Below the pieces are notes generated by a model. The model saw only the letters and a program-made list of their open reading frames with translations. It did no database searches and had not been told where the DNA came from. A program made the position numbers and the translations under genes. Source: Alphaproteobacteria bacterium (GTDB lineage: Bacteria > Pseudomonadota > Alphaproteobacteria > Rhizobiales > JAJFHC01). From it: DNA of 64,000 nucleotides. Positions 1 through 64,000 of the stretch are shown here, one piece after another. The DNA is taken from assembly GCA_021775805.1 (NCBI GenBank), contig JAJFHD010000017.1, positions 3,142 to 67,141 on the forward strand, written 5' to 3'. Numbering within the stretch: position 1 is the stretch's first letter; each line of letters starts with the position of its first letter.

Positions 1-1
1 C

Positions 2-352
2 GTTCGTGCTGACGTGGTGTACCGGCTGCTGCCAGTCCGCTGGCAGGCACGGATCGATATCGTCCTGTATATTCTCTTCTTCTTTCCCGGCATGGTTGCA
101 TTGTTCTGGTTCGGCTGGGAGATCGCCTCAGATTCCTGGCGCTACAAGGAAGTCAGCTGGAACAGCCCGGCACGCATCCAGATCTACTTCTTCAAGACCC
201 TTATCCCGCTCGCCGGCGCGCTCCTCATCCTTCAGGGACTGTCGGAGTGTATGCGCTGCATTCTGGCGATGAAGACGGGCCGATGGCCGGAGCGGATGGA
301 GGATGCCAAGGAAACCGAAGACATTCTTGCTCAGCAGGCGAAAAACGCGTGA
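2..352 (+). CDS. dctQ: TRAP transporter small permease (DctQ family), 5' end cut by window edge
   Basis: The frame of ORF 14..352 stays open back to base 2. The hydrophobic DctQ-like C-terminal half (ADVVYRLLP..FFFPG..LIPLAGALLILQG) sits directly upstream of a DctM-type gene. Confidence 0.75.
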   Translation, partial: VRADVVYRLLPVRWQARIDIVLYILFFFPGMVALFWFGWEIASDSWRYKEVSWNSPARIQIYFFKTLIPLAGALLILQGLSECMRCILAMKTGRWPERMEDAKETEDILAQQAKNA

Positions 353-424
353 TACGCCTTAGCGACAGAATACGCCTGAACGCATCTCAACTATAAAGCC
401 CACCCGGCTGGAGCCCCTTTTAGG

Positions 425-1792
425 ATGACGAACCCCGAAGTAGCAATTCTGATGCTCTCCCTCTTCATCGTGCTGGTGATGCTGGGCTTTCCGGTGGCCT
501 TCACGCTTCTCGCGATGGGGGTAGGCTTTGGATATTACGCCTATTTTGAAGCTGGCAGTATCCAAGTAATTTCGGACGCATTCAGTAACAAGATTTTTTA
601 CCTCCTCAACCAGAACACTTATTCGGTGATGGAAAACGACACGCTTGTGGCGATTCCATTGTTCCTGTTCATGGGCTACGTGGTTGAGCGTGCCAACATC
701 GTTGGCCGACTGTTCAATGCTCTGCAAATGGCGGCGCACAATCTGCCCGGGTCGATGGCAATTGCAGCCTTGATAACTTGCGCTGTGTTCTCGACTGCCA
801 GCGGGATCGTCGGTGCGGTGGTGACCCTCATGGGACTGCTTGCGTTCCCGGCCATGGCAAAAGCCAACTACGACAAGGAATTTGCCTCCGGGGTGATTTG
901 CGCCGGTGGCACCCTGGGGATCCTGATCCCGCCATCGATCATGCTGATCGTCTATGCCGCGATTGCCGACCTCTCGCCTTTGCGCCTCTACGCGGCGGCA
1001 GTCATTCCAGGCTTCATGCTTGCTGGTCTTTACATCGTTTACGTGATCGTGCGGGTTCTCATCAAACCCTCGATCGCGCCCAAACCCCGGGAAGAGGACA
1101 TTCCGCCCAAAAGTGTGATCTACACGCAGTTGCTGACGTCTTTTGTGCCCCTGACGCTGCTGATCATGCTGGTTCTGGGGTCCATTCTTGGTGGCCTGGC
1201 AACACCGGCGGAAGCCGCCGCCATGGGCGCGCTGGGGTCTCTGGTGTTGGCATTTGTCTACCGTTCGATCTCCTGGACGATGTTGAAGCAGTCGGTCTAC
1301 CTGACGGCGAAAGCAACGGCCATGGTCTGCTGGCTGTTCGTCGGTTCCTGGACGTTTGCTTCCGTGTTCTCCTATCTCGGCGGTCACGAGATCATCGAAC
1401 ACTTCATCCTGTCGTTCGAACTGGCGCCTTGGCAGTTCCTTGTCCTCGTGCAGTTGATCATCTTCCTGCTGGGCTGGCCGCTGGAATGGTCGGAGATCCT
1501 GATCATTTTCGTGCCCATCTTCCTGCCGATGCTGGATAACTTTGGCGTCAATCCCTATTTCTTTGCGATGCTGGTGGCCCTCAACCTTCAGACCTCGTTC
1601 CTGACGCCGCCGATGGCCATGTCGGCGTATTATCTGAAAGGGGTGCTGGGGTCAGCGATCGAACTTGTCCAGATTTTCAGAGGGCTGATGCCCTACCTGT
1701 TTATCGTCATATTCTGCATGGTCATGATGTATCAGTTCCCCGGAATTGCTCTGTGGCTCCCCGATACCCTGTTCGGACCCTACATTCCATAA
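425..1792 (+). CDS. dctM: TRAP transporter large permease (DctM family)
   Basis: 455-aa polytopic membrane ORF with typical DctM length and composition. ATG at 425; follows dctQ. Confidence 0.9.
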   Translation: MTNPEVAILMLSLFIVLVMLGFPVAFTLLAMGVGFGYYAYFEAGSIQVISDAFSNKIFYLLNQNTYSVMENDTLVAIPLFLFMGYVVERANIVGRLFNALQMAAHNLPGSMAIAALITCAVFSTASGIVGAVVTLMGLLAFPAMAKANYDKEFASGVICAGGTLGILIPPSIMLIVYAAIADLSPLRLYAAAVIPGFMLAGLYIVYVIVRVLIKPSIAPKPREEDIPPKSVIYTQLLTSFVPLTLLIMLVLGSILGGLATPAEAAAMGALGSLVLAFVYRSISWTMLKQSVYLTAKATAMVCWLFVGSWTFASVFSYLGGHEIIEHFILSFELAPWQFLVLVQLIIFLLGWPLEWSEILIIFVPIFLPMLDNFGVNPYFFAMLVALNLQTSFLTPPMAMSAYYLKGVLGSAIELVQIFRGLMPYLFIVIFCMVMMYQFPGIALWLPDTLFGPYIP

Positions 1793-1831
1793 TGTCGGCC
1801 CGCGCGGCCGGTCCGGGCAAAGAAAGGACTT

Positions 1832-2029
1832 ATGATGGCTGAAAAGATTGGCGGCTTGGTCGGCTCCCTTCTGGTGGCGGTGTTTGTGCTGGGACTGGCG
1901 GAAAGCATTACATCGGGGTTTGCCGGATTCTGGGGCGGCTTACCGTTCTGGGTCATCAGCATTATCGTGCTGGCGCTGGTCTTCTACGACTTCTGGAACT
2001 CCTGCCTGCGCAAGAACTCATCCGACTGA
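1832..2029 (+). CDS. small two-TM membrane protein, hypothetical
   Basis: 65-aa ORF with two hydrophobic helices and an AAAGGA-type RBS a few nt upstream. Located right after dctM. Confidence 0.45.
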   Translation: MMAEKIGGLVGSLLVAVFVLGLAESITSGFAGFWGGLPFWVISIIVLALVFYDFWNSCLRKNSSD

Positions 2030-2064
2030 CGCCTCAACAGGCAATACAAGAAGAGACCGATAAC

Positions 2065-3396
2065 ATGGATCTGGCAGACTTAGGTGCCGCGCAGCTTGCG
2101 CGCATGATTCACGGCGGCGAGATTACTTCCGCTGAACTGGTCGAAGCGTGCCTTGCCCGGATAGATGCCAGGGACGAAGCCGTTAAGGCCTGGACTCACC
2201 TCGATCCGGAATATGCGCGCAAACAGGCGGCCAACCGGGATACATACCGCGCCACCGGGGCGCCCTGTGGCCCACTGCACGGCATTCCCGTCGGGATCAA
2301 GGATATATTCGATACAGACGATCTCCCGACGGAGAACGGCTCGATCCTGGATGCCGGTCGACAGCCCAACAAGGACTGCACGGTAGTCAGCTTGCTCAGG
2401 AGCGCCGGCGCCGTGATCATGGGCAAATCCGTGACCACCGAGTTTGCCGTGTACTCACCAGGCAAGACCCGCAACCCGCACGACCCGGGGCGGACACCAG
2501 GCGGTTCTTCCAGCGGCTCCGCGGCAGCAGTTGCATCCGGTATGGTGCCGCTCGCCCTGGGCTCGCAGACCAACGGTTCCGTAATCCGGCCCGCATCGTT
2601 CTGCGGTGTCGTCGGCTTTAAGCCCAGCCATGGCCGGATATCAAGGGCCGGCGTTCTCTCCCTGTCGCGGACGCTCGACCATGTGGGCGTCTTCGCCCGC
2701 TCCCTGGAAGATGCCGCGTTGATCAGCGACTGCCTGATCAGCCATGACCCGGCTGATCCGGACACCCGGCCAGCCGCGGCACCGCGAATGCAGGAAATTG
2801 CTACGCAGGAACCTCCAGCGGAACCCAGGTTTGCTTTCATCAAGACTCCGGTCTGGGAACATGCCGAAGCCGAAACACAGGCAGCTTTCGAAGAACTGAG
2901 CGATTTTCTGGGGGATCACTGCGACGCTGTGCCGACTCCACCGGAGTTTGACCGCGCTGTGGAAAACCTCACGAGCATCATGTGTCCCGACCTCGCCCGG
3001 TCTCTGTCGGGTTACATGAACCGTGGTGAGGCCCAGATCAGCGACAGGCTGCGCGGCATGATCGAAGACGGCAAAAAGATAACTGCCGTCGACTACAACA
3101 CCTGTGTTGATCAGATTGGCCCGCTCAGGGCATGGATCGGCAGCCTGTGCGACGACTACGATGCCATCCTGACGCCTGCGGCGTGCGGCGAGGCACCTCT
3201 GGGGCTTGAGGCAACCGGCGACCCGATTTTCTGTTCGACATGGACCTATCTCGGTGTGCCCGCTGTCAGCCTTCCGCTGATGGAAGGGCCGAACGGCATG
3301 CCGCTTGGCGTGCAGCTTGTCGGCCCCCGTGGCGACGACGCACGGCTGCTGCGGACGTCGCGCTGGCTGGCAGCGAAAGTTGCCGACGCATCCTGA
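2065..3396 (+). CDS. amidase (amidase-signature family)
   Basis: 443 aa with the GGSSSGSAAAVA signature and a conserved Ser-cisSer-Lys context (KDIFDT, GSQTNGSVIRPA). Confidence 0.9.
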   Translation: MDLADLGAAQLARMIHGGEITSAELVEACLARIDARDEAVKAWTHLDPEYARKQAANRDTYRATGAPCGPLHGIPVGIKDIFDTDDLPTENGSILDAGRQPNKDCTVVSLLRSAGAVIMGKSVTTEFAVYSPGKTRNPHDPGRTPGGSSSGSAAAVASGMVPLALGSQTNGSVIRPASFCGVVGFKPSHGRISRAGVLSLSRTLDHVGVFARSLEDAALISDCLISHDPADPDTRPAAAPRMQEIATQEPPAEPRFAFIKTPVWEHAEAETQAAFEELSDFLGDHCDAVPTPPEFDRAVENLTSIMCPDLARSLSGYMNRGEAQISDRLRGMIEDGKKITAVDYNTCVDQIGPLRAWIGSLCDDYDAILTPAACGEAPLGLEATGDPIFCSTWTYLGVPAVSLPLMEGPNGMPLGVQLVGPRGDDARLLRTSRWLAAKVADAS

Positions 3397-3508
3397 GCCG
3401 TCATCATTCTGTCGAATTTGCGACCACGAAATTTGATCACAATTGCCGGCCCAGCTACAGTTGGCATGACCGCCAATCTTGTTGAATGCGAAACGCAGGA
3501 GCAAACCA

Positions 3509-4054
3509 ATGCTACTCGACGGCCCTATCTGTGATTTCGGCTGGAAAGCGCCGGCCTTCACCCTCTGCGACCCGGACGGACGGCAATACAGCTCCGATGA
3601 TGCGATGGGCGAGAACGGCCTGCTGGTTGCCTTCATCTGCAATCACTGCCCTTACGTACACGCCATAATCGAACGGCTGGTCGCCGATGCAAAGACGCTG
3701 CAAGATGACGGCTTCGGCGTTCTCGCGGTAATGTCGAACGATTACAGGAAGGTGCCTGCCGACAGCCCGCCGGAGATGAAGCGATTCGCGCATAAGCACA
3801 GCTTCACGTTTCCCTATCTGATCGACGAGGACCAGAGCGTCGGCAAAGCGTATGGCGCGGTCTGCACGCCTGATTTTTTCGGTTTCAGCAACAAGGGCGA
3901 ATTGCAGTACCGTGGCAGACTCGATGACGCCAAAATGGGCGTTGCCTCGAACCGCACCCCTGAATTGTTAGAGGCGATGCGGCTCGTTTCAACGGCAGGC
4001 TGCGGCCCGGAGCACCAGATTCCCTCCATGGGTTGCTCGATCAAGTGGCGATAG
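3509..4054 (+). CDS. thioredoxin-fold / AhpC-TSA-like redoxin
   Basis: FICNHCPYV redox motif. ATG at 3509 preceded by AGGAG. The track start at 3479 is a TTG and less likely. Confidence 0.75.
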   Translation: MLLDGPICDFGWKAPAFTLCDPDGRQYSSDDAMGENGLLVAFICNHCPYVHAIIERLVADAKTLQDDGFGVLAVMSNDYRKVPADSPPEMKRFAHKHSFTFPYLIDEDQSVGKAYGAVCTPDFFGFSNKGELQYRGRLDDAKMGVASNRTPELLEAMRLVSTAGCGPEHQIPSMGCSIKWR

Positions 4055-4068
4055 CCGTGTAGGCAACC

Positions 4069-5190
4069 ATGGTGAAACCCATGAACATCACGAAAATCAA
4101 AACCTATCTGGTCGGTGCCACTGCATCTTTGGATGGTTGGACAGACATCAAGCCCCTTCTGTTCGTCAAAATCGAAACCGACGCCGGTCTTCACGGCTGG
4201 GGCGAAGCCTACGTTCTGGAGGGACGCGAACGCGCAATCGAGCAGATTGTTTTCCTGCTCGCCCAGGGCCTGACGGACCGGGAGGCTCCCGGCCCCCGCG
4301 CCTTCCGACGCCATACCGCTTTCCGTATCGCCGACAAGCGCAACAGTTTTGACTTCCATTGCGCGTCGAGCGCGTTGGAACTGGCCTTGTGGGATCTCGA
4401 GGGCAAACGGCTGGGAGCGCCTGTCTATCAACTTCTGGGTGGTGCCATCAGGCCGGAGATCCCACTCTACGCCAACACGTGGAGCGACCGGTCGCCCTCA
4501 CTTCAGCAAATGGTGGATCGTGCGGTCCGGTTGAAACAGGACGGATTCTCGGCGGTAAAGATCTACCCGATGGAGTTCTCCCGGCTCGATGAATCGGAAG
4601 ACTTCGTCGCCCGTGTCCGGGAGGCGGTCGGCCCGGATACTGACATCATGATCGACATGAACGTGATGGACGATCCGCACGTGGCGTTGGAGGCCGCACG
4701 GCGTTTTGAACCCCATCACCCGTTCTGGTTTGAAGAGCCGGTTACTTCAGATGACCTCGAGACCCTGAGCTACGTCCGTTCCAGAGTGACCATGCGGGTG
4801 GTTTCGGGGGAGCGTCACAGCGGCAAGTACAAGTTCAGGGAAATGCTGGAACGCCGCGTGACCGATGTGCTCAACCCGGACATTGCCGGGTGCGGCGGCA
4901 TTCTTGAGCTTCTCGAGATCGCCGCCATGGCGGAGACCTTTTCCGTGGCCGTCTCGCCGCACAACTACAACAGCACAACGGTTGCCATGGCGGCGATGCT
5001 CCATGTATCCGCTCTCATCCCAAACCTGCTCATGGCGGAATTGTATCCAAGCTATGTGGACCTCGGCCGGCAGTTCGCACAGTGCAGTTTCGAGATTACA
5101 GATGGCTCTGCAACACTGCCCGGGTCTCCTGGCCTGGGTGTGGAAGTAGACGAAGAGGCGTTGCTTCAATTCTCCGGCAAAACCGCCTGA
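4069..5190 (+). CDS. enolase-superfamily enzyme (mandelate racemase / muconate lactonizing / sugar-acid dehydratase type)
   Basis: 373 aa. N-terminal capping domain (KIETDAGLHGWGEA) and a barrel with DMN..EEP..metal-ligand spacing. Confidence 0.85.
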   Translation: MVKPMNITKIKTYLVGATASLDGWTDIKPLLFVKIETDAGLHGWGEAYVLEGRERAIEQIVFLLAQGLTDREAPGPRAFRRHTAFRIADKRNSFDFHCASSALELALWDLEGKRLGAPVYQLLGGAIRPEIPLYANTWSDRSPSLQQMVDRAVRLKQDGFSAVKIYPMEFSRLDESEDFVARVREAVGPDTDIMIDMNVMDDPHVALEAARRFEPHHPFWFEEPVTSDDLETLSYVRSRVTMRVVSGERHSGKYKFREMLERRVTDVLNPDIAGCGGILELLEIAAMAETFSVAVSPHNYNSTTVAMAAMLHVSALIPNLLMAELYPSYVDLGRQFAQCSFEITDGSATLPGSPGLGVEVDEEALLQFSGKTA

Positions 5191-5375
5191 CCAGCGCCGA
5201 ATTTGGCGACATGCCCGTCAATCTTTCACCGCTGAGATACTTTCTGCGTCAAAATCGGCGCATAACACTTTGATAAGAAGCTATTATTTTTTTTGACGCA
5301 GATTTCACGACCCCGCCGTTTCATTGACGCGGCGTGACGACCATATCCGCCAAGTCCAAACTGACGGAGAAATTC

Positions 5376-6335
5376 ATGAACACCCCCAAATACAGAAACA
5401 ACCTGCCGCAACTGAGCGGCAAACCTTTTGTCACCGACGGCGGTCTGGAGACCACCCTCATTTTTCATGACGGATTCGACCTGCCGCTGTTCGCAGCCTT
5501 TCCCCTGATCGACGACGAAACCGGCCGCATCGCGATCGACCTTTACTTGCGCCGTTATTGCGATGTCGCCCTGGCCGACGCCAAAGGCTTCATTCTCGAC
5601 ACGCCCACCTGGCGTGCCAGCAGCCGCTGGGCAAGCGAACTCGGCTACACTCAGGCCGACCTCAAGGCGTTCCATTTCAAGGCCGTCGAGTCTCTCTTCT
5701 CTCTGAGGCAAGAGTTGGAGACCGATGCCTCCCCGTTCGTCATCAACGGCGCCATCGGACCGCAGGACGACGGCTACAACCCGGATACCTTCATGTCGGT
5801 CGACCAGGCGCAAGCCTATCACAGCCACCAGATCGGCTGGTTCACGGAACTGGGAGCCGACATGGTCTCGGCGATTACAATGACATATGTGGAAGAGGCC
5901 CTCGGTGTCGCTCACGCGGCGAACGAGGCCGGCATTCCGGCGGTGATATCGTTTACGGTTGAAACCGACGGCCGCCTGCCGTCCGGTCAGCCTCTTGGAT
6001 CAGCGATCGAACAGGTTGAGACGGAAACCGGCGGATCGCCCGCCTACTACATGATCAACTGTGCCCATCCCGACCATTTCACGCAGGTGTTGCGTGACGG
6101 CGGCACCTGGCGCAGCCGCATCATGGGCCTCAGGGCTAATGCGTCGCGCATGAGCCACGAGGAACTGGACAACGCCGAAGTGCTCGATGACGGCAACCCG
6201 GCCGAACTGGGCGACCAGTACAGGTCCCTGATGGCGTACCTGCCCAACCTCGTGGTCATGGGCGGATGCTGCGGCACCGACCACCGGCACGTGCATGCCA
6301 TCAGCGGCGCCTGCAGTTACGCGAAGGCTGCATAA
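5376..6335 (+). CDS. homocysteine S-methyltransferase family protein
   Basis: TDGGLETTL N-terminus and C-terminal zinc-site GGCCGT motif. ATG at 5376 with a GGAGA RBS; the track start at 5334 is a GTG. Confidence 0.85.
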   Translation: MNTPKYRNNLPQLSGKPFVTDGGLETTLIFHDGFDLPLFAAFPLIDDETGRIAIDLYLRRYCDVALADAKGFILDTPTWRASSRWASELGYTQADLKAFHFKAVESLFSLRQELETDASPFVINGAIGPQDDGYNPDTFMSVDQAQAYHSHQIGWFTELGADMVSAITMTYVEEALGVAHAANEAGIPAVISFTVETDGRLPSGQPLGSAIEQVETETGGSPAYYMINCAHPDHFTQVLRDGGTWRSRIMGLRANASRMSHEELDNAEVLDDGNPAELGDQYRSLMAYLPNLVVMGGCCGTDHRHVHAISGACSYAKAA

Positions 6336-6344
6336 GACATTGCC

Positions 6345-6388
6345 TTGCTGCGCCGGTATCGGAGTACCGGCGCAGCAACCTTGTCTTG
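6345..6388 (+). terminator. stem-loop terminator candidate after the methyltransferase gene
   Basis: Perfect 14-bp stem TTGCTGCGCCGGTA/TACCGGCGCAGCAA with a 6-nt loop, followed by CCTTGTCTTG. The T tract is weak. Confidence 0.55.
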
Positions 6389-6419
6389 AATTCAAAATCC
6401 GTACGGCAGAAAGTATTCA

Positions 6420-6965
6420 ATGCACGAAAGACCAAGCTTCGTGACCAGGCTTGCCACGCCCAACGATCTGGCCGCTGTCTCCGGGCTTATGGATCTGGCA
6501 ATCCGGAAACTGCAGGCGCCATTCCTGAGCAAAATCCAGATCGAGTCGTCTTTCGACATCATGGGGCTAGACGGTCAACTGGTCGAAGACGGGACGTACT
6601 TTCTGGTCGAAGAATGCGGGACGCCCATAGGGTGCGGCGGCTGGAGCCGCCGCGCGACGCTTTACGGCGGCAGCCACTCCGCCAACCGGGATGCCTCCCT
6701 GCTCGATCCCCGCAAGGATGCCGCCCGGATCCGGGCCATGTATACCCATCCCGACCATGCCCGGCGCGGTGTCGGGCGGATGATCCTGAGAACCTGCGAA
6801 GACGCCGCCCGGTCGGAAGGCTTTGGTCGCGCCGAGCTTGTCGCGACTCTGTCAGGCGAACCGTTGTACCGGGCCTGTGGCTATGTCCTGATGGAAGAAT
6901 CGATGGCCGAAACCCGATCCGGACCCTCGATCCCCGTGCGCCTCATGGGCAAGGACCTGACGTGA
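6420..6965 (+). CDS. GNAT family N-acetyltransferase
   Basis: 181 aa with an acetyl-CoA binding motif (HPDHARRGVGRMIL = Q/RxxGxG/A type). Confidence 0.85.
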   Translation: MHERPSFVTRLATPNDLAAVSGLMDLAIRKLQAPFLSKIQIESSFDIMGLDGQLVEDGTYFLVEECGTPIGCGGWSRRATLYGGSHSANRDASLLDPRKDAARIRAMYTHPDHARRGVGRMILRTCEDAARSEGFGRAELVATLSGEPLYRACGYVLMEESMAETRSGPSIPVRLMGKDLT

Positions 6966-6978
6966 CCGGATTTCGTTC

Positions 6979-7740
6979 CTATTGCCGCACGCGAAAATCG
7001 TTTTTGCCCGACCGGTCGATGCCGCGCATCAGGTAGACCGTCCGCACGGAATGATCCGTGATGCCGATACGGTTGTGCATCTCGTGGGCCTTGTCGCGGT
7101 CGAATACGGATGTGGTCGGCATGAAACGCAAGGTCATGCCGCGCCTCGGCCGGCCGGAATTGTTGGCTTCGGAACCGTGCAGGAGATAGATGTCGTGCAG
7201 GGAAATCTGGCCGGCCTCTAGCTCCAGATCGACGGCCTGATCCTCGTCGTATTCCTCGGGCATGAGCTCCTGATTGAGCGTGACGTCGGCTGCCTCAACA
7301 GTACGGTGACGTTTGAGCTGACGGTCCTTGTGCGACCCCCGGATCACGCGCAGGCAACCGTTTTCAGGTGTGGCGTCGTCCACGGCAATCCACACCGTAC
7401 AAGTCGCCAGCGGCCGGATCGGCCAGTACTCGCCATCCTGGTGCCAGGGCGTGCGCATGCCGCCACCTGCCGGTTTGGCAAAGAAGCTTGAATTCCACAG
7501 GGCAAAATCCGGTCCGATCACCTGTTCGACCATGTCCAGAATTTCGGGGTTTCGGGCGTAATTCAGAAACCCGGTGTCATAAGCCAGCAGCGAGGGACAA
7601 TAGTTGTCGAACTCGGGATGGCGCGCGAGCAAGCGGTCGTGGCAGGACCGGATATCCGACAACACATCCTGGGATAACCGAAAGTCAGGAATGACAAAGC
7701 CATCCTCATGGTATTGAGCCACTTCTGCGGCATTCAGCAT
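6979..7740 (-). CDS. phytanoyl-CoA dioxygenase (PhyH) family Fe(II)/2OG oxygenase
   Basis: PhyH-like N-terminus (MLNAAEVAQYHEDGFVIPDF), HQD facial-triad context (PWHQDGEYW) and a distal H (LLHGSEAN). ATG at 7740 preferred over the longer track start. Confidence 0.85.
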   Translation of the reverse strand: MLNAAEVAQYHEDGFVIPDFRLSQDVLSDIRSCHDRLLARHPEFDNYCPSLLAYDTGFLNYARNPEILDMVEQVIGPDFALWNSSFFAKPAGGGMRTPWHQDGEYWPIRPLATCTVWIAVDDATPENGCLRVIRGSHKDRQLKRHRTVEAADVTLNQELMPEEYDEDQAVDLELEAGQISLHDIYLLHGSEANNSGRPRRGMTLRFMPTTSVFDRDKAHEMHNRIGITDHSVRTVYLMRGIDRSGKNDFRVRQ

Positions 7741-7964
7741 TAGAACGATCTCCCGTGTGCGTCGGGCAGCCATCGCAAAAATAGCGCCCTCAGCAGTTCG
7801 ACAATTTGACTGGCGGTAAATTATCAAAGGCCAAGCTCTACCGCCAGCGTTTCAAATGACGTGGCATCCTACAGTTTCGCGAGGGTGCCCTATGGTTAAC
7901 GAGGTGTTAATCGAATCGTCGGTTACTGTGCCAAACACTCACGCACCCGGGACTCTTTTGCCGT

Positions 7965-9653
7965 ATGTCACTCAATCAAACATCCTCATCGCCGCAGCCC
8001 GTCAGCCGCAAGGAACGCCGCAGACTCCAGAAACTCGCCGGCAAATCGCAGCGAGACGTGCGGTCGCGGCAGATCCCTGCAACGCCCGTGCAGGCGCTAC
8101 TGGATCGAGGTGTGGCATGTCTGACCGGCGGTCAACTTGAACAGGCACAGGCCGCATTCCGGAAGGTTCTGTCCCTCGAGCCCCAAAACCACGACGCCCA
8201 TCTGGCACTTGCCGAGATCCTCAAACACCACGGCCGCATGCAGGATGCCTACGAACACTACAAATGCGCTGTGGAATCGAAGCCGGGAAATTTTGAGGCC
8301 TGGCGCCAGTTCGGTCACTGCCTGATGGCCCTCAAGCACCATGCCGCTGCCCAGATTGCCTACGCAAACGCCGCCGAATTGCGCCCCGGTGAGGCTAAGC
8401 TTCATTTCTATGTTGGCCAGTCCTGCAGTGTCCAGCAGGCGACGGACGCGGCGATTTCAGCATTCGATCGTGCCATCGACCTCAGGCCGGACTTTGCTGA
8501 AGCCCATTATGAGAAAGGCAATCAGTTGCAGGTTCTGGGCAAATTCGATGACGCCCACGCCTGCTACGACGAGGCTCTGCGGATAGACCCGAAACTCGAC
8601 GATGCCCTGTTCCGCGTGGTGCTCGGACGCGGGCCGGTGCAGGATGACGGCGCCTTGATAACACGGCTAAAGTCTATAGCGGATGCCTCGGACAGGACGC
8701 CGCAGAACCGCGCGACTGCCGGTTTTACGGTTGGCGACCTGCTGCGGCGGCAAGAACAGTATTCCGAGGCCTTCGGCTGTTACGAAAAAGCAAATGCCGA
8801 GTTGCGCTCTATCGCCGGTTTCGACCGCTCCCACCTGGTCCGGATCGTGGGCGACCTGATTGACGGGTTCAACTCGCAGACGTTCCGGAAGCAGACGGGT
8901 GCCGGATCCCAATGCGCCAGCCCTGTTTTCATCGTCGGGATGCCGAGATCGGGATCGACTCTGGTCGAGAGGATTCTGTCAAGCCACCCGCGTGTCGACA
9001 GCGTCGGCGAATTCCCGGGCATGGCCGATATCGCTGCGGTCTTGTGGACCGAAGAGAAGGGCCAACTGAGCTATCCCCGTGATGCACGCCTGATCGGCCA
9101 GGGGGCCCTGGCTGAAATGGCCCAGGGCTATCTTGGCCGTGTTTCCGAACGACACAGGTCGGGCGCCGATAAGGTCTGTGACAAGTATCTGTTCAATTTT
9201 TTCAATCTGGGCCTGATCGCCCTGCTTTTTCCAAGGGCAACCGTCATTCACTGCAGGCGGGACCCGATGGACCTGGGCCTGTCGTGTTTCATGCAGAATT
9301 TCAGCGACACCAAAGGCCTTGCCTTCACCAACAGTCTCGAGGACATCGGGTTCTACTACCGGCATTACCGAAGGCTGATGCAACACTGGAACGACGTTCT
9401 GCCGATTTCCGTACTGGACGTCGACTACGAAGCCCTGGTTGCAGACCAGAACGACGTGAGCCGGGAGATCGTTGCCTTTGCCGGTCTCGACTGGGATGAC
9501 CGGTGCCTTCGGTTTCACGAAGCAGCCGGCGGTGTCAAAACCGCCAGTGTCTGGCAGGTCCGCCAACCGGTCTACGGCACGTCAAGCGGCCGATGGAAGC
9601 GCTACGCGCGCCATCTCGAGCCTCTGCAAAAGACACTTATGACAGACGCCTGA
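7965..9653 (+). CDS. TPR-repeat protein fused to a sulfotransferase domain
   Basis: N-terminal TPRs (AHLALAEI.., AEAHYEKGNQL..) followed by a PAPS 5'-PSB motif (VGMPRSGSTLVERIL) and a downstream RRDPMD 3'-PB-like motif. Confidence 0.85.
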   Translation: MSLNQTSSSPQPVSRKERRRLQKLAGKSQRDVRSRQIPATPVQALLDRGVACLTGGQLEQAQAAFRKVLSLEPQNHDAHLALAEILKHHGRMQDAYEHYKCAVESKPGNFEAWRQFGHCLMALKHHAAAQIAYANAAELRPGEAKLHFYVGQSCSVQQATDAAISAFDRAIDLRPDFAEAHYEKGNQLQVLGKFDDAHACYDEALRIDPKLDDALFRVVLGRGPVQDDGALITRLKSIADASDRTPQNRATAGFTVGDLLRRQEQYSEAFGCYEKANAELRSIAGFDRSHLVRIVGDLIDGFNSQTFRKQTGAGSQCASPVFIVGMPRSGSTLVERILSSHPRVDSVGEFPGMADIAAVLWTEEKGQLSYPRDARLIGQGALAEMAQGYLGRVSERHRSGADKVCDKYLFNFFNLGLIALLFPRATVIHCRRDPMDLGLSCFMQNFSDTKGLAFTNSLEDIGFYYRHYRRLMQHWNDVLPISVLDVDYEALVADQNDVSREIVAFAGLDWDDRCLRFHEAAGGVKTASVWQVRQPVYGTSSGRWKRYARHLEPLQKTLMTDA

Positions 9654-9696
9654 ACATGCCGGTATCGGATCCCGCAGCCCGGGAGTACTTCGGCAG

Positions 9697-10110
9697 TCAG
9701 TCTGAAATCACGACCTTGGGCCCCTCCCGCTTCGGCAAGTCGTCCGAGATATTGAGCCAGGAGAGCTTTTCCTCGTAGGCCACATGCAGTTGCGGTTCAA
9801 ATCGTTCAGGCTCCTCCATGGCGGCGACGTAAAAATGCATGAGGCCAGTCATGTTTTCCGATCGGAACGACAGCGGCGTACCGCAGTTTTCACAGAAGGT
9901 CCGTTCCACACCTGGAGAGGACCGGTAGACTTTGGGCGCGGCTCCCGTCCATTTCCACTGGGTGTCCGGCACGCCTATGTAGGTGGTCATCGGTGCCGAA
10001 CACTGCCGCCGGCAACTCTCGCAGTGGCAAGTGACGGACCATCGGATGGGCGTTAAGATTTCGAAGCTGACCGCCTTGCAAAAACATCTGCCGTGGCATG
10101 TTTCGGTCAT
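9697..10110 (-). CDS. GFA (glutathione-dependent formaldehyde-activating enzyme-like) family zinc protein
   Basis: Cys pattern CxC...CHCxxC...CxxCG. ATG at 10110 (MTETCHGRCFC). The longer track ORF upstream looks non-coding. Confidence 0.8.
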   Translation of the reverse strand: MTETCHGRCFCKAVSFEILTPIRWSVTCHCESCRRQCSAPMTTYIGVPDTQWKWTGAAPKVYRSSPGVERTFCENCGTPLSFRSENMTGLMHFYVAAMEEPERFEPQLHVAYEEKLSWLNISDDLPKREGPKVVISD

Positions 10111-10387
10111 GAAGCTCTCCCGCTTAGATAGACGAATTCGTTCTTTGGCATTCTTTCCTGATTTGCAGCAAGACCGATTGTTGTGGTCGACTGATTCAAC
10201 GTGCCTCCTGACTGACTGCTGTAGTCCTGGAACAGCAGCTTTCGGATGTACTTCTGCTATGTTTGAAAGGTGCGCGCCACGTGTCAAATGTACCAGAAAG
10301 CGACAATCGTCCACTGTACAGCAAACTTTGGTAGCGAGCCCAAGGTTACAGTTGGCTCATCGGAGCAGGACTGCGTTTTCGAATGAA

Positions 10388-11065
10388 TCAACTTAAACTG
10401 TTGGCGAATTCTGAAAGCTTCCTGGCAGCCTCGGTCGGATTGGCGTGCAACACAAAATGTGGACCGTCAATAGTGACGATTGTGCTCAGATGGTCTCGAA
10501 ACACCTGTGAAGATTTGGTGGAGACAAGGCGATCTTTCGTTGCAGCAAAATAAGTTGTTGGGATGGTGAGTGTCGCGATCCGATCTCTGACATCAACGGC
10601 TAGCACCTCCCTCAAACGACCAGCAAGTGTTGCTTTTGGGACAGATTTGAGTGCGTGCCGAAAAGTATCTATGAATTCGCTCGTGGACCATCCGCCCATG
10701 AGAAGAGGATGAGCTAGCCACAAGAACAACCTGGATTTTATCGGTAGGAATTCAAGGGCATAAGTCAGAACAAGAGGTACCTTTCTGGGAGTCGATGCGA
10801 AGGTTGCCACGAACACGACTCCCTTTAACTCGTCTGGGTTCGACGCGGCGACCAATACCGCCAGTGGTCCGGAGAAAGATTCAGCAACAATGATGTATTC
10901 ACCGTCGGGTAATCGCTTCTCTATCCACTTTTGGAGCTCTTCGTATTTGACTAAGTTCGTCGGGTATTCAAATGTCAATGGTTCATGGTTTTCTGATAAC
11001 AAATCCGAAAACTCAGAAAGAAGCCCACAAGTTCCGTCCAAGCCGGGTAAAATGACAATTTTCAT
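10388..11065 (-). CDS. alpha/beta hydrolase
   Basis: 225 aa with a nucleophile-elbow-like AESFSG and a C-terminal GPHF histidine motif. ATG at 11065; the track start at 11071 is a TTG. Lies in the low-GC patch. Confidence 0.7.
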   Translation of the reverse strand: MKIVILPGLDGTCGLLSEFSDLLSENHEPLTFEYPTNLVKYEELQKWIEKRLPDGEYIIVAESFSGPLAVLVAASNPDELKGVVFVATFASTPRKVPLVLTYALEFLPIKSRLFLWLAHPLLMGGWSTSEFIDTFRHALKSVPKATLAGRLREVLAVDVRDRIATLTIPTTYFAATKDRLVSTKSSQVFRDHLSTIVTIDGPHFVLHANPTEAARKLSEFANSLS

Positions 11066-11196
11066 TTGCAAAAACCAGTTGGTTTCAGCTTAGGAAACCA
11101 GTCTACGTCGAACTGCAGAAACGTCCGCAATTCGGTCATCTGCAGGATTAAGCCGCAATTCTCAGCTCTATGACTGAAAATGCCTCGCCGTTTACA

Positions 11197-11439
11197 CTAA
11201 TCTATCTTCCCGGCGTACACAGTAATAAAACCCTCCTTCCAGTGATCTTCATCCAACTTGCACCTATCAATTATGAATTTGTCTGGATACTCCTTGAATC
11301 CCGGTAACTTCAATGCTCTTTCCATCGCTTTTTTTGCCTTTTTGCGTGTCGTGTAAACACCTATCATTTTACTTTCTTCATCATCTATCTTATCTTCGTC
11401 GAGATAATACATGTGGTAAACAATATAAACGTGATCCAT
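11197..11439 (-). CDS. small charged hypothetical protein (80 aa)
   Basis: ATG-initiated ORF in AT-rich DNA with plausible globular composition (YIVYHMYYLDED...GVYTTRKKAKKAMERALKLPGF...DHWKEGF). No family assigned. Confidence 0.5.
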   Translation of the reverse strand: MDHVYIVYHMYYLDEDKIDDEESKMIGVYTTRKKAKKAMERALKLPGFKEYPDKFIIDRCKLDEDHWKEGFITVYAGKID

Positions 11440-11567
11440 GTTTTACTCTTTTTTTGGGAGTCAAGAATTTGTCGTCAGTCAGTTGCGCTTGCTGCAAGAT
11501 ATTTCCAAATAGATCGGAGAGATCTGACACCCGCGCCAGATGTTCCGGACTCTCATGGTAGAACCTG

Positions 11568-12491
11568 CTAAGCAGACATCGCTTTTGATGCCGGCTCTGA
11601 TGGCGGCGGATCATCTGTCTGACGCTGAAGTCGTTGAAAATGGCTCGGTGTCAGCGTGTATGTGGCCTTCCCCTCGGACATGTTAGCCAAGGCGTTCGCG
11701 TATCCAAACATTTGCGCAATCGGCACATGAGCTTCAATGATCATTTTGTCGTTATACGAGCGCGTGCCACGAATCCCGCCCCACCTTTCGTTAAGATCGC
11801 CCAACACATCGCCCATCCAGTTTTCGGGTGTTGTAACTTCGACCAGACCAACCGGTTCAAGCAAAAACGGGGCTGCTTTCTTTGCGGCCTCAAGAAATGC
11901 CAAACGGACAACTTTTCGGACGGCGTTACCGCCTGAGTCTACTTCCTGGTGGGCAACGCCCAACAATGTGACTCTGAGGTCTGTCATTGGGAATCCCGCC
12001 AGGACCCCACGGTCAAGCAACTCATAAATTGCGTTCGTGATTTCTGCGGCGCACCCACTAGGTACGGTATCAAAATTGGTTCCGATCTCGACCTTGCGGC
12101 CTGAACCCGATTCCATCGGTTCCATCAGCAGCCTGATAGCAGGGGACCAGCGTCCATCTTGTGTTTGGTCCACCTCCGCTGGTTTACTGATTGTCTCGCG
12201 ATAGATGACTCGTGGCTCACCGAACAGCAGCCCATTCCCTAGTTTGGCGTCAAAGAGAGCGGCGCTTTGCTCCAACTGCAATTCATTACGGCCCCGTATG
12301 ATCACAGTTTGAGAGTCGTCATCAAGGTGCGCAACAAAGCTAACACTCTCTGAAGACAACTCGTCAACAATCCGTCGGAGTTCAACCTCCGGACTATCCG
12401 ATTTTGATTGAACCGCAAGTTCAACAACGCAATCAATGTCTAGCGGGTCTGACACGCTTTCTGACCAAATCTGTTTTGGGTGACCCAGCAT
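11568..12491 (-). CDS. EF-G-like protein containing only domains III-IV-V (no GTPase domain); possibly a 5'-truncated remnant
   Basis: The GEPRVIYRETI junction motif and LLEPVGLVEVTTPENWMGDVLGDLNERWG (EF-G domain V) are seen. The ORF begins inside domain III. ATG at 12491, TTG at 12497. Confidence 0.6.
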   Translation of the reverse strand: MLGHPKQIWSESVSDPLDIDCVVELAVQSKSDSPEVELRRIVDELSSESVSFVAHLDDDSQTVIIRGRNELQLEQSAALFDAKLGNGLLFGEPRVIYRETISKPAEVDQTQDGRWSPAIRLLMEPMESGSGRKVEIGTNFDTVPSGCAAEITNAIYELLDRGVLAGFPMTDLRVTLLGVAHQEVDSGGNAVRKVVRLAFLEAAKKAAPFLLEPVGLVEVTTPENWMGDVLGDLNERWGGIRGTRSYNDKMIIEAHVPIAQMFGYANALANMSEGKATYTLTPSHFQRLQRQTDDPPPSEPASKAMSA

Positions 12492-12716
12492 AGTCAACCG
12501 ATTGTCGGGATTGTAGAGAATTTGATCGGTGAGTAAATTTCTGCCTAACGTTGACTAAAATGCGAAGTCCGAAAGGGGTCAAAAATTCCCTTTATCGCCA
12601 GCCTCCTGGACCGTCTGACAGGCGGTCGACAGCAGACGTCGCCGCCCAAAGGTCAATTATCAGGGGTACAGCAGACCACCTTGAGCGACCACCGGTTGGT
12701 CTGTCGGGTGTCATCT

Positions 12717-13460
12717 TCAGACATCAGGCAGTTCGTATCCATGCGACTTTCCCGCATGTGCGACAATTGGCAGAACTCGGGCAACATCAGCCGTTGAAAG
12801 GTTCTCTCGCCACCTTCCAATGCGGACAGAATGGTCAGGACGAGAGTAAGGTCGGGAAGTTTTCGCTTCTACAAACTCGGCGTTGTTTTCGTTTTGAATT
12901 CGCTTCACCCACTCGCCGACTCGCGCAGTTTGACATGGATGCTCTATTCCAATTGCATCACACACTGAACCAACAAATCCATTTGGATCAGATATCATAG
13001 TTTCAAACCGAACCACTGTTGCGATTTCAGAAATTTGATCGAATCCTACGGAATTGAGAAATGACCAATGGTAGGCACATTGTTCGACAAGCGGACGGTT
13101 TAGCCAGTGCTGCCAATCTGGCGGTCTTGGATGATGCCCCCAATTCTGTGAAATGCCTACTCGGAGAGAGCTGATCGCATCGAGTGGATGACGCACTATC
13201 CAAAAGAACCTCATATCCGGTGCGCACCTCATGACGGCGGAAAGAGGAAATGACAGTCCAGGATCAGGATCAAATGTGTCGGACTCCCGGGGGACCTTGA
13301 ACGCCTGTGGGGTCGAATAGTCAGAATTCACGACATCTTCGAAGGGTGGCTCACTTGTGTAAGAGTAATCACCGATGTAATCGAACATCTCTCCGAAAAT
13401 CGATGTTCCACTACGCCCACACCCTAAGATCATGACGGGAGGCAGAGCCTTGTTCACCAT
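12717..13460 (-). CDS. sulfotransferase family protein
   Basis: 5'-PSB motif GCGRSGTS and 3'-PB motif RHPLDAISS. ATG at 13460 preceded by GGAGAG. Confidence 0.8.
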   Translation of the reverse strand: MVNKALPPVMILGCGRSGTSIFGEMFDYIGDYSYTSEPPFEDVVNSDYSTPQAFKVPRESDTFDPDPGLSFPLSAVMRCAPDMRFFWIVRHPLDAISSLRVGISQNWGHHPRPPDWQHWLNRPLVEQCAYHWSFLNSVGFDQISEIATVVRFETMISDPNGFVGSVCDAIGIEHPCQTARVGEWVKRIQNENNAEFVEAKTSRPYSRPDHSVRIGRWRENLSTADVARVLPIVAHAGKSHGYELPDV

Positions 13461-13785
13461 TGGGCTCTCCAAGATTGCACATTTACCCAAATTCATAGAA
13501 TGAACATCGTCAAAGCGAAACTATTGAGAATCATCAATTTCCGGGTTGGGTCTTCTCTGCACTAACAGACAGGCCCACCGTCAAGTCCGTTGACGATACA
13601 TGAAAGGACGGAATGAGAAAGCCGACCTTTCTGCTGGACGGCCAGTCGTCGGGGTACAGAAGGCTGCGTCGGTGCCATGCCGGACAGACCGCCGCCAAAA
13701 ACAGTCATTCAATTGACTTCCGGGCTGTCAGATAACATCTTGTGCAGGCAGGTATGGCCTGCCGTAAATTGAGGAGTAATGTCCG

Positions 13786-14556
13786 ATGAAACATACAAGA
13801 CGCGAATTTCTGGCAACCGGTACCGCTGCCCTGGGCGCAATTACGTTGCTCCCTTACGCAGCGCACGCCGATGCGCATTCCGGCGACGTCTTCAAGACCG
13901 GTGCCGGAGACATCACCGTCAACCCGGTCAGCCACGCATCGTTCGTGATGAAAACACCGGCCGGCACGATTTACGCCGATCCGGTCGGAGACGCTGCAGC
14001 CTACTCGAGCTTTCCCAAACCAGATCTGATACTGGTCACGCACCACCATGGCGACCATTTCAAGCCGGATACACTGGCGGCACTGGTTGGCGAAAACACC
14101 CGGATCATCACCAATCCGGAAGTTATGGGTAAGCTGCCCGCCGATCTGGCAGCCAAGGCGGCACAGGTTGAAAATGGCGGGTCGGCAGAATTTAAATCGC
14201 TGAAAATAGATGCCCTCCCCGCCTATAACATGACAGCGAACCGCAAGAAGTATCATCCACAAGGCCGCGACAACGGCTATGTGCTCGGTTTCGACGGCTT
14301 CCGCGTCTACATTTCCGGCGACACCGAAGACATTCCGGAAATGCGCGCCCTGAAGGACATCAGCCTCGCGTTTGTCTGCATGAACCTGCCGTTCACGATG
14401 GATGCCAAGGCGGCGGCCTCCGCAGTCGCGGAATTCAAGCCGAAATTCGTCTATCCATACCACTATCGCGGTAAGGACGGCGGCACCCAGAATCCGGAAG
14501 AGTTTGCAAAACTTCTTGGCAAGGTTTCGGAAGTGAAGTTGGGCGACTGGTACTAG
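13786..14556 (+). CDS. MBL-fold metallo-hydrolase with Tat-type signal peptide
   Basis: RREFLATGTAALGA twin-arginine leader, THHHGDH metal motif, GAGGAG RBS. Confidence 0.85.
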   Translation: MKHTRREFLATGTAALGAITLLPYAAHADAHSGDVFKTGAGDITVNPVSHASFVMKTPAGTIYADPVGDAAAYSSFPKPDLILVTHHHGDHFKPDTLAALVGENTRIITNPEVMGKLPADLAAKAAQVENGGSAEFKSLKIDALPAYNMTANRKKYHPQGRDNGYVLGFDGFRVYISGDTEDIPEMRALKDISLAFVCMNLPFTMDAKAAASAVAEFKPKFVYPYHYRGKDGGTQNPEEFAKLLGKVSEVKLGDWY

Positions 14557-14813
14557 GCGGGATAGCGCACTACCAGGCGATCCAGTTTCAATTCAGCAAT
14601 GAACCAATGAAAAATGGGCCGGCTCATTCGGGCCGGTTCATTTCAACATCCCAGTCCGGGAGTACTCCGCGAACTGGTTGATCGCAATGCTTCTCCGACA
14701 ACGACCGTTGTTGCCACAGATTGTAGTGACACCAATTACCCGGTCATGCACGATGACAGCTTCAGGAAAGCTTTCACGCCGTCTCTCCGTGGTGGACGGC
14801 TGAGGAGAACTTT

Positions 14814-15640
14814 ATGACTTTGGCATTGGTGAGCACCGATTGGGTCGCAGCACATGTCGACGACCCGACCGTAAAACTGATCGAGGTCGACTGGGACGGT
14901 CTTGACGCTTACAGAACCTCCCATATTCCCGGAGCGATTGGCTGGAACTGGAAGGACGCGCTCTGGGACCCTTTCGAACGACAGTTTCCGTCAGATGAAG
15001 AATTCTGCCGACGACTGGGCGAGTCGGGAATCGGCAACAACACGACTGTGGTTTTCTATGGTGTCCCCGTTCAATTCGGCACTTACGCATGGTGGGTGTT
15101 CAAGTACTTCGGCCACGACGATGTTCGATTGCTGGATGGCGGGCGGGTAAAATGGGAGAGTGACGGACGGCCGCTCACTCGCGACGTCCCGGTGCATTCT
15201 TCAGCCCAATACCGCAATCCCGACCGAAACCAAACCATTCGGGCGGGTCGGGATGACGTCATGGGGGAAATTGCAAATTTGCGTGCACCATTCTCGATCA
15301 TCGCTCGCACGAGGAGTATTCCGGGGCACGCGTCGGTCTCCCCGGCAAGCCGGACGCGGGCGCTGAGCGCTACGGACGCATACCGGGTGCGTTGCACATC
15401 CCATTCGATGCGCTTCTCAACGACGATGCGACATTCAAACCCACAGACGAACTCAGACAAATCGTAAGTGCATGCGTGCCGGACCCGACCCAGCCCATCA
15501 TCTCCTATTGCCGCCTTGCGCATCGGGCGACGTTGGTGAGTTTTGCAATGACGGAGTTGCTCGGTTACCAGAATGTTCGCGTCTACGACGGGTCGTGGAC
15601 CGAGTGGGGAAGCATCGTGGGTGTGCCAATCGAGAGATAA
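14814..15640 (+). pseudogene. thiosulfate/3-mercaptopyruvate sulfurtransferase (tandem rhodanese), frameshifted
   Basis: Rhodanese domain 1 is in the frame of ORF 14814..15467. Domain 2 (ILDHRSHEEYSG...GRIPGALHIPF...YCRLAHRA active-site loop) continues in the frame of ORF 15392..15640. The frame switch lies at about 15262-15290. Confidence 0.7.
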
Positions 15641-15689
15641 AGCCCGTGCATCATAGGCAGTAGGGCCACTTTGCGCGCAAAACCATCGA

Positions 15690-15735
15690 TTGACAGACCG
15701 GACCGCTTGCCGCTCTAATATATGCATACGCATAT
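15690..15735 (+). promoter_or_regulatory. candidate promoter plus palindromic operator of the iorAB-marR unit
   Basis: TTGACA at 15690..15695, TAATAT at 15716..15721, and the palindrome ATATGC-ATAC-GCATAT at 15720..15735, 28 nt before the iorA ATG. Confidence 0.4.
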
Positions 15736-15762
15736 TTTTTGCATCATCAGGGAGACCCCGGA

Positions 15763-17919
15763 ATGGCGGAGCGGTCGTTTGCCAAGGAAGTCCAGCACCT
15801 GAGGATCGGCGATGGCGAGGCGTTTCGCGGCGAAGGCATTCTGGCGGTCACCAAGGCGCTTCTGCAATGCGGTGTAGGCTACGTCGGCGGTTATCAGGGA
15901 GCCCCGATTTCACACCTGATGGACGTGCTGTCCGATGCCCAGGAAATCCTGGGCGAACTGGGCGTGCGTTTTGAGGCCAACGCGTCAGAAGCCGCGGCTG
16001 CCGCCATGCTGGCGGCATCGGTCCATTATCCGATCCGGGGCGCGGTGACCTTCAAGTCGCCGGTCGGTCTCAATGTCGCCTCCGACGCCCTGGCCAACCT
16101 GGCATCGGGCGGTGTCACGGGAGGCGCCCTGGTCATCATCGGTGAAGACTATGGCGAAGGCTCCTCGATCATGCAGGAGCGCAGTCATGCGTTCGCAATG
16201 AAATCCCAGATCTGGCTGCTCGACCCGCGTCCCAACCTGCCCTCGATCGTCAAGGCGGTAGAGGACGGGTTTGCCCTGTCGGAGGCGTCCAACACACCGG
16301 TCATGCTGGAACTGAGGATAAGGGCGTGTCATGTGCACGGCACGTTTACGGCAAAGACCAATGCCCACCCGCCCCTGAGCGTGGAGGAGGCATTGTCCAA
16401 CCCCCAGCGGCGCACGGACAGGATCGTCCTGCCGCCGGCCTCGTACATGCACGAACAGGAAAAGGTCAAAACCCGCGCCCCTGCGGCGATCGACTTCATC
16501 GAGACCAACGGCTTGAACGAAATCTTCGGTCCTGACGATGGCGCAGTGGGGATCGTGCTTCAGGGCGGCATGTACAATGGCGTGGTTCGCGCCCTGCAAC
16601 GTCTGGGACTTGCCGATCTCTATGGGGAGACCGAAGTTCCGCTCTATGTGCTGAATGTCACTTATCCTCTGGTCGACCGGGAGTTCCTGAAATTCTGCGA
16701 CGGCAAGGATGCCGTGCTGGTGGTCGAGGAAGGCCAGCCGGAGTTTATCGAACAGGCGCTCGCCTCGATCCTCTACAAGGCCGGCGGCAAAACCAGGCTC
16801 CTGGGCAAGGGCCCGTTGCCGCAGGCCGGCGAATACACCGGTCAGCATGTGTTCGACGGTGTCGCGGAATTCCTGCGCCAACACGCACCAGGCCTGCTGC
16901 CCGATGCCAAACGTGCGCCCAACCGTGAGGTCGCCGATTCCGACCTTCCCGATCTGACCGGGACCGTGCCTGTGCGCATGCCCGGATTCTGCACCGGTTG
17001 CCCGGAGCGACCAATCTTTGCCGCCATGAAACTGGTCAACCAGGAACTCGGCGACCATCAGATCGCAGGCGACATCGGCTGCCACCTGTTCGGTGCCCTG
17101 CCGCCCTTCGAGATCGGCGGATCGACCATGGGATTCGGTCTGGGACCGGCTTCGAATGCAGCGTTCGACGGCGGCGGCGAAAGGCGCCCGATCTCGATTC
17201 TCGGCGATGGCGGGTTCTGGCACAACGGCCTGACGTCGAGTGTCGGCAATGCGGTCTACAACAAGTCGGACGGCGTGATCGTCATCGTCGACAATTTCTA
17301 TGCAGCGGCAACCGGCGGCCAGGACCTGCCGTCGTCGCGCGCCCATAACACCTCGAAGTCGACCAATCACCCGATCAGCGCGGCCGTCAGGGGGATAGGC
17401 GTCGACTGGGTGCGCGAAATCGACCGGACTTACGATGTGGGCCGGATGCGCGACACGCTGAAGGAAGCCCTGACGACGACACACGTGGGACCCAAGGTGA
17501 TCGTCGCCTCGTCCGAGTGCATGCTCAATCTACAACGTCGTGAAAAACCACTCGTCAAAAAGGCCATCGGCGACGGCGTGCGGACGGTGAAACCGCGTTT
17601 CGGGGTCGATGAGGATGTCTGCACCGGCGATCACGCCTGCATGCGCCTGTCAGGCTGCCCTTCGCTGTCGCTCAAGCAACTGGACGATCCGCTGCGCGAC
17701 GACCCGGTAGCCTATATCGACCAGACCTGTGTTGGTTGCGGCAATTGCGGCGAAGTGGCCGACGCCGCAGTGCTTTGCCCGTCATTCTATCGTGGCGACG
17801 TGGTACACAATCCAGGCTGGTTCGACCGGCTGCTTGCCGGCCTCAGAGGGGCCGTGATCACCCGCCTGCAACGCCGCCGGAAAGCGCGCCGGCTGGGGTT
17901 CGAAGGAAGTGCGGCATGA
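15763..17919 (+). CDS. iorA: indolepyruvate ferredoxin oxidoreductase, alpha subunit (TPP and 4Fe-4S binding)
   Basis: About 718 aa with a TPP motif region (GDIGCH..GDGGFWHNG) and a C-terminal ferredoxin-type CxxCxxCxxxC cluster. GGGAGA RBS before the ATG at 15763. Confidence 0.85.
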   Translation: MAERSFAKEVQHLRIGDGEAFRGEGILAVTKALLQCGVGYVGGYQGAPISHLMDVLSDAQEILGELGVRFEANASEAAAAAMLAASVHYPIRGAVTFKSPVGLNVASDALANLASGGVTGGALVIIGEDYGEGSSIMQERSHAFAMKSQIWLLDPRPNLPSIVKAVEDGFALSEASNTPVMLELRIRACHVHGTFTAKTNAHPPLSVEEALSNPQRRTDRIVLPPASYMHEQEKVKTRAPAAIDFIETNGLNEIFGPDDGAVGIVLQGGMYNGVVRALQRLGLADLYGETEVPLYVLNVTYPLVDREFLKFCDGKDAVLVVEEGQPEFIEQALASILYKAGGKTRLLGKGPLPQAGEYTGQHVFDGVAEFLRQHAPGLLPDAKRAPNREVADSDLPDLTGTVPVRMPGFCTGCPERPIFAAMKLVNQELGDHQIAGDIGCHLFGALPPFEIGGSTMGFGLGPASNAAFDGGGERRPISILGDGGFWHNGLTSSVGNAVYNKSDGVIVIVDNFYAAATGGQDLPSSRAHNTSKSTNHPISAAVRGIGVDWVREIDRTYDVGRMRDTLKEALTTTHVGPKVIVASSECMLNLQRREKPLVKKAIGDGVRTVKPRFGVDEDVCTGDHACMRLSGCPSLSLKQLDDPLRDDPVAYIDQTCVGCGNCGEVADAAVLCPSFYRGDVVHNPGWFDRLLAGLRGAVITRLQRRRKARRLGFEGSAA

Positions 17920-19496
17920 ACCTTCATCCGGAAATCGATGCCAGGTCCAAGGGCAAACGAACTGACACCGAGATCGTCAAAGTCGCCATCATGGCGGTCG
18001 GCGGCCAGGGCGGCGGTGTCCTGACCAACTGGGTCGTGGCCCTGGCAGAGGCCAACGGCTACCGGGCCCAGTCGACATCCGTGGCCGGTGTCGCACAGCG
18101 GACCGGGGCGACGATCTATTATGTGGAAATGGCACCCGACACCGGCCGGCAGCCGGTCTTCTCCCTGGCGCCGGCAGCGGGAGACGTCGATGTTCTGGTC
18201 GCCGCTGAACTGATGGAAAGCGGCCGGGCAATCATGCGCGGGTTTGTGACGCCTGACCGCACCACCCTGATCACTTCGACCCACCGGGCACTGGCGGTCC
18301 AGGAGAAAATGGAACCGGGCAACGGCGTGACCGCCGACGACGATGTGGTGACTGCTGCCGAAATGGCTGCCAAACGCTATATCGCCTTTGACATGGAACA
18401 GATTGCGGATGCTTCCGGCAGCGTCATTTCCGCAAGCCTGTTCGGCGCGCTCGCCGGTTCAGGCGCCCTGCCGTTCGAGCGCGAAAAGTTTGAAGAAACC
18501 ATCCAGTTGTCGGGACGTGGCGTCGAGGCCAGCCTCGATGCGTTCTCCAGGGCCTGCGATGTGGCCTCCGGCAATGCCCGGGGCGAAGAGGATGCCAAAC
18601 CCACAAAACTTGCGGCTGTCCCGGTGCAGGCCACGGGTCCAAAGGCGGCCGTTGAGGACTGGGATCGTCTACGCCTGCGCATCCAGGGTCTGCCTGAAAC
18701 TGTCTCGGCCATCGCAGAGGCCGGCCTCAGGAAAGTCGTGGACTTCCAGGACATCGACTACGGTCGAGAATACTTGCTGCGCCTCGAAGAGATTATCGAG
18801 GCGGACCTTGCCCATGGCGGCGAGGCCAAGGCATTTGCCCTGTCGCAATCGGCGGCAAAACATCTGGCCAACGCCATGGCCTATGACGATGTCATTCGGG
18901 TGGCGGATCTCAAGACGCGCGCGGCCCGGTTTGCCAGAGTCAAAGGCGAACTCGGCGTTACCGACGACCATGTGCTGGCAATAACCGAGTTCTTTCATCC
19001 CAGAGGCGAGGAGATCTGCGCCATGCTGCCGGCAAGGATCGGGCAGCGTATCGAAAACAACCCTCACCTGTTCCGCGTTCTTGACCGGATCGTCAACCGT
19101 GGCCGGCGCATCCGGACCGATACAGTAACCGGTTTCGGGCTGCTCTACGCCATAGCCGGACTAAGGCGCCGGCGGCGTTCGTTGCGGCGCCATGAAGTCG
19201 AGACCGCGCACATTGATACATGGCTTGAGGGCGTCCGCTCGCGGATACCGGTCAACTACGATCTTGCCGTCGAACTGGTCAACTGCCGACGACTGATCAA
19301 GGGATACAGCGACACGCACGCGCGTGGCCTTTCCAAGTTCGACCGCGTCAATGACGGCGCAAGCATTGTGGAACACCGCGACGATGCCGCGGACTGGGTG
19401 CGGCGCCTGCGTGACGCCGCCCTCAAGGACGAAGCAGGCGTGGCGCTCGACGGCGCCCTGGAAACCGTCCGGTCTTTCTCCAAACCTGTGCATTGA
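17916..19496 (+). CDS. iorB: indolepyruvate oxidoreductase, beta subunit
   Basis: ATGA start/stop overlap with iorA. IorB-like N-terminus VKVAIMAVGGQGGGVL. The upstream track extension to 17736 overlaps iorA and is rejected. Confidence 0.85.
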   Translation: MNLHPEIDARSKGKRTDTEIVKVAIMAVGGQGGGVLTNWVVALAEANGYRAQSTSVAGVAQRTGATIYYVEMAPDTGRQPVFSLAPAAGDVDVLVAAELMESGRAIMRGFVTPDRTTLITSTHRALAVQEKMEPGNGVTADDDVVTAAEMAAKRYIAFDMEQIADASGSVISASLFGALAGSGALPFEREKFEETIQLSGRGVEASLDAFSRACDVASGNARGEEDAKPTKLAAVPVQATGPKAAVEDWDRLRLRIQGLPETVSAIAEAGLRKVVDFQDIDYGREYLLRLEEIIEADLAHGGEAKAFALSQSAAKHLANAMAYDDVIRVADLKTRAARFARVKGELGVTDDHVLAITEFFHPRGEEICAMLPARIGQRIENNPHLFRVLDRIVNRGRRIRTDTVTGFGLLYAIAGLRRRRRSLRRHEVETAHIDTWLEGVRSRIPVNYDLAVELVNCRRLIKGYSDTHARGLSKFDRVNDGASIVEHRDDAADWVRRLRDAALKDEAGVALDGALETVRSFSKPVH

Positions 19497-20045
19497 ATGG
19501 AGCGTCCCGTGAACAGACCTCAGGAGCGCCCAGGCCGGAGCATCGAAGACCAGTCGGGACAGGATCCGCCACCCGACGCAGGAACCAAAAGATCTGCCGA
19601 GCCGGTCCTGCTCGAGACAATCATTCCCTATCTGATCAACCGCCTTGCTTACAAGATGAACCGGGATCTCAACGCCGACCTGCAGCGCCACGGCCTTCAC
19701 ATTTCCCATTGGCGGGTGCTCTCGGTTCTCGATTCCAGACCGGCCAGTTCAATAAACGATCTCGCGGACTATGCCATGATCGAGCAGTCGACTCTTAGCC
19801 GGCTGCTGGACAAGATGGAAAGGGACGGTCTGCTCGAGCGCGAACGCGCCCACAGCGATGGCCGGGTTCGCAATGTGTCGCTCACACAGAAAGGCCGGCG
19901 GACCTACGACACAGTGCGGGGCTTGGCGCTTGTCCACACCCAACGGGTCGTCGAATGTCTCTCGGACGATCAACAGGCAGCATTCCATGCCATGGTCGAG
20001 GCGATGGACGCGAGCCTGGAAGGTTCTGATGCGCGCGGATCCTAG
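19497..20045 (+). CDS. MarR family transcriptional regulator
   Basis: Winged-helix core (WRVLSVL..INDLADYAMIEQSTLSRLLDKMERDGLLER). The start abuts the iorB stop (TGAATG). Confidence 0.85.
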   Translation: MERPVNRPQERPGRSIEDQSGQDPPPDAGTKRSAEPVLLETIIPYLINRLAYKMNRDLNADLQRHGLHISHWRVLSVLDSRPASSINDLADYAMIEQSTLSRLLDKMERDGLLERERAHSDGRVRNVSLTQKGRRTYDTVRGLALVHTQRVVECLSDDQQAAFHAMVEAMDASLEGSDARGS

Positions 20046-20174
20046 CTGGCCCTGATTCCTGGCCAGCAGATGCTACCCTCCGATGCTTGTCACTGTCACG
20101 CCCTGTTCATTGGCGGTGCCGGCAACGCGCCGGCTGTTTGTTCGGATGGCGTCGACCCACAACCCGGTCATCAA

Positions 20175-20336
20175 TCACACGCCGCTTTCCTCTACGGCGG
20201 TCAGGCGAGCGGACTGATCGATTACCATGGCGCATTTGCCCAATCGCCCGGCGCGCTGGTAGGCGTTGCTGGCCCCCCGTGACACCAGCACCAATCACAG
20301 CTATGTCGGCTTTGCGGGGATGCTCTTTTTGCTCAT
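20175..20336 (-). pseudogene. remnant of the N-terminus of an FAD-dependent oxidoreductase
   Basis: The minus strand reads MSKKSIPAKPT*..DIAVIGAGVTG, a Rossmann GxGxxG dinucleotide motif. It then needs a frameshift in a G6 run to continue as ASNAYQRAGRLGKCAMVIDQ, followed by early stops. Confidence 0.3.
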
Positions 20337-20598
20337 GACCGCTTCCCCATCGATTGGCTGACTGCATTGGCGCCGGGTTCGTTGTGGTCATGTGTTCTGT
20401 GAGCAATTGAGGCCGTCGGTAAACCCTTAACCTTCAAACGTTGAGAGGAAATTCGGATGCCGCAGCACAGGCCGCGGCATCCGGTGTTGTCAGGCAGACT
20501 CAGTAACGGCGCCGTCTCTGGCTCTGGCGCTTGTAGCTGCGTTTCGCGTTGCGCCGCAAACTCGTGACCGCCCCTCGAGGGAGGCAGCGTCACCTCAC

Positions 20599-20955
20599 CT
20601 ACCGTTGGCCGCCATGGAAGCCGCGGCCGCCGAAGTGCCGGTAGCCATAGCGGTAACCGCCGTGGTGACGCCGCTTGTAGCCACCGAAGAAGCCGTTGCG
20701 GTAACCGCGCCTGCCGTGATGGCGGCCGTAACCGCGGTGGTAGAAGCCATGGCCGCGCTTGAAGCCGCCATGGGAGTAACGGCGCCCGCCGAAGCCGCGC
20801 CGCTTGTACCGGCCGGACACGTTGATGACGTTCGCGTGGTGTTCGCCAGAACCTGCGAAGACCGCGGAGCCGGGTGCTGCCGAGACCGGACTGGCCGCCA
20901 CCGAGAAAAGGCCGATGGCACCGACCAGTGCAGACAAGATCGCCTTGTTGTTCAT
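20599..20955 (-). CDS. secreted Gly/Arg/His/Tyr-rich low-complexity peptide (118 aa precursor)
   Basis: AAGGAGAA RBS, ATG at 20955 and signal peptide MNNKAILSALVGAIGLFSVAASPVSA. These are followed by RGFGGRRYSHGGFKRGHGFYHRGYGRHHGRRGYRNGFFGGYKRRHHGGYRYGYRHFGGRGFHGG. Confidence 0.7.
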   Translation of the reverse strand: MNNKAILSALVGAIGLFSVAASPVSAAPGSAVFAGSGEHHANVINVSGRYKRRGFGGRRYSHGGFKRGHGFYHRGYGRHHGRRGYRNGFFGGYKRRHHGGYRYGYRHFGGRGFHGGQR

Positions 20956-21265
20956 GTCATTCTCCTTCGCGTGTTGGCGGGTGCAGGATGCAACGGTCCG
21001 ATGGAATTCGGGCCGGGCCCGCACCTTAAGTTCATGGACAAGACGGAACCCGATGGGGAACGCGGCCTCGCCTGTCTGACACTCAGATGGGAGGCTGTCC
21101 CGGATAAGACGATCAACCGGACGCCACTTCTTCGTGACCCGGTTCGTGAACTGTGCGTGACCGTTGAGCGCGCAGCCGTTCGCGGCCCTTGTGCGAAAGC
21201 TGCAGTCTTGCCAATGTGTCTGCCCCAAACACCGCACCACCGCCCCCGGAGAAAGCACAACGCCC

Positions 21266-22288
21266 ATGTACGATTTCTACAGCGACACAAAATCGAAACC
21301 GACCCGCGCCATGCTGGAAGCCATGATCGCCGCAGAGGTCGGTGACGAGCAAAAAGGCGAGGACCCCACCACCAATGCCCTGTGCGAACGGGTGGCGGAT
21401 GAACTGGGACAGGAGGCGGCCGTCTTCCTGCCGTCGGGCACCATGTGCAACGAGATCGCAATCAGGGTTCACTGCCGGCCGGGCGACGAGGTGATCAGCG
21501 ACCAGACCAGCCACATCATCAATTTCGAAGGCGGCGGTCCGGCCGCCCTCAGCGGTGTCGTGCTGAAGGGCCTGCCCGGCGAACGCGGCATCTTCTCGCC
21601 GGACGACGTGAAAGCGGCAGTCCGCCCGCCCAACCGATATGCCCCGCGCAGCCGGCTGGTCAGTGTCGAACAGACCGCCAATCTGGGCGGCGGCAAGGTC
21701 TGGCCGCAACATGACATGGCGACGGTGGTCACGGCCGCCCACGATGCCGGCCTGCTGACGCACATGGACGGCGCCCGGCTGTTCAACGCCTGTGTCAAGG
21801 CAGGTGTTTCGGCCCGGGCCTACACCAGCCAGTTCGACTCGTGTTGGGTCGATTTCACAAAGGGCCTGGGCGCACCGGTGGGCGCAGTGCTGGCAGGCTC
21901 ACGGGGCTTCATCGGCGAGGCCTGGCGGTTCAAGCAGCAATGGGGTGGCGCCATGCGCCAGTCGGGAGTGATCGCGGCTGCCTGTCTTTATGCGCTCGAT
22001 CATCATGTAGACCGGCTGGCCGACGATCACGGGCTGGCGGCCACCATCGGCACGCATCTGCAAGGCCTGCCCAAGGTTGAGAGCGTCCTGCCGGTGGAAA
22101 CCAACATCGTGATTTTCGACATCGCGGCCGGCGGACCGACCGGCCAGGGGTTGGTGGACACGCTTGAGAAAGACGGCATCGTCATCGGCGCCTTTGCGGA
22201 AAGACGCGTGCGGATCGTCACCCATATCGGGGTCGGTGAAGATGCTGGCCGGGATCTGTGTGCCGGGTTGTCGCGCCATCTTGGTTGA
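21266..22288 (+). CDS. ltaE: low-specificity L-threonine aldolase (PLP-dependent, beta-eliminating lyase fold)
   Basis: N-terminus MYDFYSDTKSKPTRAMLEAM..GDEQKGEDPT and DGARLFNA motifs typical of LtaE. ATG at 21266. Confidence 0.85.
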   Translation: MYDFYSDTKSKPTRAMLEAMIAAEVGDEQKGEDPTTNALCERVADELGQEAAVFLPSGTMCNEIAIRVHCRPGDEVISDQTSHIINFEGGGPAALSGVVLKGLPGERGIFSPDDVKAAVRPPNRYAPRSRLVSVEQTANLGGGKVWPQHDMATVVTAAHDAGLLTHMDGARLFNACVKAGVSARAYTSQFDSCWVDFTKGLGAPVGAVLAGSRGFIGEAWRFKQQWGGAMRQSGVIAAACLYALDHHVDRLADDHGLAATIGTHLQGLPKVESVLPVETNIVIFDIAAGGPTGQGLVDTLEKDGIVIGAFAERRVRIVTHIGVGEDAGRDLCAGLSRHLG

Positions 22289-22314
22289 GGCCGCAGGCGG
22301 GGAACAGTATTATC

Positions 22315-22376
22315 GTTTCCCGTGCGCGATGCAGCACACCAGTGCTGCGTTGCAGACACGGGATCGCGCCGCACGC
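22315..22376. repeat. REP-like imperfect palindromic element, copy 1
   Basis: GTTTCCCGTGCGCGATGCAGCACaccaGTGCTGCGTTGCAGACACGGGA lies between convergent genes. Near-identical copies are at 23202..23263 and 63765..63813. Confidence 0.8.
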
Positions 22377-22391
22377 AAGCACCTGCTTTTT

Positions 22392-23039
22392 TCATCCTCC
22401 GGCCGGCTGCCTGATGTCCTCAAGGTCGCAGACCCAGCCGAACAGATGGCCTTCCCCGGCAATCAGAGAGAGTGCGGCGTCGTGCAGGCCGGGTTCGGTG
22501 GCGGCACAGCAGTCGGCGACGGTGACACACCAGTAGCCGCGGTCGACGGCCTCGCGCAGGGTCGAGTGAACGCAGCACTGGGTGGTCACGCCGCAGACGA
22601 TCAGGTGATCGATGCCGGCGGTGTGCAGTATTTCATCCAAATCGGTTTGATGGAAGGCGCCGAAGCTTGCCTTGTCGATCACGGTTTCGTCTGGAAGCGG
22701 CGTCACGTCGCCCAGAAAATCATGCCCCGGTTCGCCCTTGATGCAGAAACGGCCCAGCGGACCGGGCCGTCCGACGTAGTCGAGGGTGCGTCTGTAGGGC
22801 GACACATCGTGCAAGTCGGCGTGGTAGGATTCGCGGGTGTGGATGACCCGGCAGCCAAGCGCACGCGCCGCCGCGATCAGACCGGCCACACGCGGGATGA
22901 TCGCCTGCATGTCGTTTATGCCGTCGCCGGCGTCATCGATAAAGAACTGCTGCTGCATGTCGATGGCGAGCAATGCGGTGGTGGCGGGGAAAAACCGGTA
23001 GGTGCGGTTGCTGCGGCAGGGAACGGAAATCTCGTGCAT
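22392..23039 (-). CDS. isochorismatase-family cysteine hydrolase
   Basis: LLAIDMQQQF (Asp), IDKASFGAF (Lys) and LIVCGVTTQCCV (Cys) triad context. ATG at 23039; the longer track ORF runs through the repeat region. Confidence 0.85.
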   Translation of the reverse strand: MHEISVPCRSNRTYRFFPATTALLAIDMQQQFFIDDAGDGINDMQAIIPRVAGLIAAARALGCRVIHTRESYHADLHDVSPYRRTLDYVGRPGPLGRFCIKGEPGHDFLGDVTPLPDETVIDKASFGAFHQTDLDEILHTAGIDHLIVCGVTTQCCVHSTLREAVDRGYWCVTVADCCAATEPGLHDAALSLIAGEGHLFGWVCDLEDIRQPAGG

Positions 23040-23161
23040 GGGGTGTCTGCTTGTTTGAGTTGGGGGACCGATGGTGCTTCGCCGGTCAGCGTACAGGCCA
23101 CCTGCCCGATTGACGAGACCTTGAGCGGTAATGACGGGCATGCCGCGTGGATAGGCGAATA

Positions 23162-23321
23162 GATCCCGGATCGCGCTTTGCTTGTCCGGGAAACGGTGGT
23201 CGTTTCCCGTGCGCAATGCAGCACGCCAGTGCTGCTTCGCAGACACGGGAGCGCGGCACACGCTGACGCCTGTAAACGGGGCGATCCCGGATTGACCTTG
23301 CGGCCGTCCGGGAAACGGGTG
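23162..23321. repeat. composite of three consecutive hairpin units (flanking unit / REP copy 2 / flanking unit)
   Basis: Units 23162..23198 and 23283..23321 share GATCCCGGAT..GTCCGGGAAACGG(G)TG, with internal TCCCGGA/TCCGGGA pairing. They bracket REP copy 2 at 23202..23263. Confidence 0.75.
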
Positions 23322-23763
23322 CCGATGGCGGGTCCCGGTCATTTTCCATCACCCAACCCAAGAAATTTCTCAACCGCCAGATCACCACATCGCCCGGACT
23401 ACAACTTCGGTTTATCCCCGGCACCCTCCGTCGCCATTACAGCGCGGATTTCTGCGCATCCGTTACCGCAGGGTTAACAGCGCTTGAATCGATCCGCCGA
23501 AAAACCGCGGAAATCTGCCTTAAATTGTACCGGAATTTCGGAAACTTTCTTCAGCCGGGGCCGCAATAATCGAGGCAATGAGAACGAGGAAACCGGTCGA
23601 TGCGTTGTTTCTGTCTTCAAGAACCGTTGGTGTGCGCCCCTAAACCTTAGTTGTATTTTGTCGGATCCGGTGGCATTTCCTGCCGCCCGCACATTGCCGA
23701 CGCCCTTATCGAAAGACAGATGCTCGCCCGGCCGGAAACCTTGACGTAACCGCTGGAGCCTGG

Positions 23764-26430
23764 ATGACCGCGCCGGTCAAAGACATAACCTATCGCGCCT
23801 TTCTGTCCTATAGCCACAGGGACACGAGCGAGGCTGCTTGGTTGCACAAGAAGCTGGAGGAATGGCGTATCGACCGGGACCTGGTGGGCCGGGAGACAAC
23901 CATCGGCCCGGTGCCCGAGACCCTGCGCCCAATCTTCCGCGACCGCGAGGACTTTGCCGGCGGCCACTCGCTCGAGCAGGCGACCCATGCAGCGCTGGAG
24001 GCGTCGGAATTCCTGATCGTGCTGTGTTCGCCCAGTGCGGTGGCCAGCGACTATGTCAACGAAGAGGTCCGCAAGTTCAAAGCCATGGGTCGGGCCGACC
24101 GGGTGATCCCGGTGATCATAGCGGGCGAGCCCTATAGCGACACCTTCGAGTGCTTTCCGCCGGCGGTGAAATACACCGTCGACGACTGGGGCCAGATCAC
24201 CGACACGCCCGCCGAACCGCTGGCGCCCGACTTCCGCGACAGGGGCGACGGCCGCAGGCGGGCGGCCGCCAAGGTGGTCGCCGGCCTGTTGGGGGTGCGC
24301 TACGACGAGATCCGGCAGCGGGCCCGGCAGGCCAGAAGCCGGGCCCGGCTGCAGACGACGATCGCCGCCGCCTCGTTCCTGATGGTTACCTTCATGGGCG
24401 GGTTCTACTACTGGAAGACGATCCACCTGGCGACCCAGCAGGAGTTGAGCCAGAAACAGTTGGCCAAACTGGAAGGCCTGGTCAAGGACCTGTTGTCGTC
24501 GAGTGCGGAGACGGCGGGGAGCCCTGAGCCCGAGACGGCGGAGGATCTGGAAAAGGCACTCAAGTTCGCCCAGCGCCGGGCCAATGCCGGTGACCGGCGC
24601 ATGGCCCGGGCCCTGATCCAGCTGAGCTGGGGGCGCGTGGTCGAAGCGCAGAAACTGTTCCAGGAGGTGGCCGACGACAAGGCCGCCCGGATCGAAAAGG
24701 CCCGGACCTACATCAAGCGCCAGGAGACCGAGACGGCGGCCGCCTTCCGCAACCTGGGCGCGATCGCCCGGCTGGCCGATCCCCGCCGGGCCCGCATGGC
24801 CTATGCCCGGGCGCTCGAGTTCGATCCCGATCACCCCGATACGCTCTACTGGCACGGCACGCTGCACCTGCGGGCGGGCGACCTGGGCACGGCGGAGAAA
24901 TCCCTCACCCGCCTGATGGACGTCGCGACGCTCAAGCGCAACCGTCTGGGCATCTACCGCGCCCACCTGCGCCTGGGCGAAATCGTCAAGGACCGGGGCA
25001 ATCTCGAGGCCGCCCTCGTCCACCAGCGCCAGGCGATCGCGATAGCCCGCGGGCGCCTGACCGAGCAACCGAAAAACCTCGACCGCCAGCACGAACTGTC
25101 GGTGTCGTATGAAAAGGTAGGCGACGTCCAGATGGCGCAGGGCAACCTGGCCGGAGCGCTGCGTAACTACAACAAGGCCCTGGCGATTGCCGAACGGCTG
25201 ATCGCCACGGACCCGGACAACGCCGGCTGGCAACGCGGCCTGTCGATCAGCCATGAACGGGTCGGCAACATCCAGATTACGCAAGGCGACCTGGAAAGCG
25301 CGCTTAAATCCCACCGCGGCGCCCTGGCGATCCGCGAACGGCTGGCAAAGGCCGACCCCAAGAATGCCGGCTGGCAGCGTGGCCTGTCGGTCTCCTTCGA
25401 GCGGGTCGGCAATGTGGAAATGCGCCAGGGCAATCTTGAAGGTGCGTTGACACTTTATCACGAGGGCCTGGCGATCACCGAACGCCTGGCAGCGTCGGAC
25501 CCCAACAACGCCGGCTGGCAGCGCGATCTGTCGGTCTCCCACGGCCGTGTGGGCAGTGCGCTGGCGGCCCAGGGCGACCTGAAGAGCGCGCTCAAATCCT
25601 ACCGTGACAGCCTCGCGATCGCCGAACGGCTGGCGTCGTCCGACATCGAGAACGCCGGCTGGCAGCGCGACCTGTCGGTGTCATACGAAAAGGTCGGCGA
25701 CGTGCAGCTGACCCAGAACGATCTTGGCGGCGCGCTCAGCACCTACCGGCGCAGCCTGGCGATCCGCCAGCATCTGGCGGGCTCGGACCCCAAGAATGCC
25801 GGTTGGCAGCGCGACCTTGCGGTGTCCTACAACAAGCTCGGCGACGTCCAGGTGGCGCACGGGGCGCACGACGCGGCGCAGAGCGCGTTTGGCCATGCCC
25901 ACGCGATCATGGAACGGCTGACCGCGTCCGACCCGATGAACGCGGGCTGGCAGCATCACCTGTCGATGTCGCTGGAAAAAATCGGCACCGTGCGCCTCGC
26001 CCAGGGCGCCTTCGACCAGGCGCTCGCCGCCTACAGCGGCGGCCTGTCGATCACCCGGAAGCTGGCGTCATCGGACCCGCGCAACGCGTCGTGGCAGCGC
26101 GACCTGTCGGTGGCCTTTTCCAATGTGGGCCGGGTGCAGGTGGAACTGGGCGAACACGAGGCCGCCCTCACCGCCTACCGCCACGGCCTCCTGATCATGG
26201 AAAAGCTCGCCACCGCCGACCCCGGCAATCCCGGCCTGCAGGTGGACCTGGTGGTCGGCCAGGGCAAGCTCGGCCTGCTGTTCGTGAAAATGAACCGCCG
26301 TGAGGAGGCACTGGCGACCTTCCGGGAAGGCCGGGCGATGATCGCGCCGCTGGCGAGGAATGCGGAGCATGGGCGGTGGCAGGATTTCCTGGGGCTGTTT
26401 GACCGGGAGATTGCGTCGTTGGGGGGGTGA
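23764..26430 (+). CDS. TIR domain - single TM helix - TPR-like repeat protein (888 aa)
   Basis: TIR_2-like N-terminus (RAFLSYSHRD, FLIVLCSPSAVASDYVNEEV). Arg-rich RQRARQARSRAR followed by hydrophobic TTIAAASFLMVTFMGGFYYW. Then nine 48-aa repeats (NAGWQRDLSVSYEKVGDVQ..QGDL..AL..Y..LAI.ERLA..DP). Confidence 0.85.
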   Translation: MTAPVKDITYRAFLSYSHRDTSEAAWLHKKLEEWRIDRDLVGRETTIGPVPETLRPIFRDREDFAGGHSLEQATHAALEASEFLIVLCSPSAVASDYVNEEVRKFKAMGRADRVIPVIIAGEPYSDTFECFPPAVKYTVDDWGQITDTPAEPLAPDFRDRGDGRRRAAAKVVAGLLGVRYDEIRQRARQARSRARLQTTIAAASFLMVTFMGGFYYWKTIHLATQQELSQKQLAKLEGLVKDLLSSSAETAGSPEPETAEDLEKALKFAQRRANAGDRRMARALIQLSWGRVVEAQKLFQEVADDKAARIEKARTYIKRQETETAAAFRNLGAIARLADPRRARMAYARALEFDPDHPDTLYWHGTLHLRAGDLGTAEKSLTRLMDVATLKRNRLGIYRAHLRLGEIVKDRGNLEAALVHQRQAIAIARGRLTEQPKNLDRQHELSVSYEKVGDVQMAQGNLAGALRNYNKALAIAERLIATDPDNAGWQRGLSISHERVGNIQITQGDLESALKSHRGALAIRERLAKADPKNAGWQRGLSVSFERVGNVEMRQGNLEGALTLYHEGLAITERLAASDPNNAGWQRDLSVSHGRVGSALAAQGDLKSALKSYRDSLAIAERLASSDIENAGWQRDLSVSYEKVGDVQLTQNDLGGALSTYRRSLAIRQHLAGSDPKNAGWQRDLAVSYNKLGDVQVAHGAHDAAQSAFGHAHAIMERLTASDPMNAGWQHHLSMSLEKIGTVRLAQGAFDQALAAYSGGLSITRKLASSDPRNASWQRDLSVAFSNVGRVQVELGEHEAALTAYRHGLLIMEKLATADPGNPGLQVDLVVGQGKLGLLFVKMNRREEALATFREGRAMIAPLARNAEHGRWQDFLGLFDREIASLGG
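25075..26370 (+). repeat. intragenic tandem repeat, 9 units of 144 nt (48 aa) inside the TIR-TPR gene
   Basis: Repeat-initial Asn at residues 438, 486, 534, 582, 630, 678, 726, 774 and 822, an exact 48-residue period. Confidence 0.85.
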
Positions 26431-26693
26431 AGGGGAGAGTCTGGGTTTGGGGGGTGGGCTCAACAGGTGAATGCGGACGTTGCAACTTCTAACCAACAGG
26501 TCCCTTAAGTGCCATAAATCGCCGTTCATGGTGTCGTAGAAAAGGTCGGTATTGCTGCGGAGTAAACCTGAGTTTGATGGCTTGCTGATGGCGGTGCTGT
26601 CAGACGAATGCAAATCAGTCTCGGCAAGTTCAGTGACGCTGCCCACCTTATACTAGCTTCTCCGGAAAAAGCCTTTTGTTCGTCCGAATCGGA

Positions 26694-28586
26694 TCAAGTA
26701 GCAAGTGCCCGGTCTTCGTCGGACATCTCATCGGGCAGATCATCGAAGCTGGCGTAGTTGAGCTGGTAGAGCTGGGCGTAGAGACCGCCGTGCTCGACTA
26801 GCGCCTCGTGATCGCCTTCTTCGATCAGGCGACCCTGTTGAAGCACGATGATTCGGTCGGCATTACGGATAGTGGCGAGGCGGTGTGCGATGACCAGCCC
26901 GGTGCGTCCCTCCAGCAGCCGTTGCAGCGCTTTCTGGATTTGCATTTCTGTGTAGCTATCGATGTTGGCGGTGGCCTCGTCCAGCACCAGAATTTTCGCA
27001 TCCGCCACCAGCGCGCGGGCAAAGCTTAGAAGCTGGCGTTGCCCAAGGCTCAGGTTGCTGCCACGCTCTTCCAGCATCGTGTCATAACCCTGTGGCAGAG
27101 ACTCGATGAATTCATGAGCCCCAACGACTATGGCGGCTTCGACCACTGCCTTGTCATCGGCCCAGTCGGACGCATAGCGGATGTTGTCCCGCACTGTGCC
27201 GGTGAACAGGTACGGCTCTTGCAAAACCATCGCGATATGACGCCCAAGGCTCTTCTGCGTGACGTCGCGCACGTCGCGCCCGCCAACCAGAACCGCGCCG
27301 GCCTGCACCTCGTAGAACCGGTGTATCAGCGCCATCGAGCTTGATTTGCCGGAGCCTGTCGGACCGACCAGTGCCACCGTCTCACCAGAGTTCACGCGGA
27401 AACTGACGTCCTTGAGCACGGGCTGCTCCGGATTGTAACCGAAAGTCACATTGCGGAACTCGACCGAACCGTCGTCGTCGTCCCCAAGCGACGTCGCATT
27501 GGGGGCGTCTTCGACATCGACATCAACGTCCAAGACCTCTGTCAGCCGATGGCCAGACGCCATGGCGCGTTGCATCACCGAATATTGTATTGTCAGCGAA
27601 CGGATCGGGTCAAAGAACCGCTGTATGTAGAACAGGAAGGCCACCATAACGCCGACTTCGATCCGGCCCGACACCACCATCAGGCCACCGGCCACGGCCA
27701 CCACGGCCATTGCACTGCCGGTTAGCGTGTCAACAATCGGGATCATGATCTGTGCCAGTTTCGAGGCGCGCAGATGGGCCTTGTAAGTGTTGTCGACAAG
27801 CTGGCCATAAAGTTCGGCATTCAGGTTTGCACGGTCCATAGCCTGAACGGCACGGACACCGTGAATCGCCTCGGCCAAGGCGCCGTTGGTGATTGAGTTC
27901 GCCTCATGGGCGGCCATGAAAGCGGCCCGAGCCCGGGTCAGCCACAAGATGCGAACACCGAACAGTATCGGAATGACCATCAGGATCATCATTGCCAGTT
28001 GCCAGTCGAGCCAAAGCATGACAGCTACGATCCCGAACAGGAGCAGCAGGTCGCCTACAGCCAGCACCGAAGTTTCCAGAAATTCCTGCATCGAGTTCAC
28101 ATCGCCTTGCAGGCGCGACATCAGCCGGCCGACCTCGGTTTTGTCCATGAATGAGAGCGACACGCTCTGCAAGTGGCCAAACATTGCGCGCCGAATATCA
28201 AACAGGACATTTTCCGCCATACGGCCGGTCACGACCTCTTGCACATGCGAGGCGATGAAATTTATGACGATAACGATGCCGAACATCGTCAGGATTCCAA
28301 GTAGCACGCTGGGCGACGCATCCAGCGCCATTCCATTGTCGATCGCATAGCGGATCAAGAGCGGGATTGTCAGCTGCGCACCTGTATAGGTCACCACGGC
28401 TGCAACCGAAATCGCCACGTGACGTTTGTAGGGGCGAACGAACTGCCAGATCCGCTGAGCAACCTTGCCATCGAACACCCTTCCGAAGATCTCTTCCTCG
28501 ATGCGGTCCGATCCGACAACGGCGCGCATGCGCGGGCGTTCATCCTCGTGCGGGTCGCGCGGTTCACCGGATCCTGTCGGGCTCAT
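26694..28586 (-). CDS. ABC exporter, fused permease/ATPase half-transporter (MdlB-like)
   Basis: Six-TM N-terminal domain, Walker A GPTGSGKSS, signature LSLGQRQ, Walker B ILVLDEAT. Confidence 0.9.
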   Translation of the reverse strand: MSPTGSGEPRDPHEDERPRMRAVVGSDRIEEEIFGRVFDGKVAQRIWQFVRPYKRHVAISVAAVVTYTGAQLTIPLLIRYAIDNGMALDASPSVLLGILTMFGIVIVINFIASHVQEVVTGRMAENVLFDIRRAMFGHLQSVSLSFMDKTEVGRLMSRLQGDVNSMQEFLETSVLAVGDLLLLFGIVAVMLWLDWQLAMMILMVIPILFGVRILWLTRARAAFMAAHEANSITNGALAEAIHGVRAVQAMDRANLNAELYGQLVDNTYKAHLRASKLAQIMIPIVDTLTGSAMAVVAVAGGLMVVSGRIEVGVMVAFLFYIQRFFDPIRSLTIQYSVMQRAMASGHRLTEVLDVDVDVEDAPNATSLGDDDDGSVEFRNVTFGYNPEQPVLKDVSFRVNSGETVALVGPTGSGKSSSMALIHRFYEVQAGAVLVGGRDVRDVTQKSLGRHIAMVLQEPYLFTGTVRDNIRYASDWADDKAVVEAAIVVGAHEFIESLPQGYDTMLEERGSNLSLGQRQLLSFARALVADAKILVLDEATANIDSYTEMQIQKALQRLLEGRTGLVIAHRLATIRNADRIIVLQQGRLIEEGDHEALVEHGGLYAQLYQLNYASFDDLPDEMSDEDRALAT

Positions 28587-30430
28587 GGCCCAGGTTCCTT
28601 CTTCGTCAGCATTTCGGCAGAGGGACGCATCTGCAAATTGTGCAAGTCGCTGTAGCGCCCTCTCAGCTTCAGTAGTTCTTCGTGGCTGCCCTGTTCAACG
28701 ATCCGCCCGTGTTCCAAAAACAGGATCCTATCGGCGTGCATCAGGCTGGCCAGCCGATGTGCCACGATCAGCGTCACGCGATTTTTGGCATATTCCTTCA
28801 GTGCCGAGCGGATACGTCTTTCCGTCCCGGCATCGATGGCCGCAGTGGAATCGTCGAAAATCAGCACCGCGGGCTCCATCATAAGCGTACGCGCGATCGA
28901 CAGTCGCTGGCGCTGACCGCCGGACAGCGACACACCGCGCTCGCCGACGATCGTGCCGTACTTACCGGGCAAGCCAAGAACATAGTCATGCAGTTGTGCG
29001 GACTCCGCGACACCGCGGATTTGGTACGCCTCGGTGAAAGGATCGGCATAGGCGATGTTGTTTTCGATCGAGGTGGTGAACAAAAAACTGTCCTGCTGGA
29101 CAACAGCCACGGCCTGACGAACCGACGATAGAGTCGCGTCGCGAATGTCCTGCCCGTCGATGCTGATCGATCCGTGCGTCGGGTCGTAAAAGCGGGGGAT
29201 CAGGTGCATCAACGTCGATTTTCCGGAACCGGGCGGACCGACAACGCCGATTGTCTCACCCTTGCGCGCCTCAAAGCTGATGCCAGACAGTACATTGCGG
29301 GCGATGTTTCCGGCATATGCAAAACTTACATTCTCTAGCTTTAGCGTGCCGTCGGTGATCTCCAGATCCCGCGCGCCCGGAGGGTCGTCGACTTCGACTT
29401 CGTGATCGATCAGAGCAAACAGGCGCGACCCACAAGTTGAGGCGCGGGCGTACCCGTTCACCATCATGCCGAGCTGGCGCACTGGCATCTGCAGGATCGT
29501 CATAAAGGTCAGGAAAGTGGCAAGAGTGCCTAGCGTGATCTCGCCTGACGCCACCTTCCGCCCGCCAAAAAACAGAACCAGTCCCATGGCGGCAAAGAAT
29601 GCCAGCGTCATCGCAGAAGTGTTTTTAACCCGTATCTCGATCCTTTCATGGCTGAGTTCCAACGCTGATTTGGACGCGACCTCAAACTTTTCCATTTCGT
29701 GCCCGGATGAGGCAAACGCCCGCACCACACGAATACCGGCCAGGTTTTCTTCCATCACCTGACTAAGAACGCCCAGCCGTTCCTGCAGGACCAGCCAGGT
29801 CCGGCGCAGCGCCAGCCGCATGACTGTGCTGCGCCATCCCGCGAAAGGTACGAATGACAATGCCAGAAGGCCAAGAACCAAGTTGGTCGACAATAACAGG
29901 GTTGCCCCAATCCCAATCAACAACCCCAGCAGCACAGAGCGTACCAGCGCGGTCGAAAAATACATCCGCACGCCTTCCAAATCCAGCATGCCGACCGTGA
30001 TCAGATCACCCGAATGGGTCCGGTCGTGGAATGAAAAAGGCAAGCTCTGGATTTTTTCATAAACGGTATTGCGGATATCGCGCGCCAGCGAATGCCCGAC
30101 AGATTCCGCAGTGTAGTTCTGGATTAGTGTGAATATACCGCGTCCGACGCTTACCAAAAACAACAGCAGTGCAATCCAGTAGAGCGTTTCGGGTTCGGCC
30201 TTTGCCGCAGCCACCGCCTGGGTCTGGTCCACCGCGCGCCCCAGAATTACAGGGATCGACAACTGCATCAGGGCGGCCGCCACGGTTGCCGCCAATGCCA
30301 GCCCGGCCTGGACGGGGTATCGGAATGCCATCCGCGTTATACGTGCCACGGCGTCGAGGCCCTGCTGTCGGTCAACAGAGCTTGTACGACGAAACATCCG
30401 ATTGGAATCAGTCTCGGTACTGGATTGCAT
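28583..30430 (-). CDS. ABC exporter, fused permease/ATPase half-transporter (MdlA-like)
   Basis: Walker A GPPGSGKST, signature LSGGQRQR, Walker B VLIFDDST. A 4-nt ATGA overlap with the downstream partner implies a heterodimer. Confidence 0.9.
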   Translation of the reverse strand: MQSSTETDSNRMFRRTSSVDRQQGLDAVARITRMAFRYPVQAGLALAATVAAALMQLSIPVILGRAVDQTQAVAAAKAEPETLYWIALLLFLVSVGRGIFTLIQNYTAESVGHSLARDIRNTVYEKIQSLPFSFHDRTHSGDLITVGMLDLEGVRMYFSTALVRSVLLGLLIGIGATLLLSTNLVLGLLALSFVPFAGWRSTVMRLALRRTWLVLQERLGVLSQVMEENLAGIRVVRAFASSGHEMEKFEVASKSALELSHERIEIRVKNTSAMTLAFFAAMGLVLFFGGRKVASGEITLGTLATFLTFMTILQMPVRQLGMMVNGYARASTCGSRLFALIDHEVEVDDPPGARDLEITDGTLKLENVSFAYAGNIARNVLSGISFEARKGETIGVVGPPGSGKSTLMHLIPRFYDPTHGSISIDGQDIRDATLSSVRQAVAVVQQDSFLFTTSIENNIAYADPFTEAYQIRGVAESAQLHDYVLGLPGKYGTIVGERGVSLSGGQRQRLSIARTLMMEPAVLIFDDSTAAIDAGTERRIRSALKEYAKNRVTLIVAHRLASLMHADRILFLEHGRIVEQGSHEELLKLRGRYSDLHNLQMRPSAEMLTKKEPGP

Positions 30431-30710
30431 ATTCTTATTCAGTTTTATTGCCGACGCGACTGGACCGTCGCGGTATCTTTAAGCGCCCGACTAATAGTCT
30501 AGTTTCTAAAAGAATGGCAATGTGTGATCGAGCAGTAAGTTCGACGCCGCCCGCGGATATCTAGCCGTCTGCAAAAAGGTTTGAAGGGCCACGAAGGTGC
30601 TGACAGACCAACGCGAACCGGTCTCACGAAAAGACGGCGAGCGAGAAAGCCGGGGGAAGACTGAAAACTCAACAAAAATACCGTTCCAAAATGAGCGCCC
30701 CGGATTTGCT

Positions 30711-30860
30711 TCAACGTTCAAGGTAACACCAAGGCAAAAATTCCTCAATCCTGTTGATCTTGTGATCTGCAATACGGCTCAGCACTTTAGTGAGCCAAAC
30801 CTAGGGATCAACGCCATTAAGCTCAAATGTCTGCTTTTGGGATAAAACAGCCGTAGACTT
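30711..30860 (-). mobile_element. IS66-family transposase C-terminal remnant
   Basis: The minus strand reads [42 protein letters not shown], matching the conserved IS66 Tnp C-terminus (..NGxDPxxWLxxVLxRIxxHxxxRIxELLPWN). It has an in-frame TAG and no upstream body. Confidence 0.7.
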
Positions 30861-30991
30861 CCTGTAACTAATCGGCGTCATGGTTGCGAAGGCGCACAGG
30901 ATTCTCGTCGTCAAAATTCCAATCCACACGTTAAAAACTCCGATATATTACGCCACAGTTAGAACACACAACCTCACACAGGCAGCAAACC

Positions 30992-32044
30992 ATGACCTGG
31001 ACCAACGACAAACTGCACGCCTTGCGCGCCAAATTCGCCGATGACGCTGGCGGCGAGATGCATGATCCGCATTTTCGCGAGGTGGCCTCGTTCATCTTTG
31101 GCGAAGGTGGCCACAGGTCGGCACCCTATGCCGGGCGGTCGACGTTTCTCGATGCACCCGCACGGGAGCTCGACCAGTTGGCCGCCGACACGCCGCAGGT
31201 GGCGATCGTCGTCGTGCCGATGGACCTGGCGGTGACCAACCGCAACGGTTCGCGGTTCGGGCCGCGGGCGATGCGGGCAGTGGAGCGGATCGGGCCTTAC
31301 AACGAAGGGCTTCGGGTGGCGCCGGTGCACGAGATGGACGTGGTCGATGCCGGCGACGTGCCGTTCTCGAGCCGCTTCGACCTTGCGCAGTCGCACACGG
31401 AGATCGAGGCATGCATCTCGACCATAGTCGGGCTGGGCGCGCTGCCGCTTTCGGTCGGCGGCGATCATTCGATCAGCCATCCGATCCTGCGGGCGGTGGG
31501 GGCCGAGCGGCCGGTGGGCCTGGTGCACATTGATGCCCATTGCGACACCGGCGGGCCGTTCGACGGCGAACGCTTCCATCACGGCGGACCCTTCCGCAAT
31601 GCGGTGCTGGACGGGGTGCTCGACCCGGAGCGGACCATCCAGTTGGGGATTCGCGGGTCGACGGAGTTCATCTGGGAGTTTTCCACCCTGTCGGGCATGA
31701 CGGTGGTCCATGCCCACGAGTTCAGCCGGCGCGGTCTCGACGACATCATTGCCCAGACGCTCGACGTGGTGGGCGACGGGTCGACTTATATCTCGTTCGA
31801 TGTGGACAGCCTGGATCCGGCCTTCGCACCGGGCACCGGCACGCCGGAGGCCGCAGGCCTGACCCCGCGTGAAGTCGTCCACCTGCTGCGCGGGCTCAAA
31901 GGCATCGACATTGTCGGCGGCGACGTGGTCGAAGTGGCGCCGGCCTACGACCCGACCACCAACACGGCGATGAACGGGGCACAGGTGCTGTTCGAGATCT
32001 TGAGCCTGATGCGCTTCAGCCCGTCCCTGCCGCGCAAGGGGTAG
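30992..32044 (+). CDS. ureohydrolase (agmatinase / guanidino-acid hydrolase family)
   Basis: Mn-ligand motifs GGDHSIS, HIDAHCD, SFDVDSLDP and GGDVVEVAP. Confidence 0.9.
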   Translation: MTWTNDKLHALRAKFADDAGGEMHDPHFREVASFIFGEGGHRSAPYAGRSTFLDAPARELDQLAADTPQVAIVVVPMDLAVTNRNGSRFGPRAMRAVERIGPYNEGLRVAPVHEMDVVDAGDVPFSSRFDLAQSHTEIEACISTIVGLGALPLSVGGDHSISHPILRAVGAERPVGLVHIDAHCDTGGPFDGERFHHGGPFRNAVLDGVLDPERTIQLGIRGSTEFIWEFSTLSGMTVVHAHEFSRRGLDDIIAQTLDVVGDGSTYISFDVDSLDPAFAPGTGTPEAAGLTPREVVHLLRGLKGIDIVGGDVVEVAPAYDPTTNTAMNGAQVLFEILSLMRFSPSLPRKG

Positions 32045-32084
32045 AGCGGTTGGCCCGCCGCGGCCCGGCGCCAAACCACTTCTC

Positions 32085-32169
32085 GTCACACCGGCGAAGG
32101 CCGGTGTTCAGAACAACCATTGCCAGGCTCTGCGTTGTAGCTCTGGATTGCGGTTTTCACCGCAATGAC
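32085..32169. repeat. bipartite palindromic element (GTCA-hairpin-TYCAG modules in inverted orientation), copy 1
   Basis: Left module GTCACACCGGCGAAGGCCGGTGTTCAG; right module is the reverse complement of GTCATTGCGGTGAAAACCGCAATCCAG. Same architecture at 56868..56954 and 59429..59539. Lies between convergent genes, so it may also terminate. Confidence 0.7.
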
Positions 32170-32235
32170 GCAAGGGGTCACGAAGATGATAGTTTTTGGC
32201 GGGAGGTTCTTGATCCGGCGGCGTCCCGGAGCCCG

Positions 32236-33027
32236 TCATGAATTCAGCAGCATGCCCGACTGGGTGACCGGCAGGCCGAGCTTCAGTTCCTGCAGGATGG
32301 CCCAGAACAGGGCGCCGTCGGAGGCGACCAGCGGCTTGCCGGCGATGCCCTCGACCGCCTCAACCACGGGCAGCGTGCGGAAGCCCGAGCCGGTCTGGAC
32401 GATGGCGTCGGCGTCAGGCGCCGCCTCGTGGGCCAGGATGCAGGCGCGCGCGACATCGGCTGCCGGGTAGTCCCAGTGGGTGGCGGCCTCGACTTCTTTC
32501 ATTTCGTCAAGCGATGAATAGAGGCCCTGGTCGACCAGGTTGCCCGCCGCCAGCACCTCGAAGCCCGCCTGCTCCAGGAACCGGTTGATGCCGGCCTTCC
32601 AGTCTTCCCGGTAGTAACCGTTGGCCACCGTGATGCGTTTGGCGCCGATCGACTTCAGCGCATTGACGATGCACAGGCCGGCCATCAGGAACGGCACGCC
32701 GACGCGCGTCGAGATCTCATCGGTCATGCGTTTGATGTCGTCGGGCGAAGTGCCGCCGGCATGGACCCAGTTGGTGCCGATCTGGCCGACCACATCGCAC
32801 TTGGAGTCCGCAAGCGCCTGGGCTGCCTCCTCCTGGAGATGGAAGTTCTTCGACCGCTGAGCAAGCTCGTATTCGTAGGCCGGAATGTGCAGGACCCGCT
32901 GCATGGCGCCGACCCCTTGGGGCACTACGGTCAGGAACTGCTGGACGACGTCGTCCCAGCAGCTGGGCGTGGTGGTGAAGCCGACCCGGGCCAGGTGTCT
33001 GGGTTTCCAGTGATCGCGGTCTGCCAT
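32236..33027 (-). CDS. Asp/Glu/hydantoin racemase-superfamily protein (maleate isomerase / arylmalonate decarboxylase-like)
   Basis: 263 aa with two pseudo-symmetric halves and family-like GQIGTNW and VQTGSGFRT motifs. ATG at 33027. Confidence 0.7.
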   Translation of the reverse strand: MADRDHWKPRHLARVGFTTTPSCWDDVVQQFLTVVPQGVGAMQRVLHIPAYEYELAQRSKNFHLQEEAAQALADSKCDVVGQIGTNWVHAGGTSPDDIKRMTDEISTRVGVPFLMAGLCIVNALKSIGAKRITVANGYYREDWKAGINRFLEQAGFEVLAAGNLVDQGLYSSLDEMKEVEAATHWDYPAADVARACILAHEAAPDADAIVQTGSGFRTLPVVEAVEGIAGKPLVASDGALFWAILQELKLGLPVTQSGMLLNS

Positions 33028-33185
33028 GGTGTTGACGCTCCGGGGACGTTTGCCAGCCGCAACAGTTTCACCGCGCAACGGCGGCCGCAACTGAAAATTC
33101 TTCACCCCTGGAACAGCCGGGTTTGACCGGCGGCGGGCTTTGGGTATCATCTCAACAGGCTGACGGCATACAGGGAGAATGGACA

Positions 33186-33491
33186 ATGCGCGTTGTGGGG
33201 TTTCTGGGTGCTGCCGTGATCGCAGCGATGATGACGATGGGTCCGGCGATGGCCGGGGAACGCGAGGACATAGAAGCCGCGTGCAAGACGCAAGCGTTCC
33301 TGCCGGGCAGCAGCTGCGGCTGTCTGGCCGACCGGGCGATGAAGGAATTCAACGAGAACCAACGCGGCTGGCTGGTCGCGTCGGTGCAGAAGGACCAGAG
33401 CGAGGCAACCAGGCTGCAGGGGGTCATGAAACCCAATGAACTGGCCCAGCTCGGCATGTTCATGGTCACCGTGCCGCAACAGTGCCAGTAA
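33186..33491 (+). CDS. small secreted Cys-containing hypothetical protein
   Basis: AGGGAGAA RBS, signal peptide MRVVGFLGAAVIAAMMTMGPAMA, four Cys residues. Confidence 0.55.
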   Translation: MRVVGFLGAAVIAAMMTMGPAMAGEREDIEAACKTQAFLPGSSCGCLADRAMKEFNENQRGWLVASVQKDQSEATRLQGVMKPNELAQLGMFMVTVPQQCQ

Positions 33492-33533
33492 CCCCTGGGC
33501 GCTGCCCGGAACCAGACTTGAAGGACACCTGTC

Positions 33534-34787
33534 ATGCTGCCACGCCGGCGCTATCACCCTGACGACCATTTTTCGATCGGGGTGCCGATCAAACACAGCC
33601 ATGGGCTCGCCTGCGGCGAGATGCTGTTCATCGGCGGACAGGTTGATCTCGACGACAACACCCGTCCGACCAGACCAGGCGATCTCCTTGCCCAGACCCG
33701 GATCTGCATGGAGGGCGTGGACCGTGTCCTGACGGGCCTCGAGGCGGAGATGAGCGACCTCGTCAGCCTGAGGGCGTTTTACGTGCTCGATGACGACGGT
33801 GCCGCGAATGGCAACGTCGAGCAACAGATCCTCCAGGCCATGGCGGCGCTGATCCCGGCGGACGGGCGGCCGGGTCCGACGGTCTCGCTGGTGCCGCTCG
33901 ACGGGCTGGTCTACGAGGATATGCTGATTGAGATCGAGGGCATCGCCATGCGCGGCCACAACGGCGAACGGCTGGCACGGACTGCTGCCTGGATCCCCGA
34001 TGGCGCCGCCCTGCCTGCAGCGTTCAGCCAGGCCTTGCGCTGCGGCGAGATGATCTTCACCAGCGCCCAGACGGCGCTTTCCGGCGACGGTAAGGCCGGC
34101 GGCATCGCCTTCCCGCACAAGTTGGCCGACCAGAGCCGGGTCACACTCGGCAAGCTCGACCGGCTGCTGCGCCAGCTCGGTGCCGACCTGCACGATGCCG
34201 TCAAAGCAAATGTGTTCAACGTGGAACCGGGTGTCATGGAAGACTGGAAGACGGCCGCCCTTGCGCGCGCGGGCTTCTACCAGGAACCGGGGCCTGCCGC
34301 CACCGGCATCTCCGTGCGCCGGCTGGCCCACGACGGGCTGATGGTGCGCGCGGATGTCTTTGCCATGCGCGGTCTCGACGGCGCGCGGCTGCACCGCAAG
34401 GGCGTCTGGCCGACCGGACACTGGGACTGGCCGGTTCACCTGCCCTACCGCCACGGGCTGCAGGTCGGCGACATGATCTTTCTCGGCGGCCAGGTTTCGC
34501 TGACGGCCGATGCTGCAGTTATCGATCCGGGCAACATGGCGGCCCAGACCCACACGGCGATGCAGAACATCGACAAGGTGCTGGCCGAACTGGGCCTTGG
34601 GCCCGAGCACATCGTGCGCGTCAACACTTTCTATGCCGGCGCCACGGGGGCTGAGCTTTTTCATGAAAACGTCGCGATCCGGTCCGGCTACTACCGCGAG
34701 CCGTGGCCGGTCTCGACCGGCGTGCCGGTGCCCTATCTCGCCTATGAGGACATGGTGATCGAGATCGACGTCATTGCGATGGTGTAG
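33534..34787 (+). CDS. triple-domain RidA/YjgF/L-PSP family protein (three tandem RidA folds in one chain)
   Basis: Three blocks of about 139 aa each contain G.M.F..GQ..... and end with a (E/D)M.IEI(E/D).IAM-like strand (LIEIEGIAMRG / MVRADVFAMRG / VIEIDVIAMV). Confidence 0.8.
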   Translation: MLPRRRYHPDDHFSIGVPIKHSHGLACGEMLFIGGQVDLDDNTRPTRPGDLLAQTRICMEGVDRVLTGLEAEMSDLVSLRAFYVLDDDGAANGNVEQQILQAMAALIPADGRPGPTVSLVPLDGLVYEDMLIEIEGIAMRGHNGERLARTAAWIPDGAALPAAFSQALRCGEMIFTSAQTALSGDGKAGGIAFPHKLADQSRVTLGKLDRLLRQLGADLHDAVKANVFNVEPGVMEDWKTAALARAGFYQEPGPAATGISVRRLAHDGLMVRADVFAMRGLDGARLHRKGVWPTGHWDWPVHLPYRHGLQVGDMIFLGGQVSLTADAAVIDPGNMAAQTHTAMQNIDKVLAELGLGPEHIVRVNTFYAGATGAELFHENVAIRSGYYREPWPVSTGVPVPYLAYEDMVIEIDVIAMV

Positions 34788-34969
34788 ATCAGATACGGCT
34801 TATACCAACGGTGCCTACTATTGATCCGTTTCATGGGTTATCCTTGCTCATCCGGGCAGGCGCGGCGCGAAGGGCGATACGGTGTATCGGTCGAGCGCCG
34901 CAACGCCCCCGGTGGGCAGGGATAACCCACCGCAGGCCGGACGATTTTGGCCTCCGGGCGCCGTTGGTA

Positions 34970-36112
34970 TTAATGTGGCCTGCCCGAGGCAGATATCGGA
35001 TGATTGCTTTCAGGCGCCGAGGGTGCTGCACCGGGGTCGTCGCCGCTTTCGTCGAGCAGCCTTCTGGCGAGACGCTCTATCATTCGCACCGTCTTGGGGT
35101 CGCGCTGGCGGAAGACCGGGTTGCCGTCCGAATTGAGGGTGCGTTGCGCATCCCATTTCACCACCTGCTCGCGGGTCTGCTTGTCGGCAACCACGAGAAC
35201 AGTCAGACGCCGCAATACAACCGGATCGACGATGGCATCGCCAAAGGTGCCCATCACGCTCGCCAGAATGTGCTCGCAGCAGAACCGCACGCTCAGGAGG
35301 GTTCTGGCCTGGATGTCGGACATCCATTCCGGCGCCGGCCGCCCGAGCATGGAGCGCACGACGATCTGCTGGCCGACCGTGATGCTGCCGGGCTGTCCGC
35401 CGAGCGGCTCCAGGATCTGCCGCAGGCTTTGCCCGCGCCGGGCGGGGGGGCCGGCTTCGCCGGAGACCGCGGTCTGCGGCGCGGCTTTCGCGGACTGATT
35501 GGCGGGTGGTGCCGCCTTGAACGCCTTGTGCACGGATTTTGGCTTGGCGACCTTCTTCACCGCGACCGGTGCCGGCACATCGGCAACCGGCGGCCAGGTG
35601 CGCGAGGCGTCCAGGGGGTCGGCTGCGCCGGTCACGGCGGTCTCGCGGGGCTTCGGTTTTTCCATCGGAAGCGGGCGTTCCTGTGTGCCGGGCCGCGGTA
35701 CCTCGCGCCGCTGCGCTTCGCGCCGGAGTTTCTCGGCCGCAGGAACGACAAAGGAGAAGCGGTTCGCGCCGGCCTTGCTTTTTGCCTGCCGGGGATCCTT
35801 CTTCCTGGGCTTCGGGCGTTCTGCGGCCTTCGGATTCGGGCGATGGGCAACGTTGACGTCGTGGCCGAGGTCGCCGGGATCCTTGAAACGTACGCGCGAC
35901 AGCCCATCCGGATCCTGAGACAACCCCGCCGGTTCCCGCCGCCCGTCGGCTGCAAAACCGGGTTCGGAAAAGGCCGGGTCCCGGAATTCGGCGGAAGCCC
36001 GGCTGGAAGATTCCACCGGACCGCGCCAGCGATAACGCCACCACATGGCCGCGCCCCACAGGAGCACCGCGACCAGACATGCCAAAAACCCAACGAAAAT
36101 TGTCGTACTCAT
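34970..36112 (-). CDS. membrane-anchored Pro/Lys/Ala-rich protein with a conserved-looking C-terminal globular domain, hypothetical
   Basis: N-terminal TM helix (MSTTIFVGFLACLVAVLLWGAAMWW). Codons show strong GC3 in this frame (CTG AGC GTG CGG TTC TGC TGC GAG CAC..). Two other long overlapping ORFs are treated as shadows. Confidence 0.6.
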   Translation of the reverse strand: MSTTIFVGFLACLVAVLLWGAAMWWRYRWRGPVESSSRASAEFRDPAFSEPGFAADGRREPAGLSQDPDGLSRVRFKDPGDLGHDVNVAHRPNPKAAERPKPRKKDPRQAKSKAGANRFSFVVPAAEKLRREAQRREVPRPGTQERPLPMEKPKPRETAVTGAADPLDASRTWPPVADVPAPVAVKKVAKPKSVHKAFKAAPPANQSAKAAPQTAVSGEAGPPARRGQSLRQILEPLGGQPGSITVGQQIVVRSMLGRPAPEWMSDIQARTLLSVRFCCEHILASVMGTFGDAIVDPVVLRRLTVLVVADKQTREQVVKWDAQRTLNSDGNPVFRQRDPKTVRMIERLARRLLDESGDDPGAAPSAPESNHPISASGRPH

Positions 36113-36320
36113 ACCTTGTCCCGACGTCACCCCCGCGAAAGGCCAACCCATGCGCCGCTGTCCCATTGTACTATAGCGCGCGCGAACCGTGAAGGCCGGG
36201 GAGCGGAGATCGGCAACATGGTTAATTTCGGTTAATCATACCCACGGTGCCCGGCGGCAACCGGTCCGGCAACAAACGGCGCTTCGATGGGCCTCGACCC
36301 TTGATTTAGCGGCGTGGCGT

Positions 36321-37292
36321 TCAGGTCTCTTCTTGGTAATGGGCGAAGGATGCCCTGTTGCGGCCGAGGATGTACCGGGCGGCTTCGACCGGCTCGAACC
36401 GGGCGGCCTCGGCGGGCGCCAACGCGCGCGGGTCGATGACGGCGCGCGGGCTGGGATCGTGGAACATGGCGATGGAATAGCGGCCGCTGCCAGTGGTGTT
36501 GCGGACCCTGTGACGGGTCGACGGCAGCCGCATGTTGCTCCAGCGTTCAAGCAGATCGCCGATGTTGACGACGAGCGTGCCGGGCAGCGGCGGCGCGGCG
36601 ATCCAGTCGCCGGTCCTCGTCAGCACTTCCAGCCCGGCGGTTTCCTGGAGCAGGAGCGTGATGCAGCCGAAGTCGGAATGGGGTGCGACGCCGAACTGGT
36701 TTTCGGGCGCGCCGGGTGGTGGCGGCGGATAGTGGATGAGCTGCCCGCGGAGCATGGAGCGGCGGTAGTGCGGCACAAAAAAATCCGCAGGCGCGCCCAG
36801 GCTGGCGGCAATGCCCTGGAGAACCAGGTTGCCGGCATCGTGGACCGCCGCGTGATAGGCCATCACGCACGGCTTGAAGTCTTCAGGTTCGCGCGGCCAC
36901 CGGTTGGGACCGCACATGGCGGCGCCGGCCAGCAGGTCGGGATCGTCGGGCGCCAGTTCCCGCCCCCAGAAGAAGACTTCCTTCAAGTCGGTATGTTCGG
37001 CGCCGCGCATGCGGGCCTCGCCCGGCCCCAGATAACCCCGGTTGACCTGGTTGATGGCGATCTGCCTTTTCTGGACATCGGCAAGCGCGAAGAAGCGCCG
37101 GCTCACAGCGCGCAGATCTTCGACCGCGCGGTCGGGAATGCCGTGCCCGCTGACATAAAAGAAGCCACTCAGACGGGTGGCGGCACGGATCTCGCCGGCA
37201 ACCGCCCGCAGGCCCGCCGCCGATCCGGCCGCGAGCGCGGAGATGTCTATGACCGGCAGTTCGCGGCTGTCCGCTGGCGTCTGTTGAGACAT
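36321..37292 (-). CDS. 2-oxoglutarate/Fe(II)-dependent oxygenase (isopenicillin N synthase-like family)
   Basis: N-terminal LPVIDISAL, HxD (APHSDFG) and distal His/Arg (STRHRV) motifs. ATG at 37292. Confidence 0.85.
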   Translation of the reverse strand: MSQQTPADSRELPVIDISALAAGSAAGLRAVAGEIRAATRLSGFFYVSGHGIPDRAVEDLRAVSRRFFALADVQKRQIAINQVNRGYLGPGEARMRGAEHTDLKEVFFWGRELAPDDPDLLAGAAMCGPNRWPREPEDFKPCVMAYHAAVHDAGNLVLQGIAASLGAPADFFVPHYRRSMLRGQLIHYPPPPPGAPENQFGVAPHSDFGCITLLLQETAGLEVLTRTGDWIAAPPLPGTLVVNIGDLLERWSNMRLPSTRHRVRNTTGSGRYSIAMFHDPSPRAVIDPRALAPAEAARFEPVEAARYILGRNRASFAHYQEET

Positions 37293-37463
37293 GACGACGG
37301 TTCCCGACCTCTGGTTACGCCCGGCAGGATAAAGCACAACATGAAAGGCACGCCATCAAATTTCGCTTGCAGGTGCCGGCCGGCCCTATAGTCTTGCCCG
37401 GTCAGGGGTAGCATCGGTAGCCGGAACGCCCGCTTTTACAGAATCCGGCTCGAGTGAGGGGCA

Positions 37464-38384
37464 ATGTCCCAGCGTTTCAGCGGCAATGTCATGGCGTTCG
37501 TCGCCATGATTTTCTGGGCGACGACGTTTCCGGGCACCGTGGAACTGCTCGACAGCTGGCACCCGCTGCTGCTGACCCCCATGCGGGTCGGGATCGCGGC
37601 GGTCTTCCTGGTCTATTTCCTGCTGCTGACGGGCGGTGCGGGAGATTTTCACCGGGCGCCCTGGGGCCGCATCTGGTGGCTGGGCGGCGGCATTCTGGCG
37701 TTGTCGAACGTCCTGTTCGTCTGGGGCCAGAGCAACACCGGTCCGGTGACCGCGGCGATCCTGTTGTCGACGATGCCGGTGATCTCGGCCGTCATCGGGT
37801 TTTTCACCAGGAACGAAAGGATCACGGCGCCGATCGCCGCCGGAGTCGTGTTGGCGGTGGTCGGCGGCTATTTCGCAAGCCTGGAGCCGGGCGCGGGCCT
37901 GCTGTCGGTGAACATCCGCGGCGGCGAACCGGTACTGTTCACCGCCGTCGTCCTGTTCGTGTGGTATTCGCGCGAGACCTCGGAAAAGCTTGCCGGCATT
38001 TCCGTGGTCGCCCAGTCGGCCTTCACCTTCGTCACCGCCACCGTCACCGGCAGCCTGTTCGCGGTTGCAGCGCTTGCGTCCGGACTGGTCGAGCCGGCCG
38101 TCGATTTCACCTTGCGCTCGGTCGGCCTGATGATCTGGATCGGCGGGCTCGGGGTCGGGCTTGCTACCGCGCTGTGGTTCGGCTCGGCCCGGCGCCTGGG
38201 CGTGACGATCACGTCGATGCACCACAACCTGGTGCCGTTCTACGTCATGATCATGGCGGCTGCCGTCGGCGCCCCGGTCTACCCGACGCAGATCCTGGGC
38301 GGCGTGCTGGTCATCGCCGGCGCCCTGCTGGCACAACTGCCGTTCGATACCTGGCTGCTGCGGTTAAGGCGGGAAGCGGTTTGA
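37464..38384 (+). CDS. DMT-superfamily (EamA) transporter
   Basis: 306 aa, ten hydrophobic segments, duplicated EamA halves. Confidence 0.85.
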   Translation: MSQRFSGNVMAFVAMIFWATTFPGTVELLDSWHPLLLTPMRVGIAAVFLVYFLLLTGGAGDFHRAPWGRIWWLGGGILALSNVLFVWGQSNTGPVTAAILLSTMPVISAVIGFFTRNERITAPIAAGVVLAVVGGYFASLEPGAGLLSVNIRGGEPVLFTAVVLFVWYSRETSEKLAGISVVAQSAFTFVTATVTGSLFAVAALASGLVEPAVDFTLRSVGLMIWIGGLGVGLATALWFGSARRLGVTITSMHHNLVPFYVMIMAAAVGAPVYPTQILGGVLVIAGALLAQLPFDTWLLRLRREAV

Positions 38385-38543
38385 GGGGGGCTTGGTAGTT
38401 TGGGGGGTGATTTCAACCGATCGCTGCACCGTGCACCAATTTCAGCTCAGCGGGACAAAGCGGTCATTGATACTGACGAAGCATGCTTCTCACGATACAT
38501 GGTCATCTGAACTCCCCCTTCGTATCACTGTAAATTGCTCGTG

Positions 38544-39053
38544 CTAGCTGGTTTCAAGCGCCCTCTTCAAAGCCGCGGGCGAAATGAGAACACCGAATTC
38601 CTTGCACCAGATCACCACGCTTTTTGGAGTGCTCATGTCGATACCAGCCGGAATGGCGTAAATTTGACTGCCTTTGAAAGCCCGCAACCGGCCGAGGTCG
38701 GTCTTTTGACTGGACTCAAAGTCGCCGGCACTTTTCACCTCATCGGTTTCCAGCAGATAAACGTGGAAGCGCGGGCCTGGACCGACCTCGAAGTCATCAT
38801 GCAGAAAGACGACCGCTTTACCCTGTGGCTCGCGGAACAGGGTGACGGCGCCCAAGCCCCAATGAACCGGATCGGACGGATTGACGTCAATGAACCGGCC
38901 ACTGCTCAATTTCATTCGTGCAGATGACCCGTCGAGTTGTTCAGTGGCCACGTCGCGAAGAAACCAGTACGGATAAACAAAGATGCCAACTGCGAAACCT
39001 ATTGCAAGGCCGAACATTGTGCCGGCCATCAGACCGATAATTATTCTCTTCAT
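38544..39053 (-). CDS. DM13 domain-containing membrane-anchored protein
   Basis: N-terminal TM helix, then DM13-like GRFIDVNPSDPVHWGLG...FEVGPGPRFHVYL. Confidence 0.7.
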   Translation of the reverse strand: MKRIIIGLMAGTMFGLAIGFAVGIFVYPYWFLRDVATEQLDGSSARMKLSSGRFIDVNPSDPVHWGLGAVTLFREPQGKAVVFLHDDFEVGPGPRFHVYLLETDEVKSAGDFESSQKTDLGRLRAFKGSQIYAIPAGIDMSTPKSVVIWCKEFGVLISPAALKRALETS

Positions 39054-39182
39054 ATCGATTCTCCCACTTGAGGAATGATCAGAGCGCAGGCCCAGGAACG
39101 GGGAAGTCGCCGACTGCGGCCCTTCTCATTTACGCAGGATCTGCGTATGGCAAATTGTTACCGGAGCACTTGCAAACGGACT

Positions 39183-39220
39183 AATATCGATGGTTGATGA
39201 AATTGATAGCCCACGGCTAT
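39183..39220 (+). promoter_or_regulatory. LysR-type operator candidate (T-N11-A dyad), site A
   Basis: AATATCGATGGTTGATGAAATTGATAGCCCACGGCTAT; 31 of 38 nt identical to 42431..42468. Core T-AGCCCACGGCT-A with GATAGCC/GGCTATC dyad. Lies between divergent DM13 and redoxin genes. Confidence 0.55.
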
Positions 39221-39290
39221 CGCGCATGATGTTATGCAATCTGTCGTTCAGCAGAATTGATTCCGCCCACCGCAACGTTGATCCGCCATT

Positions 39291-39950
39291 ATGACCCATT
39301 CTCCCATCCCGATAGAAACCTCGCTCGCAGACAGATTGTCTGCCTATGCGCAAAGCCTCAAAGACGGCCAGCCGGAATTCGCCGAGGTTTATGACAAAAT
39401 GGTTGAGCGTTTGATCGCCGCTGGGACCGGGGCAAATGTCTTGAGAGCCGGAGACCGGATGCCAGGATTCCGGTTGCCCGACGATGCTGGCAGATTGGTA
39501 AGTATGGACGGCCTGCTGGACGAAGGTCCTCTGGTCATCAGCCTCAACCGCGGACATTGGTGCACATTTTGCCGGATTGAACTTGAGAGCCTCGCTCAGC
39601 TTCATGCTCAGGTCAATAAGCGGGGCGGCAACATCATCGCCGTTACGCCGGAGCGCCAAGCATATGCGCGCAAGTTGAAACAACAGTGTCAGCTGCCCTT
39701 TGCAATCCTTAGCGATATCGACAATGCCTATGCATTGTCATTAGGTCTGGTTGTCTGGTGCGATGCCGAGGTCCGCTCGATGTACAAGCGACTTGGATAT
39801 GAACTTAGCGAATTTCATGGCAACGATGGCTGGATGGTACCGATCCCGGCAACATTTGTCGTCGGTCCCGATGGCACGGTCCTGGCCAGTTTTGCCGATG
39901 CAGATTTCCGGCAACGAATGGATCAGGACGACATACTGAGACTCATGTAA
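39291..39950 (+). CDS. peroxiredoxin-like (AhpC/TSA family) protein
   Basis: Thioredoxin fold with LNRGHWCTFC redox motif. 219 aa. Confidence 0.8.
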   Translation: MTHSPIPIETSLADRLSAYAQSLKDGQPEFAEVYDKMVERLIAAGTGANVLRAGDRMPGFRLPDDAGRLVSMDGLLDEGPLVISLNRGHWCTFCRIELESLAQLHAQVNKRGGNIIAVTPERQAYARKLKQQCQLPFAILSDIDNAYALSLGLVVWCDAEVRSMYKRLGYELSEFHGNDGWMVPIPATFVVGPDGTVLASFADADFRQRMDQDDILRLM

Positions 39951-40833
39951 ACTTGGCTTGTTGCGGCCACTCAGCGGTTCGTAGCAAATTCATCAATCCC
40001 GACAAGGCCGGCGATCTTTGACGGCCAGCGACGGAATAGATCCGGATCGTGCGTGCAATTTTGCTGGCAAACGCGATCTTGCGCAGTTTGTCACTGACAC
40101 GAGTACTTGCCGGTAACAGCCCGACGCCTAGTCCGGCCTCTATCAGGCGGATCGCGTCCCGGTCGCTGGTGACTTCACAGCACCGGGTGGCATCGACCCC
40201 GCCAGCGTCCAGCAGAATTTGCGTTTCGCTCCACAATTCGCAGAAAGGCCGCGCGATCACCTGTTCGTCGGCCAGGTCACCCGGTTCAACGGACTCTAGT
40301 TCAGCAAACCTGTGCTGTTGGTTGACGACGACACGGAAGTCCTCGACGAACAAAGGCCAGGAATCAAGTCGCTCCCATGAGCCATCGATCGGTCCGGCCA
40401 GTGCGATCTCGGTTTCGCCGGCACGCAATTGATCGAGGATTTCATCGGCAGACCCCCGCCGACATGAAAGCTGGACATGCGTAAAAGCGCGCTCGAGTTC
40501 GCTGAAGGCATTCGCCACAAGATCAAAATCGGCCGTTCGCGACAGGCCTATACGGACCGATGCACTGTCGCCCTTTTTGTACGAGTCCGCCTGGAATTTG
40601 GCGGCAAGGGCGCTGTCATAGCTTTGAGTCAGCGGCGGTAGCATTGCCCTGCCAAGATTGGTCAGATGGCTGCTCGCCCGTTCACGGCGAAACAGTTCGC
40701 CACCCAGTTCTGCTTCCAGGTTCTTGATGGCTCGGGTGAGTGATGGTTGTGCAACGTTGCATTCCTCTGCCGCACGCGTGAAATTCAACGTCCGCGCGAC
40801 AGCTATAAAATATCGAATTTGGTGCATTTCCAT
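39943..40833 (-). CDS. LysR family transcriptional regulator
   Basis: N-terminal wHTH (MHQIRYFIAVARTLNFTRAAEECNVAQPSLTRAIKNLE) plus a substrate-binding domain. The 3' end overlaps the convergent redoxin gene by 8 nt. Confidence 0.9.
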   Translation of the reverse strand: MEMHQIRYFIAVARTLNFTRAAEECNVAQPSLTRAIKNLEAELGGELFRRERASSHLTNLGRAMLPPLTQSYDSALAAKFQADSYKKGDSASVRIGLSRTADFDLVANAFSELERAFTHVQLSCRRGSADEILDQLRAGETEIALAGPIDGSWERLDSWPLFVEDFRVVVNQQHRFAELESVEPGDLADEQVIARPFCELWSETQILLDAGGVDATRCCEVTSDRDAIRLIEAGLGVGLLPASTRVSDKLRKIAFASKIARTIRIYSVAGRQRSPALSGLMNLLRTAEWPQQAKFT

Positions 40834-41004
40834 TGTGAATCACCGTCTGCATGGACCAACCCAGCACACAGCCGGGTTCGCCTGTCACCGGCGAAAGACT
40901 ATACCTGTTGCCGGGCAATGAGAAGCGCCGGCTGTTTCCTATGAGTGAAAGCCGCCGCACAGACTTCACTGCGCGGCGGTATGTTGGTGCTTAAAGTGCC
41001 GGGT

Positions 41005-42354
41005 TTATTTATCAAAACCGGCCAACCCCAGGAAATTGTAGGAGCCAGGCCCAGATAGCGTGGCGGCCTTGACCTTGTATTCTTTGTCGAATGTCAGCGA
41101 ACCTGAACCGGAAATGTCGAACTTCGACAAGGAGAAGGTCTGATACGCGCCAAGCACGTACATGAACTGGCCGCCGGTGCTCAGATACATGTCCTTGGTG
41201 TCGCCAGCCGGAGTGCCGGCTTTGCGCGACGCGTAGACTGTATCATCGCCAGCACCGACTTTTGACACCATTCCCAAGGGATTGACATTGAACTCTGAAA
41301 TTAGGTTGCCACCGAAGCTTGACACATAAAGCTTTGTGCCGTCGGCACTAGTGATGGTCCAGCAGGCCTCGTCGATATCGGCGCCCTGACCGGTGCCAAA
41401 ATTGGCGACCTTCTTCACATCGCCGTCGCTGTCGTCAAGTACCGTCAGACTGTGGTCACGCTTTTCCGACACCAGGTTGAAGTTTGACACAAACAGTTTG
41501 TCGTTGTGCTTGTCCCAGCTGAAACCGATGCTGCCGGCAATGCCTTGCTCTTCGAAGAAGCGTTCCTTGCTCACATTACCCGTGGTTCGATCGAAGTCAT
41601 AGACGTACACCCGGCTCGGTTTCTGGTTGGTTGGTGTCTTGGTTCCAAAGTGGGCGATGCCCCAAGTCGAAACTGCCAGTTTGGTCCCGTCATGGTTAAA
41701 GGCAACTGTGGTCGGCCCACCATTCGTTCCCGGATAGGTGTCGAGCACTTTTTCCGGTGACAAGGTACCGGCCGCACCATTGAACGAGAACAGATGGATG
41801 TTGCGGTCAGTCAGCACCATTTCATGGCCGCCACCGTCGGCGTGGAAATCGGCGTCCGGATACATTTCGATAGGACCTTCTCCGGCGCCACCTTTTTGTG
41901 CATTCGGGTTGTTCCATTGATTTCCAACCACGACCCAATAGTCGTCGCTGCCAGAAGCCTTTCGATGATATGTGATGCTGACTGGTCTTGTGCCGCCGGA
42001 TGCAACGTTTGCCTTACGGACCAGGCCGCCGTCCATGCGGTCGAGCGCGAATATCGAGACGGTGTTGCCGCCGGCGTTAACAGCCAGCAGGTGATTGCCG
42101 ATGATCTGGACGGCGCCCTGGGAGTCGAAGTCACCGGCAGCATCACCGCCAGCGGCGCGGTTGGCTCCACCAAGCGATCCCGTAAAATAGGCCGCCTGTT
42201 CTCCGATGGTGCCATCATCATGGCGCTCAAATGAAATGACCTGATTCGTCGTCTCGCCGTTGAGCGTGGTGTAGAGATATCCCTTGACCTCTTTGGCGAA
42301 AGCCGCCGACGTCATCAAGGAAGTAATCATAACTGCATATAGCGTCGTTCTCAT
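41005..42354 (-). CDS. secreted beta-propeller protein (lactonase / 7-bladed propeller-like)
   Basis: Signal peptide MRTTLYAVMITSLMTSAAFA. Repeated blade-like segments (..LLAVNAGGNTVSIFAL.., ..KLFVSNFN.., ..KLYVSSFGGNLISEF.., ..FMYVLGAYQ..). Confidence 0.65.
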   Translation of the reverse strand: MRTTLYAVMITSLMTSAAFAKEVKGYLYTTLNGETTNQVISFERHDDGTIGEQAAYFTGSLGGANRAAGGDAAGDFDSQGAVQIIGNHLLAVNAGGNTVSIFALDRMDGGLVRKANVASGGTRPVSITYHRKASGSDDYWVVVGNQWNNPNAQKGGAGEGPIEMYPDADFHADGGGHEMVLTDRNIHLFSFNGAAGTLSPEKVLDTYPGTNGGPTTVAFNHDGTKLAVSTWGIAHFGTKTPTNQKPSRVYVYDFDRTTGNVSKERFFEEQGIAGSIGFSWDKHNDKLFVSNFNLVSEKRDHSLTVLDDSDGDVKKVANFGTGQGADIDEACWTITSADGTKLYVSSFGGNLISEFNVNPLGMVSKVGAGDDTVYASRKAGTPAGDTKDMYLSTGGQFMYVLGAYQTFSLSKFDISGSGSLTFDKEYKVKAATLSGPGSYNFLGLAGFDK

Positions 42355-42430
42355 AACCGTCTCCTACTTTGGTTTGACGCAAGTCGTCTTGCGTCTGTTC
42401 AAAGCCTAGAAACAGCTGGACACTCACTCC

Positions 42431-42468
42431 AATATCGATTGGTGATTGAATTGATAGCGTTCGGCTAT
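42431..42468 (+). promoter_or_regulatory. LysR-type operator candidate (T-N11-A dyad), site B
   Basis: AATATCGATTGGTGATTGAATTGATAGCGTTCGGCTAT with core T-AGCGTTCGGCT-A and ATAGC/GCTAT dyad, 77 nt upstream of the propeller gene start. Confidence 0.55.
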
Positions 42469-43022
42469 GATGGTGAAGCGGTCGCATCAGGCTCCGGTGC
42501 GCCGATAGATCAATGTAACTTTGGTGCGCCGGAGAGACTGGGTTCCGAAGGACGATGCATCTAACCCAATGATTGATATCCTGTTCGACATGAGGCGGCA
42601 TACTGTCTGGTCGTATGGCGTTGTCCTCCAGCACGACGGCCTGCAATCGATACTGCCACGAACAGGAATCGCGGGCGCATGAATTCTGAAAGTTCATTTT
42701 TGATTATGAAGTGGACGTTGACAGGGGAGTAGGCTCACTTCCGCTAAGGGCCGAGAGCGTCGGTCATGTTCGCCGGGTCATTGAGCACTGCGAATGGCGG
42801 CAGCGAGCCCTTTTTGTCACTCGCTGCACATTATACGAATGTCGGGTTTTTCCTAGATACGGCATTTAGGGCGCGGAAGAAGAGTGCTCATCATTAGGAT
42901 TTCCATTTTTAAGATCTCGCAGCCCTATTCATGTTCTCGCAAGAGCACCCTACCGGGTTGCTGTGCCGCAAAATTCATGGCTGACTTAAATCCTATCCGA
43001 CACGCAAAGAAGGGTTCTGACA

Positions 43023-44246
43023 ATGTTGCGCGCAAATACCCAACGGGTGCTGAAGGACCTGTATCATCTCCGATCAATCGGCAGCTACAAAACCGGAGTG
43101 CATCGGCCAACACTGTCGGCGGACGATATGATCGCGCGCAAGTGGCTCGCCGATCAGTTGCTCGCAATCGGGCACAAGACCACGATCGACGGCATTGCGA
43201 ACGTCTATGGCCGTGCGCCTGCGGACGGTCCAATTGTGCTGGCCGGCAGTCATATCGAAAGCCAAAATCATGCTGGCTGGTTGGATGGCGCATTGGGCGT
43301 TGTTTATGCACTGGAGGCCGCGCGTGTCGCCAAAGAAACAGGTATTTCTGGCGGTGTCGATGTCATTGCCTTCGCGGATGAAGAGGGTCATTTCAGCGGT
43401 GCATCCTTTCTGGGTTCCGAAAGCTTCGCAGGCGATGTTTCAGAAGGCGTCATGGACGGGTCGGTCTGCCGTTCGGGCCGAGGGCGCTTGCGTGACCTGT
43501 TAGCCGACGCGGGGCTTGCGGGTCGCGAACGCGTAAAGATCGACACCGACCGGTACAAGGCTTTTTTTGAGGCCCATATCGAACAAGGTCAAACTCTGGA
43601 AACAGAGGACCTGAAAATTGGTGTCGTCACGTCGATTGTGGCGATCTGGCAATACCGGATCACATTCACCGGCATTCAGAACCACGCAGGCACAACCAAG
43701 ATGGCCATCCGCCGTGATGCGGGTAAGGCCCTGATGGGTCTTTGGCACCGGATCGAGGAAGAGTTTCCCGAAATCTCCGGGCCGCACAGTGTGTGGACGG
43801 TTGGGCGCGTGACGCTCTCTCCGGGCCAGCCGTCGATCATCCCCGGCGGTGCAGAGATGATTGTCCAGTTTCGCGATGCCGAACCGGCTACGTTGGATCG
43901 TCTAAAGGCAAAACTGTACGAACTGGTCAAGGAGGCGGGCGAAGGTCCCTGCACGGCAACGATCGAAGCCATGGGCGAAAGCAAGCCCGCCCATATGTCC
44001 AAGGCGCTTCAATCAACCCTGATTGATGCGGCCAAGGTCCATGCTCCCGAAAAGTGGTCAGTCATGCCGTCAGGTGCCGGTCACGACGCCCAAGTGATTG
44101 CACCGTTGATACCCTCGGCGATGATGTTCGTACCCTCAATCGGGGGCATTAGTCACCACTGGACAGAGAACACGTCCGACGAAGACATAGCCATGGGTGC
44201 GCAAGTCTTCGTCGATGCGATAGGCCGTGTGATGTCGGGTGGCTGA
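43023..44246 (+). CDS. M20-family Zn-dependent amidohydrolase (N-carbamoyl-L-amino-acid / allantoate amidohydrolase type)
   Basis: 407 aa with GSHIESQNHAGWLDGALGV and FADEEG metal motifs typical of the AmaB/AllC group. Confidence 0.85.
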   Translation: MLRANTQRVLKDLYHLRSIGSYKTGVHRPTLSADDMIARKWLADQLLAIGHKTTIDGIANVYGRAPADGPIVLAGSHIESQNHAGWLDGALGVVYALEAARVAKETGISGGVDVIAFADEEGHFSGASFLGSESFAGDVSEGVMDGSVCRSGRGRLRDLLADAGLAGRERVKIDTDRYKAFFEAHIEQGQTLETEDLKIGVVTSIVAIWQYRITFTGIQNHAGTTKMAIRRDAGKALMGLWHRIEEEFPEISGPHSVWTVGRVTLSPGQPSIIPGGAEMIVQFRDAEPATLDRLKAKLYELVKEAGEGPCTATIEAMGESKPAHMSKALQSTLIDAAKVHAPEKWSVMPSGAGHDAQVIAPLIPSAMMFVPSIGGISHHWTENTSDEDIAMGAQVFVDAIGRVMSGG

Positions 44247-44347
44247 TCGGAATCTTTGAGACGGGACTCGTAACCCCGTTATTCGGCATATTTGGTGGTC
44301 GTGTGCTCTCGGCCAAACCGGGCGTCACCAGCTTGTTCAAGTCATAA

Positions 44348-44527
44348 CATTACGAAAACACCAACCGTCTGCTCCGACAATATCTACCTCGTGGAACCGA
44401 CTTGTCAGCGCATTCCCAGGCAAAGCTGAGTGCAATCGCAAGACAACTAAACGACCGACCACGCAAGACCTTGCAATATCAGACCCCAGCTGAGAAGTTT
44501 GCGGAATGTGTTGCGTCGATCAGTTGA
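44348..44527 (+). mobile_element. IS30-family transposase C-terminal remnant
   Basis: Reads [59 protein letters not shown], matching the conserved IS30 Tnp tail (ENTNGLLRQYFPKGTDLS...LN.RPRK.L...TP.E.F). A stop lies immediately upstream and there is no catalytic body. Confidence 0.75.
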
Positions 44528-44692
44528 ATCCACCGCCGAAAGCACGCTTTTTCGCGAGGCTGGAGCGACGGAGAACAGCATAGCAGAACCTATCAACCTG
44601 GACGGACGCGGTAGCTCGGCAGCCACCCACAACCACCCCGCCTACCCCGGCACCGCGCCGAAGCCTGATCCTCCGGCTTCAAACGATCCCGG

Positions 44693-44736
44693 CCCGGCGC
44701 ACAGGCCTTGATGTGCATCAAGGCCTGTGCGCCGGG
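44693..44736. promoter_or_regulatory. FNR/FixK-type box (TTGATGTGCATCAA) embedded in a perfect 21+21-nt palindrome
   Basis: CCCGGCGCACAGGCCTTGATG-tg-CATCAAGGCCTGTGCGCCGGG. The core TTGAT-N4-ATCAA is at 44708..44721, centred about 64 nt before the usp ATG. Confidence 0.65.
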
Positions 44737-44778
44737 ATTTCTCCAATGTGGCCGCCAGTGCAAAAACGCGAGGTGGTC

Positions 44779-45198
44779 ATGTACAAGAACATCCTGGTTC
44801 CCATCGATCTGGCCCAACCGGCCGGCGGCAGCGAAGCCGTGGCGCTTGCAGGCCGGCTGTGTGAAAGCAGCGATGCCAAGATCAGGCTGCTGTATGTCAT
44901 TCCCGAAGTCCCCAAATTCGTCACCGCGGAGCTTCCAAGCGACAGCTACGACAAAGCCCGCGCGTTTGCCGAAGCCGGCCTGAGGCGGTTTGCCGATCAG
45001 GGCAACCTGCCGCCGGAGGTCGAGAAGATCGTGCGGGTCGGCCACCCCTATCCGGAGATTCTGGCGATTGCCAAAGACAGCGGCACTGACCTGATCATCG
45101 TGGCATCGCACAAGCCGGGCCTGGGCGACTATTTTCTGGGCTCGGTCGCCGCCAAGGTCGTGCGCCACGCCCAATGTTCGGTGCTGGTGCAGCGGTGA
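44779..45198 (+). CDS. universal stress protein (UspA family)
   Basis: MYKNILVPIDL N-terminus and C-terminal ATP-binding G-2x-G-9x-GSV motif (GLGDYFLGSVAAKVVRHAQCSVLV). GAGGTGG RBS. Confidence 0.9.
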   Translation: MYKNILVPIDLAQPAGGSEAVALAGRLCESSDAKIRLLYVIPEVPKFVTAELPSDSYDKARAFAEAGLRRFADQGNLPPEVEKIVRVGHPYPEILAIAKDSGTDLIIVASHKPGLGDYFLGSVAAKVVRHAQCSVLVQR

Positions 45199-45211
45199 CG
45201 CCTGTGCCCGG

Positions 45212-46330
45212 TCAGGCAAGCGCCATGACATCGATCGAAATCCGGGCGCCGGTGCCGTGCAACCGGGCGACGGGCAGGCCGGTGGAGGCCGGTCCGGGGC
45301 TTGCGTAATAGCCGTGGCGGACGGTCATGTTGCCGTGCAGTTCTTCCGGCGTGGCGCCACCCACATAATGCGCCGTCAGCTTGGCGACATTGCTGAAAGC
45401 CATGCCCTGGCCGACAAGCGCGGCCTCGATGTCGCGCATCATTGCCGCGGTCTGACCGACCAGCCCCAATGACGGATCGCCGCACGAGGCGCTGACCCAG
45501 AGGAATGTCCCCGACCGCCTGCAATAGGCCGCGACGGATGCCGTGCCTGAGGATATAACATCGAGCGTGCATTGCATGCCGGCCACGAAAGTCAGGTCCC
45601 CGGCCAGAACACCGGCAGAGGACCGGGCCGCCGATGTGATGACGGCGGCGTTGCAGTCGGTAATCAGGCCGCTGTCTTCAAGGCCCGACAATTGCTGCCC
45701 GGGCGCTTCATCGGGTTCGTCATCGGCAGACAGAAACCAGTGATCGGAAAGCAGGTTGGACGCCGACAGGCCGTAACCGCCGAGCAGCGACTGAAGCGCC
45801 CGGGTGCTGCGCGCGCCCGACAGGGGTCCGGATCCGGAACCCGGAACATGGCACTGTGCCCACACCAGGCCGCCGCCTTCGACGGCTTCGACGTTCACGC
45901 CGGCTTCGGCATCGCCTGCCGTGGCCAGGCGTCGGATGTCCGGCCCGAAGAAGACATCGACCTCGATCATCATGCCGTCATAATAGAAATGGGGAACCGC
46001 AACCGGGACCAGAAGCGGCACCGCACCGAAACGCTGGCGCAGGACTGCCACCATGGCGTCGGCCGCGCCGGGCCGGTCTGCCACATGATAGACGACCAAC
46101 TTGGCAATTGCGGACCGGTCCATGCCGCCCCGTTGGGTGATCTGGTCGATGTAATCGCAGACACTGGCCGTCTGCGCGACAAGATCTCCGCTGAACAGAA
46201 CCTGTCCCTGCGCGTCGAGCGGGCACTGTCCGCAGCTCCAGGCAAGATCCCCGTGCCGCACCAGTTGCGACACCGGCACATCCACCTGCATCGACCACGT
46301 ATCAAAGGGGACTACTGTCCGACCTGCCAT
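45212..46330 (-). CDS. triple-domain RidA/YjgF/L-PSP family protein (middle domain degenerate)
   Basis: Domain 1 ends MMIEVDVFFG and domain 3 ends ARISIDVMALA. The central segment of about 120 aa has the same length class but weak motifs. Confidence 0.7.
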   Translation of the reverse strand: MAGRTVVPFDTWSMQVDVPVSQLVRHGDLAWSCGQCPLDAQGQVLFSGDLVAQTASVCDYIDQITQRGGMDRSAIAKLVVYHVADRPGAADAMVAVLRQRFGAVPLLVPVAVPHFYYDGMMIEVDVFFGPDIRRLATAGDAEAGVNVEAVEGGGLVWAQCHVPGSGSGPLSGARSTRALQSLLGGYGLSASNLLSDHWFLSADDEPDEAPGQQLSGLEDSGLITDCNAAVITSAARSSAGVLAGDLTFVAGMQCTLDVISSGTASVAAYCRRSGTFLWVSASCGDPSLGLVGQTAAMMRDIEAALVGQGMAFSNVAKLTAHYVGGATPEELHGNMTVRHGYYASPGPASTGLPVARLHGTGARISIDVMALA

Positions 46331-46401
46331 AGCTGCCGCCCCAATCGTTCGGTTGACCGGGACGCAGGATGCCTGAAGCCGGCGCCATAATCACCTAGTT
46401 T

Positions 46402-46432
46402 TTAATGAGAACGATTTGCATTTGCATTGACA
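46402..46432 (+). promoter_or_regulatory. Fur/Mur-type metal-regulator box candidate overlapping a -35 TTGACA
   Basis: TAATGAGAACGATTTGCA matches 13 of 18 positions of the classic Fur half-box string TAATGATAATCATTATCA. Tandem TTTGCA hexamers run into TTGACA at 46427..46432. Upstream of the sit operon. Confidence 0.4.
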
Positions 46433-46499
46433 GACACCCCCCCGGGCGATATTGAAGCCTGATGAACAAATGTGTTCCCTGTTGCTTCTGGAGTTTCGG

Positions 46500-47393
46500 A
46501 TGAGTTTGCGCGGACGTCTTTTTGCCGTGATGCTGGTCGTCACCGTCGCGTGTCTGCCGTCAGGCGCACATGCCAAGAAATTCAAGGCGATAACAACCTT
46601 TACGGTGATCGCCGATATCGCCCGCAATGTCGCGGGCGACGCCGCCGTGGTCGAGTCCATCACCAAGCCCGGCGCGGAGATTCACAATTATCAGCCGACG
46701 CCGCGCGATATCGTCAAGGGTCTCGACGCCGATCTCATTTTCTGGAATGGGCTAAGGCTGGAACTGTGGTTCGAAAAGTTCTTCCAGAACCTGCGCAATG
46801 TACCGAGTGCTGTCGTATCCGACGGTATCGAACCGATGGGCATTGCCGAGGGTCCCTATACCGGCAAGCCCAATCCCCATGCCTGGATGTCGCCGACGGA
46901 CGCTTTGGTCTATGTCGAAAACATCCGCAAGGCGTTCGTGAAACACGATCCTTCGAATGCCGAGAGCTACAACAAGAATGCTGCGGCCTATAGCGAGAAG
47001 ATCAAGGCGGTTGCCGCCCCGATACGGGCGGCCATCGAAAGAATTCCCCCGGAAAAACGCTGGCTGGTGACCAGCGAAGGCGCGTTCAGCTATCTGGCCC
47101 GCGACTTCGGACTGAAGGAACTCTACCTGTGGCCCATCAATGCCGATGCCCAAGGGACCCCCCAGCAGGTGCGCAAGGTGATTGATGCCGTCCGGGCAAA
47201 CAACATTGTGGCGGTATTCAGCGAAAGCACGGTGTCGCCCGACCCGGCCCAGCAGGTGGCACGTGAAACTGGCGCCAAATACGGCGGTGTGCTTTATGTG
47301 GATTCTCTGACCGAAGAGGACGGGGCGGTCCCGACCTTCCTCGACCTCCTGCGCGTCACTTCCGAAACCGTTGCCAGGGCACTGTCGCAATGA
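46500..47393 (+). CDS. sitA: metal (Mn/Fe) ABC transporter substrate-binding protein, TroA/SitA cluster-9 family
   Basis: Signal peptide, then [36 protein letters not shown] metal-binding motifs. Confidence 0.8.
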
Positions 47394-48316
47394 ACCAGAT
47401 CGGCACTCCAGCGATTACCGCACCGGATGCCGATGCAGTGACCGAGCCAGGCCTTGAGATCGACAACATCACGGTCACCTACCGCAACGGTCATACCGCC
47501 TTGCGCAATGCCAGTTTCCAGATCCCGCGCGGCACGATCACGGCCCTTGTGGGCGTCAATGGCAGTGGCAAGTCGACCATGTTCAAGGCGATCATGGGTT
47601 TCGTGCCGCTGGCCGAAGGCTCGGTATCGGTGCTCGGCGAGGATGCCGGTCGGGCGCTTTCCCGCAACACGGTGGCCTATGTGCCGCAAAGCGAGGATGT
47701 GGACTGGAATTTTCCCGTCCTGGTCGAGGACGTGGTGATGATGGGCCGCTACGGCCACATGAATTTCATGCGTATTGCAAAAACCCTGGACCGGGAGATG
47801 GTTGCCTCAGCGCTTGAGCGCGTCGGCATGAGCGCCTACCGCGACCGCCAGATCGGCGAGCTGTCAGGCGGTCAGAAAAAACGCGTGTTTCTAGCCCGCG
47901 CGCTTGCCCAGGAAGGCCAAGTGATCCTGCTCGACGAACCGTTCACCGGGGTCGACGTGAAAACCGAAGAAGCCATCATTACCCTGTTGCGCTCACTCAG
48001 GGATGAAGGCCGGGTGATACTGGTTTCGACCCATAATCTGGGATCCGTGCCGGAATTCTGCGACCGCGCGGTGCTGATTAACCGGACTGTGCTGGCGGCC
48101 GGCAAGACAGCGGATGTATTCACCCAGTCCAACCTCGAACAGGCTTTCGGCGGTGTCTTGCGCCACTTTATCCTGGGCGGGGCCGACCTCCACGACGACG
48201 AGGACACCCGCCAGGTCACAGTTCTGACCGATGACGAGCGTCCGTTCGTCATTTACGGCGAGCAACCCGATGGCCAGGACAGCCCGCCCAACGATACCAG
48301 CGGCGGTGGACCATGA
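47390..48316 (+). CDS. sitB: metal ABC transporter ATP-binding protein
   Basis: Walker [10 protein letters not shown], signature LSGGQKKR, Walker B ILLDEPF. ATGA overlap with sitA. Confidence 0.85.
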
Positions 48317-49185
48317 TCGCCAGCCTGACCGAACCGTTCGGTTACAGCTACATGGTCAACGCCATGTGGGTGAGCGCCCTGGTGGGGGCTGTCTGCGCGT
48401 TTCTGTCAGCCTATCTGATGCTGAAAGGCTGGTCGCTGATCGGTGATGCCCTGTCCCATTCCATCGTGCCCGGCGTTGCCGGCGCCTACATGCTCGGCCT
48501 GCCCTTTGCGTTCGGGGCATTTATCGCCGGCGGACTGGCAGCCGCCGCCATGCTGTTTCTGAACCAGCGTACCAAACTGAAAGAAGACGCCATCATCGGG
48601 CTCATCTTCACGTCGTTTTTTGGCCTGGGCCTGTTCATGGTATCGCTGTCGCCGACTTCCGTTAACATCCAGACCATCGTGCTCGGCAACGTGCTGGCGA
48701 TCACGCCCGGCGACACCCTGCAGCTGGTGATCATCTCCGGGGTCTCGCTGACGATTCTGGCGTTGAAGTGGAAAGACCTGATGGTCACCTTCTTCGATGA
48801 AAACCACGCCCGTTCAATCGGTCTCAACCCGCTGTTCCTGAAGGGCCTGTTTTTCACCCTGCTCAGCGCCTGCACAGTGGCAGCTCTTCAGACGGTGGGC
48901 GCGTTTCTGGTGATCGCCATGGTGGTGACGCCGGGCGCCACGGCCTATCTGCTGACCGACCGTTTCCCGCGCCTGATCCTGATCAGTGTCGCGATCGGGG
49001 CTGTATCGAGTTTTGTCGGCGCCTATATCAGCTATTTCCTCGACGGGGCGACCGGCGGCGTCATCGTGGTGCTGCAGACGGCAGGCTTTCTGGTGGCCTT
49101 CTTCCTGGCGCCCAAACACGGCATGATCGCTGCCAGACGCCGTGGACGTGCCACGCTGGAGTCGCAAGAGGAACTGCCGGTATGA
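48313..49185 (+). CDS. sitC: metal ABC transporter permease
   Basis: ABC-3 family permease (..[13 protein letters not shown]..). 4-nt overlap with sitB. Confidence 0.85.
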
Positions 49186-50018
49186 GCGGTTTCCTTGAAG
49201 CCCTGTCATTCCCATTCATCCTGCCGTTCATGCAGCAGGCATTCGTCATCTCGATACTGGTGGCTGTGCCGGCGGCCCTGCTCTCGTGTTTCCTGGTGCT
49301 GAAAGGCTGGTCGCTGATGGGGGACGCCATTTCACACGCGGTGCTGCCCGGCGTGGTGCTGGCCTACATCGCCGGGATACCGCTGGCAATCGGGGCCTTC
49401 GGTGCCGGCATGACCTGCGCCCTGGCGACCGGCTTCCTGAAGGAAAACAGCCGGGTGAAAGAGGACACCGTCATGGGGGTCGTGTTCTCGGGCATGTTCG
49501 GCTTAGGGATCGTTCTCTACACAAAGATCACCACCGATATTCACCTCGACCACATCCTGTTCGGCAACATGCTGGGGGTGTCGTGGGGAGACGTTGCCGA
49601 AAGCGGCACGATTGCCGTTATCGTCTCCGGCATCATCGCATTGAAGTGGCGCGACCTGCTGCTGCATTCCTTCGACCCGCAACAGGCCCGTGCCATCGGC
49701 CTGCCCGTACGGCTCTTGCACTATGGCCTGCTTTCGATCCTGTCGCTGACCATCGTCGGCGCGCTCAAGGCGGTCGGCATCATCCTGGCCATCGCCCTGC
49801 TGGTAGCCCCCGGCGCCATCGCCTTCCTGCTCACCGACCGGTTCGACCGCATGCTGTTGATCGCGCTCGCCATCGCCGTGGGTACGTCGTTCTTCGGCGT
49901 CTATGCAAGTTTCTTCATCGACAGCGCGCCGGCTCCGACCATCGTGCTGCTGATGTCGGGGCTGTTCGTGGTGGTGTTTGTGGCGACGACGCGGGCTCGG
50001 CGGCGAAGCGGGGCTTGA
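49182..50018 (+). CDS. sitD: metal ABC transporter permease (second permease)
   Basis: Paralogous ABC-3 permease (..GDAISHAVLPGVV..). 4-nt overlap with sitC. Two permeases is the sit/tro-type arrangement. Confidence 0.85.
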   Translation: MSGFLEALSFPFILPFMQQAFVISILVAVPAALLSCFLVLKGWSLMGDAISHAVLPGVVLAYIAGIPLAIGAFGAGMTCALATGFLKENSRVKEDTVMGVVFSGMFGLGIVLYTKITTDIHLDHILFGNMLGVSWGDVAESGTIAVIVSGIIALKWRDLLLHSFDPQQARAIGLPVRLLHYGLLSILSLTIVGALKAVGIILAIALLVAPGAIAFLLTDRFDRMLLIALAIAVGTSFFGVYASFFIDSAPAPTIVLLMSGLFVVVFVATTRARRRSGA

Positions 50019-50038
50019 GAGGGCAATTTGACCCGCTA

Positions 50039-50320
50039 TCATCGCTGGCCAATCTCGCCCACTTTCGTGGTTGCCAGCCAGATCCCCGCCAGCACAGCCC
50101 CCATCCCAATGACGAGATTCACCGTGATCGGCTCACCGACAAGCTGGGTTGCCAGCAGGGCCACGGTAACCGGAAGAGTGCAACAGAAACCGATGGCCCA
50201 CCGCAGGACCGCAAGCGTGATCGGATCTGCCTCACCCGCCAGATAGCGCGTAACGGCAAGGGCGGTTCCTCCCAGAATGCTGGAGACAACCGCCATGGCG
50301 ACACCGGACTGCTCAGTCAT
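50039..50320 (-). pseudogene. DMT/EamA transporter remnant with apparent in-frame internal deletion (93 aa)
   Basis: An EamA-like N-terminus (AVVSSILGGTALAVTRYLAGEADPITLAVLRWAIGF) is joined directly to an EamA C-terminal end (LVGEPITVNLVIGMGAVLAGIWLATT). About 200 aa expected between them are missing. Confidence 0.4.
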
Positions 50321-50602
50321 GTTCGGCCCTTCCCTTGTGCTCTGGCAGCAGGGTCCACCAGCAAGGAGTATGGAGAGTCGATGCTGACGATTGGCGTCAA
50401 CAGGCATGACATGCCCCGGCTGATCGCGCATTCAGTTAGCATCGAGGCGCCGGCATCCCTCCAGTCAACCCACGTTGTCGCCCGGAAGATCGACGAGACC
50501 GGTTAACCCTGTCCCCGGCTTCCGGGTTGTCGAATCGCCGTGCACCGCTATCCTGTTGCAATCATGTCACGGACAGCCCGCAACGCGGGGGAAAGAGGGA
50601 AC

Positions 50603-51295
50603 ATGACCAACAAACTTGCAGCAGAAGCGTTCGGAACATTCTGGCTCGTCCTGGGCGGGTGCGGCAGTGCCGTTCTGGCGGCAGCTTTTCCCGAGGTCGG
50701 CATTGGCCTGCTCGGCGTGTCGCTTGCCTTTGGCCTGACGGTGCTGACCATGGCCTATGCGGTTGGTGGAATTTCGGGTGGTCATTTCAACCCTGCGGTG
50801 TCCCTGGGGCTGGCGGTTGCCGGCAAGTTTGAATGGAAAGATTTTGTACCCTACGTCATTGCCCAGGTGGTGGGCGGCGCGCTGGGGGCGCTGGTGCTGT
50901 TTGTCATCGTCTCGGGCAAAGGCGACTTTACGTCGGTCGGCGGGTTTGCCTCCAACGGGTTTGGCGAGCACTCGCCCGGCGGTTTCTCGATGATGTCGGC
51001 CCTGATTGCCGAAGTGGTGATGACGGCGTTTTTCCTGATCATCATCCTGGGCGCCACCGGCAAGCTGGCACCGGCGGGCTTCGCGCCGATCGCGATCGGT
51101 TTGGGACTGACGCTGATTCACCTGATCTCGATCCCGGTGACCAACACCTCCGTCAACCCGGCCCGGTCGACTGCCGTGGCGCTTTTTGCCGACAGCTGGG
51201 CGCTGCAGCAATTGTGGCTTTTCTGGCTGGCGCCGCTGGTCGGTGCGGCCCTGGGTGCACTTGTCTGGAAGGCACTTCTGGGCGAGGGAGAGTAA
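50603..51295 (+). CDS. aqpZ: aquaporin Z
   Basis: Two NPA boxes (HFNPAVS, SVNPARS) and the [22 protein letters not shown]-terminus typical of AqpZ. Confidence 0.92.
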
Positions 51296-51393
51296 AGTTT
51301 CATCAGGTCTTATCCTGTGGCGGCAACACGCGCCTTGAAACAATGTTCTGGCCTGCAAAGGCGCAGAATTTGACTCTTCAACGCTTGTGTGTT

Positions 51394-51436
51394 GAAACTG
51401 GAACAGCGTTCCGGAACACTGTTCCAGTTTCTTTTG
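51394..51436 (+). terminator. strong intrinsic terminator-like hairpin
   Basis: GAAACTGGAACAGCGTTCC/GGAACACTGTTCCAGTTTC (19 bp, one mismatch) followed by TTTTG. About 100 nt after the aqpZ stop and 20 nt before the iclR ATG. Confidence 0.7.
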
Positions 51437-51455
51437 ATAAAAACCACACGAGCTC

Positions 51456-52259
51456 ATGTCACAGCAGATCGACCGAACTTTGGATGCCCTTGAGCTTCAT
51501 GCAGGAAGCTCCGATGGATTTCCACTCAGCGAAACTGCAACCCGCCTGGGACTTTCAAAGGGCGCTGCTCACCGCTTGTTGAGCCAACTGGTTCAACGGG
51601 GTTATCTCGAACAGGATCCCATCAGCCAGCGATATCGGCTCACCCTTCGACTTGTCGCTCTCGGCTTCCAGCACCTGACGAATACCGGGCTCACTGATAT
51701 CTGCCAGCCTGAACTCGACAAGATTGCCGAACTCACGGGCGAACTTGTCCGCCTCACTGTCGTCGACGGCGACAACCTGATCTGGGCAGCCGAGGCCCAG
51801 GGCGCCAAACGCGGGCTGCGATATGACGGCAACTACGGACGGACCGTAAATCTTACGGCAACCGGAACCGGCAAATGCTGGCTGGCAACACTGGAAGAAA
51901 CACGGGTCCGCAAGATTATCGACGACCAGGGTTTTGGCGATCCCGCGGAAGTCGGACCAATGGCCCTCAGGGACATCGATCTTGTATTGGAGGAAATCGC
52001 CAGGACGCGCCAACGCGGTTTCGGCATTGCCTATGAGGAAGGCGAACCGGGCATGTGCGCGATTGCTGCGGCAATTCCAGGCACTGCCGACGACGCCCCG
52101 TATGTCGGCACGGTGAGCGTCGCGGCGCCGACGGTGAGAACGCCACTGGAAAAACTCGAAGCCTGGGCACCCCAGGTCATGGATCTTGCGACCCGCTTGT
52201 CAACGCTGTGGCCGATCCGCGCCTTCCAGCCCTCTTCTGCAGAGAGGATGAGCGCGTGA
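51456..52259 (+). CDS. IclR family transcriptional regulator
   Basis: N-terminal wHTH (LSETATRLGLSKGAAHRLLSQLVQRGYLEQD) plus a C-terminal IclR effector domain. Confidence 0.88.
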   Translation: MSQQIDRTLDALELHAGSSDGFPLSETATRLGLSKGAAHRLLSQLVQRGYLEQDPISQRYRLTLRLVALGFQHLTNTGLTDICQPELDKIAELTGELVRLTVVDGDNLIWAAEAQGAKRGLRYDGNYGRTVNLTATGTGKCWLATLEETRVRKIIDDQGFGDPAEVGPMALRDIDLVLEEIARTRQRGFGIAYEEGEPGMCAIAAAIPGTADDAPYVGTVSVAAPTVRTPLEKLEAWAPQVMDLATRLSTLWPIRAFQPSSAERMSA

Positions 52260-52273
52260 CGGGCGAACGGGAG

Positions 52274-53113
52274 ATGAATTCGGATCCTTCTTCGGATCCT
52301 TCGACGGCGAACACCTGGAACACGCTATGGCAACGGCTTGCCGGGTTCCGCCAGTTTGTGATCAGCTTTGTTGTTTTGTTCGTTGTCTGGGAACTTGCGG
52401 TCTATGTCTTCGATGTAAAATCCTATCTGCTGCCGGCCCCGTCGCTGATCTGGCAGGAGTTCTCAACGCGCTGGTCCTATGTCCTCGACAACACCTGGGT
52501 GACGACCAGCGAAATCGTTGTCGGTTACCTGCTTGCAATCGCCGTCAGTGTGCCACTGGCTGTCTTCGTCGCCTATTTCCCGTCGATGGAGCGCACGGTT
52601 TACCCGATCATTGTGTTTCTGCAGATCGTCCCCAAAATTGCGATCGCGCCCTTGTTCATCATCTGGTTCGGCTTCGGTTTCACGCCAAAAATCCTGCTGG
52701 TGTTCCTGCTCTCGTTCTTTCCGATCGTGGTGTCCAGCATAGCCGGCTTCAAGTCGATCGACGAAGAGACCATGGAACTCGCCAAATCAACCGGCGCCAG
52801 CCCGTGGATGATATTCCGCAAGATCCGGCTGCCCCATGCGATGCCGGCCATCTTCACCGGACTCAAAGTCGCCGCTGCTCTGTCGTCGACGGCCGCGGTC
52901 GTTGCCGAATTCGTGGCTTCCGACAAGGGGCTCGGTTATCTGCTTCTGCGATACAACGGCGATATCGAAACACCGATGGTCTTTGCCACGATCATGGTGC
53001 TCTCGATCGTCGGGCTGATTGTCTACTACGTGGTCGAATACATCGAGAGGCTCGCCATTCCGTGGCATGTCTCGCAACGCGGCGATAAAGGGAACATTCA
53101 GATTCCCGGTTAG
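52274..53113 (+). CDS. ABC transporter permease (nitrate/sulfonate/taurine NitT family)
   Basis: BPD-type permease with EAA-loop region (ELAKSTGASPWMIFRKIRLP). ATG at 52274; a GTG at 52256 is an alternative start. Confidence 0.85.
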   Translation: MNSDPSSDPSTANTWNTLWQRLAGFRQFVISFVVLFVVWELAVYVFDVKSYLLPAPSLIWQEFSTRWSYVLDNTWVTTSEIVVGYLLAIAVSVPLAVFVAYFPSMERTVYPIIVFLQIVPKIAIAPLFIIWFGFGFTPKILLVFLLSFFPIVVSSIAGFKSIDEETMELAKSTGASPWMIFRKIRLPHAMPAIFTGLKVAAALSSTAAVVAEFVASDKGLGYLLLRYNGDIETPMVFATIMVLSIVGLIVYYVVEYIERLAIPWHVSQRGDKGNIQIPG

Positions 53114-53155
53114 AAACCAGCAATCCAAACCAGAAATCCAACAAGGGAGGACTAC

Positions 53156-54139
53156 ATGAAACGTACTGGAATTATCGGGCTTGCCGTGGCTTTGTCCATG
53201 GCCGTCCTGGGCGGATCGGTTGCCAAAGCTGCCGATGAAGTATCCATCAGGCTGAACTGGTATCTCGTCGGTTTTCATGCCCCGATTTACCTGGGTAAGG
53301 AAAAGGGGTTCTTTTCCGACGAGGGCATCGACCTCACAATCAACGAAGGGCGTGGGTCTGGTGTCGCTGCCAAAGTCGTCGGCGCCAAAGACGACCTGTT
53401 CGGTATTGCGGACGCAGGCACCATGATCATTGCCGCAGCCAAAGGCATCCCGATCAAGGCCGTGATGTCGCCGATGAACATTTCTCCATTCGGGGTTGTG
53501 TCCCGGGCCGACGCCAATATCAAGACGCCGAAAGACCTCGAGGGAAAACGCCTTGCGGTTACGGCAGGCGATTCGCTTACCCAGCTTTTCCCAGCCGTGA
53601 TCAAGGCCAATGGTCTTGATGAGAGCAAGATCAACATGGTTTTTGTCGATCCGGCCGCCAAGGTTGTTTCTGTTCTTGAAAAAAAGGCGGACGCACTACT
53701 CGGTAGCGCCGATGCGCAGTTCTTCCAGATCGAGGCAAAGGGCGTCAAGGCGTCGGCTCTCAATTTTGCCGATATCGGTGTCAACACCGTGGGCCTCAGC
53801 ATCATCGCCCACGAGGATACGGTCAAGGAGAAGGGCGACCTGATCAAGCGTTTCGTCAAAGCGATGCGGCGGTCGTATGAAGCCGCCCAGAAAGACCCTG
53901 ATGCGGCGATCGCTTCGGCCGTCAAGTCAAAGCCTGATGTCAAGGCAGACGTTCTGAAGGGTCAGCTCATGGTCGACCTGGGGCTGTTGGAATCACCTGC
54001 CTCAAAGGGAAAAGGTATCGGTTACGGTGCTGCTGAAGACTGGGATCGCACGATTTCGTTGCTGAAGGAATATCGTGGCCTGAAAACCGATCGCCCGGCC
54101 TCGTCTTTCTATACCAACGAGTTCCTCCCCGGTTCGTAG
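53156..54139 (+). CDS. ABC transporter substrate-binding protein (NMT1/THI5-like, SsuA/TauA class)
   Basis: AGGGAGG RBS, signal peptide, periplasmic-binding fold of family-typical length. Confidence 0.8.
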   Translation: MKRTGIIGLAVALSMAVLGGSVAKAADEVSIRLNWYLVGFHAPIYLGKEKGFFSDEGIDLTINEGRGSGVAAKVVGAKDDLFGIADAGTMIIAAAKGIPIKAVMSPMNISPFGVVSRADANIKTPKDLEGKRLAVTAGDSLTQLFPAVIKANGLDESKINMVFVDPAAKVVSVLEKKADALLGSADAQFFQIEAKGVKASALNFADIGVNTVGLSIIAHEDTVKEKGDLIKRFVKAMRRSYEAAQKDPDAAIASAVKSKPDVKADVLKGQLMVDLGLLESPASKGKGIGYGAAEDWDRTISLLKEYRGLKTDRPASSFYTNEFLPGS

Positions 54140-54215
54140 AGGGCGGTCAGACGTGCGCTCCATAATGGCACTTCATCCTTGCGAACCCGAGACCCCGGAG
54201 GCATCCGGGGTCTCG

Positions 54216-55037
54216 ATGTCAGCCGCGGCTGACATGAGCATCCAGATCGAGAATGCCGGCAAGACATTTCGGCGCGGCAAAACGGAAACTGTTGCCCTGG
54301 AGGGTTTCGACCTTGCTGTCGGTCGTTCCGAATTCGTTGCTATCGTCGGTCCATCGGGATGCGGAAAATCAACACTCATGCGTCTTATCGCCGGGCTGAC
54401 CATGCCGACGACCGGAACCGTCAGCGTTGACGGCGAATCCGTCAAGGGACCTATCACCAATCTGGGGATAGTTTTCCAGAAACCGGTTTTGCTCGACTGG
54501 CGTGATGTTCTGCAAAACGTACTTCTTCAGGTGGAGATGCGCGGACTCAATACGGCTGATTACAAACAGCGGGCCCATGACCTCCTGGACTCGGTGGGCC
54601 TGGGTAGTTTTGAAGACCGGTACCCGCATGAGCTTTCGGGCGGCATGCAACAACGGGCTGGAATCGTGCGCGCGCTGATCCATGACCCTCCCCTTCTCAT
54701 GATGGATGAACCCTTCGGTGCGCTCGACGCGCTGACCCGGGAACAGATGCGCATCGATCTGGAGGAGCTGTGGCTCGCAACGAAAAAAACAGTTCTGTTC
54801 ATTACACACTCGATTGATGAAGCGGTCCTGCTTGCGGACAGGGTCGTGGTGATGTCGCCGCGTCCGGGCAAGGTGGAGACGATCATCGATATCGGATTGC
54901 CGCGTCCACGCGGGCTCACGGCACGCAAGTCCCCTGAATTCGACGAGGCCGTAGACACGATTACACAGATATTCCTGGCCAAGGGGGTTCTGCGCGGCGG
55001 TCGGCGCGAGATCCGGCCCAGGAAAATCGAGGACTGA
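54216..55037 (+). CDS. ABC transporter ATP-binding protein
   Basis: Walker A GPSGCGKST, signature LSGGMQQR, Walker B LLMMDEPF. The start is ambiguous (54153, 54216 or 54234). Confidence 0.85.
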   Translation: MSAAADMSIQIENAGKTFRRGKTETVALEGFDLAVGRSEFVAIVGPSGCGKSTLMRLIAGLTMPTTGTVSVDGESVKGPITNLGIVFQKPVLLDWRDVLQNVLLQVEMRGLNTADYKQRAHDLLDSVGLGSFEDRYPHELSGGMQQRAGIVRALIHDPPLLMMDEPFGALDALTREQMRIDLEELWLATKKTVLFITHSIDEAVLLADRVVVMSPRPGKVETIIDIGLPRPRGLTARKSPEFDEAVDTITQIFLAKGVLRGGRREIRPRKIED

Positions 55038-55095
55038 AAGTTGAGGACTGAAACATGAATGATCGTTGCAATCGGGACCGGGATCGAGGTGTCGA

Positions 55096-55806
55096 ATGAG
55101 TCTGGCGGGCGAAGCAATTGTGGCCATCTGGCACGACATCATGGATGAAGGCCGCGACGAGTTTTACTGGTGGCATGTCCATGAACATATCCCCGAACGC
55201 GTAAGCGTTCCCGGGTTCCTGCGCGGCAGGCGCTACATAGCCGAAGACGGCGCTCCTGAATTTTTTACGCTCTATGAAGCTGAGACCATTGAGACGCTGG
55301 GAGGGCGGGACTACCTGGATCGGCTCAATGATCCTACTGAGTGGACCACCAAGACGGTGAAATATTTCACCAACGTCGCCCGATCCCTGCAGCGGGTCCA
55401 TTATAGCAAGGGGCCCGGCATAGGCGGGCATCTGTTGAGCTATTTCTTCGAAATCGACGGGGATGTGATGTCTGCCGGGGATTTCGTCCAACGCATGATC
55501 GACCAGGCGCTCGACCCGATTGCGGCTGAATACGGCATATGCGGCGTTCATTTGGGTGAAACGGACCACAGTATTTCCGACACACCGACTACGGAACGCA
55601 AACGCCGCAGTGGTGGCACCGACATGCCCGGCTGGTCGCTGTTGATCGAGGCCGCGCGACGGGACGACCTCGACCGGGTGCGCAACGCCTATCTTGGCGG
55701 AGACACACTCCGGCAACTCGGCTTGCTGGGCGAACCCGGTTACGGCCTGTACCGATTGGAATACGTGCGCACCAAGCCTAGAGCATTGAGCGAAGGCGAT
55801 GGCTGA
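55096..55806 (+). CDS. hypothetical protein, last-but-one gene of the IclR/ABC operon
   Basis: 236-aa ORF with good GC3. Two similar halves with W..H.PE...PGF pattern suggest a duplicated small alpha/beta (EthD/Dabb-like) fold; this is unverified. Confidence 0.6.
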   Translation: MSLAGEAIVAIWHDIMDEGRDEFYWWHVHEHIPERVSVPGFLRGRRYIAEDGAPEFFTLYEAETIETLGGRDYLDRLNDPTEWTTKTVKYFTNVARSLQRVHYSKGPGIGGHLLSYFFEIDGDVMSAGDFVQRMIDQALDPIAAEYGICGVHLGETDHSISDTPTTERKRRSGGTDMPGWSLLIEAARRDDLDRVRNAYLGGDTLRQLGLLGEPGYGLYRLEYVRTKPRALSEGDG

Positions 55807-55867
55807 GGTTGGGGCGACCATGAGTAGACAGTTTCTTGTCATAGTCGAATCTGGAAGGGGAATTTAG

Positions 55868-56722
55868 GTGAAATTCTTGAGAGTTGGACCAGCAGGGAAT
55901 GAAACCCCTGCCTGCATGCTGGCAAGTGGCCAAATATATGACATCTCCTCGCTGGTCGATGACATATCGCCGGAGACCATTGCCGACGGCTCCTTAGCCA
56001 GCCTCGATGATACTGCCATTCGAGCCTGCCCGGAGGTCGCGGGGAACCTGCGCACGGGGCCTTGCCTTAAACGTACCGGCAACTTTGTCGCCATCGGACT
56101 CAATTATGTCCAGCATGCGCTTGAAACCAATGCGCCGATTCCCGAAGAACCGATCCTTTTCAACAAGGCACCGTCTTGCCTGTCCGGCCCCAATGACCCG
56201 GTTATGCTACCAAGGGAGTCGTCCAAGGCCGACTGGGAAGTGGAGCTTGCTCTCGTGATCGGCAAACGCACGTCTTACGTCAGCGAAGCAGACGCGCTCG
56301 ACGCCGTATTTGGATACACCATCTGCAACGATGTTTCGGAGCGGGCGTTTCAGCTTGAACGCGGCGGGCAATGGATGAAGGGCAAGTGCTGCGAAACGTT
56401 CGGTCCGCTTGGCCCCTGGCTGGTGACCGGCGACGATGTGGGCGATCCGCAGAAATTACGCCTCTGGCTCGACCTCAACGGTGAGCGGTTGCAGGACAGC
56501 AATACCGATGACATGATTTTTTCGGTGGCGAAGATCGTCTCCTACGTCAGTCAGTTTCTGGTGCTGGAACCCGGCGATGTTATCACCACCGGCACGCCTC
56601 AGGGTGTCGGTCTGGGCATGTCACCGGAGCGGTTTCTCAAACCCGGTGACGAAATGCGACTCGGCATCGACAAGCTTGGCGAACAGACACAATCCGTCGT
56701 CGCCTTTCAGGACCGGGGCTGA
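55868..56722 (+). CDS. fumarylacetoacetate hydrolase (FAH) family protein
   Basis: GTG start with a purine-rich RBS. FAH C-terminal domain motifs (DWEVELALVIGK, GDVITTGTPQGVG). Confidence 0.88.
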   Translation: MKFLRVGPAGNETPACMLASGQIYDISSLVDDISPETIADGSLASLDDTAIRACPEVAGNLRTGPCLKRTGNFVAIGLNYVQHALETNAPIPEEPILFNKAPSCLSGPNDPVMLPRESSKADWEVELALVIGKRTSYVSEADALDAVFGYTICNDVSERAFQLERGGQWMKGKCCETFGPLGPWLVTGDDVGDPQKLRLWLDLNGERLQDSNTDDMIFSVAKIVSYVSQFLVLEPGDVITTGTPQGVGLGMSPERFLKPGDEMRLGIDKLGEQTQSVVAFQDRG

Positions 56723-56799
56723 AGACGTGGCGACATGGGCGCATCTGTACCGTTAGAGGTTTGAGCTACAGGCTTGACTCTCGGTTGCTGAAAAAGATA

Positions 56800-56814
56800 G
56801 AACAAATAGTGAAC
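56800..56814 (+). promoter_or_regulatory. alphaproteobacterial LexA (SOS) box GAAC-N7-GAAC
   Basis: GAACAAATAGTGAAC, followed by a third GAAC 4 nt later. Upstream of imuA. Confidence 0.75.
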
Positions 56815-56867
56815 ATTTGAACGGCAATCCCTGGAACGCTCAATGACGGCTTACCTCGACACTCCCC

Positions 56868-56954
56868 GTCACCCCGGCGCAAGCCGGGGTCCAGGGGGCC
56901 TTGCCGCAGAAACAGCGGATCGGCCTTTGGATTCCAGCTTTCGCCGGAATGACG
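56868..56954. repeat. bipartite palindromic element, copy 2 (between the SOS box and the likely imuA start)
   Basis: Left module GTCACCCCGGCGCAAGCCGGGGTCCAGGG; right module is the reverse complement of GTCATTCCGGCGAAAGCTGGAATCCAAAGG. Confidence 0.7.
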
Positions 56955-57004
56955 GTGTGGCGGCGTTGCCGGTCAGGGATGAGACAGAATCAACGCCTCT
57001 TCAG

Positions 57005-57871
57005 ATGGGCGACCGGCAACAGGTGCTGGCGGCGCTGAAGGCGCAGGTGATGAAAATGGAGCAGCAGACGCCCCGGCTCGGCGACGGCGATGCTGTTCTC
57101 GAGGAAAAGACCGGCTGGCGGTTCGGGCTCGATGAGATCGACGCCCGTCTGCCCGATGGTTCAAATGGCGGCGGTCTGGCCACCGATGCGCTCCACGAAG
57201 TTTGCGGCATGGGGCCCGGCGACACCGGGGCTGCCACTGGTTTTGCACTTGCCCTGCTCAAGCAGTTGTCCGCCGGCGACACGGAACCGGACACAAAAAG
57301 GGCACGACCGGTTCTGTGGTGCCAGAACACATCGGCACGGCGCGAATACGGGCCGGTCTACAGTCACGGACTGCGCAGCTTTGGCCTCGATCCCGGACGG
57401 TTTGTCTTTGTCGACGTGCGCCGCGACACCGATCTGTTATGGGCCATGGAGGAAGGAATGCGCACCGGATGCCTTGGGGCGGTGGTCGGTGAAGTCGACG
57501 ATGCGACCTTTACCCAGACCCGGCGCCTGGGCCTGATGGCCGGCAATGGCTGCACACCGGCCTTGCTGATGCGCCCTCATAACAACCTGGCCGCAACCGC
57601 TGCCCACACCCGCTGGCGGGTTTCCGCCGCTGTCGGGGCACCCGATGTTTTCGACACAAGGGCACCGGGCGCCTTTCGCTGGCAGGTGGAACTGGCCCGC
57701 TGCCGGGGCGGACGGCCGGGGTCATGGCAAATCGACTGGATAAATCATTTGAACGGGGAGCGATCTGATGAGACGTATCGTTTCCGTATGGCTGCCGCAA
57801 CTGCCGATCGACCGGCGCAACCGCGCGATCGCCGCGCGCCGCACGCAAGCACCCTTGCCGCCACAGGGTAA
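57005..57871 (+). CDS. imuA: ImuA (SOS mutagenesis cassette, RecA/SulA-like)
   Basis: FGLDEIDARLP..GGLATDALHEV..PVLWCQ..LWAMEEGMRTGCLGAVVGEV and C-terminal RCRGGRPGSW motifs. ATG at 57005 preferred, because the 56843 extension translates the repeat element. Confidence 0.8.
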   Translation: MGDRQQVLAALKAQVMKMEQQTPRLGDGDAVLEEKTGWRFGLDEIDARLPDGSNGGGLATDALHEVCGMGPGDTGAATGFALALLKQLSAGDTEPDTKRARPVLWCQNTSARREYGPVYSHGLRSFGLDPGRFVFVDVRRDTDLLWAMEEGMRTGCLGAVVGEVDDATFTQTRRLGLMAGNGCTPALLMRPHNNLAATAAHTRWRVSAAVGAPDVFDTRAPGAFRWQVELARCRGGRPGSWQIDWINHLNGERSDETYRFRMAAATADRPAQPRDRRAPHASTLAATG

Positions 57872-59405
57872 GCCTTCGGACAAGACACAAGACAAGCCGG
57901 CGCCGTTTGCTTTCACCACCAAGAACGCACGCGGCATCGCGATCATGATGGCCGACGCGCACGCCCGCACCGGCGGCGTGCAGGACGGCATGGCGCTGGC
58001 CAATGCGCGCGCCATCCTGCCCACCCTGGAGACCCAGCCGGCGGAACCGGACAAGGACGCCCGGACCTTGCATGCGCTGGCCAACTGGTGCGTACGCTAC
58101 ACACCCTGGACCAATGTGGACACCGGCGATGATCCGGACCGCCATGACGGCCTGTGGCTCGATATCACCGGAGCCGCTCATCTTGTGGGCGGCGAAGAGG
58201 CGCTGCTACGAGACCTGGGAGACCGGCTGGATACGATGGGTTTTGAAAACCGCCTGGGTCTTGCCGAAACACCCGGTGCTGCCTGGGCGATCGCCCGGTT
58301 TTCGCGTGCAAGCCCCGCGGCCTGGCAGAACCGGATCATCGCGCCGGGTGAGGTTGCCGATACCCTGTCGCCCCTGCCCGTCGAAGCCCTGCGGCTTGAA
58401 CCCCAGGCCAGTGCGCTGCTCAACCGGCTTGGCCTTAAAACCATCGGCCAGCTGACCGGCCTGCCGCGGCCCAGCGTCGCCCGCCGTTTTCCGTCCCGGC
58501 AGACGGGCGACGCCGTGCTGACCCGCCTCGATCAGGCGCTGGGCGACCATGCGGAACCGGTGTCGCCCCTGACCCCTGCCCCCGCTTACCGGTCGCGGGC
58601 GCGGTTTGCCGAACCGATCCTGGCCACGGAAAGCTTTGAGGCGACGCTTGACCGCCTGCTGGACGACCTGAAGACATTGCTTGAAAAAGACGGTGTCGGT
58701 GCGCGCCGCCTCACCTATGCCGCCTACCGCACCGATGGCGGGGTTTCGCCTGTGTCCATCGGCATGGCCCGGCCGACCCGCAACCCGGAACACCTGAAAA
58801 AGCTGTTTGCCGGCAAGCTTGAGACCATCGATCCGGGATATGGCGTCGACATGGTGATCCTCAATGCCGATATCGCCGAACCACTTGACGATGCGCAAGC
58901 CGGATTTGCCGGCGCGGACGCCGCCCCTCAGGACGGGCCCGCTTTCGATGAACTGATCGACCGGCTTTCGAACCGGCTGGGCACGGGTGCGGTACGCCGC
59001 ACGATGCCGCGCGAGAGCCATATCCCCGAGCGCGCCGAACAGTCCGTGCCCGCCGGTACGCCGGCTGAAAAGTCGCCTGCGTCGTGGTCGCAGGTCGGGC
59101 TGCCGGCACGGCCCCTGCGGTTGCTCGAGCGTCCCGAGCCGATCGACGCGGTGGCCGAAATCCCCGACGGCCCGCCCATGATGTTCCGCTGGCGCCGTGT
59201 ACTGAGGCGGGTGGTCCATGCCCAGGGGCCGGAACGGATCTTCCCCGAATGGTGGCACGACCTGGGCGAGCGCGAACAGGTGCGCGACTATTACGACGTG
59301 GAGGATGCGCAAGGGCATCGCTACTGGATTTTTCGCGAGGGGCTCTACCAGGACCCCGGCGCCAAGGGCCCGCCCGTCTGGCGTCTGCACGGGTTGTTCG
59401 CATGA
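57768..59405 (+). CDS. imuB: ImuB (Y-family polymerase-like, catalytically inactive type)
   Basis: MRRIVSVWLPQLPIDR N-terminus typical of ImuB. Positioned between imuA and dnaE2. Confidence 0.85.
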   Translation: MRRIVSVWLPQLPIDRRNRAIAARRTQAPLPPQGKPSDKTQDKPAPFAFTTKNARGIAIMMADAHARTGGVQDGMALANARAILPTLETQPAEPDKDARTLHALANWCVRYTPWTNVDTGDDPDRHDGLWLDITGAAHLVGGEEALLRDLGDRLDTMGFENRLGLAETPGAAWAIARFSRASPAAWQNRIIAPGEVADTLSPLPVEALRLEPQASALLNRLGLKTIGQLTGLPRPSVARRFPSRQTGDAVLTRLDQALGDHAEPVSPLTPAPAYRSRARFAEPILATESFEATLDRLLDDLKTLLEKDGVGARRLTYAAYRTDGGVSPVSIGMARPTRNPEHLKKLFAGKLETIDPGYGVDMVILNADIAEPLDDAQAGFAGADAAPQDGPAFDELIDRLSNRLGTGAVRRTMPRESHIPERAEQSVPAGTPAEKSPASWSQVGLPARPLRLLERPEPIDAVAEIPDGPPMMFRWRRVLRRVVHAQGPERIFPEWWHDLGEREQVRDYYDVEDAQGHRYWIFREGLYQDPGAKGPPVWRLHGLFA

Positions 59406-59428
59406 AAGGCCAAAGTCCATTCCTCTTC

Positions 59429-59539
59429 GTCATCTTTGCCGGAGCGCGAGCGAAGGCGAAGATCCATTCGCGGCTGCCACAGTTCGCAGCAGATGCCAAT
59501 GGATTCTCGCCCTCGCTGAAGGCTCGGGCAAGAATGACG
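59429..59539. repeat. bipartite palindromic element, copy 3 (imuB-dnaE2 spacer)
   Basis: Left arm GTCATCTTTGCCGGAGCGCGAGCGAAGGCGAAGATCCATT; right arm is the reverse complement of GTCATTCTTGCCCGAGCCTTCAGCGAGGGCGAGAATCCATT. Confidence 0.7.
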
Positions 59540-59574
59540 CAGTGGAGAGATATCTGTGATCAGGCGGCATTGCG

Positions 59575-62500
59575 ATGACCGGGTATGCCGAGCTGCAGGT
59601 CTCGACCAATTTCAGCTTCCTGCGCGGCGGGTCGCATCCCGATGAGCTTGTCGCGACGGCAAAAGCAGAAGGCCTTGCCGCGATTGCGGTGACCGACCGC
59701 AACACGCTTGCCGGCGTCGTGCGCGCTCATGTGGCGGCCAAGGCTGAGGGCATCCGCCTCATTGTCGGCTGCCGGCTCGATTTGCAGGACGGCCTGAGCC
59801 TGCTGTGTTATCCCAGCGACCGGGCCGCCTACGGACGGCTCTGCCAACTCCTGACCCTGGGCAAACGACGGGCGGAGAAAGGCGATTGCATTCTCCATCT
59901 GGCCGATGTGCTGGACCATGCTCAAGGCCAGATTTTCATGGCCCTCGCGCCGGATACGCCCGATGCTGAATTTGAAAAAAGCCTGCAAAGCCTGAACCAG
60001 ATCCTTGCCGGATCGCTCTACCTGGCCATCCACTGCCTTCACAACGGCCACGACCGCCGTCGCATCGCGCTTCTGGCAGCCATGGGCGACCGTACCCGGG
60101 TGCCCCTGATTGCCACCAATGACATCCACTATCACGTGCCCGCACGCCGGCCGCTTCAGGATGTGCTGACCTGCATCCGGGAGAAATGCCGGATCGACGA
60201 GGCCGGCTACCGGCTGCACAAGAATGCCGAGCGCCACATCAAGCCGCCGGAAGAAATGATGCGCCTCTTCAAGGAATTTGAAGACTCAGTCGACCGCACC
60301 ATGGAGATTGCCGACCGGTGCCGCTTCAACCTCGACGAGTTGCGCTACGAGTATCCCACCGAACCGGTGCCGGCCGGCAAAACCCCGCTGGCCCATCTGG
60401 AAGAGCTGACCTGGGCGGGCGTTGAGTGGCGGTTTCCGGACGGCATACCGCCCAAGGTGAAGGGCGATCTGGAACGCGAACTCGCCCTCATCGCCACACT
60501 CGATTACGCGCCCTATTTCCTGACCGTCCACGACATCGTGCGTTATGCCCGCAGCCTTGAGCCGCCGATCCTGTGCCAGGGCCGGGGGTCGGCTGCAAAC
60601 TCGGTGGTGTGCTACTGCCTGGGTGTGACGGCCGTCGACCCGACGTCGGTCGATCTGCTGTTCGAGCGATTCGTGTCCGAGGCCCGCAACGAGCCGCCCG
60701 ACATCGACGTGGATTTCGAGCACGAACGGCGTGAGGAAGTCATACAATATATCTATGACCGCTACGGCCGTGACCGGGCGGGCATTGCCGCCACCGTCAT
60801 CACCTATCGCGGACGCAGCGCCATCCGCGAAGTGGGCAAGGCGATGGGGCTGACCGAGGACGCCACCGCCGCCCTTGCCGGCACCATGTGGGGATCGGGC
60901 AGTGGCGGCGACATGATCGAGGAGCGCATCCGGGAAGCCGGCCTCGACCCGCAGGACCCCTACCTCATGCGGGTTCTGGCGCTGACCGAGGAGCTGGTCG
61001 GATTTCCCCGCCACCTGTCCCAGCATGTGGGCGGGTTCGTGCTGACCGAGGGCCCCTTATGCGAAACCGTTCCGATCGGCAATGCCGCGATGGACGACCG
61101 CACCTTCATCGAATGGGACAAGGACGACATCAACGCGCTCGGCATTCTCAAGGTGGATGTGCTGGCGCTGGGCATGCTGACCTGCATCCGCAAGTGTTTC
61201 GAACTGCTCAAGCAGCATTACGGCGTCGACCATGACCTTGCCAGCATTCCGCGCGATGACCGCCAAACCTACCAGATGATCTGCGAGGCGGACACGATCG
61301 GTGTCTTCCAGATCGAAAGCCGCGCCCAGATGAGCATGCTGCCCCGTCTCAAGCCCCGGGAGTTCTACGACCTGGTGATCGAGATCGCGATCGTGCGGCC
61401 GGGGCCGATCCAGGGCAACATGGTTCACCCCTACCTGAGACGCCGCAACCAGGAAGAGCCGACCGTCATCCCCTCGCCGTCTCCCGAACACGGGCCGGCC
61501 GACGAACTCACTGCCGTGCTCCTGAAAACCCTCGGTGTGCCGCTGTTCCAGGAACAGGCCATGCGGCTTGCCATGGTGGCCGCCAACTTTACCGACCATG
61601 AACTCAACGAATTGCGCCACGCCATGGCGACCTTCCGCCGGCGCGGCAAGATCCACCTGTTCGAGGAAAAGATGGTCACCCGCATGGTCGCGCGCGGCTA
61701 TGACGAGGAATTTGCCAAGCGCTGTTTCGACCAGATCAAGGGGTTCGGCGAATACGGCTTTCCCGAAAGCCACTCGGCGAGCTTTGCCCATCTGGCCTAT
61801 GTCTCGGCCTGGCTCAAATGCCACCATCCGGATGTCTTTGCCTGCGGCTTGCTGAACTCCCAGCCGATGGGGTTTTACGCGGCAGCCCAGATCGTGCGCG
61901 ATGTGCGCGAGCACGGCGTCAAGGTGCTGCCCGTCGACATCAATTTCAGCGACCGGGACAACACGCTCGAAGCCACGCCGCGCGGCCGTTTCGCCCTTCG
62001 TTTAGGACTCCGGCAGGTCGACGGCGTCGGCGAGGCCCCGGCCCGGGCCATCGTCGATGCCCGGATCAGGCGTTACGGGGATATCGAGGAAGTGCAGGCG
62101 CGGTCCGGTGTTTCGGTCGCGATCCTGGAAAAGCTCGCCGACGGGGACGCCTTCCGGTCGGCCGGTCTCGACCGGCGTCAGGCCCTGTGGAATGTCCGCG
62201 CGCTGACCCGCAGCGCCGGCCTGCCGCTTTTCGACCATGCGCAGACCCGTGACCAGGGTCCCGACCCCGACGTTGACCTGCCCGACATGAGCCTGCCCGA
62301 ACATGTGGTCGCCGACTACCAGACTCTCAGGCTTTCGCTCAAAGCCCATCCGATGGAATTCCTGCGCGCCCGTTTCAGTGCAGAAGGTGCGGTAACTGCC
62401 CAGAGCCTGCGCACGATGAAAGATGGCGCGCGGGTGAAAATCGCCGGCCTTGTGCTGGTGCGCCAGCGCCCGGGCACGGCCAAGGGTGTCATCTTCATGA

Positions 62501-62808
62501 CCATTGAGGACGAGACCGGTGTCGCCAATGCGGTGATCTGGTCCAAGACCTTCGAGGCCTACCGCAAGATCGTCATGGCAAGCCGGCTGGTGCTTTTACG
62601 CGGGCGCATCCAGTCCCATGAGAAGGTCATCCATGTGGTGGTCGACCGGCTGGAAAATCACAATGACCGGCTCTACCGCCTTTCCGAACACCATCTCGAC
62701 CCACCCGTAGCGCCAACCGGCGAAGTGGCCAAACCGCGGCCTGAAACCGTCCTGCGCCGTCACCCGCGCAATGTGCAGATCATGCCGAAATCACGGGATT
62801 TTCATTGA
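59575..62808 (+). CDS. dnaE2: error-prone DNA polymerase DnaE2 (ImuC)
   Basis: 1077 aa. PHP domain start (YAELQVSTNFSFLRGGSHP), pol III alpha core and a C-terminal OB fold. Third gene of the imu cassette. Confidence 0.92.
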   Translation: MTGYAELQVSTNFSFLRGGSHPDELVATAKAEGLAAIAVTDRNTLAGVVRAHVAAKAEGIRLIVGCRLDLQDGLSLLCYPSDRAAYGRLCQLLTLGKRRAEKGDCILHLADVLDHAQGQIFMALAPDTPDAEFEKSLQSLNQILAGSLYLAIHCLHNGHDRRRIALLAAMGDRTRVPLIATNDIHYHVPARRPLQDVLTCIREKCRIDEAGYRLHKNAERHIKPPEEMMRLFKEFEDSVDRTMEIADRCRFNLDELRYEYPTEPVPAGKTPLAHLEELTWAGVEWRFPDGIPPKVKGDLERELALIATLDYAPYFLTVHDIVRYARSLEPPILCQGRGSAANSVVCYCLGVTAVDPTSVDLLFERFVSEARNEPPDIDVDFEHERREEVIQYIYDRYGRDRAGIAATVITYRGRSAIREVGKAMGLTEDATAALAGTMWGSGSGGDMIEERIREAGLDPQDPYLMRVLALTEELVGFPRHLSQHVGGFVLTEGPLCETVPIGNAAMDDRTFIEWDKDDINALGILKVDVLALGMLTCIRKCFELLKQHYGVDHDLASIPRDDRQTYQMICEADTIGVFQIESRAQMSMLPRLKPREFYDLVIEIAIVRPGPIQGNMVHPYLRRRNQEEPTVIPSPSPEHGPADELTAVLLKTLGVPLFQEQAMRLAMVAANFTDHELNELRHAMATFRRRGKIHLFEEKMVTRMVARGYDEEFAKRCFDQIKGFGEYGFPESHSASFAHLAYVSAWLKCHHPDVFACGLLNSQPMGFYAAAQIVRDVREHGVKVLPVDINFSDRDNTLEATPRGRFALRLGLRQVDGVGEAPARAIVDARIRRYGDIEEVQARSGVSVAILEKLADGDAFRSAGLDRRQALWNVRALTRSAGLPLFDHAQTRDQGPDPDVDLPDMSLPEHVVADYQTLRLSLKAHPMEFLRARFSAEGAVTAQSLRTMKDGARVKIAGLVLVRQRPGTAKGVIFMTIEDETGVANAVIWSKTFEAYRKIVMASRLVLLRGRIQSHEKVIHVVVDRLENHNDRLYRLSEHHLDPPVAPTGEVAKPRPETVLRRHPRNVQIMPKSRDFH

Positions 62809-62849
62809 TCCGATGAGGCCGTAAGATGGGCAGCACAAAGGATCAAACC

Positions 62850-63728
62850 ATGAAAACTCTCGCAACTGCCCTGCTCATGATTTGCGTGACATCACTGCCC
62901 GTCTCCGCAGATGACGCAGGCCCACCGATCGGCGACGCAATCAAGTCCGTGCCGATATTCGACGCGCATGTCCATTACAAGGAACCGGCCTGGAGTCCCT
63001 ATCCGGTTGAGACCGTCATCGGGCTGATGGACAAGTCGGGGGTCGCCATGGCGCTGGTTTCCTCCACTCCCGACGACGGCACGATCATGCTGTGGGAGCA
63101 CGCGCCCGGCCGGATCGTGCCCGAACTGCGCCCCTATCACGGCGCGGCCGGTTCCTCCAACTGGGCCCAGTTCCCCGGCATGTACGACTACCTCAAGCAA
63201 AGGCTCGACAAATACCCTCATGAGGGCATCGGTGAGTTTCACATCCATTCGATTGACCCGAACGACCGGCCCCTTCTGACACAGGTGGCAAAGCTTGCCG
63301 TGGAGCGTCAAATTATCATTCACGTTCATTCAGGTGCCGCCCCCGTTAAGCTGCTCTATGACCTGGAACCGGGCCTGACGATCATCTGGGCTCATGCCGG
63401 CATGAGCGAGCCGCCCAGCGTGGTCGGGCCGATGCTCGACAGCTATCCGACACTGCACGCCGACATGTCATACCGGGAGGGCGACATTCTCCGTGGCAAT
63501 CCGATCGATCCGGCATGGCGGGCGCTGATCCTGAAACACGCTGACCGCCTGATGGTCGGCACCGACACGTGGGTCAACGGGCAGTGGGACAACTATCAAG
63601 GCCTGATTGCGGAAAACCGGGAGTGGCTCAGCCATTTTCCACGAGAGGTGGCCGAGCAGATCGCCTTCCGGAATGCGGAGCGGTTGTTCAAGCGCAAGAT
63701 CTCGATGGACCTAATCGGGACGAAGTGA
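62850..63728 (+). CDS. secreted amidohydrolase-2 (TIM-barrel metal hydrolase) family protein
   Basis: Signal peptide MKTLATALLMICVTSLPVSA. Metal motifs FDAHVHY, IIHVHSG, WAHAGM, VGTDTW. The start could also be 62826. Confidence 0.75.
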   Translation: MKTLATALLMICVTSLPVSADDAGPPIGDAIKSVPIFDAHVHYKEPAWSPYPVETVIGLMDKSGVAMALVSSTPDDGTIMLWEHAPGRIVPELRPYHGAAGSSNWAQFPGMYDYLKQRLDKYPHEGIGEFHIHSIDPNDRPLLTQVAKLAVERQIIIHVHSGAAPVKLLYDLEPGLTIIWAHAGMSEPPSVVGPMLDSYPTLHADMSYREGDILRGNPIDPAWRALILKHADRLMVGTDTWVNGQWDNYQGLIAENREWLSHFPREVAEQIAFRNAERLFKRKISMDLIGTK

Positions 63729-63764
63729 GGCGGGGGACCCACGCCGCCCCAATAAACGTCCACC

Positions 63765-63813
63765 GTTTCCCGTACGCGGTGCGGCACGCCAGTGATGCGT
63801 TGCAGACACGGAT
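63765..63813. repeat. REP-like imperfect palindromic element, copy 3
   Basis: GTTTCCCGTACGCGGTGCGGCACGCCAGTGATGCGTTGCAGACACGGATCG lies between convergent genes. Confidence 0.75.
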
Positions 63814-63822
63814 CGTTGAACA

Positions 63823-63999
63823 TCAAACGTCGGTGTCTGGTACGGTCCCTGTGTGTTGATTGTGTGCAGTATTGGGGTGGGTGGAAATGAGCCGGGATGC
63901 CTCGCGGCGAAACGCTTTGGCCTTGTCCAGAATCCAATCCATAAAGTCTTGCTGCAGCCGGGTAAATTTCTTACCCCGAACCCAAACAAGCCGGTACTC
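63823..63999 (-). CDS. 3' end of a gene continuing beyond the window (possibly the C-terminus of a LysR/GcvA-type regulator)
   Basis: The minus-strand frame is open from base 63999 and reads EYRLVWVRGKKFTRLQQDFMDWILDKAKAFRREASRLIS..* with the stop at 63823..63825. The family guess is weak. Confidence 0.35.
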   Translation of the reverse strand, partial: EYRLVWVRGKKFTRLQQDFMDWILDKAKAFRREASRLISTHPNTAHNQHTGTVPDTDV

Positions 64000-64000
64000 G

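Follow-up and report, generated by a model that had tools for sequence, protein, structure and literature searches.

A stand-alone TIR–TPR protein with a predicted membrane helix as a candidate one-component receptor in an alphaproteobacterium

Introduction

Can a bacterial TIR domain be controlled from across a membrane by a repeat array carried on the same polypeptide? In the bacterial TIR systems known to us (Thoeris, TIR-II, TIR-STING, SPARTA, Avs-TIR), the trigger is detected within the cell. The question is raised by one gene in a 64,000-nucleotide stretch of alphaproteobacterial DNA (the window), which encodes an N-terminal TIR domain, a hydrophobic segment and a long TPR-like array in a single chain. 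The authors of a survey of E. coli TIR proteins remark that TLR-like features, namely a membrane-spanning layout and a repeat ectodomain, seem to be lacking in the TIR systems of bacteria (PMC11350192). If the topology that we predict here is true, this protein and its relatives would fill that gap on the bacterial side.

Our best explanation, to which we assign a probability of roughly one half, is that its product is a receptor that crosses the inner membrane once and works alone, as a one-component transmembrane sensor switching on a cytoplasmic TIR NADase. It is best read as a TIR-plus-repeat sensor like those already known, in a variant with a transmembrane (TM) helix. Below we set out the anatomy of the protein and its family, and weigh three other readings where the evidence bears on them.

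Results

The coding sequence is complete (23764..26430, + strand; 888 aa plus stop), starts with ATG five nucleotides after a GGAG Shine-Dalgarno sequence, and reads TIR, TM, stalk and TPR-like array in that order. The open reading frame is the one described in a first-pass annotation of this DNA, and all the strings quoted there are found in its translation: AFLSYSHRD at residues 12-20, LIVLCSPSAVASDYVNEEVRKF at 84-105, RQRARQARSRAR at 183-194 and the hydrophobic TTIAAASFLMVTFMGGFYYW at 198-217. The full-length AlphaFold2 (AF2) model has a mean pLDDT of 88.5. An exact-sequence lookup of the protein in public assemblies retrieved no record, and among species-representative genomes its best match is at 73%. 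A 631-aa frame on the opposite strand (23647-25542) was rejected as a gene; it is the antisense shadow of the GC-rich repeat region.

Comparison by blastn with the contig of an 85%-identical orthologue (L064) gives a single colinear block, window positions 23442-26434, at 81.8% nucleotide identity. The gene and some 320 nt upstream of it (23442..23763, + strand) are all that the two contigs have in common, with homology ending on both sides, so that the upstream block moves together with the gene and is presumably the site of its promoter and 5' leader. Inside it lies an ECF-sigma-like motif, AGAAC-N17-CGTT (23581-23606), which is restricted to the window and L064 and absent upstream of other family members. 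No sigma-70-like site was found in the block, and a regulatory RNA was rejected there, the Rfam matches being at chance level with no family assigned.

The N-terminal domain (residues 10-176; 23791..24291, + strand) is, as judged from profile matches and the structural model, a TIR domain with the flavodoxin-like TIR fold. Pfam TIR_2 (PF13676) matches residues 13-122 (E=2.4e-12; 47.8 bits against a gathering cutoff of 28) and the AF2 model of the N-terminal part is confident (pLDDT 90.5), which bears out the original assignment. Compared with solved structures by Foldseek, the model matches the TIRs of TLR1/2/15, SPARTA, SARM1, MAL, AbTir and MyD88 with probability 1.00 and TM-scores, normalised to the target, of up to 0.75; SARM1, AbTir and SPARTA in this list are NADases. 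The C-terminal extension of the domain is family-specific, with D162, G163 and K170 invariant. From PADLOC, the protein draws one generic TPR match and a weak SAVED_TIR match only.

The first-pass annotation had placed a pair of glutamates at the expected catalytic position, and alignment singles out the second of the two, E101 (codon GAG, 24064..24066, + strand), in the motif Y-V-N-E-E-V. This putative catalytic residue aligns with the Glu of W-C-W-D-E-L in Cat1, W-C-K-Y-E-L in TLR2 and W-V-K-K-E-I in 9m0n, and also with that of TLR15, fitting the catalytic position of the motif [W/Y]-[C/V]-x-x-E-[L/I/V] (alphaC [W/Y]-x-x-x-E-[L/I/V]). PDB entries 9m0n and 9umd are of a solved 824-aa TIR-TPR protein, which, at a guess, may be TIR-II; a literature search on the two codes returned nothing relevant. 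Across 47 homologues E101 is invariant, and E100 and N99 are nearly so. Because the TIR keeps this glutamate in an NADase-type motif, enzymatic output is to be expected rather than scaffolding, and on this alignment the window protein is a putative NAD+-cleaving TIR enzyme acting via E101. The Glu pair is lost in two divergent paralogues, with NKQ/DKQ at this site, and part of the family therefore probably lacks enzymatic activity.

Next to the TIR domain lies an Arg-rich juxtamembrane stretch (residues 183-195; 24310..24348, + strand), predicted to be on the cytoplasmic side, and then a single predicted TM helix, QTTIAAASFLMVTFMGGFYYWK (residues 197-218; 24352..24417, + strand), located by hydrophobicity and family alignment. 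The very basic stretch reported ahead of the hydrophobic segment is indeed there, as RQRARQARSRAR, and the 15 residues before the helix hold 6 Lys or Arg (K/R), against 1 after it. The annotation had gone further, proposing a membrane span with the TIR inside and the repeats outside, and here the window protein and its family differ. Its own helix is borderline, with a Kyte-Doolittle (KD) value of 1.41 over 19 residues and a simple Hessa sum of about +2.7 kcal/mol; in the AF2 model the segment is part of a long helix spanning 180-248, whose pLDDT is low at 198-228, and the closest clade (P0002-P0004, P0006, P0012, P0056) is also marginal, with KD values of about 1.4 or lower.

At family level the proposal holds up. 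Nearly all homologues have a hydrophobic 19-mer at about residues 195-215, flanked by 5-10 K/R on the N-terminal and 1-3 on the C-terminal side, and the aligned position has KD values of 2.0-2.8 in most of them, nSTAND1 forms included. Of the 145 best representatives of the head (TIR+TM), 129 have a KD of at least 1.6 at this position and 139 have the richer flank on the N-terminal side, the median being 7 K/R there against 2. Fusions were counted among 385 fetched relatives. P0338 and P0382 are TIR-TM-FGE-sulfatase proteins with 6-8 cysteines in the ectodomain; a small ectodomain is present in 63 of the 385, with a pair of cysteines kept in 62 of 62 sequences; P0038 is TIR-TM-TPR-OmpA_C (PF00691, 59.9 bits) and a PDZ insertion occurs in P0011, each the only case of its kind. 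All of these extracytoplasmic markers are in relatives, the window protein itself having none. The sequence of P0038 appears to be riddled with frameshifts. Since the K/R excess lies on the TIR side, and since OmpA_C and FGE fusions and a small ectodomain with two invariant cysteines occur, we place the C-terminal part outside the cytoplasm. These features suggest a TIR-in/TPR-out topology for the family, and the window protein itself probably makes a single crossing of the inner membrane, with the TIR inside and the repeat 'sensor' outside.

Beyond the helix, AF2 gives a helical stalk or linker, predicted to be periplasmic (residues 219-335; 24418..24768, + strand), in a region with helices at 180-248, 256-274, 278-288 and 292-335. 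The stalk leads to a TPR-like alpha-solenoid, the predicted periplasmic sensor (residues 340-868; 24781..26367, + strand), identified by Pfam, AF2 and Foldseek. Repeat analysis resolves nine regular 48-aa units (residues 437-868; 25072-26367, + strand), the number first reported, with a mean pairwise identity of 45% and a DNA period of 144 nt (TRF). The TPR_12 match has E=1.6e-32, and TPR_10 and many further TPR families exceed their Pfam cutoffs. In the AF2 model the solenoid has a pLDDT of 93-98 with paired 20-residue helices in each unit, Foldseek matches it to OGT, LGN and CTPR solenoids, and a C-terminal capping helix closes it (residues 870-888; 26371..26427, + strand; AF2 helix 870-887). 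Relatives have 5 to 14 repeats, which keep the scaffold while a few positions are highly variable. Scans with Pfam, NCBIfam and PADLOC detect no P-loop/NTPase, SIR2 or SLOG domain in the protein, in agreement with the view that it carries no partner domain.

How general is this layout? At E<=1e-30 the TIR+TM head defines a family of 6,466 representative clusters at 50% identity, mainly in Hyphomicrobiales and patchy across phyla, with several paralogues per genome. We know of no study of this large family. Behind the head the ectodomains are interchangeable: 48-aa TPR arrays follow it in 62 of the 145 best representatives, and WD40, FGE and domains without a Pfam match are found in their place in others. 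This size and variety had been overlooked in the first-pass annotation. The heads are swapped too, the TM-TPR module itself also occurring behind DUF4062-nSTAND1, Peptidase_C14 (caspase) and DUF676 (hydrolase) heads. In the Avs/STAND-like relatives P0047, P0059 and P0060, which are DUF4062(NIR)-nSTAND1-TM-TPR proteins, the array is 44-48% identical to that of the window protein. The effector-sensor logic of Avs/STAND NTPases is the same, but the window protein has no NTPase switch and joins its TIR straight to the TM helix; the nSTAND1-bearing relatives are separate proteins. The 48-aa repeat type is also shared with nSTAND1/AAA_16 proteins, an observation that counts against a receptor facing the periplasm, since characterised relatives of STAND NTPase proteins sense their ligands in the cytoplasm.

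That sharing, together with the borderline KD of the window protein's own segment, is what one would expect if the protein were instead a cytoplasmic sensor of the TIR-II or Avs type, in which the helix is no true span or a mere peripheral tether and the TPR array recognises a foreign protein, of phage or other origin, within the cell and activates the TIR NADase there. E. coli TIR-II, the sole validated single-chain TIR+TPR defence protein known to us, protects from phages and requires its TIR active site (PMC11350192), and neither for it nor for 9m0n is a TM helix reported. The window protein resembles both in carrying an N-terminal TIR and, behind it, a TPR array on a single chain, with no obligatory partner gene and with the active-site Glu motif kept (W-V-K-K-E-I in 9m0n, Y-V-N-E-E-V here). 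It differs in its distinctive 48-aa repeat unit and in the TM helix that its family conserves between TIR and repeats, and its relatedness to 9m0n is confined to the TIR (profile E=0.004), the full-length protein giving no significant phmmer match. The hydrophobic segment, moreover, is conserved in position and strongly hydrophobic in most relatives, nSTAND1 forms among them, the charge bias follows the positive-inside rule, and the OmpA_C, FGE and paired-cysteine ectodomains lie on its C-terminal side. We consider a cytoplasmic sensor of this kind unlikely.

We now turn from the protein to its surroundings. The gene has no co-oriented neighbour, just as annotated: the one upstream of it is divergent, and the pair of ABC exporter genes downstream is convergent; the 724-bp spacer to the start of the isochorismatase-family gene (Met at 23039) does carry a repeated element. 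In an all-vs-all blastp of ORFs from 51 related loci no neighbour family occurs in more than 6, and the gene thus has no conserved partner among them. A cluster of 'ABC transporter' genes, the window's two exporters among them, was considered as a partner and rejected, the similarity being generic to ABC proteins and the positions varying.

The absence of a linked partner bears on the possibility that the TIR acts like Thoeris ThsB, making a messenger of the cyclic ADP-ribose type that would act on an effector encoded at another locus. The Thoeris types known to us are operonic, whereas this gene is not, and neither the window nor the 51 related loci show a linked candidate effector, whether ThsA-like, SLOG, Macro or other; the protein also differs from ThsB in its large sensor array and TM helix. 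The PADLOC scan returned no Thoeris model. In favour of a messenger, the TIR exceeds the cutoff of ThsB_TIR (PF08937; 26 bits against 21.2), and many TIRs produce signalling nucleotides (10.64898/2025.12.03.692087). We think this reading improbable. The earlier statement that the layout is unlike Thoeris and Avs agrees with the lack of an adjoining ThsA-type effector and of a P-loop NTPase.

Two suggestions about the flanks did not survive. The isochorismatase-family neighbour had been linked speculatively to nicotinamide released by the TIR, yet it scores best against BiuH (173.8 bits) and RutB, both amidohydrolases, with no nicotinamidase (PncA) model among its matches; the 25 commonest Pfam families, counted over 150 neighbours of relatives, do not include the isochorismatases, and the adjacency is not repeated in about 50 other loci. 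An IS66 remnant could not be confirmed, the ORFs at 30506-30845 having no Pfam match and the DNA at 30400-31000 no IS-like match in the plasmid collection. A known plasmid origin was likewise rejected (megablast of 20000-32000 against plasmids matched the ABC genes alone, at about 72%), as was a known phage origin, tblastn of the TIR+TM head finding no relative in 50,697 phage records.

Calling the gene the best candidate for a defence module claimed more than the context supports. Among 150 nearest-neighbour ORFs in related loci only about 5 match PADLOC defence models, PADLOC and Pfam together show no defence-gene enrichment beside family members, and the window's own neighbourhood has no effector or defence match. 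This is the pattern expected of a non-immune envelope sensor or scaffold that follows the state of the periplasm or cell wall for the cell's own physiology (envelope stress, development or dormancy), whose TIR would be an NAD-linked regulator or an interaction module. In a Pfam tally covering about 40 loci, most neighbours are housekeeping or metabolic genes, and the lack of phage association, the several paralogues per genome, the concentration in one order, the ECF-like motif and the one fusion to peptidoglycan-binding OmpA_C all fit as well. Other features do not: the TM-TPR module is swapped among classic conflict-system effector heads (TIR, DUF4062/NIR, caspase, nSTAND1), the Glu at the catalytic position does not vary among the 47 homologues, the gene lies in changing genomic contexts with a patchy spread over phyla, and the ECF-like motif is confined to the window and one orthologue. 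On balance we regard such a physiological role as unlikely.

Discussion

We return to the inner-membrane receptor, and ask how it might work. The TIR would lie in the cytoplasm, anchored by the basic stop-transfer stretch and one TM helix, and the periplasm would hold the helical stalk and, over about 530 residues, the TPR-like solenoid. There the solenoid would bind a ligand, for which candidates are proteins of an invader (bacteriocins, injected toxins, or the tail or ejection proteins of a phage) or products of damage to the envelope. Binding may alter the oligomeric state of the receptor and so bring the cytoplasmic TIR domains together, and the assembled TIRs would then cleave NAD+ through E101, as other TIR enzymes do. 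The outcome could be NAD+ depletion and cell arrest, or release of an ADP-ribose-derived signal. The membrane topology of this particular protein, the ligand-induced oligomerisation, the NADase activity and any immune role are inferred.

A parallel in layout is with animal Toll-like receptors, in which a solenoid-repeat ectodomain is joined through a single TM to a cytoplasmic TIR that acts on clustering, an arrangement that here is predicted; the TIR fold, as noted, matches TLR TIRs. The predicted polarity of the window protein is opposite, however (type II, TIR N-terminal), and its repeats are TPR-like rather than LRR. The resemblance is one of analogy, not orthology. Bacterial precedents for a putative effector of variable kind at the N-terminus with a membrane span and repeats behind it, read by their authors as membrane-acting, are the 'third component' of vWA-MoxR subsystem 4, with a variable head, a membrane segment and TPR or beta-propeller repeats (Kaur et al. 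2020, PMC7159879, section 22), and the caspase-TM-extracellular receptor architectures (PMC3501461). No TIR head is described in either, and the vWA-MoxR third component is encoded in an operon, whereas no vWA or MoxR gene is linked to the window gene.

More broadly, and only tentatively, the family may be a large unrecognised bacterial class of TLR-style pattern receptors, in which swappable extracytoplasmic sensors (TPR, WD40, FGE/C-lectin-like and others) would pick up invaders or damage in the periplasm, ahead of any breach of the cytoplasm, and signal over one TM to a TIR NADase, the window gene being a TPR-type member; we think this possible but somewhat doubtful. If true, TIR signalling would extend to surveillance of the periplasm, in a family of thousands of clusters, and the family would offer a direct test of TIR NADase activation by ligand-induced clustering over a membrane. 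Such work is experimentally accessible, because family members are present in cultivable rhizobia.

Domain anatomy and predicted structure

The best-supported reading of the protein encoded at 23764..26430 (+) is a one-component transmembrane receptor with a TIR NADase output. The open reading frame starts with ATG, with a GGAG 5 nt 5' of the start codon, and gives a product of 888 aa; this frame and all sequence strings quoted from it in the first-pass annotation were found in place. That annotation saw a TIR domain, a membrane helix and a TPR array without a partner domain, an observation that is confirmed here, and its interpretation of the chain as a transmembrane sensor driving a TIR is partly supported.

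In Pfam, TIR_2 covers residues 13-122 (47.8 bits, E=2.4e-12, cutoff 28), ThsB_TIR matches at 26 bits, and many TPR families match, with TPR_12 the best at E=1.6e-32. PADLOC and NCBIfam return a generic TPR match and a weak SAVED_TIR match, which add nothing specific, and across the Pfam, NCBIfam and PADLOC scans there is no NTPase, SIR2 or SLOG domain, as had been claimed. Residues 437-868 are nine 48-aa repeats with a mean pairwise identity of 45%, visible in the gene as a 144-nt period (TRF). A 631-aa antisense ORF overlapping the gene (window 23647-25542 (-)) was rejected as a shadow of the GC-rich repeat region.

The full-length AlphaFold2 model (47-sequence alignment, mean pLDDT 88.5) consists of a compact alpha/beta domain at residues 10-176, a single continuous helix at residues 180-248 that has low confidence exactly at the hydrophobic stretch 198-228, more stalk helices to residue 335, and a solenoid of paired 20-residue helices that reaches the C-terminus at pLDDT 93-98. 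Residues 1-250 were also modelled by themselves (pLDDT 90.5); with this model Foldseek retrieves the TIRs of TLR1/2/15, SPARTA TIR-APAZ, SARM1, MAL, AbTir and MyD88 with probability 1.00; with the solenoid it retrieves OGT, LGN and designed CTPR superhelices.

A glutamate at the catalytic position

HMMER alignments set the segment Y-V-N-E-E101-V against W-C-W-D-E-L of Cat1, W-C-K-Y-E-L of TLR2 and W-V-K-K-E-I of 9m0n, a solved 824-aa TIR-TPR protein, so the Glu pair does lie where it had been placed, with E101 opposite the Glu of all three. In enzymatic TIRs this alphaC position is the site of the catalytic Glu, as is established for SARM1 (E642) and the plant TIR Glu. Throughout 47 homologues E101 does not vary, and N99 and E100 hardly do. 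Two divergent paralogues (P0048 and P0062) have N-K-Q or D-K-Q instead of N-E-E and keep the remaining architecture; because of these replacements some members need not be enzymes, and the sequences suggest that catalytically inactive members exist.

Membrane topology

The hydrophobic segment of the window protein (TTIAAASFLMVTFMGGFYYW) is borderline, with a Kyte-Doolittle (KD) value of 1.41 over 19 residues and a simple Hessa sum of about +2.7, and its closest clade has the same borderline segment. At the aligned position, the segment of almost every relative is a typical TM helix (KD 2.0-2.8), with 5-10 Arg/Lys before it and 1-3 after. Among the 145 best representatives from a profile search with the TIR+TM head (the N-terminal TIR domain plus the hydrophobic helix), KD is at least 1.6 in 129, and K/R are more numerous in the N-flank than in the C-flank in 139 (medians 7 vs 2). 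By the positive-inside rule, this excess places the TIR on the cytoplasmic side of the membrane and the C-terminal part on the other side, which bears out the orientation proposed earlier at the level of the family.

Several independent markers, all in relatives and none in the window protein, agree with an extracytoplasmic C-terminal side: a C-terminal OmpA_C peptidoglycan-binding domain (59.9 bits) and a PDZ insertion, each in a single relative; FGE-sulfatase domains with 6-8 cysteines; and a small ectodomain that occurs in 63 of the 385 relatives fetched, with two cysteines invariant in 62/62 sequences, as would be expected of a disulfide formed outside the cytoplasm. For the window protein itself, with its borderline helix, we infer the same topology from these relatives. 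A soluble protein like E. coli TIR-II, where one TIR+TPR chain gives phage protection that depends on its TIR active site (PMC11350192), is a less likely reading than the transmembrane receptor.

A large and modular family

A full-length search returns >1,400 relatives. Among the top 120, all but a few are TIR_2+TPR proteins 700-1,100 aa long, whose names go no further than 'tetratricopeptide repeat protein'. Searching exhaustively with a profile of the TIR+TM head finds 6,466 cluster representatives at E<=1e-30, a number that rises to 13,617 at E<=1e-10. The head is joined to arrays of 5-14 TPR units of 48 aa, to alpha-solenoids of other kinds, to WD40 propellers, to FGE-sulfatase, to the small two-cysteine domain or to domains without a Pfam match. 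In turn, the TM + 48-aa TPR module follows other heads: DUF4062-nSTAND1, AAA_16, a DUF676 hydrolase and, behind a signal-peptide-like segment, a caspase. Judged from these domain combinations, exchange of heads and sensors in both directions is the pattern of receptor and conflict-system families. Over 1,062 repeats the conserved scaffold is NAxWQRDLSVSYxxVGDVLxAQGxLxxALxSYRxxLAIxERLAxxDP, with positions 3, 13, 20, 26, 30 and 39 the most variable.

In species-representative genomes, 58 loci have the head, with a best identity to the window protein of 73%, a value that leaves the window's own species outside this set. Most are in Hyphomicrobiales MAGs (Xanthobacteraceae, Hyphomicrobiaceae, Rhodomicrobium, Methyloceanibacter and others), others are scattered over Gammaproteobacteria, Burkholderiaceae, Gemmatimonas, Acidobacteriota and Verrucomicrobiae, and several genomes have 2-3 paralogues. 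A Roseiarcus sp. MAG member (L062, about 6674) has an in-frame stop in the TIR start motif (MAALQY*AFLSYSH) and is probably a pseudogene or an assembly error. Phage records contain no relative. Plasmid matches are distant and include related TIR-TM-X proteins of cultured Sinorhizobium and Rhizobium leguminosarum. Cultivable strains with relatives are Sinorhizobium sp. K101 (WP_345774920.1) and R. leguminosarum RCAM2802 (QND24511.1/QND24509.1). The conjugative plasmid p_2 of R. leguminosarum RCAM2802 has three TIR-annotated genes within 12 kb (41197-53673); two of the products (746 and 744 aa) combine a TIR and a TM-like helix with a large C-terminal region, and one of these two has TPR-like W-Q-Q-R-L repeats.

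A search of the literature outside subscription journals turned up no description of a TIR-TM-TPR family, which may nevertheless have been mentioned before. A survey of E. coli TIRs remarks in its Discussion that bacterial TIR systems seem to be without TLR-like TM and repeat-ectodomain features (PMC11350192), and a review of TIR architectures has TIRs joined to extracellular repeats only in animals and oomycetes (PMC9153377). Two earlier descriptions come nearest: one is of a vWA-MoxR system with a component laid out as 'variable head - membrane segment - TPR/propeller' (PMC7159879, section 22), the other of caspase-TM-extracellular-receptor architectures (PMC3501461). A TIR head occurs in neither. 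The window protein is of the same kind as the known single-chain TIR + repeat sensors but is predicted to be split across the membrane. The family is large, accessible and unstudied and has a TLR-like layout; its function and trigger are wholly what we infer, and the window member's TM helix is borderline.

An autonomous gene in variable surroundings

The gene stands alone: the neighbour upstream of it is transcribed divergently and the pair of ABC exporter genes downstream convergently, so that, as first described, it has no co-oriented neighbour. Around it are a BiuH/RutB-like amidohydrolase, a threonine-aldolase-like lyase, MarR, an indolepyruvate oxidoreductase, the ABC exporter pair and an arginase-family enzyme. 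The amidohydrolase is the isochorismatase-family neighbour to which a nicotinamidase link had been speculatively attached, a link that falls with this assignment; an IS66 remnant reported in the window is likewise not supported. No neighbour family occurs in more than 6 of 51 loci, four close homologues each have a different context, and in a bulk scan about five of 150 nearest-neighbour ORFs match PADLOC models, the remainder being housekeeping or metabolic families. The contig with the 85%-identical orthologue (L064) shares only window 23442-26434, made up of the gene and the 320 nt before it; the nt identity over this block is 81.8%, and the flanks are unrelated. Of the readings of such a gene, a Thoeris-like signal generator with an unlinked effector is less likely than the one-component receptor.

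One locus, a metagenome contig (L002) with a 54%-identical relative (P0006), encodes, within 9 kb, another TIR_2 protein, which is fused to an RcgA domain (648 aa, 13609-15555), and a Peptidase_C14 caspase-like protein (564 aa, 19085-20779). Conflict-type genes thus cluster locally here, an arrangement seen at none of the other loci.

The conserved upstream block (23442-23763) contains AGAAC-N17-CGTT at 23581-23606, 183 nt upstream of the start codon, resembling in sequence an alphaproteobacterial ECF-sigma promoter (EcfG-type GGAAC-N16/17-CGTT). The motif is conserved upstream of the orthologue, but the upstream regions of about 50 other family members lack it; no sigma-70-like site was found.

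Proposed function

In the receptor that we favour, the periplasmic solenoid would bind a ligand, binding would alter the oligomeric state, and the cytoplasmic TIR domains would then assemble and cleave NAD+ via E101. Periplasmic placement has also been proposed for putative conflict-system sensors among DGR targets (PMC10907252). An immune role may be read from the swapping of the TM-TPR module with classic conflict effectors, from the TIR-II precedent (PMC11350192) and from the variable, relocating gene context. This reading is weakened by the absence of a defence-island association and of a phage link, and for the same reason a non-immune role in envelope sensing takes a substantial share of the probability.

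Other features of the window

A dispersed REP/MITE-like intergenic element with a 73-nt core (TCGTTTCCCGTGCGC.ATGCAGCAC.CCAGTGCTGC...ACACGGGA) lies on both sides of the isochorismatase-family gene (22295-22385 and 23165-23319), near the window end (63764-63815) and, in the other genome, upstream of the orthologue (L064, 509-740). It can form a long hairpin, with an unexceptional folding energy (z = -1.66). A small ORF at 20599-20955 (-) encodes a signal peptide (MNNKAILSALVGAIGLFSVAASPVSAAPG) and then a tail of ~89 residues, nearly all of them Gly, Arg, His, Tyr or Phe (25 G, 17 R, 11 H). The product looks like a secreted cationic glycine-rich peptide and is without a Pfam match. The patch at 10000-14500 has a GC content of 47-52%, vs about 60-65% elsewhere, and may be a foreign or degraded segment; in it are an alpha/beta hydrolase, a sulfotransferase-family ORF and a 309-aa ORF that lacks the GTPase domain of EF-G and has only its domains III, IV and C.
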